Assembly: GCA_036402155.1 (NCBI GenBank)
Contig: DASWTL010000221.1
Location: forward strand, 968 to 64,967
Direction: 5' to 3'
DNA length: 64,000 bases
DNA from: Sphingobacteriaceae bacterium
Lineage (GTDB): Bacteria > Bacteroidota > Bacteroidia > Sphingobacteriales > Sphingobacteriaceae
Every line of letters begins with the position of its first letter. Position 1 is the stretch's first letter. The position numbers and the translations under genes are program-made. Positions 1 to 64,000 of this stretch are shown in pieces. The notes below the pieces were generated by a model. That model ran no database searches, had not been told where the DNA came from, and saw nothing but the letters and a program-made list of their open reading frames with translations.

Positions 1-644
1 TTAATTCATACGCCTATTTTATGACCCATTTTTTGCCAATTAAGATAATTTCATACCTGTTATATGCAAGTATAATTATTCATGCGGTATATGCATTAAT
101 ATTAACTTCCAAAAATAAGAAAGCCCGCCCCGTGGGTTATGCATCATACAATGGTGCAGCCAACAGCCCCTGGACATCACGCAATATGGGAATTTTAGGA
201 ACTATATTGTTGATCTTCCTCGTTGTGCACATGAGTAATTTCTGGGCACAATATCACTGGGGGGGATTACCATATACCAAATATGAAATCGATCTGCAGA
301 ATCCTGATGTGATGCGTGTTACTGAGCTTCCTATTATAGGTACTGAGCGTGTGCATTCCGATTTTGTAGATGCTCAAAACGGCACCAAGGTCCTTATTGC
401 AAAGGATTTGTATAAAATAGTTCACGATTCATTTCAGCAGTGGTGGTATGTGTTGTTATATGTGATCTCTATGGCTGCGCTGTCATTTCATTTAATACAT
501 GGTTTCAGAAGCGCTTTCCAAACCCTGGGATGGGATCATAAGCGGTATGTGCCTCTTATCCGGTTTTTAGGAGTTTGGATCTTTGGGGTAATAATCCCAT
601 TGCTTTTTGCCGCCATGCCATTATTTTTCTTCTTTTTTAAATAG
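1..644 (+). CDS. sdhC: Succinate dehydrogenase/fumarate reductase cytochrome b subunit (b558 type), 5' end outside the window
   Basis: The reading frame is open from nt 3 to the window edge, so the listed ATG at 21 is probably internal. It is a hydrophobic multi-TM protein with conserved His residues, directly upstream of the flavoprotein and Fe-S subunits. Confidence 0.8.
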   Translation, partial: NSYAYFMTHFLPIKIISYLLYASIIIHAVYALILTSKNKKARPVGYASYNGAANSPWTSRNMGILGTILLIFLVVHMSNFWAQYHWGGLPYTKYEIDLQNPDVMRVTELPIIGTERVHSDFVDAQNGTKVLIAKDLYKIVHDSFQQWWYVLLYVISMAALSFHLIHGFRSAFQTLGWDHKRYVPLIRFLGVWIFGVIIPLLFAAMPLFFFFFK

Positions 645-688
645 GTTTTCACATTCCCGGATTGCCGGGATACTAAATAAATTCTGCA

Positions 689-2623
689 ATGAAGTTAGAT
701 GCTAAAATTCCGGAAGGCCCATTAGCCGAAAAATGGTCTAAGCATAAGTTTAATTTAAAGCTGGTAAATCCGGCTAACAAGCGTAAGTATGATATTATTG
801 TTGTAGGAACAGGCCTTGCAGGTGCTTCAGCTGCAGCATCGCTTGCCGAATTGGGATATAATGTAAAAACATTCTGTTTCCAGGATAGCCCCCGCCGCGC
901 ACACTCGATTGCTGCACAGGGCGGTATCAATGCTGCCAAGAATTATCGTAATGACGGTGACAGTGTATACCGGTTGTTTTATGATACCATAAAAGGTGGA
1001 GATTACCGTGCAAGGGAGGGTAATGTTCACCGTTTGGCCGAAGTTTCGGTTAATATTATTGATCAGTGTGTAGCTCAGGGTGTTCCGTTTGCACGCGAAT
1101 ATGGCGGTTTGCTTGATAATCGTTCATTTGGAGGTGCCCAGGTATCCCGTACGTTCTATGCCCGTGGTCAAACCGGACAACAATTGCTTTTAGGTGCTTA
1201 TTCGGCGCTTAACCGTCAGATACATGAGGGGAAAGTAAAGATGTACAACCGTCATGAAATGCTGGATGTAGTTATGATAGACGGCAAAGCGCAGGGTATC
1301 ATTACCCGAAACCTGATCACCGGTGAGATTGAGAGTCATGCAGGACATGCGGTATTATTATGTACCGGTGGTTATGGAAACGTATTTTACCTGTCAACTA
1401 ATGCCATGGGTTGTAACGTAACGGCTGCCTGGAAAGCTCATAAGCGAGGTGCATTATTTGCTAACCCTTGCTTCACCCAGATCCATCCAACATGTATCCC
1501 GGTAACGGGCGACCATCAGTCAAAGCTGACCTTAATGTCTGAATCATTACGTAATGATGGACGTGTTTGGGCTCCGAAAACCCGGGAACTTGCCGAGAAA
1601 ATGCGTAAGGGAGAATTAAAGGTTAATGACCTGAAAGAAGAAGACCGGGATTATTTCCTGGAGCGTAAGTATCCGGCATTCGGTAATCTGGTGCCTCGCG
1701 ATGTGGCATCCCGGAATGCCAAAGAAGCGGCTGATGACGGACGTGGCGTGGGTACTTCAGGTATGGCAGTGTTCCTTGATTTTGCCGATGCTATAAAACG
1801 TCTGGGTGAAGATGCAGTTCGTGCAAAATATGGTAACCTGTTCGACATGTATTATCAGATCACCAATGAAAATCCATATAAACAGCCAATGCGTATTTAT
1901 CCTGCGGTCCATTATACTATGGGCGGATTATGGGTAGATTATAATCTGCAAACTACTGTTCCCGGTTTATACTGTTTAGGTGAGGCTAATTTCTCAGATC
2001 ATGGTGCAAACAGACTTGGTGCATCTGCTTTGATGCAGGGACTTGCCGACGGTTATTTTGTAATTCCTTATACTGTTGGGGATTACCTGGCTACGATCGG
2101 ACCTGCGCCTGTTAATGAAAATCATCCGGCCTTTGCCGAAACCAAACGTGAAGTAGAGGAAAGGATAAACAAATTGTTGTCTCTTAAAGGCTCTCGCACA
2201 GTAGATGAATATCACCGTGAACTGGGCCTTATCATGTGGGAATATTGCGGTATGGCCCGTACAGAAGAGGGATTGATCAAAGCCAAAGGACTTATCCGTG
2301 ACCTTCGTGAAGATTTCTGGAAAAATGCTATTGTGCTGGGTAAAAATGAAGAATTTAACATGTCGCTGGAAAAAGCGGGCCGTGTTGCAGATTTTCTGGA
2401 GCTTGGCGAGCTGATGGTTGATGATGCATTGAACCGCAAAGAATCATGTGGTGGCCATTTCAGAGTAGAAAGTCAGACCGAAGAAGGTGAAGCTAAGCGT
2501 GATGATGACCAATATGCTTACGTAGCAGCCTGGGAATACCAGGGATACAACCAGCCGGAAGTTCTACACAAGGAAGAGCTGGTATATGAAAATGTTAAGT
2601 TAACACAAAGAAGTTATAAGTAA
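689..2623 (+). CDS. sdhA: Succinate dehydrogenase/fumarate reductase flavoprotein subunit
   Basis: 644 aa with the N-terminal dinucleotide fold [12 protein letters not shown], the covalent-FAD region [15 protein letters not shown] and a C-terminal CGGHFR. It sits between the cytochrome b and Fe-S subunit genes. Confidence 0.95.
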
Positions 2624-2695
2624 GTATCAAGTACATAGTACTGAGTATTTAGACTGATCTTGATACTTGTTACTTGATACTAAAATCTTGAAAAT

Positions 2696-3466
2696 ATGAG
2701 CGGAAACATGAATTTAACGCTGAAAGTCTGGAGACAGCAGAACACCCAGGATAAAGGAAAATTTGTAACCTATAAAGCAGATGGTATTTCCCCGGATATG
2801 TCGTTCCTGGAAATGCTGGATGTTGTAAACGAGGATTTGGTAAAAAAATCAGAAGATCCTATACATTTTGATCACGATTGCCGCGAGGGTATTTGCGGAA
2901 TGTGTTCTTTGCATATTAATGGTCGTCCTCATGGGCCTAAAAATGCCATAACCACCTGTCAGCTTCATATGAGGAGTTTTTCAGACGGTGAAACGATAAC
3001 CATTGAACCATGGAGAGCGGCAGCATTTCCGGTAATTAAAGATCTTGCGGTTGACCGCTCAGCATTTGAGCGGATTCAGCAGGCCGGTGGATATGTGTCT
3101 GTTGGTACCGGCGGTGTGCCCGATGCCAATGCGATCCCGGTTCCAAAAGTAATTGCTGATGAAGCATTTAATTCTGCAACATGCATCCAGTGCGGAGCCT
3201 GTGTGGCAGCATGTAAGAATGCCTCGGCTATGTTGTTTGTATCTGCCAAGATATCGCAGCTTGCTTTATTGCCGCAAGGTCAGCCTGAACGTTACAGACG
3301 GGCGCAGGCGATGGTTGCCCAGATGGATGAAGAAGGATTTGGAAATTGTACCAATACCGGAGCGTGTGAAGCAGAATGTCCGAAAGAAATTTCGATTACC
3401 AATATAGCGCGAATGAACCGTGAATACTATGTTGCAAAATTCTTTAAAGAAGAAGAAATTAGTTAA
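2696..3466 (+). CDS. sdhB: Succinate dehydrogenase/fumarate reductase iron-sulfur subunit
   Basis: Three Cys clusters: CREGICGMC (2Fe-2S), [11 protein letters not shown] and [12 protein letters not shown] (4Fe-4S/3Fe-4S). 256 aa. Confidence 0.95.
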
Positions 3467-3497
3467 TTTTGTAAAAGCCGGGACGAGGAGATTTGTG

Positions 3498-3530
3498 AAG
3501 AAACCCTGAGGCATTGCTTCAGGGTTTCTT
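3498..3530. terminator. Hairpin between convergent sdhB and the blaR1-like gene (probable bidirectional terminator)
   Basis: AAGAAACCCTGA (3498-3509) is the perfect reverse complement of TCAGGGTTTCTT (3519-3530), and the stem extends inward by 3 more pairs. There is no clear U-tract on either side. Confidence 0.6.
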
Positions 3531-3594
3531 GCGTAGTTAAAGTTGACTTTATTCCATCTTTGGGATATAAGCAGGCGAAAAACTTTAAAAAGGT

Positions 3595-5667
3595 TCAAGG
3601 AACTGCGGTTTTAGTATAAATTTCGATCACTCCATTCCATCCTTTTTTGCCGTATTTAGCTTCTGCAGCATCTCCTTTCAATACATTCATCTTCTTTATG
3701 GAAGCGAGTTCCAATCTGTCAAACTCTTTCGCTGTGATCTTTTTACCATCAATTATGTAAAGACTTGGCGGAACCTTTTGAATCTGACTTTTGGAATTAT
3801 CTTTTTTAGTTAACTGAAAAGAGATCGGAATGGTGTATTGTACCCTTACCGGTTTTCCGTTTTGTATTCCGGGCTTCCATCGCTGCGAATTTTTCAAGAT
3901 TCGTATTGCTTCTTCATCAGTTCCGTAACCTAATCCTCGTAAAACCTTTATGTCGGTTAACTCTCCATCTTTCTCTACAATAAAAGATACGAAAACACGG
4001 CCAGAGATTTTATTTGCTTTGGCTAGTTCAGGATATTTAATATTATCTGCGATGTAAGCTGAGAAGGCTTTTTCGCCGCCAGGAAACTCCGGTAAGACCT
4101 CTACACTGGCAAAATCACTTGCCGTATCATTTTCTGATCCGGTTTCCAGCTCTTTCTTCGGAGCCGATGATGGCGTTCTTCCGGGCTGGAAAGAAATAGG
4201 CAAGGTATACTGGACTCTTACTGGTTTTCCCTCAATCATTCCGGGGTTCCATCTTGGAGAGTTTTTCAAAACCCGTACAGCTTCTTCATCTGTTCCAAAC
4301 CCTAATCCTCGTAAAACTTTAATATTTGTTAATTGCCCATCCTTTTCTACAACAAAAGAGATAAATACACGTCCTGTAATTTTATTTATCCGGGCTGGCT
4401 CAGGATACTTAATATTCCGGATCAGATAGGCGCCAAATCCCTTATTTCCTCCCGGAAACTCCGGCAAAACCTGCACTTTGCTAAAGTCAGTAATCCTATT
4501 GGTATCGACTTGGGAGCCATCAGATTCTTTGATATACTTTGCTGGTGTTGGAAGAGAAGACCTAATTCTATCACTTTCCGGCGGAGGAGGAGGATAAGGG
4601 AACTCACCATACTTAGCTTTTGCTTCACTTTTTGCTTTCAGGTTTTCCATATTGTAACTTTCCCAATCTCCATTTTTCAGGTAAACAGTTACCCGGTAGG
4701 GCTTAGTTTTCCACGCAAGTTCTTTGACACTCGGGTTGCGTTTTAAAAACGATTTGTACTGATCTGGTTCTTCGGATTGTGTTAAAGTGGAAAAGAGTGA
4801 ACCGGTGAGTTTTTTTGATTCATTGATCAGTGTTATTTTATCTTGTTTTGCTGTTGCAGCTGAAAATATCAGCATGGCTGCAAACAGCGGTGCTGAAAGG
4901 CCATATTTTAATAATCCGGTTCTGCGCGACCTGCTCTTACCTAACATCAGGATTCTTCGTTTTAACAAGGATTGGTTAAAAAAGCTATTGCTTAATTGAT
5001 GAGGATTCACGCCCAGTGTATTGCTAAGGAGAAGCAAAGCATAATCAGATTTACTTTGCTGTAAACCGGCGGCTTCTTCATCGGCAATGAATTCATGTAT
5101 GTGCTTAATTTCCTTTTTGTAGATATATGCCACCGGGTTAAACCAGTTTAGTACAGCAGCCAGTTCAATTAAGATCACATCCAGCGAATGCCATTGCCTG
5201 ATATGGACTTTCTCATGATTAATAATGGATTCCTTTTCCGGTAATTCGACGTCAATTATAAGTGCTTTAAAGAATGAAAAGGCCGCCCCTCTTTTTGCTT
5301 TAAGATTATATTTTAACCAGATGAGCTGGATAATAAACCGGGCCAGAAAGATAGAAGCACCGATCAGATAGATCCACATGATGATTTCAGTAACGGTCCA
5401 TTTAGGCGCCTCTTCACTTACCTGCACTATTACCGGGTCATAAATCACCTGAAGCGGTATGGTTGCCTCTCTTACTTTTTGCGTAATAAAGAGCTCACTG
5501 AACCAATCAGAATTTATAAACGGAATAATAAATGAAAGAAAGACGCTTCCGTTAAGAAAAATCCGGTTCTGTTTAAAGAATGTTTCATTCCTTAATACCA
5601 GCATGTAAAATCCCATGAAAAGAATCAGGTACAAGTTGGTTTGCAGCAGGTAATTCAGGCTGTTCAT
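3595..5667 (-). CDS. BlaR1-type M56 metallopeptidase signal transducer fused to two tandem TonB C-terminal domains
   Basis: N-terminal multi-TM region with the zinc motif HEKVHIRQWH. A PPPPP linker is followed by two ~95-aa repeats (VLPEFPGG...GRVF.SF.VEKDG.LT.IKVLRGLG.GTDEEA...PVRVQYT.PISFQ). The C-terminal tail VLKGDAAEAKYGKKGWNGVIEIYTK resembles a TonB-dependent-receptor plug motif. Confidence 0.85.
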   Translation of the reverse strand: MNSLNYLLQTNLYLILFMGFYMLVLRNETFFKQNRIFLNGSVFLSFIIPFINSDWFSELFITQKVREATIPLQVIYDPVIVQVSEEAPKWTVTEIIMWIYLIGASIFLARFIIQLIWLKYNLKAKRGAAFSFFKALIIDVELPEKESIINHEKVHIRQWHSLDVILIELAAVLNWFNPVAYIYKKEIKHIHEFIADEEAAGLQQSKSDYALLLLSNTLGVNPHQLSNSFFNQSLLKRRILMLGKSRSRRTGLLKYGLSAPLFAAMLIFSAATAKQDKITLINESKKLTGSLFSTLTQSEEPDQYKSFLKRNPSVKELAWKTKPYRVTVYLKNGDWESYNMENLKAKSEAKAKYGEFPYPPPPPESDRIRSSLPTPAKYIKESDGSQVDTNRITDFSKVQVLPEFPGGNKGFGAYLIRNIKYPEPARINKITGRVFISFVVEKDGQLTNIKVLRGLGFGTDEEAVRVLKNSPRWNPGMIEGKPVRVQYTLPISFQPGRTPSSAPKKELETGSENDTASDFASVEVLPEFPGGEKAFSAYIADNIKYPELAKANKISGRVFVSFIVEKDGELTDIKVLRGLGYGTDEEAIRILKNSQRWKPGIQNGKPVRVQYTIPISFQLTKKDNSKSQIQKVPPSLYIIDGKKITAKEFDRLELASIKKMNVLKGDAAEAKYGKKGWNGVIEIYTKTAVP

Positions 5668-5668
5668 A

Positions 5669-6040
5669 TCATTTCTTTTTAAGTTTTTCTATCAGTTTCA
5701 TGATCTCATCCGCCTCCTTTAAGTCCAGTTTCTTTTCTTTTACAAAGAATGAGAACATATTTTCAACCGAGTTGCTGAAATACCCGTTCAGAAGCTTCTC
5801 GGTGGCAAAACTCTTATATTCTTCTTTACTGATAATAGGGAAGTAACGATGGCTTTTACCAAAGGCCTGATGACTAACGAAGCCTTTTGTTTCTAAAATC
5901 CGGATGATGGTAGACACCGTATTGTAAGCAGGTTTAGGCTCCGGCAATTGTTTTAAAACATCCTTTACAAATCCTCTTCCAAGGTTCCATAGAACCTGCA
6001 TAATCTGTTCTTCCGCTTTTGTTAGATCTTTTATTTCCAT
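5669..6040 (-). CDS. BlaI/MecI/CopY family transcriptional repressor
   Basis: 123-aa winged-helix protein (AEEQIMQVLW...YNTVSTIIRILETKGFV). Its stop lies 1 nt from the start of the M56 sensor gene, which is the classic blaI-blaR1 arrangement. Confidence 0.9.
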   Translation of the reverse strand: MEIKDLTKAEEQIMQVLWNLGRGFVKDVLKQLPEPKPAYNTVSTIIRILETKGFVSHQAFGKSHRYFPIISKEEYKSFATEKLLNGYFSNSVENMFSFFVKEKKLDLKEADEIMKLIEKLKKK

Positions 6041-6049
6041 AATATGTTG

Positions 6050-6565
6050 TTACTTATTTCCATGGTACGCTTCATTAATCATTTTACCTTTTTCATAATT
6101 CCGCGTTACTATTAATATTCCATTTTCATCATAGCACCTCCAGAAACCAGTGTAATACCAGTGGATGAGCTTTGCGGAGGAATCGAAAATGGTTTCGCCC
6201 TCGCAATCAATTTTCCCATTTTTATGATAGAACCGGGTGTAAGCTGTTGTCCCTTTGTATTTCTCCTTACGGATTAATTTGCCATTCATAAAATATCGCC
6301 ATGTTCCCACTTCTGAATCATTTCGATACCTCCCTTTATAGTAATATCCTTCTTTTAACTCTTGTGGAAGATGATACCCTCGTTTCTTTAATATCTCAAA
6401 GTCCTTTTTTACCAGATCAGCAGCGTAAATCCAGCGGCCATGTTTATGGCCATTAACCATTCGATTAAATTGACATGAAGCCGAAATCAGCCACATGCAC
6501 AGAAATAAGTGTGTAAGTAAGCGGCGCATAGCTAAAGTAGTATCTATAAGATATTTTCCGGACAC
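6050..6565 (-). CDS. MORN-variant repeat (YwqK-like) protein, probable lipoprotein
   Basis: Repeated G.W..Y..NGK motifs (GTWRYFMNGKL, RFYHKNGKI, RCYDENGIL). A signal/lipobox-like LISASC suggests the true start may be the internal ATG at 6529. It ends 9 nt upstream of blaI on the same strand. Confidence 0.6.
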   Translation of the reverse strand: MSGKYLIDTTLAMRRLLTHLFLCMWLISASCQFNRMVNGHKHGRWIYAADLVKKDFEILKKRGYHLPQELKEGYYYKGRYRNDSEVGTWRYFMNGKLIRKEKYKGTTAYTRFYHKNGKIDCEGETIFDSSAKLIHWYYTGFWRCYDENGILIVTRNYEKGKMINEAYHGNK

Positions 6566-6667
6566 TAATGTATAACTAATAAACTAGTTTAACAACTATT
6601 TGTTTAGTTGTTGTGAATTATTTTTTTATCACCACAATTTCCGTAATTCTGTGTTAGAAATTTCTAT

Positions 6668-8074
6668 ATGAATATAACTTTCCACGGAGCTGCACAAACC
6701 GTTACCGGCAGCAAGCATTTAATCACATTAAAAGATAATACGCAAATCCTGCTTGACTGCGGGATGTTTCAGGGAATGGGTGACGAAACTGATGAATTAA
6801 ACGATTACTTCGGGTTTAAGCCGTCAGAAGTAAATTACCTGATTCTTTCACATGCACATATTGATCATTGTGGTTTAGTGCCGCGGCTGGTTGCCGAGGG
6901 CTTTCGGGGTGATATTATCTGTACTCCCCCAACCATGGACCTTTGCCGGATATTATTAATGGATTCGGCCAGAATTCAGATGCAAGACACTGAGTATGTA
7001 AACAAGGATCGGGCACGTAAGAATTTACCGCCTGAAAAACCATTATACACTGAAGATGATGTGATGGAATCGCTACGGTTATTCAAGATCATTGAGTATG
7101 ATGAAGATTATGAAATAACTCCGCGGGTAAGTGTTAAATTAACTGATGCCGGCCATTTGATAGGGAGCGCAGCCGTTAACTTATCAATTCTGGAAGATGG
7201 GAAATCCACGCGGATTACGTTCAGCGGGGATGTTGGCCGTTATGATGATATGTTGTTAAAAAGTCCACGGGTATTTGATCAGGCTGATTATATTCTGCTA
7301 GAATCTACTTATGGTGATTCCCTTCATATAGATCTGGAACCTATTGAAGACGCCCTGCACGAAATCATTCATCACACATGTAAAGTGAAAGGTGGTAAAG
7401 TTATTATTCCGGCATTCAGTGTGGGCAGAACCCAGGAGGTATTATTTGCTTTAAACGCGCTTGAACTAAGAGGATTATTGCCCGATGTCCCTTTTTATGT
7501 GGACAGTCCGCTATCCGAGAAGGCAACTGAAGTTTTGAAAGATCACCCGGACGTGTATAATAATAAGGTGAAGGAAGTTATGCGGGCAGACTCTGATATT
7601 TTTCATTTCAAAGGATTAAAATTTATTCAGACGGTTGAGGAATCAAAGGCTTTAAATAATGATCCGCGTCCTTGCGTGATTATTTCATCTTCAGGGATGG
7701 CTGAAGCCGGCCGGGTAAAACATCATATCAAGAATAATATTGGTAATCAGAAGAATACGATACTGATGGTAGGTTATTGTGAACCTCGTTCACTAGGTGG
7801 AAGATTAATTGCCGGAGCTCCCGTGGTATCCATTTTTGGGGACGAATATGATGTCAGGGCAGATGTGAGATCCATCAAGTCAATGAGCGCCCATGGCGAT
7901 TACGATGATCTTTTGAAATTTATTTCTTGCCAGGATCCTACATTGGTTAAAAAGGTTTTTCTTGTTCATGGTGAGTTAGAAACACAGGTAATATTCAGGG
8001 AAAAGATCGTGGAAAAAGGATTTGTACATGTGGAGATTCCGCAAATTCATGAGCGTGTTGAATTGGATGGATAG
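6668..8074 (+). CDS. MBL-fold beta-CASP hydrolase (RNA-metabolising metallo-beta-lactamase family)
   Basis: HAHIDHCG motif 2, then GDVGR, ESTYG, SAHGD and VHGE motifs in beta-CASP order. 468 aa. Confidence 0.85.
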   Translation: MNITFHGAAQTVTGSKHLITLKDNTQILLDCGMFQGMGDETDELNDYFGFKPSEVNYLILSHAHIDHCGLVPRLVAEGFRGDIICTPPTMDLCRILLMDSARIQMQDTEYVNKDRARKNLPPEKPLYTEDDVMESLRLFKIIEYDEDYEITPRVSVKLTDAGHLIGSAAVNLSILEDGKSTRITFSGDVGRYDDMLLKSPRVFDQADYILLESTYGDSLHIDLEPIEDALHEIIHHTCKVKGGKVIIPAFSVGRTQEVLFALNALELRGLLPDVPFYVDSPLSEKATEVLKDHPDVYNNKVKEVMRADSDIFHFKGLKFIQTVEESKALNNDPRPCVIISSSGMAEAGRVKHHIKNNIGNQKNTILMVGYCEPRSLGGRLIAGAPVVSIFGDEYDVRADVRSIKSMSAHGDYDDLLKFISCQDPTLVKKVFLVHGELETQVIFREKIVEKGFVHVEIPQIHERVELDG

Positions 8075-8204
8075 ATTAGTCTTCGCTTAAAAAGAAAACG
8101 GTATGATGTTACATGCAACAACCGGTATTGCTTTTAACTCTCAGATTAATTAGAATAAAAAACAAGAGAAATTCAGGACATAGTAGCACAAACTAAACAA
8201 TACC

Positions 8205-8520
8205 CCGTCATGTCGACAGATTTGTGAACGGGCTGTGAAAGCAGACATCCGGGACATAATAACACTTGCAGTGCTTTGAACAGTGAGATTTCTCTTCTTC
8301 CACTACCTGATCCGACGCTTAATCGAAATGACGGCAGGGGGTTGGCGGGCAGCGCATTCCAGCAACCTGCCAAAAAAAAACCGTCATCGACTGGGTTGTG
8401 CAAGGGGCTGTTTAAGGAGATATCCCGGACATAGTACACCTGCTAAACGAGCGGCAGAGCTTTTAACAGTGAGATTTCTCTCCTTCCACTACCTGATCCG
8501 GCGCTCAATCGAAATGATGG
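8205..8520. repeat. Two imperfect direct copies (8205-8334 and 8381-8520) of a ~130-140 bp element with 7-bp terminal inverted repeats
   Basis: Both copies start with CCGTCAT and end with ATGACGG (ATGATGG in copy B). The cores are near-identical: CAGTGAGATTTCTCT.CTTCCACTACCTGATCCG.CGCT.AATCGAAATGA at 8281 and 8467. The copies are separated by 46 bp containing an A9 run. A truncated third core fragment lies at 8174-8200. Confidence 0.8.
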
Positions 8521-8544
8521 CGCGGCTATATTGTGCCTGTAATC

Positions 8545-10239
<1,695 letters not shown>

Positions 10240-10277
10240 TTATCTGCTAATTTGCAGTGATTTTTCCTATGAAGTAA

Positions 10278-11603
10278 ATGATCGCAAATATGACAAGGCT
10301 TTTAATTTCTGCTTTGCTGTGCTGTTCGGTTTCCTTGTTTGCCCAGACAAAAGCGGATGACGTTAAAACGTTTACACTTAAAAATGGAATGAAATTTCTT
10401 GTTCTCGAGGACAATTCGATTCCTAATGCTAATATGTATTTGTTTTACAAAGTAGGCTCAAGAAATGAGTATCCCGGAATTACGGGACTTTCGCATTTCT
10501 TTGAACATATGATGTTTAATGGATCAAAGAAATTTGGCCCGAAAATGTTTGATCGTGTGATGGAATACAACGGCGGTTCAAATAATGCATACACCACATC
10601 AGATTTAACGGTATATACTGATTGGTTTCCTGCCTCGAAACTTGAAGTGATCTTCGATCTGGAATCCGACCGGATAGCAAACCTCAATATTGATACGGGA
10701 ATGGTTAATAGTGAACGGGGTGTAGTGCTTTCTGAACGAAGCACCGGCCTTGAAAATTCACCATGGCGGATGCTCAGTGAAGCAGTAAATGCGACGGCAT
10801 ATATCGAACACCCATATGGATGGTCGGTGATAGGATTTGAGGAAGATATTAAAAACTGGACCAAGGAGGATCTTGAAAATTATTTCCGGACCTACTATGC
10901 ACCTAATAATTGCGTGGTGGTAATTTCAGGAAATGTTACGGTTAATGAAGTTAAACGCCTTGCAGTGAAGTATATGGAGTCTATTCCGCCAGGGCCAACC
11001 CCAAAAGCGGTTCATCTTGTTGAGCCACCCCAAACAGGCGAACGGCGGATCACAGTTCAAAAAGATGTCACTACACCATATTTAATGATGGCCTATCATG
11101 TACCTCAAGCCACGAATAAAGATTATTACCCGCTTAGTATTCTAAGTTCCGTGCTTTCAAGCGGAAATTCATCCCGTTTATACTCAGCTCTTGTTGATAA
11201 GAAGCAACTCGCAACCAGTGTTTTTACCAATTATACCGAAACATTCGATCCGACATTATTTGAATTTTATGCCATTAGTGCAAAGGGAGTTAAAGAATCT
11301 GATATTGAGCATGCTGTTTATGAAGAGATTGAAAAAATAAAAAATGAGGGTATAACTGAACATGAACTTCAAAAGATTAAAAATCAGAAACTGATGGAAT
11401 TTTATAATCAGATTGAAACCATCAACGGGAAATCAAATAATATCGGTACTTATGAGATATTCTTTGGCGATTATAAAAGAATGTACAATGCACCGGTTGA
11501 ATACAATAAGGTTACCATTGAAGATGTAAAAAGGGTAGCAAATGAATATTTGAAAAAATCGAACCGGACTGTTGGCGTACTTAAGAAAAATGTTGAAGAG
11601 TAA
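10278..11603 (+). CDS. M16 family zinc peptidase (catalytic subunit, pitrilysin-like)
   Basis: Signal peptide followed by the inverted zinc motif HFFEH (HxxEH) in GLSHFFEHMMFNGS. 441 aa. Confidence 0.9.
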   Translation: MIANMTRLLISALLCCSVSLFAQTKADDVKTFTLKNGMKFLVLEDNSIPNANMYLFYKVGSRNEYPGITGLSHFFEHMMFNGSKKFGPKMFDRVMEYNGGSNNAYTTSDLTVYTDWFPASKLEVIFDLESDRIANLNIDTGMVNSERGVVLSERSTGLENSPWRMLSEAVNATAYIEHPYGWSVIGFEEDIKNWTKEDLENYFRTYYAPNNCVVVISGNVTVNEVKRLAVKYMESIPPGPTPKAVHLVEPPQTGERRITVQKDVTTPYLMMAYHVPQATNKDYYPLSILSSVLSSGNSSRLYSALVDKKQLATSVFTNYTETFDPTLFEFYAISAKGVKESDIEHAVYEEIEKIKNEGITEHELQKIKNQKLMEFYNQIETINGKSNNIGTYEIFFGDYKRMYNAPVEYNKVTIEDVKRVANEYLKKSNRTVGVLKKNVEE

Positions 11604-11675
11604 AGCAGAGGATCGATCGTCCGAAAGCTGAACATAGTCGTATCTCAACATGACCTCTTTATAAAAACAGCATGC

Positions 11676-13076
11676 ATGAAAAACATTAAATATATACTCC
11701 TCATTCTTGTAGTCCTTTTCAATCGGGCTGATTTAGAGGCACAATCGAAAACCAGTGCTTTTAAGGTTCCGGTTTATGAAAAGTTCACGCTTGCCAATGG
11801 ACTGACTATATACCTGATGGAGCAGCACGAAGTTCCAATCATCAGTATCTCTGTAGTTATTCCGGCAGGTGCCATTTATGATAATGGGAAATCCGGTTTG
11901 GCATCTTTAACAGCTTCAGGTTTACAGTTTGGTACCAAAAGCTATTCTAAAAATACCATTGAAGAAACATTGGATTTTGTAGGTGCCGAACTTGAAACGC
12001 ATGCATCAAAAGAGTCTGCGGGCTTGTCGGCAAAGTTTGTATCAAAATATCAAGATAAGATACTGCCTATAATAAAGGAGGTTCTGATTAACCCAACGTT
12101 TAATAATGAAGAGTTTATAAAAGAAAAAAAGCGTGTGCTATTAGGGTTGGAGCAGGCTAAAGAAAGCCCGCGCGCTGTTATACACTCTTATTGGGATAAA
12201 CTGATTTTCGGAGATCATGTGTATGGCAATCCGGTAAGCGGCACACCATCTGCTATCAATAAACTGTCTGTGCAGGATCTCAAAAGCTTCTATAACCAAA
12301 ACTACTCTGCCCTGGGATCTGCTATTGCCATAACCGGCGATTTTAATTCAAAGGCGATGAAAGCTAAAGTTGCCAGATTGTTTGGTGAGTGGAAAAAAGG
12401 TTCAGCTAAAAGACAAGACGCTGCTTCTAAGCCTGTTATGAAGGCCGCATCATCAAACGTAGTGTTGGTTAATAAAGAAGATGCCCGCGAAACCACCTTT
12501 CTCATCGGAGGCCTGGGCATCAGCAGGAATAATCCTGATTACATTGCTATTGATGTAGTAAATACTGTTTTTGGCGGTCGCTTTACTTCCATGCTAAACG
12601 ATGAACTGCGTGTAAATTCAGGTTTAACCTATGGTGCTAACAGCCGTTTTAGTCCATTGAAACATTCGGGAACATTCGCTATTTCTACTTTTACAGCAAA
12701 TAAAACTACAGATGCTGCAGTTAATAAAGCATTGGAGGTACTTAATACCTTACATACAAAAGGAATAGATGACGAAACACTTACCTCTGCGAAGAATTAT
12801 GTGAAAGGATTATTGCCTCCCCGCTATGAAACATCAATGCAGCTTGCAGGATTGTTAACTTCAATGTTTTGGTATGGATATGATGAATCGTACATCAATA
12901 ACTTTGAAAGTAATGTTGATGCATTAACTACGACCAGGGTAAAAGATATTGTTAAGAAGTATTTTCCGTCAAATAACCTTCAATTTGTATTGATTGGCAA
13001 GTCAAGTGAAATAAGACCGATAGCAGAAAAACTGGGCAAGATTACCGAAAAGCAAATATCAGCCGAGGGGTTTTAG
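11676..13076 (+). CDS. M16 family peptidase-like protein lacking the HxxEH motif (non-catalytic partner)
   Basis: Its size and fold signature match the upstream gene, and it has a signal peptide. No HxxEH motif is present at the equivalent position. Adjacent paired arrangement. Confidence 0.8.
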   Translation: MKNIKYILLILVVLFNRADLEAQSKTSAFKVPVYEKFTLANGLTIYLMEQHEVPIISISVVIPAGAIYDNGKSGLASLTASGLQFGTKSYSKNTIEETLDFVGAELETHASKESAGLSAKFVSKYQDKILPIIKEVLINPTFNNEEFIKEKKRVLLGLEQAKESPRAVIHSYWDKLIFGDHVYGNPVSGTPSAINKLSVQDLKSFYNQNYSALGSAIAITGDFNSKAMKAKVARLFGEWKKGSAKRQDAASKPVMKAASSNVVLVNKEDARETTFLIGGLGISRNNPDYIAIDVVNTVFGGRFTSMLNDELRVNSGLTYGANSRFSPLKHSGTFAISTFTANKTTDAAVNKALEVLNTLHTKGIDDETLTSAKNYVKGLLPPRYETSMQLAGLLTSMFWYGYDESYINNFESNVDALTTTRVKDIVKKYFPSNNLQFVLIGKSSEIRPIAEKLGKITEKQISAEGF

Positions 13077-13418
13077 GCGGACTTTAGAACCTCGCCTATC
13101 TTAAACTTTTATAAGCTTTCACCATCCACATCTAATCCCAATGTTAAAATCTGTTAATGCTTAGAATTTTAACTGAAAGGTAATATCTTTGTTGGACCAA
13201 AAAATAAGCTATCATCATGACCGAAGCAATCAAACAACAGGAAAGGATATTTAAAAGGCTATTTATTTTCCTTTCATCAACGCTGGCATTGGTATTTTTA
13301 ACAGCTTTGTTCTCTCCGTGTGATAAGATTCAAGATAAGAAAGATTCAACGGTTAGAATTAATTCTGTTAAGGCAGGTAGTGTTGCGGGTAAGAATGTTA
13401 AATCCTCAGGCTGTATAT

Positions 13419-14177
13419 TCAGGGATTATCTTTTAACTGATCGTTTTTTCGGATAGCGCAACCCTTTAACAACTTATCATTAATTGTAAGTTCAGCGGAA
13501 TACAGGTATTTACGATCTGACATTCCATCGCTGCAGTTCGATTTGCGTATAGTAAGTATCAGTTTGTCGTTTTTGGAATTTGTGACGCTATACCGGAAAA
13601 CATCACCTGTAACAACAGCTTTTTTATAAGGAAACTGATACACTTTTTCCTCTCCAACATCTTTTAAGATAATTCTATCTTCCGCAGGGATTATATCTAC
13701 AGACCAAAATGGCTCATTTCCCAAGGCAATGAATTCGTAGGGATAGCACGCGGTCTTGTAATTTTTCCCTTCTATTTTTATCACTGACTTCGCTATCAGC
13801 TCATTATCATATTCAGAGGCATATCCCAGGCTTGATTTCCCTTTTAAATAACCCTTAATTTCAGCATACACACTTTCATAAGGGTATGCAGGGCTCCGGT
13901 GAACAGCCAGGTAGAGTTTACTCATTTTTTTACTGCTATCGGTCAACCAATATATTTTACCTGTTTTACAGTCGCGGAATGTACTTACTTCATCGCCATG
14001 TGTATACAGCCCCGTAAAATTGGCGATTTTGTTACTTAATGTATCCAGTTGAACAGGCTCCGGATTAATTACACTGGTATCTTTAACTTCATCGGGAGGT
14101 GGGTAAAGTCTGACTTTTTTCCTGTTGCAGGATAAAAACAGCAATAAAACTGTTACCAGTAACCAGTACCTTTTCAT
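13419..14177 (-). CDS. Lipoprotein of unknown function (two-domain; NlpE-N-like / COG3650-like is a guess)
   Basis: Lipoprotein signal MKRYWLLVTVLLLFLSC. The second half contains LGNEPFWSVDI, which I associate with COG3650-type domains. Confidence 0.55.
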   Translation of the reverse strand: MKRYWLLVTVLLLFLSCNRKKVRLYPPPDEVKDTSVINPEPVQLDTLSNKIANFTGLYTHGDEVSTFRDCKTGKIYWLTDSSKKMSKLYLAVHRSPAYPYESVYAEIKGYLKGKSSLGYASEYDNELIAKSVIKIEGKNYKTACYPYEFIALGNEPFWSVDIIPAEDRIILKDVGEEKVYQFPYKKAVVTGDVFRYSVTNSKNDKLILTIRKSNCSDGMSDRKYLYSAELTINDKLLKGCAIRKNDQLKDNP

Positions 14178-14234
14178 AATCTGTAAACATAATTCATTAA
14201 AAATAGTTCATGATACGGGTTAGACATATTTTTC

Positions 14235-14242
14235 TATTTTTG
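14235..14242 (+). promoter_or_regulatory. Candidate Bacteroidota -7 promoter box TATTTTTG upstream of prfB
   Basis: Exact match to the TAnnTTTG consensus, ending 4 nt before the prfB ATG at 14247. No convincing -33 TTG was seen. Confidence 0.35.
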
Positions 14243-14246
14243 CAGC

Positions 14247-15324
14247 ATGACTAAGGAAAACATCCAGGATTTAAGGGACAGAGTAACGGCCCTGAGGAGG
14301 CATCTTTGACATCGACAAGAAGGTTGATGAATTAAAATATGATGAAAGTCTCACGTTAAATCCCAATTTCTGGGATAACCCAAAGCTGGCCGAAAAATCA
14401 CTTCAGGCTATAAAAATTAAAAAAACATGGATCGATTCCTTTAATGAAGCGGAATCGGCAGTGGAAGATGCGGCTGTGATGCTCAGTTTTTTCCAGTCGG
14501 GTGATGCCACTGAAGAGGATCTTCGGGAGCAATACCATGCGGCCGTTAAGTTGCTTGAAGAGCTTGAATTTAAGAACATGTTAAGTTCTGAAGAAGACCA
14601 GCTGCATGCGGTTATGCAAATTACTGCAGGCGCCGGCGGAACAGAAAGCTGCGACTGGGCTCAGATGCTTATGCGTATGTATATCATGTGGGGCGAAAAG
14701 AATGGTTTTAAAGTAACCGAGCAGGATTCGCAGGAGGGTGAGGTGGCAGGTATCAAATCGGTGACCATTCAGTTTGAAGGCGACTTTGCCTATGGTTACC
14801 TGAAAGGTGAAAATGGCGTTCACAGACTGGTCCGGATATCTCCGTTTGATTCCAATGCGAAGCGCCATACGTCATTTGCATCGGTATATGTTTATCCTTT
14901 GGTAGACGATACGATAGAAATAGATGTAAATCCTGCTGATATTGAGTTTGAGACATTCCGTTCGGGCGGTGCCGGCGGACAGAATGTGAATAAAGTTGAA
15001 ACTGCTGTTCGATTATACCACAAACCTTCCGGGATCATAATCAAGAATCAGGAATCACGATCACAGTTACAGAATAAAGAGAACGCGATAAGGTTGTTAA
15101 AATCACAACTTTATGAAGCCGAGTTGCGTAAGCGGATGGAAACTACTGCGGCCATTGAAGGAAATAAGAAAAAGATAGAATGGGGTTCACAGATAAGAAA
15201 TTATGTGCTTCATCCGTACAAGCTTGTTAAAGATCTGCGTACAAATTACGAAACATCAAATGCACAGGCTGTGCTTGATGGTGATCTGAATGAGTTTTTG
15301 AAAGCGTATTTGATGGAGTTTTAA
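14247..15324 (+). CDS. prfB: Peptide chain release factor 2, expressed through a programmed +1 ribosomal frameshift at 14304-14310
   Basis: Frame 0 (14247-14306) encodes [20 protein letters not shown], then an in-frame TGA. The +1 frame from 14308 continues [12 protein letters not shown]... into the listed ORF (14461-15324), which carries the SPF and GGQ motifs. The total is about 358 aa, colinear with E. coli RF2. Confidence 0.95.
14295..14310 (+). promoter_or_regulatory. prfB +1 frameshift signal: internal SD-like AGGAGG, 3-nt spacer, slippery CTT TGA C
   Basis: The sequence AGGAGG CAT CTT TGA C has the same layout as E. coli AGGGGG TAT CTT TGA C. Confidence 0.9.
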
Positions 15325-15330
15325 TAGTTT

Positions 15331-15363
15331 AGGTGTCTGACACTTTAAAAGTGTCTGACACCT
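15331..15363. terminator. Hairpin between convergent prfB and the SirB1-like gene (bidirectional terminator candidate)
   Basis: AGGTGTCTGACAC / TTTAAAA loop / GTGTCTGACACCT gives a 13-bp stem with one central mismatch. It is flanked by T/A-rich sequence. Confidence 0.7.
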
Positions 15364-15368
15364 AAGTC

Positions 15369-16238
15369 TTATGGCAAATGCTCCTCAAAAATCGAAAGCA
15401 GTTCCTCAATTTCAGCTGCTTTTTCTATAGAGCCAGCTTTCTCATAAGCTGATATCAGGTTTCGTAAAACCCGTTTAATAATATCTGTATTAGAACATGG
15501 TTCATAGAACCGTGCATCGGGGTCGATCTTCAATTGCTTCAGAAAAGTATCTACATCATGTTTCCCAAAAATGAACCCTTTATTAAAAGCATTAATATAA
15601 AATAATACGTCATTATTTATCACCGACTCGCGCTCTTCATCCAGATACGCCAATATAAAATGTTGCGGAAGATTTACCCCATAAATAGGTATATCCAGTT
15701 TTTGGGCGATAATAGAATAAATGGATGCCAGTAAGATCTGATTTCCTTTTTTTGATTCAAGGACCTGTCCTATATAAGAATTTTGAGGATCCTGATGATT
15801 GGTTGTGTTTCCCGAAAACCGGTAATTGGTATAAAGAACGTGGTTAATCAGTTTTACTTTTTCTACAGCACTCATATCATATATTAGCTGTAGCCAGATG
15901 TCGCGCTTGATCATTTCTATCTCATTGATGATCTTCTGCTCATCAAGGTCCGGGTACTGATATTTATTAATGGTTATAAGGCCCTGTAGCAGATCAAAGG
16001 CTCCGCCCATATACCATAATTCAAGTTCACGCTTAACATTATAAAACTGGATTTTATGTACCAGGTTTTCAATACGCTCCTGAAGAAGAGCGTCAAATGA
16101 TTTTTCCCAGGCATTTTCAAGATAGTCTATAACCTCATTTCCATAAGTTAACAGCTTTTCTTCTACATGCCTGTAAACCTCTTCATCACGGTCATCAAGT
16201 AACCGGATCAGCGCATCTATTTCTTTATTATTAGTCAT
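15369..16238 (-). CDS. SirB1/YchA-like protein (transglutaminase-like N-domain plus TPR-like C-terminus)
   Basis: 289 aa. The overall pattern (LASIYSIIAQKLDIPIYGVNLPQHFILAY, C-terminal helical repeats) resembles the SirB1 family. The call is by recollection only. Confidence 0.55.
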   Translation of the reverse strand: MTNNKEIDALIRLLDDRDEEVYRHVEEKLLTYGNEVIDYLENAWEKSFDALLQERIENLVHKIQFYNVKRELELWYMGGAFDLLQGLITINKYQYPDLDEQKIINEIEMIKRDIWLQLIYDMSAVEKVKLINHVLYTNYRFSGNTTNHQDPQNSYIGQVLESKKGNQILLASIYSIIAQKLDIPIYGVNLPQHFILAYLDEERESVINNDVLFYINAFNKGFIFGKHDVDTFLKQLKIDPDARFYEPCSNTDIIKRVLRNLISAYEKAGSIEKAAEIEELLSIFEEHLP

Positions 16239-16375
16239 GCTAATACTAATTTAATTATTCTTCAGGTAAAATCCTTTCTCTACTTTTGGAGCCATACAAG
16301 GATACTACTTACGGATAACGATAAACAGGGTAAGGATAGTTTTATATACAATTAATTACAAACATATTCCATAGA

Positions 16376-17161
16376 ATGTTCAATATTCAATTAATTAACG
16401 GATATATTAAACACAGATTTCAGGCGAAAAGCCGTCATGGAGTGCATTCTCCCTTTGTTTATAAGCTCGTTGACGAAGTTATTTATGATTTTCACAATAA
16501 GGCCGGGTATGATAAAATCGAGCGCCTTAGGTCGGATCTGATTAAAGATGAGCGTTTTATAACCATTACTGACCTTGGTGCAGGATCACATGTAAATAAT
16601 AATAAACAAAAGCAGGTTAAGCAACTTGCAAAAAATGCTTTAAAGCCGGCAAGGCTTGCGCAATTAATATACAGACTGGCACAAAGATTTTCACCCGAAA
16701 CAATTATTGAGTTAGGAACCTGCCTGGGTTTAACTACCTCCTATCTTGCTTCTGCTGCACCGCTGGCAAAAGTTATCAGTGTAGAAGGGTGTCCTGAAAC
16801 CGCTGGGATCGCGAGAGAAAATTTAGCGAAACTGAATATCTCAAATGTGGAGCTTAAAGTGGGGAATTTTGATTATTTATTTCCTGAAATCCTAAATAAG
16901 ACACAGAAGATCGATTTCCTTTTTATTGATGGTAATCACAGGAAGGATGCAACCCTGGCGTATTTTGATCAAGCACTACCTAAAGTGCATGAAGGATCAG
17001 TTATGATTTTTGATGATATCTACTGGAGCAAAGGCATGCAGGAAGCCTGGGAGCAGATTAAGAAGCATCCACAAGTTACATTAACTATTGATCTTTTCTG
17101 GATCGGCCTGGTCTTCTTCCGGAAAGGACAGGAAAAAGAGCATTTTAAGATAAAGTTTTGA
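16376..17161 (+). CDS. Class I SAM-dependent (O-)methyltransferase
   Basis: Motif I IIELGTCLGLTT, followed by FIDGNHRKDA and MIFDDIYWS, typical of family-3 O-methyltransferases. Confidence 0.75.
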   Translation: MFNIQLINGYIKHRFQAKSRHGVHSPFVYKLVDEVIYDFHNKAGYDKIERLRSDLIKDERFITITDLGAGSHVNNNKQKQVKQLAKNALKPARLAQLIYRLAQRFSPETIIELGTCLGLTTSYLASAAPLAKVISVEGCPETAGIARENLAKLNISNVELKVGNFDYLFPEILNKTQKIDFLFIDGNHRKDATLAYFDQALPKVHEGSVMIFDDIYWSKGMQEAWEQIKKHPQVTLTIDLFWIGLVFFRKGQEKEHFKIKF

Positions 17162-17168
17162 GTGATGT

Positions 17169-17573
17169 TTAATAATTCATCAAATCGATCATCAGATTAA
17201 ACGAATCCATTGAAGACGGGTTATTGATCTTAAAGGGTTTGATAATATATCCTGAAACTCCTAACCGGGTAGCTTCCTCTTTATCAGTGGTTGCTGAAGA
17301 GGTGGTTATCATAAAACATTTTATATTCTTCCACTCATCCCTTTGGCGGATCACGCTTAATAGCTCAAGCCCGTCCATTTTAGGCATATTAATATCTATT
17401 AATATGAAGTCGGGTTTAGCATTTCCGGCCTCTTCCAGTTTTTCAACTGCCTCTTCACCGTTTGTAGCTATCTGCATATTATAAAGAATATTCATTTTAT
17501 CTAATGTTCTTTTAATATCGATAATGTCCAGCTGATCATCTTCAACCAGTAATATTTGAATTATTTTCTTCAT
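17169..17573 (-). CDS. Stand-alone response regulator receiver protein
   Basis: Start taken at MKKIIQILLVEDD (the ORF-track start at 17633 lies inside the kinase gene). Receiver motifs DD, DINMPKMDG and IIKPF are present. There is no output domain. Confidence 0.85.
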   Translation of the reverse strand: MKKIIQILLVEDDQLDIIDIKRTLDKMNILYNMQIATNGEEAVEKLEEAGNAKPDFILIDINMPKMDGLELLSVIRQRDEWKNIKCFMITTSSATTDKEEATRLGVSGYIIKPFKINNPSSMDSFNLMIDLMNY

Positions 17574-19053
17574 TGTGGTTAGATTTTGCCCATGTAAACG
17601 AAAAAACCGAGCCCTGACCAGGCTTCGACGCAATATTAATTTTTTCTTTTCTTGAACTAAGAATTTTTTTTACAATAGCCAGGCCTACACCTGTGCTTTC
17701 GAAAGTATCTCTTTCCTTTAATGTTTGAAAGATCTGAAAGATCTTTTCCTGGTGATTAGCTTTAATGCCGGGACCATTATCTTCAACAAAGAATTCAATA
17801 TAATGAGCGTGATTCTTATGATAGATTCTTATTTCTCCGTTTGGCTTATTGTGATGCTTACTTGCATTACTAATCAGATTGGAGAAAATGATTAGCAATG
17901 GAAGCTTTTCAGTATGAATAACGGGTAATTTTTTTTGTACATCCACTTTTAATCCTGGTTTTAAGTCAATACTGCCTAAAATTTCATTGATTAAAAGTTT
18001 AATATCAACATCTTCAATTACATGTACTTCTTTATCTATACGGGCATAGGATAAGATACCTTCGATCATGTTCTCTCCCCGTGATATCCTCCCCTTCATC
18101 ATTTGAAGGTACTCTTTAACTTTATCAGGCAATTCATGTGAATGATCCTCTTCTATCCATGAAATAACATTGTCTATGCCCCTGAGCGGGGCTTTTAAAT
18201 CATGTGAAACGATGTGTGCAAACTGGTCAAGTTCTTCGTTCTTAGTGTTTAAAAGTGCAATGTTTTCAGAAAGAATCCGGGCCATGTTGTTAAGTGATCT
18301 GGCAAGTTTACCTAGTTCGTCATTCCCGGGGTCAGACATATTTACCTTATAGTTGCCGGCCGCAATGCTATTGGCCATATTAACCATCTTTAATATCCTG
18401 CTGGAAATACCATAAGCCAGGAAACCGGCTATTAAAAATCCGCAAATTATGGATAAGCTATTTAGATATAAAGAGATGTTCCTTGTCCGTTTAACCGATT
18501 CATCTAAAATCACCCGCCTTGCTTCCCGGCTTTCATATTCATAGTTACTGAACCCTTTGAACTTTTGGTTCAATATTCTATTGATGTTTCGTTCTTCACC
18601 AGCAGTTAACATATTGCTATATAGTGTATTAAATGCTTTCTGATTTTTTTTTGATGTAGTTGCTTCTACTTTGGCCGGGCGTAAAGGCAAGGCGAACTCA
18701 TTAATCCACCGGTTATTTAACTGTTTAATGGTATCCAAACGGCTGTACTGTATAGACCCGCGTGGGATAAGTCTGACAAGATCCTTCAATATAGCTTCAT
18801 TCTCTAATGCTGCCGTATCGTACGAAGCAATAAAATAATGTTCTCCGGTAAGCAGATACCCTCTCAACCCGCTCACCATATTTATAATATTACGCTGAAA
18901 CCTGCTGCTATGCCTGATTATCTCGGACGAGCGTGAGAAATATTCTGCATTTTCTTTTACTTCTTCCGATTGTTTATAATTTATATAGGTAGTGAAAGAA
19001 AAAAGAATCAGGATAAAAAAGAAGCCCAGAAAAATAATATGAGAGATTTTCAT
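17542..19053 (-). CDS. Sensor histidine kinase with CHASE3-like periplasmic domain and HAMP linker
   Basis: An N-terminal TM and RGYLLTGEHYF (CHASE3-like) precede a second TM and a HAMP region. H-box FAHIVSHDLKAPLRG, N box ISNASKH, G boxes DNGPGI and GVGLAIVKK. Confidence 0.85.
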   Translation of the reverse strand: MKISHIIFLGFFFILILFSFTTYINYKQSEEVKENAEYFSRSSEIIRHSSRFQRNIINMVSGLRGYLLTGEHYFIASYDTAALENEAILKDLVRLIPRGSIQYSRLDTIKQLNNRWINEFALPLRPAKVEATTSKKNQKAFNTLYSNMLTAGEERNINRILNQKFKGFSNYEYESREARRVILDESVKRTRNISLYLNSLSIICGFLIAGFLAYGISSRILKMVNMANSIAAGNYKVNMSDPGNDELGKLARSLNNMARILSENIALLNTKNEELDQFAHIVSHDLKAPLRGIDNVISWIEEDHSHELPDKVKEYLQMMKGRISRGENMIEGILSYARIDKEVHVIEDVDIKLLINEILGSIDLKPGLKVDVQKKLPVIHTEKLPLLIIFSNLISNASKHHNKPNGEIRIYHKNHAHYIEFFVEDNGPGIKANHQEKIFQIFQTLKERDTFESTGVGLAIVKKILSSRKEKINIASKPGQGSVFSFTWAKSNHNEENNSNITG

Positions 19054-19101
19054 GTAATACCTGTTTAATATGATGGCATCTTATAATTAATGCGCCTGAT
19101 G

Positions 19102-20262
19102 TTAAAATGCCTCAGCCAGGCTTAAATAGAACCCACTTTGTCTTTCTTCACCTGGTCTTTTTTCGCCTATGGCATAGTCGGCACGTATGCTTAAGCCCCT
19201 GTCAATATCATAAAAATATCGCAGTCCCGCACCAATGGCTGGCTTTACATTCTTTAAGCTTAAATTCCGGTTGCCATATACTGTTCCGCCTGCTAAAAAC
19301 GCGGTCGCCCCAAACCGCGGGATGAAACGGTATCTCAATTCACCCTGCAATGCCATTAAATTTTGATCGCGGTAACGGCCGGTATAATATCCACGCATAA
19401 TCATATCATTTCCCAGTTGCGGTAACAGGTAAAAGGGGGCACGTGTCCCCTGCATGGTTTGGTATGCTCCATTAATCCCTATTACGGTTTTAGTATTTAG
19501 TGAACTGAAATGCCTGATATCAATTTTTGTTTGACTTCCTTCAAAATTATCATCCCCAAATAAAGCCGGGGCATATGAATAATTGATTTTTATGTAGAAG
19601 CCATTTGTAGTATATGTGTTTGAATTTCGGTTATCTATGATCTGGGAAACTCCTGCAAATAATACCTGTCCGCCATCGGCATCAAAAGCGACTTCTGGAT
19701 AGGGGCCTCCTTCCTGGCTGTCGGCAAATTGATAATTTTCATAGCTAAGCGTCACTCCTGTAAATGATCTGCCAAATCTTTTTTCGGCTTCTGCTTTTAT
19801 TCTGAAAAGTTTCTGGTCCACAAGCTCCTTATTGGCTTCCAATGTTTTACTGCCAATACCGTAAAAGTTAACCGGAAAGTCCCGGTATCGCACTTCGCCG
19901 GTATAATGATACCGGTTCTCAGGGGCCCAAACATCTGATTTTATATAAAAGCTGGATTGTTTTTGAGTAGTGAAAGTAGCCAGGGCAGAAATAGTTGAAC
20001 TTCTTGTAAGGGTGTCGGATTTATCGGTGTAAAATGCATACATAGGCAGGAGCCCAAATTCAAATCCTGTTTCCTGTGAGTATGCCACAACGGGCAACGG
20101 TAAAAAGCTACCGGAGCGGGTGGTATCTTTCTTATTAGATAAAAACCTGTCGATCAATTTCTTTTGTGCAAAACCATAAGTGCTGATAAATAAAACAAAA
20201 CCTGTAAATATTAATTTTTTAAGGGAATACAACTTTATCATAACGCTAAGATAATATTTCAC
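19102..20262 (-). CDS. Outer-membrane beta-barrel protein (Omp85/bacterial surface antigen-like barrel)
   Basis: Signal peptide, alternating beta-strand pattern rich in Y/G/F, and a C-terminal ...YLSLAEAF ending in Phe. Confidence 0.6.
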   Translation of the reverse strand: MKYYLSVMIKLYSLKKLIFTGFVLFISTYGFAQKKLIDRFLSNKKDTTRSGSFLPLPVVAYSQETGFEFGLLPMYAFYTDKSDTLTRSSTISALATFTTQKQSSFYIKSDVWAPENRYHYTGEVRYRDFPVNFYGIGSKTLEANKELVDQKLFRIKAEAEKRFGRSFTGVTLSYENYQFADSQEGGPYPEVAFDADGGQVLFAGVSQIIDNRNSNTYTTNGFYIKINYSYAPALFGDDNFEGSQTKIDIRHFSSLNTKTVIGINGAYQTMQGTRAPFYLLPQLGNDMIMRGYYTGRYRDQNLMALQGELRYRFIPRFGATAFLAGGTVYGNRNLSLKNVKPAIGAGLRYFYDIDRGLSIRADYAIGEKRPGEERQSGFYLSLAEAF

Positions 20263-20323
20263 TGCTTAACCGGAAATTGATCAATATCCCGTTGAAACTA
20301 ATTGCTAAAAGAATCAGAATATC

Positions 20324-20331
20324 TATTTTTG
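20324..20331 (+). promoter_or_regulatory. Candidate -7 promoter box TATTTTTG
   Basis: Exact TAnnTTTG match 19 nt upstream of the ATG at 20350. Confidence 0.35.
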
Positions 20332-20349
20332 CCGTCTAAAATTTAAATT

Positions 20350-21330
20350 ATGGAAAAGCATCGGGGTCCAATTTCTCAATTTATCGAACATAATTACCGC
20401 CATTTTAATGCTGCGGCTTTAGTAGATGCTGCCAAAGAGTACGAAACCCACCTGCTTGAAGGGGGTAAAATGATGATCACCTTAGCCGGTGCGATGAGCA
20501 CCGCAGAGCTTGGAATTTCCCTGGCAGAAATGATTCGTCAGGATAAGGTTGCTATTATTTCGTGTACAGGTGCTAATCTGGAAGAGGATGTTATGAATCT
20601 GGTGGCGCACTCACATTATAAGCGCGTACCTAATTATCGGGATCTTAGTCCACAGGAAGAATGGGATCTGCTGGAAAATGGTTTTAACCGTGTTACCGAC
20701 ACCTGTATCCCTGAAGAAGAGGCTTTTCGTCGTATTCAACGTCACATTCATAAAATTTGGAAGGATGCTGAAGAAAAAGGTGAACGCTACTTTCCTCATG
20801 AATATATGTATAAGCTGCTGCTTAGTGGAGTTATGAAGGAAAATTATGAGATCCCTTTAGAAAATAGCTGGATGATTGCAGCTGCTGAAAAGAATCTTCC
20901 GATCATTGTTCCCGGATGGGAAGACTCTACGATGGGTAATATTTTTGCGTCTTACGTTATCAAGGGGGAATTAAAGGCATCTACCATGAAAAGCGGGATT
21001 GAATATATGGCTTATTTATCCGGGTGGTATCAGGAGAATAGTGGTGGAAAAGGCGTTGGTTTTTTCCAGATAGGCGGTGGTATAGCCGGGGATTTCCCGA
21101 TCTGCGTTGTTCCTATGCTTTACCAGGATCTGGAGATGCATGAGATTCCTTTCTGGAGCTATTTTTGCCAGATCTCTGACTCGACAACTTCATATGGTTC
21201 TTATTCTGGTGCAGTGCCTAATGAAAAGATAACCTGGGGAAAATTAGATATACATACACCTAAATTTATTATTGAGTCTGATGCAACTATTGTTGCCCCG
21301 CTAATATTTGCGTGGATACTGAATCAGTAA
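20350..21330 (+). CDS. Deoxyhypusine synthase family protein (bacterial homologue, likely polyamine metabolism)
   Basis: 326 aa. N-terminal NYRHFNAAALVDAA and MMITLAGAMSTAELG, and later GGGIAGDF, resemble the DHS/homospermidine synthase-like family. Confidence 0.7.
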   Translation: MEKHRGPISQFIEHNYRHFNAAALVDAAKEYETHLLEGGKMMITLAGAMSTAELGISLAEMIRQDKVAIISCTGANLEEDVMNLVAHSHYKRVPNYRDLSPQEEWDLLENGFNRVTDTCIPEEEAFRRIQRHIHKIWKDAEEKGERYFPHEYMYKLLLSGVMKENYEIPLENSWMIAAAEKNLPIIVPGWEDSTMGNIFASYVIKGELKASTMKSGIEYMAYLSGWYQENSGGKGVGFFQIGGGIAGDFPICVVPMLYQDLEMHEIPFWSYFCQISDSTTSYGSYSGAVPNEKITWGKLDIHTPKFIIESDATIVAPLIFAWILNQ

Positions 21331-21446
21331 CCCGATGAAAATTAATGCAGTGCTGACTGGTTTATAATAGCTTTTTCTAATTATTTAGAATCATTATAAA
21401 TTATTAATACAAGTCATTTAAATGTCAGCGTTATTTGAATAAGTTA

Positions 21447-21454
21447 TACTTTTG
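21447..21454 (+). promoter_or_regulatory. Candidate -7 promoter box TACTTTTG upstream of the act operon
   Basis: Exact TAnnTTTG match 79 nt upstream of actA, in a 200-nt AT-rich intergenic region. Confidence 0.3.
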
Positions 21455-21532
21455 TGACCTGAAAAATGTTGGTAACTACTCACCTTCAAATTTCATTAAA
21501 TTACTTTCAAATTTTAGCATAAAATACTGAAT

Positions 21533-22816
21533 ATGAGAAGCATCTCATTGTTTTTTAGAAGTGTTGCACAAGCTTTACTGTTAATTTCTTCTCTAATCTT
21601 TGTAGGCATTACTGCTGCACAGGCACAGGATGCTGCTGCTGGTGCCGCTATCTTCAAGCAAAAATGTACCGCATGTCACAAGCTGGATCGTAAATCTATT
21701 GGTCCTGCATTAAGCGGAATAACGGAGCGTCGTGATGAGGCATGGCTTGTAAGCTGGATAAAGAATTCGCAGTCTATGGTTGCTGCCGGTGATCCAGAAG
21801 CGGTTAAGATATTTAACGAGTACAATAAGATTGCAATGCCTGGTTTCCCTGAACTGGCGGAAACTGATATTAAGAATATCCTTGCTTATATTAAGGAAGG
21901 TGATAAACCTAAGGCAGATGCTGCTGCAGGTGCTCCGGGCGCGACAACAGCAACGGCTGCCGGTGAGGGTGAAGTGAGTAACTTCATGATCATTGGATTA
22001 ATTGCTGTTGTAATTATTGCTTTTATTGTGATTGTTGTTCTTAACCGGGTAATTCATGCTCTGGAACGTATTATTTTACAAAAGCAGGGTGTAGTTGTAG
22101 AGGAAGAAGAAGAGCGTAAAGGGTCAAGCACTGTTGATAACCTAAAAAGGCTTACCAAGAATAAAAAGTTTGTATTCTTTGTGGTTTTACTGGTTGTTAT
22201 TTTTCTGGGATCATGGGCATGGAATGTAGCCTGGAATACAGGTGTCCATACCGGATATCAGCCCGTACAGCCTATTAAATTCTCACATCAGCTGCATGCC
22301 GGAACAAACCAGATCAATTGCCAATACTGTCATACTGGCGCTTCTAAATCTAAAAATGCATCCATTCCATCTGCGAACGTGTGTATGAATTGCCATAATT
22401 ATGTTCAGGCCACCGATAAGTATAATGGTGAGATCTCTCCTGAAATTATGAAGATCTACAAGGCGCTTGACTACAATCCTGATACAAGGGTATATGGTCC
22501 GAACCAGAAGCCTATTGAGTGGATACGTATACATAATCTTCCTGATTTAGTATATTTCAATCACTCTCAGCACGTAAGTGTTGCGGGTATTGAATGTCAA
22601 AAATGTCATGGTCCTATCCAGACAATGGAAGAAGTGTACCAGTACTCACCATTAACAATGAAATGGTGTATCAATTGCCACCGCCAGACAGAAGTGAAAC
22701 ACCAGGATAATCCTTATTATGACAGACTGATCGCAGCGCATGATAAGCTTAAAAAAGGTGAAAAAGTTACGGCGGCTGTATTAGGCGGCCTGGAATGCGG
22801 CAAATGCCATTATTAA
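21533..22816 (+). CDS. actA: Alternative complex III multihaem cytochrome c subunit ActA, with an extra N-terminal monohaem cytochrome c domain
   Basis: Six CxxCH motifs: CTACH in the N-terminal domain, then an Ala-rich linker and a TM, then CQYCH, CMNCH, CQKCH, CINCH and CGKCH. Signal peptide present. Confidence 0.85.
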   Translation: MRSISLFFRSVAQALLLISSLIFVGITAAQAQDAAAGAAIFKQKCTACHKLDRKSIGPALSGITERRDEAWLVSWIKNSQSMVAAGDPEAVKIFNEYNKIAMPGFPELAETDIKNILAYIKEGDKPKADAAAGAPGATTATAAGEGEVSNFMIIGLIAVVIIAFIVIVVLNRVIHALERIILQKQGVVVEEEEERKGSSTVDNLKRLTKNKKFVFFVVLLVVIFLGSWAWNVAWNTGVHTGYQPVQPIKFSHQLHAGTNQINCQYCHTGASKSKNASIPSANVCMNCHNYVQATDKYNGEISPEIMKIYKALDYNPDTRVYGPNQKPIEWIRIHNLPDLVYFNHSQHVSVAGIECQKCHGPIQTMEEVYQYSPLTMKWCINCHRQTEVKHQDNPYYDRLIAAHDKLKKGEKVTAAVLGGLECGKCHY

Positions 22817-22851
22817 TCATATTGAACTTACTATATAGTTATAAAGCTTAA

Positions 22852-25800
22852 ATGGAAAGCAACAAAAAATACTGGAAAGGTTTAGAAGAACTAAATAATA
22901 CACCGGAATTTGTTGAGTCTAACAAACACGAATTTTTGGATCCGCTTCCTATTGAGGAAGTATTAACCGAGGATAAATTAAATACCGTTACACCGCGCCG
23001 TGATTTTCTTAAAGCGCTTGGATTTGGAGTAGGTGCAGTAACCCTCGCAGCTTGTCAAACAACACCGGTTCATAAATCAATTCCATATCTGGTTAAACCT
23101 GAAGAAATAGTTCCGGGTATCCCAAACTATTACACATCAAGTTACCATGGTCAGAGTATATTAGTAAAAACAGTTGAGGGGCGGCCGATCAAGGTTGAAG
23201 GTAATCCTGCCGGCTTACTTGGCAATCACGGAACCGATGCTCAGGCTCAGGCATCTGTACTTGATCTGTATGATTCATCGAAACTTAAAGGTCCGATGCT
23301 TGATGGCAAAGCCGCTGACTGGAACCAGGTTGATACCTTTGTAAAAGGTGAGTTAAACAAAGTTCAGGCTTCAGGTAAAAAAATACGGATAGTATCTTCA
23401 ACGATTAATAGTCCTTCTTCAAAAGCTGTTATTGAAGATTTTCGGTCTCAATACCCGAATGCTATACATATTAATGTTGATGCGGTTTCTTATTCAGGTA
23501 TAATTAAGGCAAACGCAGACAGCTTTGGTAAATCAGTGCTTCCGCGTTATCGTTTTGATCGTGCTGATGTTATTGTAAGTTTCGGTGCAGACTTTCTTGG
23601 AACGTGGATAACCGGTGAAGAATTTACCAAGCAATATGTTTCAAACCGTAATGCTGCTTCGTTAAAGAATAAGAAAATGTCACGCCATATCCAGTTTGAA
23701 ACAGGAATGAGCCTGACAGGAACAAACGCTGACTCGAGAATTCCGGTTAAGCCTTCTGAAGAAGGTTTGGCTATTCTGGCGCTTTACAGCGCAATTACAG
23801 GAACTCCGGTAGGTGGTGTAAATGGTATCCCGGGTAACCCTGTTGCAGATAAGGCGGTTAAACTGGCTGCAAAGGAACTTGTAAGTGCGCGTGGCAAAGC
23901 ATTAGTTGTATGCGGATCAAATGATAAATCTGTTCAAACTGTTGTTAATGCAATAAACAGCGCATTAGGAAGCTACGGGACTACCATTGATCTGGATAAC
24001 CCATCTTATCAGTATGCCGGAAATGATAATGACTTTTTTGAGTTTGTTAATGAAATGAACCGCGGCGAAGTTGGTGCAGTTTTCTTTTTAAACAGCAATC
24101 CGGCTTATGAATTTTTTAATAACAAACTATTTAGTAATAACCTGGCTAAAGTTCCATTAAGGGTTTCTTTTGCTGATCGTCCGGATGAGACGGCTTCGCT
24201 TTGTAATGTAATAGCACCAAATCATAACTATCTTGAATCATGGGGCGATGAAAATGCTTTTGAAGGTTATTACACTATCGTTCAGCCTACAATTAATCCG
24301 GTTAATAACACCCGTCAGGCTGAGGAAAGCTTATTAATCTGGTCTGATAATCAGGTTAAGAGTTATTACGAATACGTTCGCAGAAACTGGGATACCAATA
24401 TTGCTACCCGTGGCGGTAAAACATGGAAAGAGGTTCTTCAAACCGGTTTTGTATACGGCGGTGAAAAACCTGCTGGAAGCTACTCATCTGGTATATCAGT
24501 TGATGCTGTTGCACCTGCAATTATTAACCGCAGCAAATCACTTGCTAAAGAAGTAGAGCTTCATTTATATCAAACTGTTGCGTTACGCGACGGTAAAATG
24601 GCAAATAATGCCTACTTACAGGAGTTACCTGATCCTGTTTCAAAAGTAACCTGGGATAATTATGCAGCTATTGCACCCAAATATGCCGAAAAGCTCGGAA
24701 TCAGCGAATTTGACCTGATTGAGATTAAAGGTGCCAATGGATATTCAGTAGTTCTTCCGGCACTTCTTCAGCCTGGGCAGGCTCAGGGAACCGTTTCTAT
24801 TGCGGTAGGTTATGGACGTACCAAAGCAGGTAAAGCCGGCGATGAAGTAGGAAAGAATGCATTTCCGTTTGTATCATTAACTAATGGAACACTGCAGTAT
24901 ACTTCTGCAGCTACTATCAGTAAGGCCGGCGGAAGACGTGAGCTTGCTCAAACACAAACTCATCACTCTTATGAAGGACGTAACGTAATTCGCGAGACAT
25001 CTTTCAAAGAGTACTCAAAAGATGCTTTTTCTGGTAGTGGAAACCATGGAGAAAAGCATAAAACCTACGATCTGTGGAATAAATATGAGCAGCCAGGACA
25101 CAGCTGGGTAATGGCTATCGATTTGAATGCTTGTACCGGTTGCGGAGCTTGTGTTGTTGCTTGTAATGTTGAAAATAATATTCCTGTAGTTGGTCGTGAC
25201 GAGGTTCGCCGCCGTCGGGACATGCACTGGATACGTATTGACCGTTATTACAGCTTTAATACGGAAGAAGGCGCAGTAACAGAGGAGAAAGAAATTGCTC
25301 ACCTTGATAATATGGATAACGTTTCGGTTGTACACCAACCGATGCTTTGTCAGCATTGTGAACATGCTCCTTGTGAAACGGTTTGTCCGGTAATTGCAAC
25401 AATGCACTCTAATGAAGGTCTGAACCATATGGCTTATAACCGTTGTATCGGTACCCGTTATTGTGCAAACAACTGTCCATATAAAGTGCGTCGTTTCAAT
25501 TGGTTTAATTACTGGAATGATTCACGTTTCGATAACTATTTAAATAACGAGTTTACTCAACTGGTGTTGAACCCTGATGTATCTACTCGCTCACGCGGGG
25601 TTATGGAAAAATGCAGCATGTGTATTCAGCGCATTCAGGCAGGAAAACTTCAGGCTAAACTGGAAAAACGCCCGGTTAAAGATGGCGAAATCAAGGTTGC
25701 ATGCCAGCAGGCGTGTACAGCTGGAGCTATTATTTTCGGGGATGTAAATGATCCGAATTCAATGGTATCTAAAGCATTGAAAGATGAACGTACCTACTAT

Positions 25801-25872
25801 GTACTTGAAGAAATAAATGTACAGCCAGGTATAGGTTACCAGGTAAAAGTTAGAAATACAGCAGAGGCTTAA
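22852..25872 (+). CDS. actB: Alternative complex III subunit ActB (molybdopterin-oxidoreductase-like plus Fe-S domains)
   Basis: Tat-type signal RRDFLKALGFG. 1006 aa, with C-terminal ferredoxin-type clusters CTGCGACVVAC, CQHCEHAPCETVCP, CIGTRYCANNCP and CSMCIQR. Confidence 0.9.
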   Translation: MESNKKYWKGLEELNNTPEFVESNKHEFLDPLPIEEVLTEDKLNTVTPRRDFLKALGFGVGAVTLAACQTTPVHKSIPYLVKPEEIVPGIPNYYTSSYHGQSILVKTVEGRPIKVEGNPAGLLGNHGTDAQAQASVLDLYDSSKLKGPMLDGKAADWNQVDTFVKGELNKVQASGKKIRIVSSTINSPSSKAVIEDFRSQYPNAIHINVDAVSYSGIIKANADSFGKSVLPRYRFDRADVIVSFGADFLGTWITGEEFTKQYVSNRNAASLKNKKMSRHIQFETGMSLTGTNADSRIPVKPSEEGLAILALYSAITGTPVGGVNGIPGNPVADKAVKLAAKELVSARGKALVVCGSNDKSVQTVVNAINSALGSYGTTIDLDNPSYQYAGNDNDFFEFVNEMNRGEVGAVFFLNSNPAYEFFNNKLFSNNLAKVPLRVSFADRPDETASLCNVIAPNHNYLESWGDENAFEGYYTIVQPTINPVNNTRQAEESLLIWSDNQVKSYYEYVRRNWDTNIATRGGKTWKEVLQTGFVYGGEKPAGSYSSGISVDAVAPAIINRSKSLAKEVELHLYQTVALRDGKMANNAYLQELPDPVSKVTWDNYAAIAPKYAEKLGISEFDLIEIKGANGYSVVLPALLQPGQAQGTVSIAVGYGRTKAGKAGDEVGKNAFPFVSLTNGTLQYTSAATISKAGGRRELAQTQTHHSYEGRNVIRETSFKEYSKDAFSGSGNHGEKHKTYDLWNKYEQPGHSWVMAIDLNACTGCGACVVACNVENNIPVVGRDEVRRRRDMHWIRIDRYYSFNTEEGAVTEEKEIAHLDNMDNVSVVHQPMLCQHCEHAPCETVCPVIATMHSNEGLNHMAYNRCIGTRYCANNCPYKVRRFNWFNYWNDSRFDNYLNNEFTQLVLNPDVSTRSRGVMEKCSMCIQRIQAGKLQAKLEKRPVKDGEIKVACQQACTAGAIIFGDVNDPNSMVSKALKDERTYYVLEEINVQPGIGYQVKVRNTAEA

Positions 25873-25895
25873 TACACTCAACATAGGAAAATAAT

Positions 25896-27374
25896 ATGTC
25901 ATCTCATCACGAATCGATATTAAGAGAACCATTAATTACCGGTGATAATATTACTTATGGTAAAATTACCGCAGATGTTCTGGTTCCTGTAGAAAATAAA
26001 CCTAATAAAGCATGGTGGATCGGATTTATCATAGCTGCTCTTGGCGCCCTGTTATGGGTTTTTTCAGTAAGTTATACTTTCTGGTTTGGAATTGGTGCCT
26101 GGGGATTAAATAAAACTGTAGGCTGGGCCTGGGACATCACCGGTTTCGTTTGGTGGGTAGGTATTGGTCACGCCGGAACCCTGATCTCTGCCGTATTATT
26201 GCTTTTCCGTCAGAACTGGCGGAACTCAATTAACCGGTCTGCAGAGGCCATGACTATCTTCGCCGTTATCTGTGCAGCGACTTATGTTCTTGCCCACATG
26301 GGTAGGGTTTGGTTGTTTTACTGGGCCTTGCCGCTTCCTAATCAGTTCGGATCATTATGGGTTAACTTTAACTCACCACTGGTTTGGGACGTATTTGCAA
26401 TCTCAACTTATTTCTCTGTATCCTTATTATTCTGGTACACGGGTTTATTACCGGATATTGCTACTATACGTGACCGTGCTACAGGTTTACGCCGCCGGAT
26501 ATATTCAATACTTTCTTTCGGATGGAACGGTTCAGTTAAAACCTGGCAGCGCTTTGAAGCGGTTTCATTAATACTTGCCGGTGTTTCTACCCCGCTTGTA
26601 CTTTCGGTTCACACCATTGTATCCATGGACTTTGCTACTTCAGTAATTCCCGGATGGCACACCACTATTTTCCCTCCTTATTTCGTTGCTGGGGCAATTT
26701 TCTCAGGATTTGCCATGGTGCAGACATTATTGCTGATTGCCCGTAAAGTAATGAATTTCGAGAACTACATCACCATGTTCCATATCGAGTCGATGAATAA
26801 GATCATCATGCTTACCGGATCTATTGTAGGTGTGGCATATCTTACGGAATTATTCATAGCATGGTATTCAGTTTCAGAATATGAGCAATATGCATTCTTA
26901 AACCGTGTAAGCGGGCCGTACTGGTGGGCATATTGGAGTATGATGACCTGTAACGTGATTTCTCCTCAGCTATTCTGGTTTAAAAAGATCCGGACCAGCA
27001 TTATGGCTTCATGGATCCTTTCAATTGTTGTAAACATTGGTATGTGGTTCGAGCGTTTTGTAATTATCGTAACTTCATTACACCGCGATTATATTCCATC
27101 CAGCTGGGCAATGTTCTATCCATCTGTAATCGATGTGACTTTGTTTATAGGTTCAATTGGATTGTTCTTCACACTGTTTTTACTGTTCCTACGGTTCTTA
27201 CCTGCTATTGCAATGGCCGAGGTTAAGCTACTGGTTAAGAGCTCAAGCCATCAGGAGAAGAAGAAACTGATCCGGGAGAATAAGGTGAGCAAAGAAGAGG
27301 CAGAGTACTATGTAGAATCATTGGAAGCGTACGATAGCGTACCTGAGTCAGACAGAGAATTAGCAAAAATCTAG
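25896..27374 (+). CDS. actC: Alternative complex III quinol-binding membrane subunit ActC (NrfD/PsrC family)
   Basis: 492-aa polytopic membrane protein in the canonical position after ActB. Confidence 0.85.
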
Positions 27375-27376
27375 AG

Positions 27377-27913
27377 ATGAGCAACACAAAATATATTTTA
27401 GCCCATTTTGAAGATCCTGATGAAATGATGCATGGGATCGACAAATTACAAGAGAATAACATCAGCATTTATGATGTTTTTACTCCTATGCCAATACACG
27501 GTATTGAAGCTAAACTGGGAATTAAGCGTTCACGCTTGCCAATAGCTGCTTTCCTTTTCGGCTTAACCGGAACATGTACAGCTATAGGCATGATCTATTA
27601 TATGCTGGTATATGACTGGCCTATGAATATTGGTGGAAAGCCTGCATTTGCAATGCCAAACTTTGTGCCTATCACATTTGAGTTAACAGTGCTTTTCTGT
27701 TCATTCGGAATGGTGTTTACATTTTTATTCGCTAACCACTTGTTTCCAGGCCGTGCGCCCAGAGTTATGGATCTTCGTGCAACAGATGATCGCTTCATTA
27801 TTGCAATCGATCCAAAAGCTAATCCATATCCTGATAAAATTAATGACCTTTTAAAAGATGCCGGTGCAGTAGAAATATTGCATAATGAAAGAAAATATGT
27901 TAGTTATGAATAG
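27377..27913 (+). CDS. actD: Alternative complex III subunit ActD (DUF3341)
   Basis: 178 aa with two central TMs, starting 3 nt after the actC stop. Canonical gene order. Confidence 0.8.
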   Translation: MSNTKYILAHFEDPDEMMHGIDKLQENNISIYDVFTPMPIHGIEAKLGIKRSRLPIAAFLFGLTGTCTAIGMIYYMLVYDWPMNIGGKPAFAMPNFVPITFELTVLFCSFGMVFTFLFANHLFPGRAPRVMDLRATDDRFIIAIDPKANPYPDKINDLLKDAGAVEILHNERKYVSYE

Positions 27914-28490
27914 AATAAGGATAGTAAGTGCTGTTGTTTTTACAATTGCTGTAACTGCGGTTATATCTTCTTGTTCAAATAAGCGTAGCACAGGCTGGGA
28001 GTTTGCCCGGAATATGTATGATCCGCTTGCTTACAATCCTGATCAGCCGAATAAGAATTTTAAGAACGGACAGACGGCTCAATTACCTCCTGCAAATACT
28101 TCGCCGATAGGATTTGATCGTGCGGAAGAGTATCCTGAAACCCAGGATGGTTACCTTGCAGCAAGCGCGGGAATGAAGAATCCGCTTGAAGTTAATACAG
28201 CTAATCTTCAATCAGGAAAAGTGCTTTATTTAAACATGTGTTCACATTGCCACGGCCCTCAGGGTAAAGGTGATGGATCCATTGTAAAGCTGGATAAGTT
28301 TCCTGCTCCGCCGTCTTATTCAACTGGAAATTCTTCCCGTGGCGGTGCCATGAAAGACCTTACTGATGGCAAAATATATCATACCATTACTTATGGATTA
28401 AATATGATGGGTCCGCATAAGAACCAGCTTGACCCTCAGGAACGGTGGAAGATCGTTATGTACGTTCACGAATTACAAAAATTACAATAG
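27885..28490 (+). CDS. actE: Alternative complex III monohaem cytochrome c subunit ActE (lipoprotein)
   Basis: Single CSHCH haem motif with a downstream Met ligand region (LNMMGP). Lipobox ISSC. The true start is probably ATG 27906, overlapping the actD stop. Confidence 0.8.
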   Translation: MKENMLVMNRIRIVSAVVFTIAVTAVISSCSNKRSTGWEFARNMYDPLAYNPDQPNKNFKNGQTAQLPPANTSPIGFDRAEEYPETQDGYLAASAGMKNPLEVNTANLQSGKVLYLNMCSHCHGPQGKGDGSIVKLDKFPAPPSYSTGNSSRGGAMKDLTDGKIYHTITYGLNMMGPHKNQLDPQERWKIVMYVHELQKLQ

Positions 28491-28505
28491 TTAATGCTAA
28501 GCTAA

Positions 28506-29726
28506 ATGGGAACACACAATCCTACACATAATTTTAAAGAACACTATGCGTTTTCGGGTAAAGCTAAAACCTGGAGCCTGATCGCTATTTTAATAGGTGT
28601 TGTTGCTATTGCATATGGGCTGTTTAGCCATAATGCTGAACGCACTTTCGCGAACCTGTTATTAATGGGATATTATATGACCTGCGTATGTGCTGCTGCA
28701 GCCTTCTTTCTTGCAGTTCAGTTTGTAGCGCAGGCTGGATGGTCGGCCGGATTATTACGGATACCTGAAGCTTTCTCAAAAACATTGCCTATTGCATCTA
28801 TAATACTTGTTGTAATTTGCGCTGCAGGGTTATTTTCGCATAATTTGTATCATCACTGGAACATGGAAGGTATCGCAGACCCTAACCATGAAAATTTTGA
28901 TGCTATCGTTGCTCAAAAAGCAAGTTATTTAAATGTGCCATTCTTTCTTGCACGTCTGGTCATATTTTTGGGTCTATATAGCATATTTGCTTATTTGTTT
29001 CCGAAATGGTCTAACCGTGAGGACCAAACCGGTGGATTAAGTAATTATAAGAAAAGCTATAAGTGGTCAGCCGTATTCCTGGTTATCTTTGGATTTACAA
29101 CTCCTATCTGGGCATTTGATACGATCATGTCCCTGGAAGCACACTGGTTTTCTACCATGTTCGGATGGTATAATTTTGCAGCCATGTGGGTAAGCGGATT
29201 ATGTGCAATTACACTTACTATCATCTTATTAAAGAAGTCGGGACATTTATCATGGGTTAACGAGAATCACCTGCATGATCTGGGAAAATTTATTTTTGCA
29301 TTCTCTATTTTCTGGACTTATGTATGGTTTTCGCAATTCCTTTTAATATGGTATGCAAATATTCCTGAAGAAACGGTATATTTTTATAAACGCTGGGAAC
29401 CCGAGTATAAGCCTTGGTTTTGGTTAAACATTATAATTAACTTTGTAGCGGCAATTCTGATCCTGATGACCCGTGACTCAAAACGTCAGATGAATACTTT
29501 GGCTTTCGTTTGTGTCATGCTTTTATTAGGTCATTGGCTGGATTATTACCTGATGATTATGCCTGGCACTGTTGAAGAACACAGAGGTTTCGGAATTATA
29601 GAGATAGGTACTGCTATAGGTTTTGCTGGGTTACTGGTTTTTCTAATGCTCAATAATCTAAGTAAAAAACCGTTAGTTCCTGCAAACCACCCTTTCCTTG
29701 AGGAAAGCTTACATCATCATATTTAG
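28506..29726 (+). CDS. actF: Alternative complex III membrane subunit ActF
   Basis: 406-aa polytopic membrane protein following actE in the canonical actABCDEF order. Confidence 0.8.
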   Translation: MGTHNPTHNFKEHYAFSGKAKTWSLIAILIGVVAIAYGLFSHNAERTFANLLLMGYYMTCVCAAAAFFLAVQFVAQAGWSAGLLRIPEAFSKTLPIASIILVVICAAGLFSHNLYHHWNMEGIADPNHENFDAIVAQKASYLNVPFFLARLVIFLGLYSIFAYLFPKWSNREDQTGGLSNYKKSYKWSAVFLVIFGFTTPIWAFDTIMSLEAHWFSTMFGWYNFAAMWVSGLCAITLTIILLKKSGHLSWVNENHLHDLGKFIFAFSIFWTYVWFSQFLLIWYANIPEETVYFYKRWEPEYKPWFWLNIIINFVAAILILMTRDSKRQMNTLAFVCVMLLLGHWLDYYLMIMPGTVEEHRGFGIIEIGTAIGFAGLLVFLMLNNLSKKPLVPANHPFLEESLHHHI

Positions 29727-29754
29727 AATTATCAAAGATTAAAGTACGCTAAAC

Positions 29755-31068
29755 GTGTTGTCAGATAAAAAAATGGGTTTAAATAAGTTTTTTAAGATCA
29801 TACCGGCATTCATTGTAATATTAACGTTTACATTGAACCTGTCTGTTAACGGACAAAATATTGATACTGCCGCGGCTGCTGCTGCCACCACTACCACTGC
29901 CACAACACAGGACACTGTAGCATCTGCAGTTCCTGTTGCAGCTCCTCTGATTGATACTTCAGTACCTGCTGCAGCAACTACTGAAGCGGATGCGCCGGTA
30001 GTTGATATGAAGCCGGTATATATGAGCGCAGCTTATTACACCCTGCTGTTTCTTTTGGGATGTATATTCATTGCCATTATTGGTAAAGTATTAAGGCTAT
30101 ATGAACTGAGCCGCGGGCTTCAGGGCAGAGAAGCTCATATCAACTGGAACAGGATACAAGCGATATTATTTGCAATTATCCTTGTGTTAAGCATGTATGG
30201 TACCTACTGGACATACGATGCTTATAGTTCAACTGTAACTACCGAAGCTGCAACAGTACATGGTGAGGAATTAGACTTTATGATGTGGGTAACCATTATT
30301 ATTACCACTATTGTTTTTGTTCTAACACACATCGCATTATTTGGATTCTCTTTTAAGTATGGCGGTTCAAGTACACGCAAGGCTTATTTCTATCCTCATA
30401 ATAATGCTTTAGAAAGACTTTGGACTATTGTACCTGCAATCGTACTTACGACCCTTGTAGTATTGGGATTCTTTACATGGAGAAACATTACCAACATTCC
30501 TGAATCGGAACAGAAAAAAGCATTGAAAATTGAAGTTGTTGGTGAACAGTTTAAGTGGAATATACGGTATGCAGGTGAGGATAACCAACTGGGCCAGAGA
30601 AACTTTAAGCTTACCAGTGCGAATAATAATCTGGGTATTGATTTTACTGATGTTAAAAGCTGGGATGATAAACTTGGCGGTGAAATCGTTCTTCCTGTAA
30701 ACCGGGCGGTAAGGGTTCAGATTGGCGCTAAGGATGTGCTTCATAGCTTTTATATCCCTCATTTCCGTGTGCAGTTAAACGCAGTTCCCGGAATGCCCAC
30801 ATATTTTCAGTTTACACCACGTTTTACAACCGCTCAGATGCGTGAAAAGTTAAATAAACCAACTTTTGACTACGTTTTATTGTGTGCTAAGATATGCGGA
30901 GCCGGTCATTATAACATGCAGACCAAAGTTACTGTTGTATCTCAACAGGAATATGAAGTGTGGCTCTCAAATCAGCAGTTATATTATAACGATGATGTAA
31001 AAAGAGAATTACAACAGGCTGAACAGAAGAAAGCAGCGGAATCAAAAACAATGGCATTAAATAATTAA
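29755..31068 (+). CDS. coxB: Cytochrome c oxidase subunit II (CuA subunit, no fused cytochrome c domain)
   Basis: CuA ligands HSFYIPHF ... CAKICGAGHYNM. Long Ala/Thr-rich N-terminal low-complexity region. The start is uncertain (GTG 29755 or ATG 29773). Confidence 0.9.
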   Translation: MLSDKKMGLNKFFKIIPAFIVILTFTLNLSVNGQNIDTAAAAAATTTTATTQDTVASAVPVAAPLIDTSVPAAATTEADAPVVDMKPVYMSAAYYTLLFLLGCIFIAIIGKVLRLYELSRGLQGREAHINWNRIQAILFAIILVLSMYGTYWTYDAYSSTVTTEAATVHGEELDFMMWVTIIITTIVFVLTHIALFGFSFKYGGSSTRKAYFYPHNNALERLWTIVPAIVLTTLVVLGFFTWRNITNIPESEQKKALKIEVVGEQFKWNIRYAGEDNQLGQRNFKLTSANNNLGIDFTDVKSWDDKLGGEIVLPVNRAVRVQIGAKDVLHSFYIPHFRVQLNAVPGMPTYFQFTPRFTTAQMREKLNKPTFDYVLLCAKICGAGHYNMQTKVTVVSQQEYEVWLSNQQLYYNDDVKRELQQAEQKKAAESKTMALNN

Positions 31069-31088
31069 TAAAAGAGCAACGGGAGAAT

Positions 31089-32981
31089 ATGTCAAGTACA
31101 GTTCAACATACATTAGAGCATACAGGCCACCACGGACATGATGATGCTCATTTACATCATAACGAATCTTTCCTGACTAAATATATTTTTAGCCAGGATC
31201 ATAAAATGATTGCCAAGCAGTTCCTGATAACCGGTATTATTATGGCCGTTATCGCGATGCTTTTATCTGTTTTATTCCGCCTTCAGTTAGGCTGGCCTGA
31301 TAAAACATTCCCGCTTTTGGAAACTTTTCTGGGAAGATTTGCTGAGGGAGGTCGCATTAAAGAGGACTTTTATCTTGCAATGGTTACCATTCACGGTACG
31401 ATGATGGTATTCTTTGTATTGACAGCAGGTTTGAGCGGTACATTCAGTAACCTTTTAATTCCATTGCAACTCGGAGCCAGGGATATGGCATCTCCGTTTA
31501 TAAACATGCTTTCTTATTGGTTCTTTTTAGTAGCCTGTATCATCATGATGGGATCTTTCTTTGTTGAGAGTGGCCCGGCAAGTGCAGGTTGGACAGTTTA
31601 TCCTCCACTATCATCATTACCAAAAGCTATTCCCGGATCAGGTACTGGTATGACCTTGTGGTTGATCAGTATGGTATTGTTTGTTGCCTCTTCCTTAATG
31701 GGAGCGCTGAACTACATTTCTACCGTGCTGAATATGCGTACCAAGGGAATGGATATGTGGAAGATGCCGCTTACTATCTGGGCTTTCTTTTTAACAGCGA
31801 TTGTAGGGGTTCTTTCATTCCCGGTGCTGGTTGCAGCGGTTGTGTTATTGATATTTGACAGAAGTTTCGGAACAAGTTTTTATTTATCTGATATAGTTAT
31901 TCAGGGTCAGGTTTTACCTAATCAGGGTGGAAGTCCGATCCTTTGGCAGCATCTTTTCTGGTTCCTGGGTCACCCGGAAGTTTATATCGTATTAATGCCG
32001 GCATTGGGCATTACTTCAGAAGTTATTGCTACAAATTCACGGAAGCCGATTTTTGGATACCATGCAATGGTTTACTCTTTAATCGGGATCACGGTATTAT
32101 CCTTTATTGTATGGGGACACCACATGTTTGTTACAGGGATGAATCCATTCCTTGGCGGAGTGTTCATGATCACGACTTTGATTATTGCAGTACCTTCAGC
32201 AGTTAAGACATTCAATTATCTGGCTACGCTATGGCGCGGTAATATTCGTTTTACTCCTGCCATGCTTTTTGCCATTGGTCTTGTGTCATTCTTTATTTCC
32301 GGCGGATTAACCGGTATTTTTTTAGGTAATGCAGCATTAGATATTAATCTTCATGATACTTACTTTGTAGTTGCCCACTTCCACCTGGTTATGGGGTCTG
32401 CAGCAATATTTGGTATGCTTTGCGGTGTTTACCACTGGTTCCCTAAAATGTTCGGTAGGATGATGGATGACAAACTGGGATATCTGCATTTTTGGCTGAC
32501 ATTTATAGGCGCCTATCTGGTATTCTTCCCAATGCATTTTATGGGTCTTGATGGTGTGCCGCGTCGTTATTATGCCTTTACCGAGTTCGAATTCATGAAA
32601 GAGTGGTTAACCGTAAATAAATTTATTTCGTGGGCTGCTATCTTATCGGCTTTAGCTCAGGTTGCATTCCTGTATAATTTCTTTCATTCTATATTTTATG
32701 GAAAGAAAGCAACACAAAACCCATGGAAATCAAATACACTTGAGTGGACTACTCCTGTTGAGCGTATTCATGGTAACTGGCCTGGCGAAATTCCAAGTGT
32801 TTACCGCTGGCCATATGATTATAGCAAGCCAGGTCATCATGACGATTTTATCCCGCAAACTACTCCGTTCTCCCAGACAATGAGTTCTAATCTTCCGCAT
32901 GATTTTGAAGGAAATCCGGAGGCAGAAAGAATACAAAGTGAATGGGAAGTTGAGCATGCACATAAGGAAGAGAAAGTTTAG
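31089..32981 (+). CDS. ctaD: Cytochrome c oxidase subunit I
   Basis: 630 aa with WFLGHPEVYIVLMPALG, WGHHMFVTG and VVAHFHLVM haem/CuB ligand regions. Confidence 0.97.
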   Translation: MSSTVQHTLEHTGHHGHDDAHLHHNESFLTKYIFSQDHKMIAKQFLITGIIMAVIAMLLSVLFRLQLGWPDKTFPLLETFLGRFAEGGRIKEDFYLAMVTIHGTMMVFFVLTAGLSGTFSNLLIPLQLGARDMASPFINMLSYWFFLVACIIMMGSFFVESGPASAGWTVYPPLSSLPKAIPGSGTGMTLWLISMVLFVASSLMGALNYISTVLNMRTKGMDMWKMPLTIWAFFLTAIVGVLSFPVLVAAVVLLIFDRSFGTSFYLSDIVIQGQVLPNQGGSPILWQHLFWFLGHPEVYIVLMPALGITSEVIATNSRKPIFGYHAMVYSLIGITVLSFIVWGHHMFVTGMNPFLGGVFMITTLIIAVPSAVKTFNYLATLWRGNIRFTPAMLFAIGLVSFFISGGLTGIFLGNAALDINLHDTYFVVAHFHLVMGSAAIFGMLCGVYHWFPKMFGRMMDDKLGYLHFWLTFIGAYLVFFPMHFMGLDGVPRRYYAFTEFEFMKEWLTVNKFISWAAILSALAQVAFLYNFFHSIFYGKKATQNPWKSNTLEWTTPVERIHGNWPGEIPSVYRWPYDYSKPGHHDDFIPQTTPFSQTMSSNLPHDFEGNPEAERIQSEWEVEHAHKEEKV

Positions 32982-33002
32982 TGACTTTCCCTGATTAAGT
33001 TG

Positions 33003-33048
33003 ACGGGAGTACCTGTGTAGCATTGAAGCTGCAGGTACTCCCGTTTTA
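33003..33048 (+). terminator. Rho-independent terminator-like hairpin after ctaD
   Basis: ACGGGAGTACCTG (33003-33015) is perfectly complementary to CAGGTACTCCCGT (33032-33044) and is followed by TTTT. Confidence 0.75.
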
Positions 33049-33137
33049 ATATAATGCCATCCGCTTACAGAAAGGGATGTATCCATTCTTTAATAAGGAT
33101 GACAGAATAATAAACAGACGATTTAGGAAAAGAAAGG

Positions 33138-34007
33138 GTGGGAAGTTTTATATCAGATTTTAAAAAGCTTATTAAACTAAGGCTTACATCTTTAGTTGTT
33201 TTTTCGGCTTCGGTTTCCTTTTTAATTGGCAGTAAAGAGCAGGGTGACATTAATTGGGGTAACTGGCTGATATTAACCATTGGCGGGTTTCTCGTAACCG
33301 GATGTGCCAATGGGTTTAATGAACTGATTGAAAAGGACCTGGATAAATTAATGTCACGTACAAGTGACAGACCTTTACCTTCCGGCAGAATGACAACCGG
33401 ACAGGCTCTTGTTTTAAGCCTGATCATGGGAATTGCCGGCACTTTAATCCTGGTCAAGCTAAATTTCCTTACAGGTGTTTTATCAGTATTCTCTATTTTT
33501 TTGTATGCATTTTTGTATACTCCAATGAAGAGGAAATCACCAATTGCAGTTTTTGTAGGCGCAATTCCGGGAGCGCTGCCACCTTTAATTGGGTATTTTG
33601 CTGCTTTTGATAACCCCCGCATCTCGTGGATTCCGATCATTCTTTTTCTTATTCAGTTTGTGTGGCAGTTTCCCCATTTTTGGGCCATAGCCTGGGTGTT
33701 GGATGACGATTATAAGAAGGCTGGTTTCCGTTTACTGCCAACCATGAAACGTGACAGACCCAGCGCGTTGATAAATTTTATATCAACCATTATATTAATT
33801 CCGGTAAGTCTGATGCCTACTCTTTATAATTTTGGAGGGTATGCAGTTGCAGGTATATCGTTGGTATGCGGACTTATATTTGCGTGGTTCGCTTTTAATT
33901 TATATCAAACCCTTGAAATTAAGGATGCTAAAAAGGTGATGTACGGATCTTTTTTTTATCTTCCTGTCGTTCAGTTAACCCTTTTGTTTGATTTTATTGG
34001 TAAGTAA
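33138..34007 (+). CDS. ctaB: Protohaem IX farnesyltransferase (haem O synthase)
   Basis: UbiA-family motif NGFNELIEKDLDKLMSRT in a polytopic protein. GTG start as listed. Lies next to the oxidase genes. Confidence 0.9.
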   Translation: MGSFISDFKKLIKLRLTSLVVFSASVSFLIGSKEQGDINWGNWLILTIGGFLVTGCANGFNELIEKDLDKLMSRTSDRPLPSGRMTTGQALVLSLIMGIAGTLILVKLNFLTGVLSVFSIFLYAFLYTPMKRKSPIAVFVGAIPGALPPLIGYFAAFDNPRISWIPIILFLIQFVWQFPHFWAIAWVLDDDYKKAGFRLLPTMKRDRPSALINFISTIILIPVSLMPTLYNFGGYAVAGISLVCGLIFAWFAFNLYQTLEIKDAKKVMYGSFFYLPVVQLTLLFDFIGK

Positions 34008-34009
34008 TT

Positions 34010-34588
34010 ATGAAACAGGCTATTATAGAACAGGATAAATCAAATTTGAAAGCTAAAAAGTTTTTGATGTGGCTGTTCATCATTTCATCATTTATGCTTT
34101 TCGCTGCTTTAACCAGTGGATATATAGTTTATACAGCAGGCAGCCCGGAAAGAGGCTTGAAAGCATTGCTTCCGGATGTGTTTATTTACAGCAGTGTCGT
34201 AATAGTGTTAAGCAGTATTACAATGCACATGGCCTACCAATCAGCTAAGCAATTAAAATTCAGTAAACAAAAACTCTATTTGTTAATTACTATTATACTT
34301 GGCGTGGTGTTTTTTGCTCTGCAAATAGTTGCCTGGAGGATGCTAATACAGCAGGGCATTTACTTCGTGAACTTTAATGCATCGCAATCATTTGTGTATG
34401 TATTTACAGGCGCACACCTTGTGCATATATTTGCAGGCATAGTTATGTTAATCAAAGCGTTAAGCGGTGTTATGAATAATATTCCACAAACGCGCAATCT
34501 TTTCAGATTGGAAGTGACATCCATTTTCTGGCATTTTGTTGATATACTATGGATATATCTATATGTTTTCTTACTTTTGAACCAATAA
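34010..34588 (+). CDS. Haem-copper oxidase subunit III family protein (first of two)
   Basis: 192 aa, 5 TM, with the C-terminal FWHFVDILWIYLYVFL signature of subunit III. Confidence 0.8.
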   Translation: MKQAIIEQDKSNLKAKKFLMWLFIISSFMLFAALTSGYIVYTAGSPERGLKALLPDVFIYSSVVIVLSSITMHMAYQSAKQLKFSKQKLYLLITIILGVVFFALQIVAWRMLIQQGIYFVNFNASQSFVYVFTGAHLVHIFAGIVMLIKALSGVMNNIPQTRNLFRLEVTSIFWHFVDILWIYLYVFLLLNQ

Positions 34589-34612
34589 TAAAATAACTTA
34601 CCGATACCTTAA

Positions 34613-35302
34613 ATGAGCACGACTGTATCACAACTTGATGAAATAAAAGATGACGCTTGGAGTGGTGGAAAATCTCCTTTTGCCGTTGAATATGGCAAGA
34701 TAATGATGTGGTTTTTTCTGATTTCAGATGCCTTTACTTTCTCAGCATTTTTAATCTATTACGGAGCCCAACGTTTTAGCAAATTAACCTGGCCTGATCC
34801 GGATGTGGTTTTTCAATCCATTCCCGGAGTAGCAGACCATGGCTGGCCTCTGGTTTTTGTAGGTATAATGACATTTATACTTATTATGAGTTCGGTTACT
34901 ATGGTGCTTGCTGTTGAAGCAGGGCATCGCAGGGCTAAAAAGGAAGTAGTTGTATGGATGATCTGGACAATTATTGGAGGACTGACCTTCCTGGGATGTC
35001 AGGCTTTAGAATGGTCTCACCTGCATCATGAAGGATATTGGTGGGGAAGCATCCCGGCAGAGTATACCGGAGTTGATGTGGTTGGAGCTACCCAGTTTGC
35101 AAACTTGTTTTTTACTATAACAGGATTTCATGGTTTCCATGTGTTCAGTGGTGTAATCATAAATATTATTATTTTATTTATGACCATGGCTAACGTATTT
35201 GAGAAACGGAAAAACTATCTGATGGTTGAAAAAGTGGGTTTATACTGGCACTTTGTAGATCTGGTATGGGTTTTTGTATTTACATTCTTTTATCTGGTTT
35301 AA
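34613..35302 (+). CDS. ctaE: Cytochrome c oxidase subunit III (second copy/second half)
   Basis: 229 aa, with GFHGFHVFSGV and YWHFVDLVWVFVFTFFY signatures. Confidence 0.85.
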   Translation: MSTTVSQLDEIKDDAWSGGKSPFAVEYGKIMMWFFLISDAFTFSAFLIYYGAQRFSKLTWPDPDVVFQSIPGVADHGWPLVFVGIMTFILIMSSVTMVLAVEAGHRRAKKEVVVWMIWTIIGGLTFLGCQALEWSHLHHEGYWWGSIPAEYTGVDVVGATQFANLFFTITGFHGFHVFSGVIINIIILFMTMANVFEKRKNYLMVEKVGLYWHFVDLVWVFVFTFFYLV

Positions 35303-35315
35303 TTTAAAATATTAT

Positions 35316-35663
35316 ATGTCTGCAGAGCACTTTACGCACGAACATGAACATGCCGGTGAGCATGAGGGGATGACTAAGAAGAAAATATGGCAAGTCTTCT
35401 TTTACCTGCTTGCAATTACCGCTGTAGAATTTTTCATCGCTTTATATTTGATTCCAAAAGATATATTAAGCCATGGTATCGGAAATTTTATATATATCGT
35501 ATTAACACTAGTAAAAGCATTTTATATTGTTGCTTATTTCATGCACTTGAAGTTTGAACGGTTTGCATTTAAAACCAGTGTGGTGGTTGTATTTGTTCTT
35601 ATCATTTACTTTATAGTATTAATGCTTACAGAAGGTTCTTATCTGAACATTCATATGAATTAA
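35316..35663 (+). CDS. Prokaryotic cytochrome c oxidase subunit IV family protein
   Basis: Start taken at ATG 35316 (MSAEHFTHEHEH...). About 115 aa with 3 TM, directly after the subunit III gene. Confidence 0.7.
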   Translation: MSAEHFTHEHEHAGEHEGMTKKKIWQVFFYLLAITAVEFFIALYLIPKDILSHGIGNFIYIVLTLVKAFYIVAYFMHLKFERFAFKTSVVVVFVLIIYFIVLMLTEGSYLNIHMN

Positions 35664-36370
35664 TGGTAAGAAAGAATTCTTCTTTAAAAAAGATATTAAT
35701 CCTGGTATGCATGTTAGCTGTACCAGGATTTTTATATTATTTGCTTACCGAAAAAGGAAAAAACCGGTATAAACCACTTTCTATTTTTGGTTCAAAACAG
35801 GTAGCCTCAACATTCCATACCAAACGGGGTAAACAAATACCTGATACTCTTTACCATACGATCCGTGATTTTTCCTTAACGGATCAGGCTGGTCAAACTG
35901 TCAATTTTCCAGCTTCACCAAAGAAAATTACTGTTGTTAATTTCTTCTATTCCTCTTGTCCGAGCTTTTGCACGAAAATGAATAAAGAAATGCAGCGTGT
36001 AGAAGAAACATTTAAAAAGAACGATTTTGTAAAGTTCATGTCGATCACGGTAGATCCGGAGGCGGATACCGCTGATCAACTTTCAAATTATTCAAAAGCC
36101 TTTGGTGCCGTAGCCGGCAAATGGGACTTTCTGACTGGGGATAAGGAACTTATTTATGACCTGGCAAAAAAGGACTTTTTGGTGGATGCACTTCCTGATC
36201 CCGGAATGCCTGGTAATATTATTCATTCCCCCATGCTGATCCTGGTTGATCCACATAAACGAATCCGGGGTTTTTATGATTCGGGAAGCCGGGAGCGTGT
36301 AGATGTTCTGATAGATGAAATTAAAGTTTTAATTGCTGAGGAGTTGCGAAAAGATGAATCTGGACGATAA
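35663..36370 (+). CDS. SCO1/SenC family copper chaperone / thiol-disulfide protein
   Basis: N-terminal TM, a thioredoxin-like fold with CPSFC (CxxxC), and a downstream conserved His (IIHSP). TAATG overlap with the upstream stop. Confidence 0.85.
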   Translation: MVRKNSSLKKILILVCMLAVPGFLYYLLTEKGKNRYKPLSIFGSKQVASTFHTKRGKQIPDTLYHTIRDFSLTDQAGQTVNFPASPKKITVVNFFYSSCPSFCTKMNKEMQRVEETFKKNDFVKFMSITVDPEADTADQLSNYSKAFGAVAGKWDFLTGDKELIYDLAKKDFLVDALPDPGMPGNIIHSPMLILVDPHKRIRGFYDSGSRERVDVLIDEIKVLIAEELRKDESGR

Positions 36371-36899
36371 ATTGGTTTTTAGGATCATAGCCGGGGTATC
36401 CGTGGTGGTATTTTTGCTGATAGCCATATTGCAAAGTAATGTTTTTACAATCTTTCCCGATAGATCGGTAATCCCCGCATGGGTACTTTTTTTACCCAGG
36501 CTTAACGCCATGATAAACGGAACATGTACTATTCTGCTGCTTATTTCTTTGTATTTTATAAAACAAAAAAACATCCGGGTACATAAAATTTTAAATATCA
36601 CCACGTTTCTGTTGTCATCACTGTTCCTGATATCATATGTGATCTTTCATGCAACCGGAATAAAAACTACCTATGGCGGTGAAGGAAACATAAGAATTTT
36701 CTATTATTTTATACTGATCACGCATATTATTCTAGCAGCACTTGTTCTTCCGCTGGTGCTGTTAAGTTTTCATCACGGATTAAAGATGCAGGTTGAAAGA
36801 CATCGCAAACTGGTGCGATGGAGCTATCCCATCTGGTTATATGTTACTATAACGGGTGTAATAGTATACATAATGATTTCACCGTATTATACTTTCTAA
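36354..36899 (+). CDS. DUF420 family membrane protein (CtaM-like oxidase assembly factor)
   Basis: Start taken at MNLDDKL (36354). Four TMs. Located in the oxidase assembly gene tail. Family assignment by recollection. Confidence 0.65.
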   Translation: MNLDDKLVFRIIAGVSVVVFLLIAILQSNVFTIFPDRSVIPAWVLFLPRLNAMINGTCTILLLISLYFIKQKNIRVHKILNITTFLLSSLFLISYVIFHATGIKTTYGGEGNIRIFYYFILITHIILAALVLPLVLLSFHHGLKMQVERHRKLVRWSYPIWLYVTITGVIVYIMISPYYTF

Positions 36900-36925
36900 A
36901 ACATCATTATCCTTATATTTGCACT

Positions 36926-37201
36926 ATGAAAGCAGTGCGATTGTGGATATTCTTTTTAATGCTTGCATCTTGCAGCCTGATTACTTCAAATTCCAGCGCC
37001 CAATGTTCCATGTGTGCATTAAATGCAGAGAATTCAGTAAAGCACGGTAATACCCAGGGAAACGGACTGAACGACGGGATTTTATATCTTTTAGCTGCTC
37101 CATATTTAGCAATAGGAGTTGTTGGCTTTATTTGGTATAAAAAGTACCGCCGGAAAAATGTGGCTCTTGATATCAAAGACGAGAAGATTAATCTTAATTA
37201 A
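36926..37201 (+). CDS. Small (91 aa) secreted/anchored protein with a CxxC motif, unknown function
   Basis: Start taken at ATG 36926. Signal peptide MKAVRLWIFFLMLASCSLITSNSSAQ, then CSMC, then a C-terminal TM (ILYLLAAPYLAIGVVGFIW) and a basic tail. Confidence 0.6.
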   Translation: MKAVRLWIFFLMLASCSLITSNSSAQCSMCALNAENSVKHGNTQGNGLNDGILYLLAAPYLAIGVVGFIWYKKYRRKNVALDIKDEKINLN

Positions 37202-37234
37202 TTACCGCTCTGAATTAGAGCACTTCATAAAACC

Positions 37235-37624
37235 ATGCATAAGGTCTCCAAAGTTGGTGCATTCATTCATGCTAAATGTCCAAAATGCCGTAAAGGAGAT
37301 ATTTTTACAGGAAGTATGTATGGTTTTGGTTTTCAGCATACAAATGAATTTTGTCCTCATTGCGGGGTAAGGTTTGAGGTTGAGCCGGGTTATTTTTATG
37401 CGGCAATGTATGTTAGTTACGCCATGAATGTGGCAGAAATGATTGGTCTCGGTCTGCTTACGTCTATTATTACCGGTGGTTCTGAATCAGCGGGACTATA
37501 TATAATTGTTTTACTCCTGGGAGTATTGCTGTTCGCACCATTTAATTACAGATATTCACGCGTGATCCTGCTTCATTGGATGTCTCCGAAGTTAAAGTAC
37601 GACTCGCATTACGAAACAGAATGA
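37235..37624 (+). CDS. DUF983 family membrane protein with zinc-ribbon-like CxxC...CxxC
   Basis: CPKCRKGD ... CPHCG followed by two TMs, the architecture I associate with DUF983. Confidence 0.65.
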   Translation: MHKVSKVGAFIHAKCPKCRKGDIFTGSMYGFGFQHTNEFCPHCGVRFEVEPGYFYAAMYVSYAMNVAEMIGLGLLTSIITGGSESAGLYIIVLLLGVLLFAPFNYRYSRVILLHWMSPKLKYDSHYETE

Positions 37625-38283
37625 TAAAGGATTCAACATTTGAATTTTTACAGGCGGTTGCTGCAAATAACAACCGCGAATGGTTTCAGCTTAATAAGGC
37701 CAGGTATGAGGATGCAAGGGCAAATGCGATTGATTTTACCCGGGAAGTGATAAAAGGATTATCAGCTTTTGATCCCCTGATTAAATCAGATATGGACCCT
37801 GCGTCATGTGTGCTTCGAATTTACCGTGACATCAGGTTTAGTAAGGATAAAACACCATATAAAACTAATATTGGCATTGGCATTTCGCCGAATGGCAGGA
37901 ATTCGAAAGGCCCCGGATATTATATCCACCTGCACCCTGAAAATAGTTTTATAACTGGGGGATGCTGGATGCCCGAAGCCGGATTGTTGAAAGCAATAAG
38001 GCAGGAAATTGACTATAACAGCTCTGAATTTAATTCCTTAATTAAAGATCCGGACTTTATAAAATACTTCAATGATCTGGACAGGGAAGATCTGCTCAAA
38101 ACCACTCCAAAAGGTTATGATGCCGATCATCCATTTATTAAATACCTGAAATTGAAAAGCTTTACAGCTTCGCACGATGTAAACAGAAATATCTTTACCA
38201 GTAAAGACTCTATTACCCACACATTAGAGGTATTGAAAGCATTATTGCCTTTTATCGACTTTCTTAGAAATGCAGTGTCATAA
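37621..38283 (+). CDS. DUF2461 (TIGR02453) family protein
   Basis: Start taken at ATG 37621 (ATGA overlap with the upstream stop). N-terminal FEFLQAVAANNNREWFQLNKARYE is typical of this family. Confidence 0.7.
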   Translation: MIKDSTFEFLQAVAANNNREWFQLNKARYEDARANAIDFTREVIKGLSAFDPLIKSDMDPASCVLRIYRDIRFSKDKTPYKTNIGIGISPNGRNSKGPGYYIHLHPENSFITGGCWMPEAGLLKAIRQEIDYNSSEFNSLIKDPDFIKYFNDLDREDLLKTTPKGYDADHPFIKYLKLKSFTASHDVNRNIFTSKDSITHTLEVLKALLPFIDFLRNAVS

Positions 38284-38301
38284 ATTTTTTATAATTGTAA
38301 C

Positions 38302-39141
38302 ATGAATAGATTTTTACCGGTAGTATGTTTTGCTTTTTTGATCACTTCACTAAGTTCATGTATTGTTCTTTCTACAAAGAAATATAAAGCGCTATTAAGT
38401 CAAAAAGATTCATTGTCGACAGGATGGGATGATGCAAAAGTGCGAATAGAAAGTCTTGAAGAGGAAATTGCCCGCCTTAAATCTGATACCAGCCGTATAA
38501 ATGCACGTGTAAAAGGCCTTCAGGATAAGGTGGAGGATCTGGATGTAAATTACGCTTCATTAAGGGCTAACAGCTCATCAGAAATAAAAAAGCTGATGGA
38601 TGATCTTAAAAAGCGTGAAGCAAGATTAAAAGAAGTAGAAGATATATTAAGAAAACGCGATGAAGCTACCAATGCATTAAAGGAAAAACTACAGAAAGCA
38701 CTTTTAGGATTTCAACAAAGCGGCCTATCCGTTGATATCCGGAACGGAAAAGTTTATGTTTCATTAACCGATAAACTCTTGTTTAATACCGGATCAATTG
38801 TTATTGATGATAAAGGTAAATCAGCATTACAAGGTCTTGCCACAGTATTGAAAACACAGCCTGAAATTAATATATCGGTTGAAGGTCATACAGATAATCA
38901 GCGTGTTGGCAACCTGGGTCAGATTAAAGATAACTGGGATCTGAGTGTATTAAGAGCAACTTCTGTTGTTCGTTATCTCACTGAAGTTGAAAAAATCGAG
39001 AATGCCAGAATTACTGCTACAGGTAAAGGCCAGTATCAGCCTATAGAAGTTTCTAATACGCCGGAAGCGAGAAGCCGTAACAGAAGAATTGAAATAGTAC
39101 TTTCTCCTAAACTGGATGAGTTATACCAGCTTATAAAATAA
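38302..39141 (+). CDS. OmpA/MotB-domain lipoprotein with coiled-coil region
   Basis: Lipobox LSSC, a heptad-rich 100-aa segment, and a C-terminal OmpA-like domain (VEGHTDN, LSVLRA, NRRIEIV). Confidence 0.85.
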   Translation: MNRFLPVVCFAFLITSLSSCIVLSTKKYKALLSQKDSLSTGWDDAKVRIESLEEEIARLKSDTSRINARVKGLQDKVEDLDVNYASLRANSSSEIKKLMDDLKKREARLKEVEDILRKRDEATNALKEKLQKALLGFQQSGLSVDIRNGKVYVSLTDKLLFNTGSIVIDDKGKSALQGLATVLKTQPEINISVEGHTDNQRVGNLGQIKDNWDLSVLRATSVVRYLTEVEKIENARITATGKGQYQPIEVSNTPEARSRNRRIEIVLSPKLDELYQLIK

Positions 39142-39176
39142 ATATCTTACATTCACAGAGTGTCAGCTCATATATC

Positions 39177-39209
39177 ATGCAAACAGAAAATCCTGTTTGC
39201 ATTTTTTTT
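39177..39209 (+). terminator. Rho-independent terminator after the OmpA-family gene
   Basis: ATGCAAACAG / 6-nt loop / CTGTTTGCAT gives a 10-bp perfect stem, followed by T7. Confidence 0.85.
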
Positions 39210-39419
39210 CCTGAAATAGAATTGGAATTTTTCAATACACTCTTACTTTTCGGTTAAGCATTCTCATAAAAAAGACCGTATAAACCTGGTTAAATGTAGT
39301 TTCAGAGAATATCAGTTCCGTGAAAATATTTTGATTAAAACATAGAAAGCAATTTTTCTGTTCTTCTCATGCTAAAGCCAGTGTATGCTGAGCCGAAGTA
39401 AACGGTTAAATAGCACTAA

Positions 39420-40370
39420 ATGAAATCAAAGACTACTTTTTGGCAACGGATTGGAATGCACGACTGGTTCTTAAACAGTGAGAACACAGTTTCGAAAGTT
39501 AAACCCAAAATCCTTACGCCTGATGATGTATATAAATATATAATTGAAAAGTTTAAAGAATCCATTGGTCAGTTATCCTTTGCCGACCGTGTGGTTTTTT
39601 ATCACGAGTTTATTATTTGCTTCAACGCCGAGGATTATCGTCAGTTTATGGATAATAAAAAAGGGATCTTCGGATTAATTGTGCATGAGTCGGTTAAACG
39701 ATTTTACCAGTTGCTGAAAGAATATCGTGAGCTTGGAAAAACTGTAGAACCTTCAAGCAGCAAATGGGTTTTCCGGTTTGTTTCACATCCTGATTATGCC
39801 CCCGGTGATAAAGGATTTATTGGCAAGTTATTGCCCGGAACAAGTCAGAAAGAAGAAAACCTGCGAGTTACTTTTATTCCCCGGCAAACGGGAATTGCAC
39901 AAACTTTTGATATAAATCAGGATATCCTTAAAGGTTTTACATTTTACAGCGAAGGATATTATGAAGTGCCATATGTAGAAGAATTGGAATATGATGAAAA
40001 AAAAGTAAGCAATGTAGTACAGCCAGGCTTCGCCCGGTTTGAAACTATCCTACCTGAAAAAGAATTTGCCGGTCGTAAGGTAGAGTATTTTATGAAGGAT
40101 GAAGAGATTATTGTTTCAGGGAAAGATGAAACCAGGGAATCATCAAACATCTTTCGCATACCCTCAGATTGGGTAAATACACCACACTTACGGATCCGCT
40201 ATAACAAGTCGGATAATAAATTTTACCTGACTTCTTTTGGTGAAAAAACAATTTTGAATGAAAAAGAAGTAAAGCGCTCCGATATTAATTTGCCGGAATG
40301 GATAGAATTGCCGGTTAATTCCAGGATTCTTCTGAATGGCATAATTGGTATTAATATTTTTAAATCGTAA
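39420..40370 (+). CDS. FHA-domain protein (unknown N-terminal domain, C-terminal FHA-like domain)
   Basis: The C-terminal ~90 aa (IFRIPSDWVNTPHLRIRYNKSDNKFYLTSFGEKTILNEKEV...ILLNGIIGINIF) fits the FHA pattern, although the canonical GR...SR.H residues are degenerate. First gene of the kinase/phosphatase operon. Confidence 0.55.
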   Translation: MKSKTTFWQRIGMHDWFLNSENTVSKVKPKILTPDDVYKYIIEKFKESIGQLSFADRVVFYHEFIICFNAEDYRQFMDNKKGIFGLIVHESVKRFYQLLKEYRELGKTVEPSSSKWVFRFVSHPDYAPGDKGFIGKLLPGTSQKEENLRVTFIPRQTGIAQTFDINQDILKGFTFYSEGYYEVPYVEELEYDEKKVSNVVQPGFARFETILPEKEFAGRKVEYFMKDEEIIVSGKDETRESSNIFRIPSDWVNTPHLRIRYNKSDNKFYLTSFGEKTILNEKEVKRSDINLPEWIELPVNSRILLNGIIGINIFKS

Positions 40371-40377
40371 TAAGACC

Positions 40378-40476
40378 ATGTCATATTTACTGTCGCTTGC
40401 TTTACTGGCTATCTGCATCTTATTACTTATAGCACACTTTATGGATATAAAAAATACGCATAAAAGGAATGACTGA
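40378..40476 (+). CDS. Unannotated 32-aa single-TM micro-protein (MSYLLSLALLAICILLLIAHFMDIKNTHKRND)
   Basis: Below the ORF-track cutoff. The ATG lies 7 nt after the FHA gene stop. Its stop (40474-40476) overlaps the PP2C start (40469) by 8 nt (ATGACTGA). Hydrophobic core followed by a basic tail. Confidence 0.5.
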   Translation: MSYLLSLALLAICILLLIAHFMDIKNTHKRND

Positions 40477-41899
40477 AAACTATTTTGGAATTACCGATAC
40501 CGGAAAGGTACGTGGCAATAATGAAGATGCTTTTATTGCCGGTAAGGTAATGAATAACAGGTTTACTCTGGCCTGTGTTATTGATGGGGTTGGAGGGTAT
40601 TCCGGAGGCGAGGTTGCAGCGGATATTGCAAGGAAATCCATTCTTGACTATTTCAGTACTCCTTCCGGAGAAATTATTTCCATGATGAAAGATTCATTCA
40701 TCCTGGCTAATGATAAGATCTATGAAGAAAAGCAGCAGGTAAAGGAGCATGATAGTATGGCCTGTGTACTTACACTTGCCATCATTGATCTGGAAAATAA
40801 TCAGTTTTATTATGCACATGTAGGCGATACCCGGCTATACCTGTTAAGGGACAAATCATTAGTAAAATTATCTAAAGACCATTCATTTGTTGGGTTTCTG
40901 GAAGATACAGGAAGGCTTTCTGAAGATGCAGCTATGCGCCATCCAAAACGCAACGAGATAAATAAAGCACTTGGGTTTGGTATGCAACCTAAAAATACCG
41001 ACGATTATATAGAAACCGGTCAATCACCGTTTCTTCCAGGCGACATGCTTCTTTTATGCAGTGATGGTCTGACTGATATGGTCAATAAAAGTGATATCAC
41101 ATCTATTTTGGTCAGCGACAGCTCTTTGGAAGATAAAGGAAAGCAACTGATAGATGCTGCTAATAAGGGTGGTGGCAAGGATAATATTACGGTTGTACTT
41201 GTACATAATGATAAGCCCCCTGTACAACAGGAAGCAACAAAGCCTTCAGGAGTAAAAAAAAAAGAAATCCTAAATGATCAATCCACCCCACCTGCTTTGA
41301 TAGAAAATAGAGAAAAATCAGTCGTGCTTCCGGATAAAAAGAAAAAAAGAAAATGGCTGATCCCATTCTTGGCTCTGGGGGCTATATTGATAATTGCATC
41401 ATTATTATGGTGGAAAAACCGCGAACCCACAAAGAATGAAGAAGAAACGATGGTAATGCAAATGCGGGAAACCCGGAATGGGCAGGAAATAAAACTGCAG
41501 GCAATCATTAATACTCTGATTGGTGATACGCTATTCCTTTCTGATTCTGTATTTACACAACCACTCATAATTAGTGATACAATAACCATCAGCAGGGACT
41601 CATTATATATTAAATCAAGCGGAAATATGGTTTTAAAAAGAGATTCTGCCTATACCGGCCCGGCAATTTTGCTTTCCGAAAACTGTAAACATATTGTAAT
41701 TGATAGCCTTCTTTTTGAAGATTTTAAGGTTGGAATATTAGTATTCAATAATGCCCTCCAATTAAAGAATGTTCGGTTTAATAACTGTTCAACAGCAGTG
41801 CAGACCATGTTTACATTCCCTGCTAACCGTTATGTAACTGGCAGTATTATGGATATTTCATTTAAAACAGATTCTATACCTAATAAAATTAATGAATAA
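40469..41899 (+). CDS. Membrane-anchored PP2C-family Ser/Thr phosphatase with extracytoplasmic C-terminal domain
   Basis: PP2C motifs GNNEDAF, VIDGVGGYSGG, HVGDTRLY, LLLCSDGLTD and GGKDNITVVLV. TM at aa 296-315, then a 160-aa C-terminal domain with short beta-repeat character. Confidence 0.9.
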   Translation: MTENYFGITDTGKVRGNNEDAFIAGKVMNNRFTLACVIDGVGGYSGGEVAADIARKSILDYFSTPSGEIISMMKDSFILANDKIYEEKQQVKEHDSMACVLTLAIIDLENNQFYYAHVGDTRLYLLRDKSLVKLSKDHSFVGFLEDTGRLSEDAAMRHPKRNEINKALGFGMQPKNTDDYIETGQSPFLPGDMLLLCSDGLTDMVNKSDITSILVSDSSLEDKGKQLIDAANKGGGKDNITVVLVHNDKPPVQQEATKPSGVKKKEILNDQSTPPALIENREKSVVLPDKKKKRKWLIPFLALGAILIIASLLWWKNREPTKNEEETMVMQMRETRNGQEIKLQAIINTLIGDTLFLSDSVFTQPLIISDTITISRDSLYIKSSGNMVLKRDSAYTGPAILLSENCKHIVIDSLLFEDFKVGILVFNNALQLKNVRFNNCSTAVQTMFTFPANRYVTGSIMDISFKTDSIPNKINE

Positions 41900-44800
41900 T
41901 ATGATCGTGGACTCACCCCGGATTAAGGCCAGGAAAGGTGAGCGGATATTTTTAGTAATGATCACGATTGTTTTAGGACTACTGTTTCTAAGACTTTTTT
42001 ATGTTTTACAGCGTGATTTTGAAGATGTTAACCAACGGCTTCGTGCAGGTACAATGATCAACCTGAATGATTCAAATCCGGGTAAGCGCATAAGAACATT
42101 ATTGGAAAAAGGTTACTATTTTGAAGATCAAAAAGACATTGACCTTATTGAGGCGGTTGTTACAGATCGACTTAACCCTGAAGATAATGATTTTGACAAT
42201 ATCGGTGAGCTGAATAAGCAAAAATACAATGTTATTGCAGACGATGCTTTTATGCAGGGAGGAAGCTCATTCAAAAACCGGGTAGCTACCTCGCGGTCTG
42301 TTCTGGGGTATACGGGAGATGACTCCACACGATTTTCGCAGGAAAGAAGAAGCCCGCCTACTTTGCCCGCAACGGTAAATGCAAATATGGGTAAGTATTC
42401 TATTTCAGGAAAGATTATTAACAAAGAAAAGGATCCCGTTTCGGGTGTTTTGGTAAAACTTGAAATGATTTTGCCTCAGGATAGCGTTTACAGTGATCAG
42501 GTACAGGAAGTAGCCAGGGAGATCATTGAAAAAGGTGCCGGTCTGAAGAAATCATTCGTGCTGGATTCAACCGGTAAGCGACAACTACAATCTTTAACCG
42601 CATATACCCGAACAAATAGTGACGGGAAGTATTCATTTTTAAACCTTCCGGATGATAAAGCCTTTGAAGTGTTGCCTTTACAGCCCGGATATCAGTTTGG
42701 CGCTTCAAAAGGGGTGCAGGAGTTGGATAACAATGCAGAGTTTACATTTATGCAATCACCGCATACGATCCGGTTACTATCTGGCAGGGATTTTAATATT
42801 TTAAAAAGAGAGCGTTCGATTATTGTTCGAACACCGGCTGAATTTAACCGCTGGTACTGGATTATTGCCGGCAGTTTCATTGCAGGATTCCTACTGGTGC
42901 ATCTTTTACTTACGTACAGGTTTCCCGAAGCTGACCAGTTAATTATTCCTGTATTAATGCTTCTAACCGGACTATCATTGATTACATTGTTAAGCCTCCA
43001 GGATCCACTGAGAGATCGTTTCCTTGCAAAGGATACCCTGTTCTATTTCTTTATGGGACTACTGGGAATCTGTGTCATGATGTTCTTTAATATGCGACGG
43101 TTCACAGTTGATTCAGCATTGTACCGGATGTTTTTTTTAAGAGGAAACCGTAAAGCTGCAAATGGCTGGCCATGGGCTATTGTGGCTATCGGTCTTTTAA
43201 TATTAACCATCATATTCGGAACCGGTCCTGAAGGAAGCGGTGTAAAAGTTAACCTGTTTGGATTTCAGCCAAGTGAGATTGTCAAGTTTTGCATTATTCT
43301 TTTTCTGGCAGGTTTTTTTGCCGCCAATGAAAAGTTTATCAGCGAATATTTGAGCTGGCGAAAAAGATGGGCTTTCTTCTCCTTTGCGCTGGTGGCAATA
43401 GTTATTTCTATACTTCTTTTCCTTATTCTGGGAGACCTGGGGCCTGCAATGGTAGTTTGTTTCACATTTATTGTTCTTTTTTCATTTTCGCGCGGCGATT
43501 TTATGTTCATGATCGGCTCGGTGGTTTTATATGTTCTGGCGGCATGGACAATTAATAGCATATGGCTAGCAACGGCAATAACAGCTGTTGTACTAACTCT
43601 TGCAATGGTTTTCCAGCGAAAGCAGATCAGTGAATCCGCAATTATGACCTTGTTGCTTATTGCAGGATTTTTATTGATTGATCAGATACCTTTTTTGAGC
43701 AACCTCTTCCCCGGCCCAATGCAACGTTTAGTAGAGCGTAAGGCTATATGGGAAGATGCCTGGAATAATGAAGTATTTGGCGGTGACCATGTAGCAAACG
43801 GAATCTGGGCTATGTCAAGCGGCGGTATAACAGGTCAGGGCGTTGGTGAGGGATTTTCAAAAACTATTCCGGAGGCTCATACCGATATGATTTTGCCTGC
43901 CATAGGTGAGGAATTTGGATGGACAGGCATTGTATGTATTTTTATCCTGTTCCTGATCTATCTTCACCGGTCCATAATTGTTGGTAGAAAAACCGGAGCT
44001 CCGTTTCTGTTTTATTTATGTACAGGTATCGGAGTCAGCACATTTGTGCAATTTTTACTAATTGCCGGAGGTTCTACCGGTGCTTTACCGCTGTCGGGTG
44101 TCTCACTGCCATTGGTAAGCTATGGCGGATCTTCGCTTGTAGCTAACTTATTTGCCGCTGGATTCTTATTATCTGCATCTGGTGTTAAAGGTACAGCTAT
44201 ACAGATGACCTATATCACCAAGCAGCAGGATAGAAACCTGGTTCCGGCCCTTGTAGCAGCCTGTATAGGCATCTTTTTGCTTACGGTCAATGTTTCCCGA
44301 TACCTTTTTAATAATAAAAAATGGGTGGTTCAGCCTTCACTGGTTGCCGATAGAAGTGGTTTAAGGATGTTTAGTTATAACCCCCGGATTGCCATTTTAA
44401 TGAACAGGCTTCAGGCTGGATCTATTTATGACCGTGATGGCCGTATACTGGCAACAAGTAAACCGGAACTGATTAAGAAACAGCAAAGAATCTTAAATGT
44501 AGCCGGAGTTCAGAATTATAATCTGGATTCAGCTATGCATAAACGCTCAGAGCGTTACTATCCTTTTGCTGAACAGATGTTTTTCTGGACAGGTGACGCA
44601 AACACAGGTGTGTTCAGAGGGGGTACAAATGGTTATTTTGCTGAATATGAACATGCTGCAGAACTTCGCGGTTTTCAAACTCCGGTAGTTAATTATAATG
44701 TAATAGCACATCGCTTCCGTGAAGATCGTTTCCTGCCACGGGGTGTAAAGGAAATGAATATTACCAAAAGAGATTATTCCGCTCTGGCACCGTTGTTATT

Positions 44801-46073
44801 GGCTGGTATAAACAGTAAGGAAGTTGAAGAATTCAAAAAAAGAAACCGCGACATAAAACTTACTATGGATGCTCAGTTACAAACCAGCATCCAGAAGTCG
44901 ATGGCCATGGATGACTCTCTGAAAGATAACCGGGTTTCTGTAGTAATTATGGAGAGTTCTACCGGAGATGTGCTCAGTTCAGCTTCCTATCCATTGCCGC
45001 CAATTAAAAATTGGGAGCAGTTGACAATGAGTACTCAGGAACAAAATAAACTATCGCAGTGGGTAACAACAGTTGATCTTGGATTTACTTATGCTACACA
45101 GCCCGGATCTACTGCCAAAGTAGCAACCTCCCTTGCAGCATTAAATAAGATGGGCTTGACTGCAGTAAGTAAAAAGTATACGGTCAGCTCATTTGAACGC
45201 ATCCGAACAAAAGGCATTGAACCGGATGAAACCGGCGTAATAAATCTTGAACGGGCATTGGTAAAATCTAATAACGTTTATTTTATCAAACTGGCCAATG
45301 AAGAAAAACTGGAGGAAGAGATGGTTAACGTGTATTTAAAAACAGGAATGTTTTTACGTGGCGTAGGGGGGTATTATTTTGAAAAGCAGAACAGTAATGA
45401 TCAGCAGGAAAATAAGTGGCGTGAGTTATGGCGTAAAACCGAATTTGTCACAAAGCCTGCGTATGATCCGAACAGAATACGCCGTACCCGGGCAAAAGGT
45501 ATCTCTGGAATGGCGTGGGGGCAGGGCGAATTGATTGCTACCCCTGCAGCTGTTGCAAGGCTTGCAGCCGGTGTAGCCAATAGAGGCTTGTTAATACCTA
45601 ACCGGTATGTGTTGCAGGTTAGCAATACAGCATTTCCTGTGAAAACCGGGATACCCTTGGTAAATGATCCGAAGTATGCAGAGATATTAACGGATTTTAT
45701 GATCAAGCAGAGCGCGCCGAAAGTAGCAACTCTGGGAATATCGGTAGCGGGAAAAACCGGTACACCGGAACGCATCTGGAAAAAAGAGCGGATCAATGAC
45801 GGATGGTATGTTTTCTTTGCTCCTAAAGCAACAGGTCAAGGGCATATTGTGGTTTGTATCAGGGTCGAATCAACCAAGGGGTCTAGTGATGCAGTTAAAG
45901 TGGCCGGACAGCATGTGGTGCCATTCTTGTTGCAAAAGCGATATATAAAAGGTTTTGTGAACATAGTCCCTCAACAGCAGAATTTGCCGACAGTACGTGA
46001 TACTTTGCAAAACACTGCACCCATAAATACTGTTCCGGATAGTAATAACAATATTGAGCAAGAAGTTAATTAA
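41892..46073 (+). CDS. Fusion protein: N-terminal TM plus ~280-aa extension (CarboxypepD_reg-like beta-sandwich), SEDS (RodA/FtsW) glycosyltransferase, and class-B penicillin-binding transpeptidase
   Basis: One uninterrupted 1393-aa ORF. SEDS motifs FQPSEIVKF, PEAHTDMILPAIGEEFGW and LPLVSYGGSSLV (aa ~320-765). A linker TM (aa 783-799) and pedestal GSIYDRDGRILATS follow. Transpeptidase motifs are STAK (nt 45108), SNN (nt 45267) and KTGT (nt 45753). Confidence 0.9.
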   Translation: MNNMIVDSPRIKARKGERIFLVMITIVLGLLFLRLFYVLQRDFEDVNQRLRAGTMINLNDSNPGKRIRTLLEKGYYFEDQKDIDLIEAVVTDRLNPEDNDFDNIGELNKQKYNVIADDAFMQGGSSFKNRVATSRSVLGYTGDDSTRFSQERRSPPTLPATVNANMGKYSISGKIINKEKDPVSGVLVKLEMILPQDSVYSDQVQEVAREIIEKGAGLKKSFVLDSTGKRQLQSLTAYTRTNSDGKYSFLNLPDDKAFEVLPLQPGYQFGASKGVQELDNNAEFTFMQSPHTIRLLSGRDFNILKRERSIIVRTPAEFNRWYWIIAGSFIAGFLLVHLLLTYRFPEADQLIIPVLMLLTGLSLITLLSLQDPLRDRFLAKDTLFYFFMGLLGICVMMFFNMRRFTVDSALYRMFFLRGNRKAANGWPWAIVAIGLLILTIIFGTGPEGSGVKVNLFGFQPSEIVKFCIILFLAGFFAANEKFISEYLSWRKRWAFFSFALVAIVISILLFLILGDLGPAMVVCFTFIVLFSFSRGDFMFMIGSVVLYVLAAWTINSIWLATAITAVVLTLAMVFQRKQISESAIMTLLLIAGFLLIDQIPFLSNLFPGPMQRLVERKAIWEDAWNNEVFGGDHVANGIWAMSSGGITGQGVGEGFSKTIPEAHTDMILPAIGEEFGWTGIVCIFILFLIYLHRSIIVGRKTGAPFLFYLCTGIGVSTFVQFLLIAGGSTGALPLSGVSLPLVSYGGSSLVANLFAAGFLLSASGVKGTAIQMTYITKQQDRNLVPALVAACIGIFLLTVNVSRYLFNNKKWVVQPSLVADRSGLRMFSYNPRIAILMNRLQAGSIYDRDGRILATSKPELIKKQQRILNVAGVQNYNLDSAMHKRSERYYPFAEQMFFWTGDANTGVFRGGTNGYFAEYEHAAELRGFQTPVVNYNVIAHRFREDRFLPRGVKEMNITKRDYSALAPLLLAGINSKEVEEFKKRNRDIKLTMDAQLQTSIQKSMAMDDSLKDNRVSVVIMESSTGDVLSSASYPLPPIKNWEQLTMSTQEQNKLSQWVTTVDLGFTYATQPGSTAKVATSLAALNKMGLTAVSKKYTVSSFERIRTKGIEPDETGVINLERALVKSNNVYFIKLANEEKLEEEMVNVYLKTGMFLRGVGGYYFEKQNSNDQQENKWRELWRKTEFVTKPAYDPNRIRRTRAKGISGMAWGQGELIATPAAVARLAAGVANRGLLIPNRYVLQVSNTAFPVKTGIPLVNDPKYAEILTDFMIKQSAPKVATLGISVAGKTGTPERIWKKERINDGWYVFFAPKATGQGHIVVCIRVESTKGSSDAVKVAGQHVVPFLLQKRYIKGFVNIVPQQQNLPTVRDTLQNTAPINTVPDSNNNIEQEVN

Positions 46074-46081
46074 TTGAAAAT

Positions 46082-46870
46082 ATGTTTGATCTATTTAAAA
46101 GTGATGAAGAAAATCGCCCGCAGGATGTAAAAGCGTTACGCGATGCCCTTCTCCGTTCTATAAAAGATGAGCTGCAAAAGGTGGAAGGCGGTGAAGGCAG
46201 ACATATCAAGGGTCTTTATTTGTTTATCGCGTGCCCTGATGATGAGAAACATATTTATGAATCTGCCGTTTATATTGAAGAGCCGGACCTGTTTAAGAGT
46301 GAGGTGCAAAAGATTGCAGATGATTATGCAATTGATTTGCCGGAAGGATGGACAATGGAATCATCCTTTACAGATACCCTTCCTCCGGAGGCAAAAAAGA
46401 TTTCAGACCTGGGTGCAGCATTGTTTATAAAAACATTAAGGCATAGCATTGAAAAATCAGCCACAGCATATATCAGGGTATTAAGTGGCGAGGCTGAGAA
46501 AGAAGAGTACGTGATTACATCAGCCAGCGGAAGGATAAATATAGGAAGAGAGAAAAAAGCACAGGACGATGAGGGGTTTTTCAGATTGAATACCATTGCA
46601 TTTCCAGGTGATAGTTCTAATGAATGCAATAAATATATCAGCCGGCAGCACGCACATATTGAATGGAATAATGATACGGGCAATTTTGTGCTTTTTGCCG
46701 ATGAGGGGGGTATTCCGCCCCGCAATAAAATTAAAGTAAGATCAGCTATTGATGAAAACCCGGTAAAATTAAACTCTATGCAAATCGGACATGTGTTACG
46801 GGAAGCCGACCAGATAATTCTTGGAGAATCTGCTGTTATTGAGTTTAGTTATATACCAATTGAGGCATAA
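46082..46870 (+). CDS. FHA-domain protein (second)
   Basis: C-terminal FHA signature GRINIGRE ... ISRQHAHIEWNNDTGNFVLFAD ... NKIKV ... LREADQIILG. 262 aa with no TM. Confidence 0.85.
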   Translation: MFDLFKSDEENRPQDVKALRDALLRSIKDELQKVEGGEGRHIKGLYLFIACPDDEKHIYESAVYIEEPDLFKSEVQKIADDYAIDLPEGWTMESSFTDTLPPEAKKISDLGAALFIKTLRHSIEKSATAYIRVLSGEAEKEEYVITSASGRINIGREKKAQDDEGFFRLNTIAFPGDSSNECNKYISRQHAHIEWNNDTGNFVLFADEGGIPPRNKIKVRSAIDENPVKLNSMQIGHVLREADQIILGESAVIEFSYIPIEA

Positions 46871-46871
46871 A

Positions 46872-48572
46872 ATGGGCAAAGTATTTACAATAACAGAAGG
46901 TTTAGAGAATATGGGCGCTATGCGAACCGGTGGGCAGGGTTCTGTTTACAAAGGGAAGCGTATTGGGGAGATAATAACTGCTGTAAAGCTATTACCCACA
47001 CCCATACATACAGAGAGTAACGATGATAAAAATTTCAGAGATTTTCAAAATGAGGTAGAGAAATTAAAAAAGGTAAATGAGGAACCCAACCCCAATGTGG
47101 TTAAGATTTTAAACTCAGGGATTACCGAAAGTGGAAGTTTTCCATTTATTGAAATGGAGTATATCGAAGGGCCAGATATGGAAGAACTCCTGAAGCCACC
47201 TCATGATCCTGTTTTTACAATTAATGATGTTATTAAAGTTGCGCATCAGTTATCCAATGCATTGGCGCATTGTCATAAAGTAAATGTAAAGCATGGTGAT
47301 ATAAAAAGTAACAACGTCAAGTTTAATGTGAATACAGGTAATTACATTTTGCTTGATTTCGGGTTGGCTGTAATGTCTGATGAACAACGCCGTACCAGCT
47401 TAAGACATGCAGGCGCTATAGAGTTTATGGCTCCGGAACAGAATGAGGGTGTCATGCTCTTTCAGACTGATATCTACAGCTTTGGCGTGATTTTATATGA
47501 ATTACTTGCCGGCCGTGTACCATTTCCATTATCAGATAATGGCGAAACAGCCCGAAATAATGTAATGGTCTCTCATATGGAGAGTCCTGTGCCTGATGTA
47601 ATGGCTCTGCGCAGAGAAAATCTACCTAAAAATTGGTCCGATGAAAAAAGGGAACGTGAAATGCAGGTTCCACAGTGGCTTCTCGCTATCATAGCTAAAT
47701 GCCTCGAGAAAGATCCTAAAAACAGGTATGTGAATGGTGTAGAACTGCATGAAGCTATTTTGCTGAGTAGTACCACCATGATTGGAAATGATGACAGTAC
47801 AGGCAGTGCAGGTGTGCTTCAAAGCGAAAATGAGCGGATGCAGATGCTGGCATTGCAATATCAAGAGGCAGCTGCAGAAAAAGAACGCCAACTGGCATCA
47901 CTCAAAGGAATTTTATCTCAAAAGGAAGCAGAGCTGGCTGCTCTTAAAGGTACAACGCGTGTTCCGACGTCTGAAAATGGATCGCGGGTTAAACTTTCTA
48001 AACCTGCATTTTTTGCTCTGCTATTTATTTTGGCCTGTCTTGCAGCCTTTTCCGGCTATTCATTACTGTCTAAAAATACGAGTGATACCACTATCCTGTC
48101 ATCAGGATCAGATACTTCACAGGCTTCTACAGACACGAATGATGTGAATAAAACTTCAAATGTCATATCCGAAACAGAAAATAAAGAAGATACCAGTTCC
48201 ATTATTGATACATCCAACCGGGCTGAAAATGTTGATGGCGTTCCACAAGATCAAACTAACGAAGGCGAAGAGATAAATAGTAATGAACCAACGCAGGCAG
48301 AACAGAACGATACCATTGCTGATACTCCGCCCGAAGCTGCTCAACCACCGGTTACCAGGGCTAAGAAATACACTCTCGCCGTCTCAAAAGCATATTTTTA
48401 TGATCAGCCGGAAGGAAGTTCACGCAGGAATACGTTTCTGGTATTTTCAAATAATGCAGAGTTAACGGCACTCGAAGATAGAAACGGCTTCATTTATGTT
48501 GTATTTTTTAATACGCAGGGTGAAATAACAAAGGGCTGGCTTCGGAAAAGGGATCTCAGGAGGATTAATTGA
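46872..48572 (+). CDS. Hanks-type Ser/Thr protein kinase, bitopic, with low-complexity spacer and SH3-like C-terminal ectodomain
   Basis: Start taken at ATG 46872, 1 nt after the FHA gene stop. Motifs: GGQGSVYKG loop, AVK lysine, HGDIKSNNV catalytic loop (Gly replaces the Arg of HRD), DFG, APE. A coiled coil and a TM (FFALLFILACLAAFSGYSLL) follow, then a Ser/Thr/Asn/Glu-rich spacer and a ~65-aa beta-rich domain. Confidence 0.9.
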   Translation: MGKVFTITEGLENMGAMRTGGQGSVYKGKRIGEIITAVKLLPTPIHTESNDDKNFRDFQNEVEKLKKVNEEPNPNVVKILNSGITESGSFPFIEMEYIEGPDMEELLKPPHDPVFTINDVIKVAHQLSNALAHCHKVNVKHGDIKSNNVKFNVNTGNYILLDFGLAVMSDEQRRTSLRHAGAIEFMAPEQNEGVMLFQTDIYSFGVILYELLAGRVPFPLSDNGETARNNVMVSHMESPVPDVMALRRENLPKNWSDEKREREMQVPQWLLAIIAKCLEKDPKNRYVNGVELHEAILLSSTTMIGNDDSTGSAGVLQSENERMQMLALQYQEAAAEKERQLASLKGILSQKEAELAALKGTTRVPTSENGSRVKLSKPAFFALLFILACLAAFSGYSLLSKNTSDTTILSSGSDTSQASTDTNDVNKTSNVISETENKEDTSSIIDTSNRAENVDGVPQDQTNEGEEINSNEPTQAEQNDTIADTPPEAAQPPVTRAKKYTLAVSKAYFYDQPEGSSRRNTFLVFSNNAELTALEDRNGFIYVVFFNTQGEITKGWLRKRDLRRIN

Positions 48573-48626
48573 GAAAAGCTAAAGTCATTAGCGCGTATTC
48601 TGTATCTTCTTAACTAAAATATATTA

Positions 48627-49583
48627 ATGAACTGGATAGACCTGATACTTATCGTTGTAATCCTTTTTTCTGTTTATTCAGGATGGAGAAAGGGTTTTAT
48701 AAACGGAATGTTACAGCTTATCTCATGGGTTCTGACACTCATATTCAGTTTCTTGCTGTACAAGTACCTGGCAGATTTCCTGCAAAACAATATTAAATCA
48801 TTGGGGATCTGGGCAACGCCACTAGCATTCCTTGCTATGGTTTTTATATTCAGAATGGTTTTTGATATTTTATTTACGCTGCTTACGCGAAATATATCAT
48901 TGAATGTACATTTTAGCAGGGCTAACAAAGTATTAGGAATTATTCCAGGTGCACTCGCAGGGTTTATTTATGCAGCGCTGTTTGCTACCATATTTATGCT
49001 TTTACCCTGGGTTAACAGATTTTTTGAAAGTAGCCGTGAAAGTATTGTGGCTACATTCTTAACCCGACAGGTTGATCGTCTGGAAACCAAATTGTCTCCG
49101 GTGCTTGATAAATCTGTAAGACAAACGCTTAATAAGCTTACAGTTGAGCCGGGATCTTCGAAAACGATAGAATTAGACTTTACCGTTTCAGATCCTGCAA
49201 TCAGAAGCGACCTGGAGCGGGAAATGCTGGTACTTTTAAACAGAGAGCGAATAAAGGCAGGCTTAAAACCTTTTAAAGCAGACCCTGATCTGGTACCTGT
49301 TGCAAGGGCACATTCACTGGATATGTTTCAAAGAGGCTATTTTTCACATATTACTCCCGAAGGAAAAGCACCTTCAGACCGGATAAGAGCTGCCAAAGTA
49401 CCTTTTATAACTGCTGGTGAAAATCTGGCACTTGCACAAACGCTGGGGATAGCTCATAACGGACTGATGAATTCGCCGGGACATCGCGCAAACATTCTGC
49501 ACCCCGCATTCAGGCGCGTAGGCATTGGTATTCTGGACGGAGGACCTTACGGAATAATGGTAACCCAGAATTTTCGAAACTGA
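48627..49583 (+). CDS. CvpA-family membrane domain fused to a CAP/SCP (YkwD-like) domain
   Basis: N-terminal 4-TM region (MNWIDLILIVVILFSVYSGWRKGF is typical of CvpA). The C-terminal CAP motifs are ARAHSLDM, GYFSH, GENLA and HRANIL. Confidence 0.8.
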   Translation: MNWIDLILIVVILFSVYSGWRKGFINGMLQLISWVLTLIFSFLLYKYLADFLQNNIKSLGIWATPLAFLAMVFIFRMVFDILFTLLTRNISLNVHFSRANKVLGIIPGALAGFIYAALFATIFMLLPWVNRFFESSRESIVATFLTRQVDRLETKLSPVLDKSVRQTLNKLTVEPGSSKTIELDFTVSDPAIRSDLEREMLVLLNRERIKAGLKPFKADPDLVPVARAHSLDMFQRGYFSHITPEGKAPSDRIRAAKVPFITAGENLALAQTLGIAHNGLMNSPGHRANILHPAFRRVGIGILDGGPYGIMVTQNFRN

Positions 49584-50309
49584 TTACGAAAGAACTTCTT
49601 CAAGAACCTGGTGAGATTTTATTTGTCCGAAATCTTCAATATGCATCTGGTAATAATTGATGATCTTATTTAGTAATACGCGTCTTTCTGCTGCCGGAAT
49701 ATGAATACTATCTAAATCTTCAAAGTTGGCGCTTAACAGTGTTGCCCAAAAGCGGGTAAAAGGAGGCAATAAAATCGCCTGATGCGATGGAGAATGGGTG
49801 ACAAACATTCCGTTCTTCAGATCAAAATAATCTGCAGTGTTCTCTAATGTTCTGTCGGGGTAAAATCCAAGAAATTTGGTTAACCGAAGTAAAAAGTAAA
49901 GGTGGAAATTGGCAAGGCCATGCTCCATACGATCCAGTAGTTCTATACTTTTAAATAAAAATTCAAACAGAATTTCATCCGCTGTTTGCTGGCGGATAGC
50001 TTTATACAAAACTTCATTCAAAAAGATAGCTATTGAGCTTTTCCTTACATCATATGGGATGCTTTGTAAAACAGGCAGTTGCCGCAGATCTGAAACCCTT
50101 TGTAAGCTTCCTGAAGGTTTATGATAAACAATCATATCCAACAGGTGTAATGGTTGCAGCATATTGCTTTTAATCTTAGATTTAGCCTTTTTTACTCCAT
50201 TTATGAGGTATGATTGAATGCCAAATTTTTCTGTAAAGACCTGAACAATAACACTTGTTTCAGAGTAGTCGGTAGTCTTAAATACGATCCCTCTGGTTTT
50301 ATGCAGCAT
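49584..50309 (-). CDS. recO: DNA repair protein RecO
   Basis: 241 aa with the N-terminal OB-fold pattern TRGIVFKTTDYSETSVIVQVFTEKFG. The stop codon abuts the stop of the convergent CvpA-CAP gene. Confidence 0.85.
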   Translation of the reverse strand: MLHKTRGIVFKTTDYSETSVIVQVFTEKFGIQSYLINGVKKAKSKIKSNMLQPLHLLDMIVYHKPSGSLQRVSDLRQLPVLQSIPYDVRKSSIAIFLNEVLYKAIRQQTADEILFEFLFKSIELLDRMEHGLANFHLYFLLRLTKFLGFYPDRTLENTADYFDLKNGMFVTHSPSHQAILLPPFTRFWATLLSANFEDLDSIHIPAAERRVLLNKIINYYQMHIEDFGQIKSHQVLEEVLS

Positions 50310-50311
50310 GA

Positions 50312-50659
50312 TTAAATAATTTTGGGGATAAAAATGAACAGGCTGACAATAACGGCGAAAAGCGCAGTAATTAAAACAGCAGCAGCAGAAATATCTTTAA
50401 TAATCCCGGCCTTTGGATCATATCCGGGAGACACCAGGTCAACCAGAATTTCAATCGCTGTGTTTAAAAGCTCAACTATCAGCACAAATAGAATAGCCGA
50501 GCAAATCCATAACCATTCTGTTTGACTAAGATTAAAGTATAAACCCAGGGCAATTGCTATAATTGCTGCAAATACATGGAATTTGAAGTTAATCTGCGTT
50601 GCGAAAGCATAGGTTAATCCATTCCATGCATAAGTAAATCCTTTTAAAAATTTCTTCAT
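50312..50659 (-). CDS. dgkA: Diacylglycerol kinase (DgkA) family protein
   Basis: 115 aa, 3 TM, with the VELLNTAIEILVD catalytic-region motif. Confidence 0.85.
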   Translation of the reverse strand: MKKFLKGFTYAWNGLTYAFATQINFKFHVFAAIIAIALGLYFNLSQTEWLWICSAILFVLIVELLNTAIEILVDLVSPGYDPKAGIIKDISAAAVLITALFAVIVSLFIFIPKII

Positions 50660-50892
50660 TTAATTATTTATCCAATACAAACAAGTCTGATTATTATGCT
50701 ATTTTTATATATTCAGTACAACGAAAAGTAAGGTCTGTTCAGGGCATTAAATTTGTTGGCTTGAAGAGACCTGCCATGAAAAAATTTTTACCGGTTAGTT
50801 TGGAACGATTTGTAAAAGTCTCCTCAAATATCACTCAAATTAAGAAAATTTGTAGCTTTGCCGCGCGAACATTTTTTACACCTCGTTAGGCT

Positions 50893-53238
50893 ATGTGGGA
50901 GAAACTTTCAAAATTCATTTTATCTAATCGTTTCCCCATCCTGATAATTTTCTTTTTAGTAACCGTTTTTATGGCTTTTAAAGCCAGTCAGGTTCGCCTG
51001 TCATTTAGCGGAAGTAAAGTATTGCCGGTTACCGACTCTGCATTTATTAAATATAACGCTTTTAAGGAAAAATTTGGGGAAGATGGCAGTATTATGGTTT
51101 TAGGTGTTCAATCGCCGGATCTGCTGCATAAAAAAGAAGTGTATAATTCATGGGGCGTACTTACTGATGAGATTCAAAAATTAAAGGGAGTACAGCAGGT
51201 TCTGTCTGTAAGTAAGCTTTTTCAGTTAAAAAAAGATACCGTTAATAAAAAATTTATAATTGAGCCACTGGTTAAAGGCCAGGTGCAATCTGTCAGTGAG
51301 ATGGATAGTGTGAGGCAAAAAATATATAATGTTCGCTTTTTTGATGGTCTTATATTTAATAAAAAAACCCACGCATCCCTTCTGGCCATCACATTTGATA
51401 AAAAAGTATTAAACTCCAAGGAGCGCATCCCCATTATTAATTCGATTGTCGAAAAGGCTGAAGAGTTTAGTAAGAAAAGTAATTTAACTGTTCATTATTC
51501 AGGCCTGCCATTTATCCGTACGGCAGTAAGTGAGCTGGTTTCCAGGGAGTTTGTTCTTTTTCTGGGTCTCTCTATACTGGTAGCTGCTATTATTTTACTC
51601 ATTTTCTTCAGGTCCTTTTACCAGGTTATTTTTCCGGTACTTCTTGTTATCATAGGAGTGATCTGGAGTCTTGGTTTCCTGGTTCTATTTAATTATGAGA
51701 TCACCATGCTTACAGGTTTAATCCCTCCGCTCATGGTGATCATAGGCATTCCGAACAGCATACTTTTATTGAATAAATATCAGAACGAGCTTCGTAAAGG
51801 TGCTTCTAAAGCGGATGCCCTAAGTATTACGGTTCAACGTATGGCCGAAACTACCATGATTGCAAACATAACAGCAGCCATAGGATTCGGAGTTTTATAT
51901 TTTACAGGCAGTGAGTTATTAATGCAGTTCGGCAGCATAGCTGCAATTAGTGTAATGGCTACCTGGCTCATTTGTTTATTCCTCATTCCGGTTATATTCA
52001 GCCTGCTTCCAACACCCCACGAAAGGAAGAATGTAGAAAGCCGCTTTTTAACTAAGGGTCTTGCCTGGACCGACAACCTGGTACATACCCGAAGGAGCCT
52101 TATTTATATTGCAACAGCTTTGGTATGCGTTGTGGCTGGAATTGGGATTTTAAGAGTTAATATAAACGGTTATGTAGTTGACGATCTTCCGCAAAATTCA
52201 CCAGTTTATAGTGATTTAAAATTTTTTGAGCGGAATTTTGAAGGTGTTTTACCACTTGAGGTAAGCATAGACACCCGGCGGCCAAACGGAATAATGAGCT
52301 TATCTACCATCAAGAAGATGGATAAACTTGAAAGGCTTATTGAATCTTATCCTGAATTCTCCGGACCTGTATCATTAAACAACGCATTAAAATTTGCTTC
52401 CCAGGCATTTTATAATTCAGATCCTCAGTTTTATCGCCTCCCAAACGAGATGGAAAAGAATTTCATTTTGAGTTATGTTGGTAATTCAGGTGGAAATGAA
52501 GGGATGATTAAGAATTTTCTTGACAAGAATCGTCAGGAAGCAAGAATAAGCTTTCAAATGGCAGATGTCGGTTCAAAAAGAATGGATGTATTGCTTGAAG
52601 AGTTAAAACCCCGTATCGATTCTATATTTAATCCCGATCGTTTTAATGTAGAGCTGACTGGTTCAAGCATCATTTTTATAAAAGGAACAGACTATCTTCT
52701 AAGACATCTGGTAGAAAGCACCATCCTGGCAATTGTACTAATTTCACTACTGCGTTTAGGACAATTCAAAGATATCCGGATCATGTTTATCTCCCTGCTT
52801 CCCAATATTGTTCCGTTACTTATAACTGCGGGGATTATGGGTTTTTTCGGAATTGCACTAAAACCTTCTACCATTCTGATCTTCAGTATTGCATTCGGAC
52901 TGGCGTCAGATCAAACCATTTATTTTTTAACCAGATATCAGCAGGAACTTAAATTAACGAATTACAGTGTGGGCAGGGTAATTTCAGATACGATAAAAGA
53001 AACAGGAGTAAGTATGACTTATATCGCTCTGATTTTATTCTTTGGATTTGGGATATTTACCGCTTCTACATTTGGCGGAACCGTGGCCCTGGGGATTCTT
53101 TTATCAATAACTTTATTGGTTGCGCTTATATTTAATCTTACCCTGCTCCCCGCTTTGATGCTTTCCTATGATAAAAGGAAAAACAGAAAAAGAATTCCGG
53201 CAGAACAGGTTAAGAAAAATCTGGAGCAGCTGGATTAA
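50893..53238 (+). CDS. RND-superfamily transporter of the MMPL/HpnN-like (sterol-sensing-domain type) class
   Basis: 781 aa. Internally duplicated topology: 1 TM, a large loop and 5 TM, twice. Confidence 0.7.
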   Translation: MWEKLSKFILSNRFPILIIFFLVTVFMAFKASQVRLSFSGSKVLPVTDSAFIKYNAFKEKFGEDGSIMVLGVQSPDLLHKKEVYNSWGVLTDEIQKLKGVQQVLSVSKLFQLKKDTVNKKFIIEPLVKGQVQSVSEMDSVRQKIYNVRFFDGLIFNKKTHASLLAITFDKKVLNSKERIPIINSIVEKAEEFSKKSNLTVHYSGLPFIRTAVSELVSREFVLFLGLSILVAAIILLIFFRSFYQVIFPVLLVIIGVIWSLGFLVLFNYEITMLTGLIPPLMVIIGIPNSILLLNKYQNELRKGASKADALSITVQRMAETTMIANITAAIGFGVLYFTGSELLMQFGSIAAISVMATWLICLFLIPVIFSLLPTPHERKNVESRFLTKGLAWTDNLVHTRRSLIYIATALVCVVAGIGILRVNINGYVVDDLPQNSPVYSDLKFFERNFEGVLPLEVSIDTRRPNGIMSLSTIKKMDKLERLIESYPEFSGPVSLNNALKFASQAFYNSDPQFYRLPNEMEKNFILSYVGNSGGNEGMIKNFLDKNRQEARISFQMADVGSKRMDVLLEELKPRIDSIFNPDRFNVELTGSSIIFIKGTDYLLRHLVESTILAIVLISLLRLGQFKDIRIMFISLLPNIVPLLITAGIMGFFGIALKPSTILIFSIAFGLASDQTIYFLTRYQQELKLTNYSVGRVISDTIKETGVSMTYIALILFFGFGIFTASTFGGTVALGILLSITLLVALIFNLTLLPALMLSYDKRKNRKRIPAEQVKKNLEQLD

Positions 53239-53537
53239 ACTCTGGCCATCCCTGCAGGTTTATGTATGCGATGACCTTTACTTTGTTTTTCTTTATCCTG
53301 TTCAGCTATTTCCTGCTCTGCAGCACGCTCTTCTAATATAGATTGAGCTTCAACTTTTCTGATCAGGCTATACAGAACAGTTAAAAAACCGATTCCAAAT
53401 ATGATAACTCCGGCAATCATTGCCCAGCCGTACAGATACTCGGTGTCGTTTTTCAGGTAATAGCCCAGAGCACCAAGACCTATCCCGAACACAATCATCA
53501 GGAAACCACGGCTCATAAATTTATTTCGCATTTTCAT
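53235..53537 (-). CDS. Small two-TM membrane protein with charged C-terminal tail, unknown function
   Basis: 100 aa with two clear hydrophobic helices. Its stop overlaps the stop of the convergent RND gene by 4 nt. Confidence 0.5.
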   Translation of the reverse strand: MKMRNKFMSRGFLMIVFGIGLGALGYYLKNDTEYLYGWAMIAGVIIFGIGFLTVLYSLIRKVEAQSILEERAAEQEIAEQDKEKQSKGHRIHKPAGMARV

Positions 53538-53662
53538 ATGTAGTATCTAACTAAAAGTATGCCAATGTTAAATTTCATTATAATGTGTTACCCAAATAGT
53601 TGTGTCTCATTTTTGGCAGCCTGATGCATTCGGTTTTACTTAGAAGTTATTCTGCAAATTCT

Positions 53663-53670
53663 TACCTTTG
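53663..53670 (+). promoter_or_regulatory. Candidate -7 promoter box TACCTTTG upstream of ileS
   Basis: Exact TAnnTTTG match 31 nt upstream of ATG 53701. Confidence 0.35.
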
Positions 53671-53700
53671 CAAACTTTAAACCTGGGGAGTGACGCATTG

Positions 53701-56700
53701 ATGTATAAAGAATACAAACAATTAGATCTGCCGGCTATAGGCAAAGAAATATTAGAGTTCTGGAAATCGAATCAGATATTCGAAAAAAGTATTTCCAATC
53801 GCCCGGATTCGAAACCATATACATTTTATGAGGGACCACCTTCTGCTAATGGTATGCCCGGCATCCACCATGTGATGGCACGTGCAATAAAAGATATATT
53901 TTGCCGCTATAAAACTCTTAAAGGATATCAGGTAAAGCGCAAGGGCGGATGGGATACTCATGGTTTGCCTATTGAACTGGCTGTTGAAAAAACCCTGGGT
54001 ATCACCAAGGAAGATATAGGGAAAAAGATATCGGTTGAAGATTATAATTCCGCTTGTCGACGGGAAGTGATGAAATACACGGATGTATGGAATGACCTTA
54101 CCGAAAAAATGGGCTATTGGGTTGATCTTGAAGAACCTTATATTACCTACGAAAATAAATACATTGAAACCCTTTGGTGGATATTGAAGGAATTCTATAA
54201 TAAAGGGTTGCTTTACAAAGGATATACTGTACAGCCTTACTCTCCTGCAGCTGGTACTGGTCTGAGTTCTCATGAGCTTAACCAACCAGGTACTTACCGC
54301 ATGGTAAAGGATACCTCAATAGTAGCTGAGTTTAAGGTTAACCGCGATCAGGTACATCCTGCCATCCATTTACTGTTTGATGACGAAATTGAAGACGTCT
54401 CCATACTGGCCTGGACAACCACTCCATGGACCTTACCTTCAAATTGTGCCCTTGCTGTTGGGGAAAAGATCCAGTATGTAAAAATTAAAACTTTTAATCA
54501 ATATACTTTTGCTCCTGTCAGCGTGATATTGGCAAAAGATCTGGTATCCAAATATTTTAAAGCTGAAGCTGAAAATGCATCATTTCAGGATTATAACGGC
54601 GGGGATAAGCTGATTCCGTGGGAGCGTTCAGCAGAGTTTAGAGGCGCTGATCTGGTAGGTTTGAGATACCACCAGCTGATGCCTTATGTAACAAATGAAG
54701 ATCTTGAAAAGAATGCTTTTCGTGTAATTCCTGGCGATTTTGTAACTATTGAAGATGGAACCGGGGTTGTACACACGGCTTCTGTGTTTGGAGCGGATGA
54801 CTTCAGGGTAGCGCGTGAAAATGGTGTACCTTCTGTGATGATCAGGGATGAACGCGGAAACGAACTGCCGCTGGTAAATAAACAGGGTAAATTTGTTGAT
54901 GAAGTTTCTGATTTTGCCGGCCGCTATGTTAAAGAAGAATATTATAGTGACGAGGAGCGAAAAGATCCTGATTTTAAACCTACTGATGTTTTAATTGCCA
55001 TAAAACTGAAGGAAGATAATAAAGCGTTCGACGTTAAAAAATACGAGCACAGTTATCCGCATTGCTGGAGAACAGACCGTCCGGTTCTGTATTATCCTCT
55101 GGATAGCTGGTTTATTAAAACTACAGCCGTAAAAGACCGTTTGGTTGAGCTCAATAAAACCATTAACTGGAAACCGGAGTCAACCGGCACAGGACGGTTT
55201 GGAAACTGGCTGGAAAATTTAGTAGACTGGAATTTATCACGATCAAGGTATTGGGGTACTCCTTTGCCAATCTGGAGAACAGAGGACGGAGATGAGGAGA
55301 TTTGTATCGGATCAATCCAGGAACTAAAAGACAAATTGTTGGAAGCCGCAGAAAGCGGATATCTGACAGATGAAGAATTTGATAAAACCCAGGCATTGCT
55401 TCAGGAATTATCAACAGGTGTGTTTGACCTTCACAGGCCATATGTTGACGATGTGATCCTGATCTCATCAAATGGTAAGAAAATGTTGCGTGAGCCTGAT
55501 CTGATTGATGTATGGTTTGACTCAGGCGCTATGCCTTATGCTCAATGGCATTATCCATTTGAAAATCAGTTGGAATTTAAAAACGCTTTTCCTGCAGATT
55601 TTATAGCTGAAGGTGTAGATCAAACACGTGGCTGGTTCTTTACGCTTCACGCCATATCGGTAATGCTTAATGATAACATTGCCTTTAAAAATGTGGTATC
55701 AAACGGGCTTGTACTTGATAAGAACGGAAATAAAATGTCTAAACGACTGGGTAATGCCGTAGATCCGTTCGAGACTATTGAAAAGTTCAGCGCAGATGCC
55801 ACGCGCTGGTATATGATAAGTAATGCATCCCCGTGGGAAAATCTAAAATTTAATATTGACGGAATTGACGAAGTTAGGCGTAAGTTTTTTGGTACACTTT
55901 ATAACACTTACGCGTTTTTTACTCTTTATGCCAATATTGATGGGTTTAGTTACAAAGAAGCTGATCTCGACAAAGAAGCCCGCCCTGAAATAGATAGCTG
56001 GATCATATCACTGCTGAATACATTATCAAAAGAGGTGGATGATTATTATGCTGATTTTGAACCAACAAAAGCTACACGTGCCATACAAAATTTTGTTGAT
56101 GAGCACCTAAGTAACTGGTATGTTCGCTTGTGCCGGCGCCGTTTCTGGAAAGGGGAGTATTCAGAAGATAAAATATCGGCGTATCAAACACTTTATACTT
56201 GCTTAACTACGGTTGCAAAATTAATGTCACCTGTGGCTCCGTTTTTCAGTGAACGTTTGTTTAATGACCTGAATGTTGTAACGGGTAAAGAAAGTGTTGA
56301 ATCAGTTCACCTATCCAATTTTCCGTTTTATCAGGAAGTACTTGTGGATAAAGAACTGGAAGAACGTATGGCCCTGGCACAGGATATCTCGTCAATGGTG
56401 CTGTCGCTGCGTAAAAAAGTTGGTATAAATGTTCGTCAGCCATTAAGCAAAATATTATTGCCTGTTCTTGACGATCGTTTCAGAGAGAAGGTTGAAAAAG
56501 TAAGAGATCTCATACTTTCAGAAACAAATATTAAGGATATTGAATATATAAATGATACTTCCGGTATCATTACTAAGAAAGTTAAACCTAACTTTAAGGC
56601 GCTTGGCCCAAAAGCCGGCAAAAACATGAAATTGGTTGCTGATGCAATTACAGCATTGAGCCAGGAAGAGATTATGAGCCTTGAGCAGCATGGTCAGGTT

Positions 56701-57105
56701 ACATTGACCATTCAAAGTGGCGGTCTCAATACTCAATACTCAATACTCAGTACAGAAGTTGAAATTATAGCAGAAGATGTTCCAGGATGGCAGGTTGCTA
56801 ATTTAGGAAAACTAACCGTAGCTTTAGATGTTACGATAACTGCCGGGTTAAAAGAAGAGGGTATTTCAAGGGAGCTGGTAAACCGGATCCAAAACCTGAG
56901 AAAAGAACTGGGTTTTGAGGTTACTGATAAGATTAATGTTCGGCTGACAAACGATCCTTACATCGCTGAAGCAGTAAAAAATAATTTGACGTATATTTGC
57001 GCCGAAATACTTGCCGAGTCATTAGATCTTGATAACGAGCTTAATAAAGGCGAGAAAACAGAAATTGATGATATTGAATTAATGATATTGATTACAAAAG
57101 TGTGA
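53701..57105 (+). CDS. ileS: Isoleucine--tRNA ligase (long, ~1134 aa form)
   Basis: Start taken at ATG 53701 (the ORF-track start at 53668 is a TTG). HIGH-type motif PSANGMPGIHH, KMSKR motif, and CP1 editing-domain WTTTPWTLP. Confidence 0.95.
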   Translation: MYKEYKQLDLPAIGKEILEFWKSNQIFEKSISNRPDSKPYTFYEGPPSANGMPGIHHVMARAIKDIFCRYKTLKGYQVKRKGGWDTHGLPIELAVEKTLGITKEDIGKKISVEDYNSACRREVMKYTDVWNDLTEKMGYWVDLEEPYITYENKYIETLWWILKEFYNKGLLYKGYTVQPYSPAAGTGLSSHELNQPGTYRMVKDTSIVAEFKVNRDQVHPAIHLLFDDEIEDVSILAWTTTPWTLPSNCALAVGEKIQYVKIKTFNQYTFAPVSVILAKDLVSKYFKAEAENASFQDYNGGDKLIPWERSAEFRGADLVGLRYHQLMPYVTNEDLEKNAFRVIPGDFVTIEDGTGVVHTASVFGADDFRVARENGVPSVMIRDERGNELPLVNKQGKFVDEVSDFAGRYVKEEYYSDEERKDPDFKPTDVLIAIKLKEDNKAFDVKKYEHSYPHCWRTDRPVLYYPLDSWFIKTTAVKDRLVELNKTINWKPESTGTGRFGNWLENLVDWNLSRSRYWGTPLPIWRTEDGDEEICIGSIQELKDKLLEAAESGYLTDEEFDKTQALLQELSTGVFDLHRPYVDDVILISSNGKKMLREPDLIDVWFDSGAMPYAQWHYPFENQLEFKNAFPADFIAEGVDQTRGWFFTLHAISVMLNDNIAFKNVVSNGLVLDKNGNKMSKRLGNAVDPFETIEKFSADATRWYMISNASPWENLKFNIDGIDEVRRKFFGTLYNTYAFFTLYANIDGFSYKEADLDKEARPEIDSWIISLLNTLSKEVDDYYADFEPTKATRAIQNFVDEHLSNWYVRLCRRRFWKGEYSEDKISAYQTLYTCLTTVAKLMSPVAPFFSERLFNDLNVVTGKESVESVHLSNFPFYQEVLVDKELEERMALAQDISSMVLSLRKKVGINVRQPLSKILLPVLDDRFREKVEKVRDLILSETNIKDIEYINDTSGIITKKVKPNFKALGPKAGKNMKLVADAITALSQEEIMSLEQHGQVTLTIQSGGLNTQYSILSTEVEIIAEDVPGWQVANLGKLTVALDVTITAGLKEEGISRELVNRIQNLRKELGFEVTDKINVRLTNDPYIAEAVKNNLTYICAEILAESLDLDNELNKGEKTEIDDIELMILITKV

Positions 57106-57107
57106 AT

Positions 57108-57491
57108 ATGGAGAACAACGAGAAAACAAGGTATTCTGATGCCGAATTACAAGAGTTTAAAGAGCTCATTTTAGATAAAATGCGTACAGCAAAGGAAGAA
57201 CTTGCTGCTTTAACTCAATCTTTAAGCAGTCCAAACTCTAATGGTACTGACGATACTGCCGGAACGTACAAAACACTTGAAGATGGATCTGCCACACTTG
57301 AAAAAGAACAGATAAATCAGTTAGCTGCCCGCCAGAAAAAGTTCATTGAAAACCTGGAAGCAGCCTTGGTTCGTATAGAAACCAAAACATATGGAATATG
57401 CCGTGAAACGGGTAAACTTATTCAAAAAGAGCGATTACGTGCAGTTCCTCATACTACTTTAAGTATGGAAGCTAAAATGAAGCAGAATTAA
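57108..57491 (+). CDS. DksA/TraR-family regulator homologue lacking the four-Cys zinc finger
   Basis: Coiled-coil N-terminus and C-terminal YGICRETGKLIQKERLRAVPHT. An alternative GTG start at 57102 overlaps the ileS stop. Confidence 0.7.
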   Translation: MENNEKTRYSDAELQEFKELILDKMRTAKEELAALTQSLSSPNSNGTDDTAGTYKTLEDGSATLEKEQINQLAARQKKFIENLEAALVRIETKTYGICRETGKLIQKERLRAVPHTTLSMEAKMKQN

Positions 57492-58141
57492 TGAAAGGAT
57501 ATTCCAAACCCTTCTTTACTATACTATTAATTCTTCTTGCTGATCAGATTCTAAAGTTCTGGATAAAATTGAATATGACCCTGGGTCAGGAATATAAAAT
57601 CCTGGGGGATTATTTTTTAATCCATTTTACTGAGAACAATGGGATGGCCTTCGGACTTGAATTCGGTGGCGAAGCAGGCAAGCTTGCTCTTTCATTATTT
57701 CGGATCATTGCCGTTTGTGCTATTGGTTATGTAGTGGTATATCTTATAAAAAAGAAATATCATCGGGGATTGATATTCAATGTTTCATTGATCTTTGCCG
57801 GAGCGTTGGGTAATATCATAGATTCAACATTTTATGGTATGATATTCAGTGATAGTACCTATTACGAAAAAGCAGTGCTATTCCCCCCTGGAGGCGGATA
57901 TGCGTCTGTTTTTCATGGAAAAGTAGTAGATATGTTCTATTTTCCTATCCTCCAGGGAACTTTCCCTCAATGGTCTCCAATTTGGGGTGGTGAAGAATTT
58001 GTTTTTTTCAGGCCGGTATTTAATATTGCAGATTCAGCAATATCGATCGGTGTTGTGCTGATACTTATTTTCCAGAAAAGATATTTCAAAGACGAAAAGG
58101 AATATGTCAGAAGCCCTCATAGCGAGGTGGTTGAAGAATAA
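57491..58141 (+). CDS. lspA: Lipoprotein signal peptidase (signal peptidase II)
   Basis: Motifs NNGMAFG, GALGNIIDS, VVDMFYF and FNIADSAI. The ileS-lspA linkage is classic. Confidence 0.92.
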   Translation: MKGYSKPFFTILLILLADQILKFWIKLNMTLGQEYKILGDYFLIHFTENNGMAFGLEFGGEAGKLALSLFRIIAVCAIGYVVVYLIKKKYHRGLIFNVSLIFAGALGNIIDSTFYGMIFSDSTYYEKAVLFPPGGGYASVFHGKVVDMFYFPILQGTFPQWSPIWGGEEFVFFRPVFNIADSAISIGVVLILIFQKRYFKDEKEYVRSPHSEVVEE

Positions 58142-58163
58142 GATGTTTAAGACATGAATAAAA

Positions 58164-58192
58164 AAGCGATTCCCAAAAAGGATCGCTTTTTT
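58164..58192 (+). terminator. Rho-independent terminator after lspA
   Basis: AAGCGAT(T)CC / CAAAAA loop / GGATCGCTT stem with one bulge, followed by a T-run. Confidence 0.75.
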
Positions 58193-58330
58193 ATTGGGTG
58201 CATTTCGCTTAAAAACAAACCCGCCATAATCAGGTTGTGATGTAGCATAGGTCCGATTTTTTTCGTATTGATTAATATGGAATTTTTCATCAATGATCAT
58301 CCATAGAATATATTCACTAATTAAAATATT

Positions 58331-59035
58331 ATGAAACGAATTTTTTTAGCAGTTTTAACAATAGTTCTGGCGTTTCCTGTGATGGCACAGACACTTGATA
58401 CCCGGAAAAAAATTGAAGTGATCGGGTCGGCAGAAGCTGAAGTAACTCCTGATATTATATTTGTTGGGATTTCTTTACGGGAGTATCTCCGAGATAATAA
58501 TTCAAAAAAGAAAGTCGAAATTGAAGAATTGGAACGGCAACTTCAAACTGCCGTGTTGAACGCGGGCATTCCAAAGGAGAATTTCACCATTAACAATATT
58601 TCCAGCTATAACTGGACCTGGGAGAAAAAAAAGAATCCCGATTTTTTAGCCAGTAAACAGTATAGGATAAAGATTTCTGACCTGAATAAGTACAATCAGA
58701 TCATCTCCGCCGTAGATCCTAAAGGTATACAGTACAGTAATGTAGAAGGATATGATTATTCTAAACTTGAATCACTAAAAAGGGAACTTAAAATTAAGGC
58801 GCTTCAGGCAGCAAAAGAAAAGGCAACCTATTTGGCAGAAGCCATAAGTGAACGCGTGGGTGGAGCTCTTGAGATTCAGGAAATCAATAATGAGTACTAT
58901 CCGCAGCCTATGTACCAGCGTAATGTGATGATGAAAGGGGATATGACCATGGCCGAAGCAGCTCCAATGCCCGATATCGACTTTAAGAAAATTAAATTGA
59001 ACTACCAGATGCGGGTTATTTTTGAGCTAAAATAA
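58331..59035 (+). CDS. SIMPL (DUF541) domain protein, secreted
   Basis: Signal peptide, then IEVIGSAEAEVTPDIIFV, typical of the SIMPL/DUF541 family. Confidence 0.75.
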   Translation: MKRIFLAVLTIVLAFPVMAQTLDTRKKIEVIGSAEAEVTPDIIFVGISLREYLRDNNSKKKVEIEELERQLQTAVLNAGIPKENFTINNISSYNWTWEKKKNPDFLASKQYRIKISDLNKYNQIISAVDPKGIQYSNVEGYDYSKLESLKRELKIKALQAAKEKATYLAEAISERVGGALEIQEINNEYYPQPMYQRNVMMKGDMTMAEAAPMPDIDFKKIKLNYQMRVIFELK

Positions 59036-59062
59036 TTTACCATCTGATTTAGATCGAATAAT

Positions 59063-59096
59063 AAGGAGGCACTTCAAACGTCTCCTTTTTTATTTT
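59063..59096 (+). terminator. Terminator-like hairpin after the SIMPL gene
   Basis: AAGGAGGC / 9-nt loop / GTCTCCTT (8 bp including one G-U pair), followed by TTTTATTTT. Confidence 0.6.
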
Positions 59097-59116
59097 GTAT
59101 ATGTAGTATAACATAT

Positions 59117-59590
59117 TTGATTATGCACAGAAATGACGAGTTGCAGGGCCGCCTTAAGTGGGTGGAAGAAATTTCCCGTTTAATGGATAATAAGTTCCGG
59201 CTTCCCGGCACCAACTTCAGGTTTGGACTTGACCCGATATTGAACTTTGTACCCGGCTTGGGAGCAGTGTCTGGTTTTGCAATATCTGGTGGCCTATTAT
59301 TAACTATGGCTAAATATGGTGCAAGCGGAAGGGTACTGGTACTTATGATCATTAATATTGTGCTGGATGCTCTGATCGGGTCAATACCTGTGCTGGGTTG
59401 GATATTCGATTTCGCATATAAAGCCAACACACGTAATATAAAGCTATTAAAAGAGCATTATAGCGAAGGTAAACATCAAGGTAGCGGAAAGGGTCTCATA
59501 TTTTATATCATCATGATACTGATAGTTCTTTCAGTACTCATAATTTATCTGGTCTGGCAATTAATAGAATGGGTTGCGAGGATGTTTTAA
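59117..59590 (+). CDS. DUF4112 family membrane protein
   Basis: LMDNKFRLPGTNFRFGLDPILNFVPGLG motif plus TM helices. Family assignment by recollection. Confidence 0.65.
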   Translation: MIMHRNDELQGRLKWVEEISRLMDNKFRLPGTNFRFGLDPILNFVPGLGAVSGFAISGGLLLTMAKYGASGRVLVLMIINIVLDALIGSIPVLGWIFDFAYKANTRNIKLLKEHYSEGKHQGSGKGLIFYIIMILIVLSVLIIYLVWQLIEWVARMF

Positions 59591-59686
59591 GGGGCCATGT
59601 CTTTAAACCGGTAGATAAATGTTAAGTTGTTTTGTAACTTTAAGTATTATGATCTGTTACTTCGTTAACACTCTAATCTGGTCCCG

Positions 59687-60304
59687 ATGAAAAATAATTC
59701 AGTATTTCCATCTTATGTAAAAAAGATTTTATGTCTTTTAACACTGGTACAGCTGGCCCCGGGTGTTAGTTCTCAAACAGTTCCATCAGCATTACAAATA
59801 AAAACTGCCGTATTGGCTGCACCTGCAGATAAGCGTGAAGGCTCAACGGTATATGGATATAATTCAACAGGGGAGTTAGTTTTGCTCCGTAAAGGAAGTA
59901 ATGAACTGATATGCCTGGCTGATGACCCTAAACAAAAGGGTTTTAGTGTGGCATGTTATCATAAAGACCTGGAACCTTTTATGAAACGTGGTCGTGAATT
60001 GAAAATGCTTGGAAAATCGTCGAATGAAATTTCGGATACACGTGAAGCAGAAGTAAAAAAGGGGAAATTAGTAATGCCAAAACAGCCATCATCATTGTAT
60101 GTATATTCTGCTTCTGAAGACGATTTTAATAAGATTACCGGAGAAGTAAAGAATGGCTACCTTCGCTATGTTATTTACATTCCTTATGCTACATCAGAAA
60201 CCACAGGTCTACCTTTAAAGCCAGATTTTCCTGGAATGCCGTGGATTATGGACCCCGGAACATATAAAGCCCATATTATGATTTCCCCGGCGCGAACTCC
60301 CTGA
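59687..60304 (+). CDS. Secreted protein of unknown function
   Basis: 205-aa ORF with an N-terminal signal-like sequence. No motif recognised. Confidence 0.5.
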   Translation: MKNNSVFPSYVKKILCLLTLVQLAPGVSSQTVPSALQIKTAVLAAPADKREGSTVYGYNSTGELVLLRKGSNELICLADDPKQKGFSVACYHKDLEPFMKRGRELKMLGKSSNEISDTREAEVKKGKLVMPKQPSSLYVYSASEDDFNKITGEVKNGYLRYVIYIPYATSETTGLPLKPDFPGMPWIMDPGTYKAHIMISPARTP

Positions 60305-60525
60305 AGAGTGATGCTTCTTTAATATGTAATTAACTGATAATTAGCATTCTATATTAAAATAGAAATATGGTTCAGTTATGCTCATATTGTTTTTTTATGT
60401 GGATTTCATGACAACTTCATGACTCTTTTGCTGTATACCTGCAAAATAAAACCAACTTTGAGCCCGTTAAAGGTGTGTATATTTTAATAAGGTATTCATT
60501 AAATTTTAACTAAAGAAAAGGGATT

Positions 60526-61092
60526 ATGAAGAATTTGAAGGCACTCGTTAGAAATGATGTTAGAACGCAAAAGTACTTTTATTACTTAATTATAGTATCA
60601 TTAGTATATATGGTAATTTATTTGTCATATACTATGAAACAAAATTATGCTGTCAACCAAACCACTACACAAACTAATGTAGTAATGAACAGTGAAACTA
60701 TCGAGAGTGACTTTTCAGAGGAAGCTTTAATATCATTCATGAAGAAATTAAAGATCAAATATCCGGAAACTGTTTTGGCTCAGGCAAAACTCGAAACAGG
60801 TAATTTTACATCGGCAATCTTCAAAGAAAATCATAACCTTTTTGGAATGAAAGTAGCTGAAAAAAGGCCAACCTCAGCTATAGGGATTAATCGTGGACAT
60901 GCGCAATATAGAAATTGGAAAGATTCTGTAATTGATTATGCATTATTGCAGAGTTATATTATTGCTAAACTTCCTAAGTTAAGCAGCAAAGAATATCGTA
61001 CTTATATTCAAAAATTTTATTCTGAAACTGCTGACTATTTGGTACGTATGGACAGAACTATGGATAAAGGGTATGTTCCATATAAATTATGA
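60526..61092 (+). CDS. Glucosaminidase (mannosyl-glycoprotein endo-beta-N-acetylglucosaminidase, GH73-like) domain protein with N-terminal TM
   Basis: AQAKLETGNFTSAIFKENHNLFGMK contains the catalytic-Glu context typical of FlgJ/GH73 domains. The gene is conspicuously AT-rich. Confidence 0.75.
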   Translation: MKNLKALVRNDVRTQKYFYYLIIVSLVYMVIYLSYTMKQNYAVNQTTTQTNVVMNSETIESDFSEEALISFMKKLKIKYPETVLAQAKLETGNFTSAIFKENHNLFGMKVAEKRPTSAIGINRGHAQYRNWKDSVIDYALLQSYIIAKLPKLSSKEYRTYIQKFYSETADYLVRMDRTMDKGYVPYKL

Positions 61093-61120
61093 ATTTAAAT
61101 CTATAAAAAGATAAATATTG

Positions 61121-61153
61121 AAAGTGCCGGTTATTTCAGCCGGCACTTTTTTT
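61121..61153 (+). terminator. Rho-independent terminator after the glucosaminidase gene
   Basis: AAAGTGCCGG / 9-nt loop / CCGGCACTTT (10 bp), followed by a T-run extending to 61153. Confidence 0.85.
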
Positions 61154-61230
61154 ATGCATATAGATTCCTGAACTAAAACAAACTTACCCGATGTTGTATT
61201 CCTAGTGTTATACGTGTGGTCGTTTAATCT

Positions 61231-61632
61231 ATGAAAAAATATATAATTGCAGCTTTGTTACTGCATATGGCAATATATTCAGCATCTGCTCAGGATGCTG
61301 ATGCAATTCTGGGAATATGGCACAGCCCCCATGGGCATACAGATATTCAAATAATAAAGAAAGATAACTTATATTCAGGAGTAACTACCTCATTAAAAGA
61401 GAACCATCCTGGTCATCTTTCATCCGGGCCCGATACAGGCGTAGTAATTCTAAAAGATTTTAAGCATAGACGGAGAGGAATATATAATGGAGGCAAGGTG
61501 CTTGATTCAAAATCCGGGAGGAGTTACAATGGTCAGATGAAACTGATTAATAATGACAGATTAGATATTCGGATTTTTTTTGGTATTATTCAATTTGGCA
61601 GAACTGAAACATGGACCCGTGTGAAAGAATGA
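61231..61632 (+). CDS. DUF2147 domain protein, secreted
   Basis: Signal peptide, GIWHSP start, and GGKVLDSKSGRSYNGQMKL, characteristic of DUF2147. Confidence 0.75.
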   Translation: MKKYIIAALLLHMAIYSASAQDADAILGIWHSPHGHTDIQIIKKDNLYSGVTTSLKENHPGHLSSGPDTGVVILKDFKHRRRGIYNGGKVLDSKSGRSYNGQMKLINNDRLDIRIFFGIIQFGRTETWTRVKE

Positions 61633-61674
61633 GGAACGTACTTATTAAGTGATACATTCCTGTTACTTTTAACA

Positions 61675-62400
61675 ATGACTTATGCTGAAATGCAACATGT
61701 TCCTGCCATCTTTTTAATTGTAACCGGTGCAGGTGTAAGTGTTGTTACCCATAAACTAACTTTTTTTGGTGCACTGGCCGGAGTAGTAATCGCTTTCAGC
61801 ATATATTTTTTTGCTGGTTATACGGGGTTGATCATGTTGGCATCTTTTTTTATAACAGGAACATTTGCAACATCCTGGCGAAAAAAGGATAAGCAAAACC
61901 GCTTAAATAAATCAGGATATCAGAGTAAGCGGAGTATGAATCAGGTATTAGCCAATGCGGCAGTACCGTCACTAATTGCTTGTTTTATTTACATCGATCC
62001 CGCAAATGCCAATCTCTATCAGCTGGTAATAGCCGGAAGTCTGGCGTCAGCTACCGCCGACACATTGTCTTCAGAATTAGGGATGATTTACGGTCGTCGG
62101 TTTTACAACGTTCTTTCCTTGAAAACAGAAGCGAAAGGTCTTGATGGGGTAATCAGCCTGGAAGGCACATTAATTGGTTGCGCAGGTGCCACACTTATAG
62201 CATTCATTTATTCATTGGGATATGGATTCAATCACGGTTTTTGGATGGTTATTTTTGCCGGAACTGCTGGAAACTTAACCGATTCTATCCTGGGAGCGGC
62301 TTTGGAAAGGAAAAACTTAATGACGAATGACATGGTTAATTTCCTAAGTACTGTTTCAGCAGCTGTAACTACCTGGTTTCTGTCCTACTTAACTATCTGA
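61675..62400 (+). CDS. DUF92/TMEM19-like integral membrane protein
   Basis: 241 aa, polytopic, with SATADTLSSELG and GNLTDSILGA motifs. Confidence 0.65.
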   Translation: MTYAEMQHVPAIFLIVTGAGVSVVTHKLTFFGALAGVVIAFSIYFFAGYTGLIMLASFFITGTFATSWRKKDKQNRLNKSGYQSKRSMNQVLANAAVPSLIACFIYIDPANANLYQLVIAGSLASATADTLSSELGMIYGRRFYNVLSLKTEAKGLDGVISLEGTLIGCAGATLIAFIYSLGYGFNHGFWMVIFAGTAGNLTDSILGAALERKNLMTNDMVNFLSTVSAAVTTWFLSYLTI

Positions 62401-62556
62401 TTATTAGGTCGTAATTATTGACATATTTTAAGTTTGTGTAAAAACGCTAACACAATACCCTAAAATTTGTTATAAACTATAATGATAAAGCGATGCGGTT
62501 TTATTATATTCATAATGGTTTTAGCAGGGTGAATAAGCCGCCGTTATTAAAGATCT

Positions 62557-64000
62557 ATGGGCAGGTGGAAATATGTTATATTGTTCTTATTAATTTGTGT
62601 TGGGTCAATGGTATTTGCCCAGCCAAATACAGAAAATAAAACCACTGTAAGCAGTTTCCTTTTACGTCAAAAAGGAATATTTAACAAAGTAGCAAAGCAG
62701 TTATTGTCTGATACATCTGAAAATAATGTACTGCTTCGTAATGATGAACTTTTCCAGAAGTACAGTGGCAAAATTATACGCGACATAACTATTCAAACCA
62801 TTGATTTTGGTGTTTCTATCACAGATACCTCCAAATATCTGAAAAGCAAGTTAATTACCATCTCTAATAAAATTCATCAGCAAACCCGGGATAAGGTTAT
62901 CAGAAACAACTTATTCTTTTCAGAGAACCAAAAACTATCGCCATATCGCATGGCCGATAATGAAAAACACTTGCGTGACCTGTCTTTTCTTCAGGATGCG
63001 AAGATTATTATTGAGCCGATTACAGGGTCGGTTGATTCGGTAGATGTTATTATCCTCACAAAAGATATACTATCACTGGGTGGAAGCCTTAATATACACA
63101 GTAACGAAAGTTTGGGTATAACGTTAAAAGAGGATAATTTTTTTGGATCCGGAGATCATTTGCAGGTACAAACATTTTACGATTTGAACCGCGATCAAAA
63201 AATGGGTTATGGATTCGCATATATAAAAAGAAATATCAGAGGAAGCTTTATTGATTTATCTGTGGGGCATATCAATTTTGATAAAACATTCAGCAGTGAA
63301 GAGAAGGAGGAGCGGGTAACTTATTTAAAATTTGAAAAGCCACTTGTTAACAGGTATATGCAATGGAATTATGGGTTGGAAGCATCAATCCATAGAACAC
63401 AGAACTTGTATAACATTGATTCTGTGTACCGTAATAATTTCATGTATAAATATCATGTTTTTGATGCGTATGCTGCATGGAACATGGATGCCGATAAAAA
63501 GGACAGATATAACGCTTCGGACCGTTTGCGCCGGCTGATAGGGTTTCGTTTTTTAGAACAGAATTTCTATGAGCGGCCAACATATTACACCTCGAAATTT
63601 TTTAACCGGTATGCTGATATTACAGCAGTGCTTGGAGATGTTTCTTTATTTAAGCAAAATTTTTATAAAACACATTTCGTATATGGTTTTGGCAGGAATG
63701 AGGACGTTCCTGAAGGAGGCGGGGCTTCATTAACCACGGGATATACCAAGATCAATAATCGCGAACGTTTATATGCAGGTATTAATTTTCAACGCTATTA
63801 TTTTACAACGCACGACAATTATTTCAACTATACGCTGAGATCTGGCGCATACCTGTATAAAAACAAGTTGGAAGACATTAACATGCTGGCAAGCCTTGAT
63901 TATTTTAGCCGTTTAAGACTACTTAATAACGGGTGGAAGCATCGTATATTTCTGGGAATAAGTGCTTCAAGGCAGATAAAAAGTGTGTTCAATGATCCGC
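62557..64000 (+). CDS. Outer-membrane protein (Omp85/BamA-like with POTRA-like N-terminus?), 3' end outside the window
   Basis: Not in the ORF track because no stop is reached. The frame is open from ATG 62557 to the window end (481 codons). Signal peptide MGRWKYVILFLLICVGSMVFAQ, and the rest is Y/F/G/N-rich and beta-strand-like. Confidence 0.6.
   Translation, partial: MGRWKYVILFLLICVGSMVFAQPNTENKTTVSSFLLRQKGIFNKVAKQLLSDTSENNVLLRNDELFQKYSGKIIRDITIQTIDFGVSITDTSKYLKSKLITISNKIHQQTRDKVIRNNLFFSENQKLSPYRMADNEKHLRDLSFLQDAKIIIEPITGSVDSVDVIILTKDILSLGGSLNIHSNESLGITLKEDNFFGSGDHLQVQTFYDLNRDQKMGYGFAYIKRNIRGSFIDLSVGHINFDKTFSSEEKEERVTYLKFEKPLVNRYMQWNYGLEASIHRTQNLYNIDSVYRNNFMYKYHVFDAYAAWNMDADKKDRYNASDRLRRLIGFRFLEQNFYERPTYYTSKFFNRYADITAVLGDVSLFKQNFYKTHFVYGFGRNEDVPEGGGASLTTGYTKINNRERLYAGINFQRYYFTTHDNYFNYTLRSGAYLYKNKLEDINMLASLDYFSRLRLLNNGWKHRIFLGISASRQIKSVFNDP

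Follow-up and report, generated by a model that had tools for sequence, protein, structure and literature searches.

Does the locus on contig DASWTL010000221.1 of a Sphingobacteriaceae bacterium encode a SEDS glycosyltransferase and a class-B PBP (bPBP) as one natural polypeptide, and what would such a protein do? The window is the whole 64,000-nt stretch of this contig that was analyzed; all coordinates are positions in it, with strands as in the window. As originally predicted, no stop codon separates a RodA/FtsW-type domain from a bPBP: positions 41892–46073 (+) form a single ORF with an ATG start, 1393 codons, and no internal stop. A motif search located every motif of that prediction at its expected place, namely FQPSEIVKF (aa 458–466), PEAHTDMILPAIGEEFGW (aa 660–677), LPLVSYGGSSLV (aa 739–750), GSIYDRDGRILATS (aa 843–856), STAK (aa 1073–1076), SNN (aa 1126–1128), and KTGT (aa 1288–1291). 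The protein is a genuine natural SEDS-bPBP fusion. While this central claim stands, the original prediction missed an N-terminal periplasmic module, a two-helix insertion in the SEDS domain, and a cassette of kinase, phosphatase, and FHA genes, which are more informative features than the fusion as such.

Spread of the fusion and integrity of the junction

A genome scan retained 80 loci from species-representative genomes, each from a different species (Sphingobacteriaceae, Chitinophagaceae, and Nibrella), and all 80 contain the full-length fusion ORF; Pedobacter species in this set carry the same fusion family at 64–73% identity. Altogether, 424 pattern-matched stretches of the species-representative genome set code for a relative of the fusion. 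The best 120 database matches (1352–1597 aa) are without exception uninterrupted, with both Pfam domains and a conserved linker, and the linker region is gap-free in an alignment of 12 homologues. A length of at least 1000 aa is reached by 129 of the top 150 relatives from a library that had been clustered at 50% identity. Most of these 150 align over the greater part of the 1084-aa query, with 30–62% identity, and among the named members of the family are Emticicia, Niabella, Mycovorax, Porphyromonas sp., and Bacteroides sp. In these homology searches, which had been proposed for weighing the fusion against split versions, the fusion is thus widespread.

A junction artefact, against which resequencing had been advised, is excluded by the homologues. 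Although SEDS and bPBP genes are often adjacent, so that one lost stop or frameshift in sequencing or assembly would be enough to merge them, and although one homologue (P0006, 1597 aa) has an internal duplication resembling an assembly error, this explanation has a negligible probability and is in practice refuted, because the same architecture with a conserved linker recurs in the 120 best matches and, as an unbroken ORF with an ungapped linker, in 80 independent species genomes, because the fusion is found in hundreds of protein clusters of various sources down to ~30% identity, and because the short relatives begin at residue 1–3 of a partial alignment and look contig-truncated.

Domain architecture and conserved residues

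From the N- to the C-terminus, the protein consists of a transmembrane helix (TM0a), a periplasmic domain, a second helix (TM0b), the SEDS domain with an inserted hairpin, a cytoplasmic linker, the bPBP anchor, the pedestal, and the DD-transpeptidase domain. The features, with the evidence for each, are as follows.

41892–46073 (+): fusion ORF of 1393 aa, N-terminal module + SEDS + bPBP (ORF call, Pfam, homologues, alignment)
41934–42917 (+): N-terminal module with TM0a (aa ~15–41), periplasmic domain (aa ~42–320), and TM0b (aa 321–342) (hydropathy, AF2)
42930–44201 (+): SEDS (FtsW/RodA/SpoVE) glycosyltransferase domain, aa ~347–770 (PF01098, PDB matches, Foldseek)
43548–43700 (+): two additional TM helices inserted specifically in this family, aa ~553–603 (FtsW alignment break, split Pfam match, AF2)
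44178–44309 (+): junction, a ~20-aa cytoplasmic linker (aa 763–782) and the bPBP anchor (aa 783–806) (hydropathy, AF2, alignment)
44310–44936 (+): divergent class-B N-terminal (pedestal) region, aa ~807–1015 (motif positions, conservation)
44937–45911 (+): transpeptidase domain, aa 1016–1340, with S1073-T-A-K1076, S1126-N-N1128, and K1288-T-G1290-T (PF00905, conservation, Foldseek)

The conserved module of ~345 aa ahead of the SEDS domain was detected by blastp in 111 of the 150 distant representatives. Hydropathy and the AF2 model place in it a periplasmic domain of ~280 aa, in which a helical sub-domain is followed by a β-sandwich. In the AF2 model of aa 1–810, helices span aa 63–153 and strands aa 161–294, and the blocks across aa 40–310 mostly have pLDDT values of 70–93, with dips to 46–69. 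Pfam gave a weak CarboxypepD_reg match, and Foldseek returned weak matches to pilin-type and dioxygenase β-sandwich folds (E values of 2e-3 to 2e-2, query TM-scores of ~0.1). Residues N57, L58, N59, T314, and P315 are invariant among 12 close homologues (alignment A1); of the conserved set in this module, only R313 is also invariant in the alignment of 41 sequences (A6).

The SEDS domain matches FTSW_RODA_SPOVE (PF01098) with 156.4 bits (cut-off 26.4) as well as FtsW of Pseudomonas aeruginosa and RodA chains in the PDB; for FtsW, the E value is 3.9e-23 when the single sequence is the query and 1.3e-37 when the family profile is. Foldseek superposed it on FtsW and RodA with target TM-scores of 0.49–0.60. 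Its catalytic Asp, D665, lies in PEAHTD within the large extracellular loop, and FQPSE at TM4 (aa 458–462) contributes E462, followed by K465. Loss of the HTD Asp or of the STAK Ser on alignment had been named as an outcome that would refute the prediction; across 41 relatives with a mean column identity of 32%, D665 and Q459 are invariant, and E462 and K465 are conserved in at least 90%. Residues E462, K465, and D665 presumably correspond to the essential residues seen in RodA structures. The scores against the NCBIfam equivalogs ftsW (TIGR02614, 154.1 vs. 337.5 bits) and rodA_shape (TIGR02210, 136.8 vs. 336.7 bits) are below the curated cut-offs, and on this sequence criterion the fusion’s SEDS half is a SEDS protein but an orthologue of neither RodA nor FtsW.

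The PF01098 match on the fusion is split into two stretches, and the FtsW alignment breaks likewise, with query residues 425–551 and 616–762 facing chain residues 87–210 and 224–375. The intervening segment follows SEDS TM7 and precedes the large extracellular loop, and AF2 predicts helices at aa 537–554, 557–574, and 581–598 around it. Its conserved cytoplasmic loop reads KK..ESA (aa 576–583), where E581 is present in 36 of the 41 sequences and 95% have S or T at position 582. Hydropathy and AF2, the latter with a confidence of only 50–80 in the membrane part, give ten SEDS core helices plus an inserted pair (aa ~556–601) that preserves the topology. In this model, both Pfam stretches belong to a single SEDS domain with a two-helix insertion of ~50 aa rather than to two domains.

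At the junction, hydropathy reveals a hydrophobic segment at aa 781–806, in agreement with the linker helix originally placed at aa 783–799. AF2 draws one continuous helix across it (aa 769–807) with low confidence, and a mean pLDDT of 52.5 marks the model that spans the SEDS-bPBP interface as poor. Linker residue S763 is kept in 37 of the 41 sequences. The argument that the topology permits a fusion is upheld, since engineered SEDS-bPBP fusions are functional and the N-terminus is placed inside the cell, the latter because some relatives carry a cytoplasmic PP2C domain fused at the N-terminus.

The pedestal contains three motifs: GSIYDRDGRILATS, RYYP (aa 888–891), and GYFAEYEHAAELRG (aa 914–927). 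These RGxIxDRxG-like, RxYP, and GxxGxE..LxG-like sequences we take to be the three class-B N-module motifs. In the 41 sequences, R888, Y890, and P891 are invariant, and D847, R848, G850, L853, A854, G914, L925, R926, and G927 are conserved in at least 90%. PBP_dimer (PF03717) stays sub-threshold (15.8 vs. 24.4 bits), AF2 is poor over this region, and the fusion has no Pfam match to PBPA_dimer (PF21922).

The transpeptidase domain matches PF00905 with 79.8 bits (cut-off 22.1) and the corresponding domains of Neisseria gonorrhoeae PBP2 and Burkholderia pseudomallei PBP3 in Foldseek (target TM-scores of 0.68–0.72). S1073 of STAK, K1076, S1126, N1128, K1288, and G1290 are all invariant in the same 41 relatives. 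SxxK, SxN, and KTG, together with a single anchor N-terminal to the periplasmic part, identify a class-B PBP; Pfam found no GT51 domain (PF00912) in the fusion, and the score against the NCBIfam mrdA equivalog is far below its cut-off.

A conserved five-gene cassette

The fusion gene lies in a tightly packed cassette with the order FHA-like protein, membrane PP2C, fusion, FHA protein, and membrane Ser/Thr kinase. Each partner gene is present in 76 to 80 of the 80 loci, with varying flanking genes.

39420–40370 (+): gene 1, a cytoplasmic protein of 316 aa whose C-terminus is FHA-like but degenerate (sub-threshold Pfam FHA, hhalign)
40469–41899 (+): membrane-anchored PP2C Ser/Thr phosphatase (Pfam PP2C and PP2C_2, TM segment)
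46082–46870 (+): 262-aa FHA-domain protein (near-threshold Pfam FHA, orthologue alignment, hhalign)
46872–48572 (+): membrane Ser/Thr protein kinase (Pfam Pkinase, TM segment)

The gene 1 product has no TM segment by hydropathy. Its Pfam FHA score is sub-threshold (15.1 bits), and the canonical Gly-Arg and Ser-x-x-His pairs are missing from its FHA-like domain. By hhalign, it matches the same-position gene of a Bacteroides sp. MAG with 95.9% probability, and its C-terminus aligns at 86.5% probability with the FHA core in a protein of locus L085 (Pfam FHA, faint FhaA_N). Gene 1 is immediately upstream of the PP2C gene in 78 of the 80 loci. The PP2C protein comprises a catalytic domain (aa 1–246), a TM segment (~aa 294–316), and an extracytoplasmic C-terminal domain, and scores 206.7 bits against the Stp1/IreP-type NCBIfam model, under the cut-off of 230. 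Its gene occurs in all 80 loci and shares its last 8 nt, stop codon included, with the beginning of the fusion ORF; in four representatives (P0219, P0144, P0164, and P0247), a PP2C domain is on the synthase polypeptide.

Downstream, the 262-aa protein combines an N-terminal domain with an FHA domain at aa ~150–257 (G155-R156, S187-R-Q-H190, and N215). Its Pfam score of 18.2 bits is just under the cut-off of 20.7, and its FHA signature residues are invariant across 19 orthologues. In hhalign, it aligns with the Pfam-recognized FHA protein that occupies this position in L085 (96.6% probability, E 6.7e-10), and the gene for the 262-aa protein is found in 78 of the 80 loci. The kinase (Pkinase, 123 bits) consists of a kinase domain, a coiled region, a TM segment (~aa 398–418, numbering of the listed ORF), a low-complexity linker, and a small extracytoplasmic C-terminal domain. 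The listed ORF begins at TTG 46821, and the start is likely ATG 46872. Pfam detects no PASTA domain in it, and the PknB_PASTA_kin score is 157 vs. 450 bits (NCBIfam). In 76 of the 80 loci, the kinase gene either follows the FHA gene or precedes gene 1. The Bacteroides sp. MAG, with a fusion protein of ~30% identity, has an identical gene order, and its two unannotated partner genes give hhalign probabilities of 94% and 96%; in more distant loci, Pfam-recognized FHA, kinase, and PP2C genes surround the fusion.

Relation to known systems and likely function

As a type of protein, the fusion is already known. A 2025 catalogue (PMC12516126, Microlife) covers natural SEDS-bPBP chimeras, termed “bifunctional class B synthases”, among them a 1341-aa protein of Pedobacter ginsengisoli flanked by a kinase and a phosphatase, in a genome that reportedly keeps FtsI/FtsW and MrdA/RodA. 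The present protein resembles it in carrying FtsW/RodA/SpoVE and transpeptidase domains on one polypeptide of similar size, in its Sphingobacteriales host, and in having PP2C directly upstream and a kinase two genes downstream of the fusion. The published chimera, compared by description only, appears to belong to the present family. It was described as “two GTase domains in tandem”, “lacking the pedestal”, and rare (PMC12516126). In contrast, the family here has one SEDS domain split by the insertion and conserves the three class-B N-module motifs, and it is large, with a conserved periplasmic module and cassette. The published domain call, again with P. ginsengisoli compared by description, is therefore revised to one SEDS domain with pedestal motifs present.

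The novelty of the fusion and its usefulness as a model were originally overstated, as natural chimeras have been published and engineered fusions are already in use for biochemical and structural modeling. RodA-(GGGS)3-PBP2 of Escherichia coli is functional in vivo and polymerized lipid II in vitro, and a functional Bacillus subtilis sporulation SEDS-bPBP fusion is cited in the same work (PMC6207328); a RodA-PBP2 fusion is also mentioned in PMC10449877. Like engineered RodA-PBP2, the natural protein runs from SEDS to bPBP, with a short linker between them in the cytoplasm. The engineered constructs are artificial, derive from canonical pairs, and lack the N-terminal module, the TM insertion, and the phospho-signaling partners.

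In the actinobacterial pknB locus, the genes are ordered fhaA-fhaB-pstP-rodA-pbpA-pknA-pknB. PstP of this locus is treated in PMC6554272. The cassette recalls it in its genes and their arrangement (FHA, a membrane PP2C whose tail is extracytoplasmic, SEDS, bPBP, and membrane kinase), and a distant relative's cassette also encodes a protein with FHA and faint FhaA_N matches. The present cassette differs in the fused SEDS-bPBP, a single kinase without PASTA, the lack of PF21922, and the Gram-negative Bacteroidota host. Neither half showed specific affinity to actinobacterial RodA or PbpA in NCBIfam and PDB searches, and the best PDB match of the bPBP half is not Mycobacterium tuberculosis PbpA. 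Given these differences and the sub-cut-off kinase and Stp1 scores, the parallel is best regarded as one of organization, with common descent unproven.

With the canonical RodA-PBP2 and FtsW-FtsI complexes (PDB 6PL5, 8TJ3, 8BH1, and 8P1U), the fusion shares catalytic folds and residues and a single bPBP anchor helix; those complexes are two-chain and lack the periplasmic module and the extra TM hairpin, and the fusion scores well under the equivalog cut-offs for either pair. From the intact conserved residues and the known function of both families, we infer that the protein is an active synthase. It is probably accessory to the canonical pairs and switched by Ser/Thr phosphorylation. An accessory single-chain peptidoglycan synthase, phospho-switched within its cassette, is the best overall explanation, with good confidence.

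Three other functional readings were weighed. The transpeptidase half might be mainly a sensor or scaffold, or a low-affinity, β-lactam-tolerant enzyme, rather than a routine cross-linker, with the cassette as a β-lactam or envelope-stress bypass. A spare, kinase-controlled synthase would fit this role, and among solved structures the low-affinity PBP2a and PBP5 are nearest in sequence to the bPBP half. The resemblance is weak, however (E of about 1e-10 across ~160 residues); a profile search puts MrdA, PBP2, and PbpA nearly as high, the structural matches are generic class-B transpeptidase domains, and SxxK, SxN, and KTG are all intact, so that a bypass is unlikely, though the most credible of the three. 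A primary elongation (RodA-PBP2) or division (FtsW-FtsI) synthase that is merely fused would likewise keep every catalytic residue, and some published chimeras adjoin mreB or rlmH with a predicted elongation role (PMC12516126). Yet the ftsW, rodA, and mrdA cut-offs are far from reached, the gene sits in a kinase/phosphatase/FHA cassette rather than beside mreBCD or a dcw cluster (no mre or dcw genes are among the annotated ORFs of the window), its flanking genes vary among genomes, and P. ginsengisoli reportedly retains both canonical pairs (PMC12516126), which makes a primary role improbable. Slightly less probable still is an active synthase whose kinase, phosphatase, and FHA neighbors are unrelated to it or regulate something else. 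Phosphorylation of the synthase is deduced from gene context, and its cytoplasmic loops have no conserved Thr; against this, the group of five is retained in 76 to 80 of the 80 species while the flanks change, it is kept even at loci where synthase identity falls to ~30%, the end of the PP2C gene runs into the start of the synthase gene, and PP2C is part of the synthase polypeptide in four representatives.

For the favored phospho-switched accessory synthase, the SEDS domain would polymerize lipid II and the transpeptidase would cross-link the nascent strand made by it, with the covalent link fixing a 1:1 stoichiometry. The kinase may sense an extracytoplasmic cue and phosphorylate cytoplasmic segments belonging to the synthase or to its partners; phospho-threonine would be bound by the FHA proteins, and PP2C would reset the phosphorylation state. 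Such control would make the synthase a conditionally activated accessory beside canonical RodA-PBP2 and FtsW-FtsI. FHA domains prefer phospho-threonine, and no Thr is conserved family-wide in the predicted cytoplasmic segments of the synthase (41 sequences); the phospho-target may therefore be another protein. The best-conserved hydroxyl residues in these segments are S582 and S763.

Architecture of the fusion protein

The original prediction described a SEDS protein and a class-B PBP (bPBP) encoded as one polypeptide, and this is what the window contains. The ORF at 41892–46073 (+) comprises 1393 codons, begins with ATG, and has zero internal stops. Each of the quoted motifs is found once, exactly where it had been placed, and the proposed linker TM corresponds to a hydrophobic stretch at aa 781–806 in the hydropathy profile. 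In Pfam searches, the fusion matches FTSW_RODA_SPOVE with 156.4 bits (cut-off 26.4) and Transpeptidase with 79.8 bits (cut-off 22.1).

Motifs in the 1393-aa fusion (window 41892–46073, + strand)
aa 458–466: FQPSEIVKF
aa 660–677: PEAHTDMILPAIGEEFGW
aa 739–750: LPLVSYGGSSLV
aa 843–856: GSIYDRDGRILATS
aa 1073–1076: STAK
aa 1126–1128: SNN
aa 1288–1291: KTGT

In an alignment of 41 diverse relatives with a mean column identity of 32%, the invariant positions are Q459 and the HTD Asp D665 on the SEDS side and S1073, K1076, S1126, N1128, K1288, and G1290 on the bPBP side; E462 and K465 are at least 90% conserved. The HTD Asp and the STAK Ser, on which the prediction had staked its interpretation, are thus conserved in all 41 relatives. 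The linker from the last SEDS helix to the bPBP anchor aligns without gaps across 12 homologues. Collectively, the domains, the invariant catalytic residues, and the short, conserved cytoplasmic linker support the interpretation as a SEDS–bPBP fusion. An AF2 model of aa 310–1393, built from 25 sequences that are all at least 71% identical, is poor over the pedestal (mean pLDDT 52.5 and pTM 0.41 for the model), and only its transpeptidase part was fit for Foldseek; this part resembles class-B transpeptidase domains (target TM-score ~0.7).

The pedestal (aa ~807–1015) gives a sub-threshold PBP_dimer match in Pfam (15.8 bits, cut-off 24.4). It nevertheless has all three motifs typical of a class-B N-terminal module: one RGxIxDRxG-like, one RxYP, and one G..E..LRG. 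In the 41-sequence alignment, R888, Y890, and P891 are invariant, and D847, R848, G850, G914, L925, R926, and G927 are at least 90% conserved.

Residues 87–210 and 224–375 of Pseudomonas aeruginosa FtsW align to residues 425–551 and 616–762 of the fusion, respectively. An arrangement of two SEDS domains in tandem was rejected, since the two stretches into which the Pfam and PDB matches fall correspond to complementary portions of one profile; judged from these alignments, the fusion has one SEDS domain with a ~50-aa insertion. By hydropathy and AF2, the insertion consists of two extra TM helices (aa ~556–574 and 583–601), so that the topology is retained. The cytoplasmic loop within it, K576 K577 .. 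E581 S582 A583 (window 43617–43640, +), is nearly invariant: E581 is found in 36 of 41 relatives, and position 582 is Ser or Thr in 95%. This KKxxxESA loop is a candidate site of regulation or phosphorylation.

The anatomy originally drawn, SEDS followed by a linker TM and the bPBP, holds, but it missed both this hairpin insertion and an N-terminal module. The latter spans residues 1 to ~345, a conserved unit in which hydropathy places a ~280-aa domain between two TM helices (aa ~15–41 and aa 321–342); the SEDS profile begins at aa ~350. In an AF2 model of aa 1–810 (mean pLDDT 63), which serves for the N-terminal domain and helix counting but not for fine packing, most 10-residue blocks of aa 40–310 have pLDDT values of 70–93, with dips to 46–69, and helices at aa 63–153 are followed by strands at aa 161–294. 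The module shows a weak Pfam match to CarboxypepD_reg and a weak Foldseek similarity to pilin-type and dioxygenase folds containing beta-sandwiches (E 2e-3 to 2e-2, query TM-scores ~0.1). Since a PP2C domain, which is cytoplasmic, immediately precedes the first TM in four fusion relatives, the topology suggests that the N-terminus is cytoplasmic and the ~280-aa domain periplasmic. By blastp, the module is detectable in 111 of 150 distant representatives. Three representatives of ~1100 aa, whose N-termini were read (P0242, P0245, and P0256), have a shorter module without the beta-sandwich and represent a second, shorter, Ala/Arg-rich SEDS–bPBP class of ~1100–1140 aa.

Distribution of the family and its relation to reported fusions

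The prediction had left the spread of the fusion to database searches, and these reveal a large family. In a collection of 5.8 billion proteins, all of the best 120 matches contain both Pfam domains, with lengths of 1352–1597 aa; their sources are Pedobacter, Mucilaginibacter, Daejeonella, Nibrella, and numerous metagenomes. A scan of genomes, with each species represented once, turned up 424 stretches that encode a relative, of which 80, from 80 different genomes, were retained as full-length matches; these loci belong to Sphingobacteriaceae, Chitinophagaceae (Flavisolibacter and Paraflavisolibacter), and Nibrella. From a library of clusters formed at 50% identity, the 150 best representatives include 129 with a length of at least 1000 aa; most align over the greater part of the 1084-aa query, with 30–62% identity. 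Among these distant clusters, named members are Emticicia, Niabella, Mycovorax, Porphyromonas sp., and Bacteroides sp. The short entries among the 150 start at residue 1–3 of a partial alignment and look like contig-truncated fragments rather than split genes. The presence of the same fusion in 80 independent species genomes and in distant clusters indicates that the junction is not an artefact. One close homologue, P0006 (1597 aa), contains an internal duplication from the end of the inserted hairpin through SEDS TM10 (columns ~571–806 of A1, the alignment of the 12 close homologues), probably an assembly artefact in that record.

The fusion is known in kind, and the gain is incremental: a SEDS–bPBP chimera with kinase and phosphatase neighbours was already reported in 2025. 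Via InterPro, 117 natural proteins with a bPBP transpeptidase and a SEDS domain have been identified (PMC12516126, Microlife, September 2025), and the Pedobacter ginsengisoli chimera of that study, judged by size, taxon, and neighbours, very likely belongs to the same family as the window fusion. That chimera was described as rare, with two tandem GTase domains and without a pedestal, whereas the family analyzed here is large and has one SEDS domain interrupted by a TM hairpin, along with conserved pedestal motifs. The present analysis adds the family size, the corrected architecture with its conserved periplasmic module at the N-terminus, the conserved five-gene cassette, and the triple fusions that include PP2C.

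The use of such a fusion as a model, as originally suggested, is sensible but not new. Engineered RodA–PBP2 fusions are established biochemical tools, SEDS-then-bPBP fusions joined by a short linker being functional (PMC6207328), and the term RodA–PBP2 fusion also occurs in the E. coli RodA–PBP2 structure paper (PMC10449877). SEDS–bPBP activation is an active question, studied so far in two-chain complexes and artificial fusions. Nature has repeatedly retained the pair as one chain, accompanied by FHA readers, a phosphatase, and a kinase; in some lineages the phosphatase has joined the chain too. The fusion may offer a stable single-chain structural target.

The five-gene cassette

The fusion is the third of five same-strand, closely packed genes. 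The stop of the PP2C gene and the ATG of the fusion overlap by 8 nt, and a terminator-like hairpin (39177–39202) lies upstream of the first gene.

Genes of the cassette (window coordinates)
39420–40370 (+): gene 1, 316-aa cytoplasmic protein
40469–41899 (+): gene 2, single-pass PP2C phosphatase with an extracytoplasmic tail
41892–46073 (+): gene 3, SEDS–bPBP fusion
46082–46870 (+): gene 4, 262-aa FHA protein
~46872–48572 (+): gene 5, single-pass Ser/Thr kinase with a small C-terminal domain outside the cytoplasm

The kinase ORF as listed starts at TTG 46821, with a 50-nt overlap with the FHA gene; initiation at ATG 46872 (MGKVF...), just past the stop codon of the FHA gene at 46870, is more likely.

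All 80 species loci have the PP2C gene, 78 have the first gene, and 78 have the FHA gene; a kinase gene is found at 76, located 3′ of the FHA gene or else 5′ of the first gene. The flanking genes of the window (DUF2461, OmpA-like, and CvpA-CAP) occur at only one to three of the 80 loci. The gene order is unchanged in a Bacteroides sp. MAG whose fusion is only ~30% identical, and the two unannotated neighbours there match the small proteins of the window with 95.9% and 93.7% probability (hhalign). At still more distant fusion loci, neighbouring FHA, PP2C, and kinase genes are recognized by Pfam, including one FHA protein with a faint FhaA_N match.

The FHA nature of both small proteins rests on these distant cassette homologues: profile searches against PDB sequences gave no meaningful match for either, and a direct profile–profile comparison of the two was insignificant. 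The 262-aa protein matches a Pfam-recognized distant FHA protein with 96.6% probability (hhalign), and its G155-R156, S187-x-x-H190, and N215 are invariant in 19 orthologues. The C-terminus of the 316-aa protein matches the FHA core with 86.5% probability and lacks the Gly-Arg and Ser-x-x-His residues; on its sequence, this protein is FHA-like and degenerate.

The C-terminal ~160 aa of the PP2C (window 41351–41896, +) and the C-terminal part of the kinase (window 48075–48569, +) are extracytoplasmic and have no significant Pfam match, the former showing faint pectate-lyase/beta-helix-like matches. Both tails are possible sensor domains. Similarity of the kinase to MADS6 or PglW was dismissed as generic to the kinase domain, being well under their cut-offs.

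In four representatives, P0219 (1679 aa), P0144, P0164, and P0247, PP2C and the synthase reside on one polypeptide. These PP2C-fused relatives span 1389–1772 aa, with the PP2C at the N-terminus of the SEDS–bPBP (loci L081–L083, gene at 8001–13040). By the gene-fusion argument, these proteins indicate that the phosphatase works with the synthase. Upstream of P0219, its locus also has a small GT51 (Transgly) gene, and downstream one for a Glycos_transf_4 (MraY/WecA-type) protein. P0242, of the shorter class, is the gene at 7001–10414 of locus L085, whose cassette encodes a protein with FHA and a faint FhaA_N match, a beta-helix protein, a kinase, and a second FHA protein; the beta-helix protein is a separate gene here. 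Farther downstream in L085 are genes for a CarboxypepD_reg outer-membrane protein, a GT51 protein, and a stand-alone transpeptidase.

Proposed role and genomic context

As one chain, the fusion would combine polymerization and cross-linking of peptidoglycan at a fixed 1:1 stoichiometry. It is presumably an accessory synthase, because it does not reach the NCBIfam RodA and FtsW equivalog thresholds, no mre or dcw genes adjoin it among the annotated window ORFs, its flanks vary, and P. ginsengisoli is reported to retain both canonical pairs (PMC12516126). Ser/Thr phosphorylation probably gates the synthase, with the membrane kinase writing, the FHA proteins reading, and PP2C erasing the mark. 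No family-wide conserved threonine was found in the cytoplasmic segments of the synthase in the 41-sequence alignment. It is quite possible, if not quite probable, that the cassette as a whole amounts to a "spare" peptidoglycan synthase, self-contained and switched by phosphorylation, in which the kinase and PP2C act directly on the synthase or its FHA readers. Such a spare synthase would turn on wall synthesis under a particular envelope condition, and the PP2C–SEDS–bPBP proteins would be its extreme form, uniting phosphatase, polymerase, and cross-linker on a single polypeptide.

The organization of the cassette mirrors that of the actinobacterial fhaA-fhaB-pstP-rodA-pbpA-pknA-pknB locus (PMC6554272). 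However, Pfam shows no PASTA repeats in the kinase and no PBPA_dimer domain, and no specific sequence affinity of the fusion to actinobacterial RodA or PbpA was found; the relation appears to be one of analogy, not membership. A literature search found no paper on this cassette in Bacteroidetes. The cassette is widespread in Bacteroidota and, on a compositional impression, possibly extends to other phyla. It provides a compact, genetically defined system for phospho-regulation of Gram-negative wall synthesis. If the spare-synthase reading is true, it would be a Gram-negative counterpart, and possibly an ancient relative, of the actinobacterial PknB/PstP/FhaA–RodA–PbpA module, and a natural one-chain system in which to study Ser/Thr phosphorylation gating of a SEDS–bPBP machine.

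A defence or mobile-element reading was rejected, as the window holds succinate dehydrogenase, PGI, cytochrome oxidase, and IleRS housekeeping genes. A respiratory block (22852–32981, +) encodes an iron-sulfur protein (1006 aa) and an NrfD-like membrane subunit, alternative complex III-like, and continues with cytochrome oxidase subunits II and I. Along with the genes for succinate dehydrogenase, PGI, and IleRS in other parts of the window, this block indicates an ordinary chromosomal context. A gene at 3595–5667 (−) encodes a 690-aa protein whose BlaR1-type peptidase M56 domain and pair of TonB_C matches give it a signal-transducer-like architecture. Adjoining the 3′ end of the cassette, the gene at 48627–49583 (+) encodes a 318-aa protein with a CvpA (colicin V production) membrane domain and a CAP/SCP domain; among the relatives, only the closest (L060) shares it.
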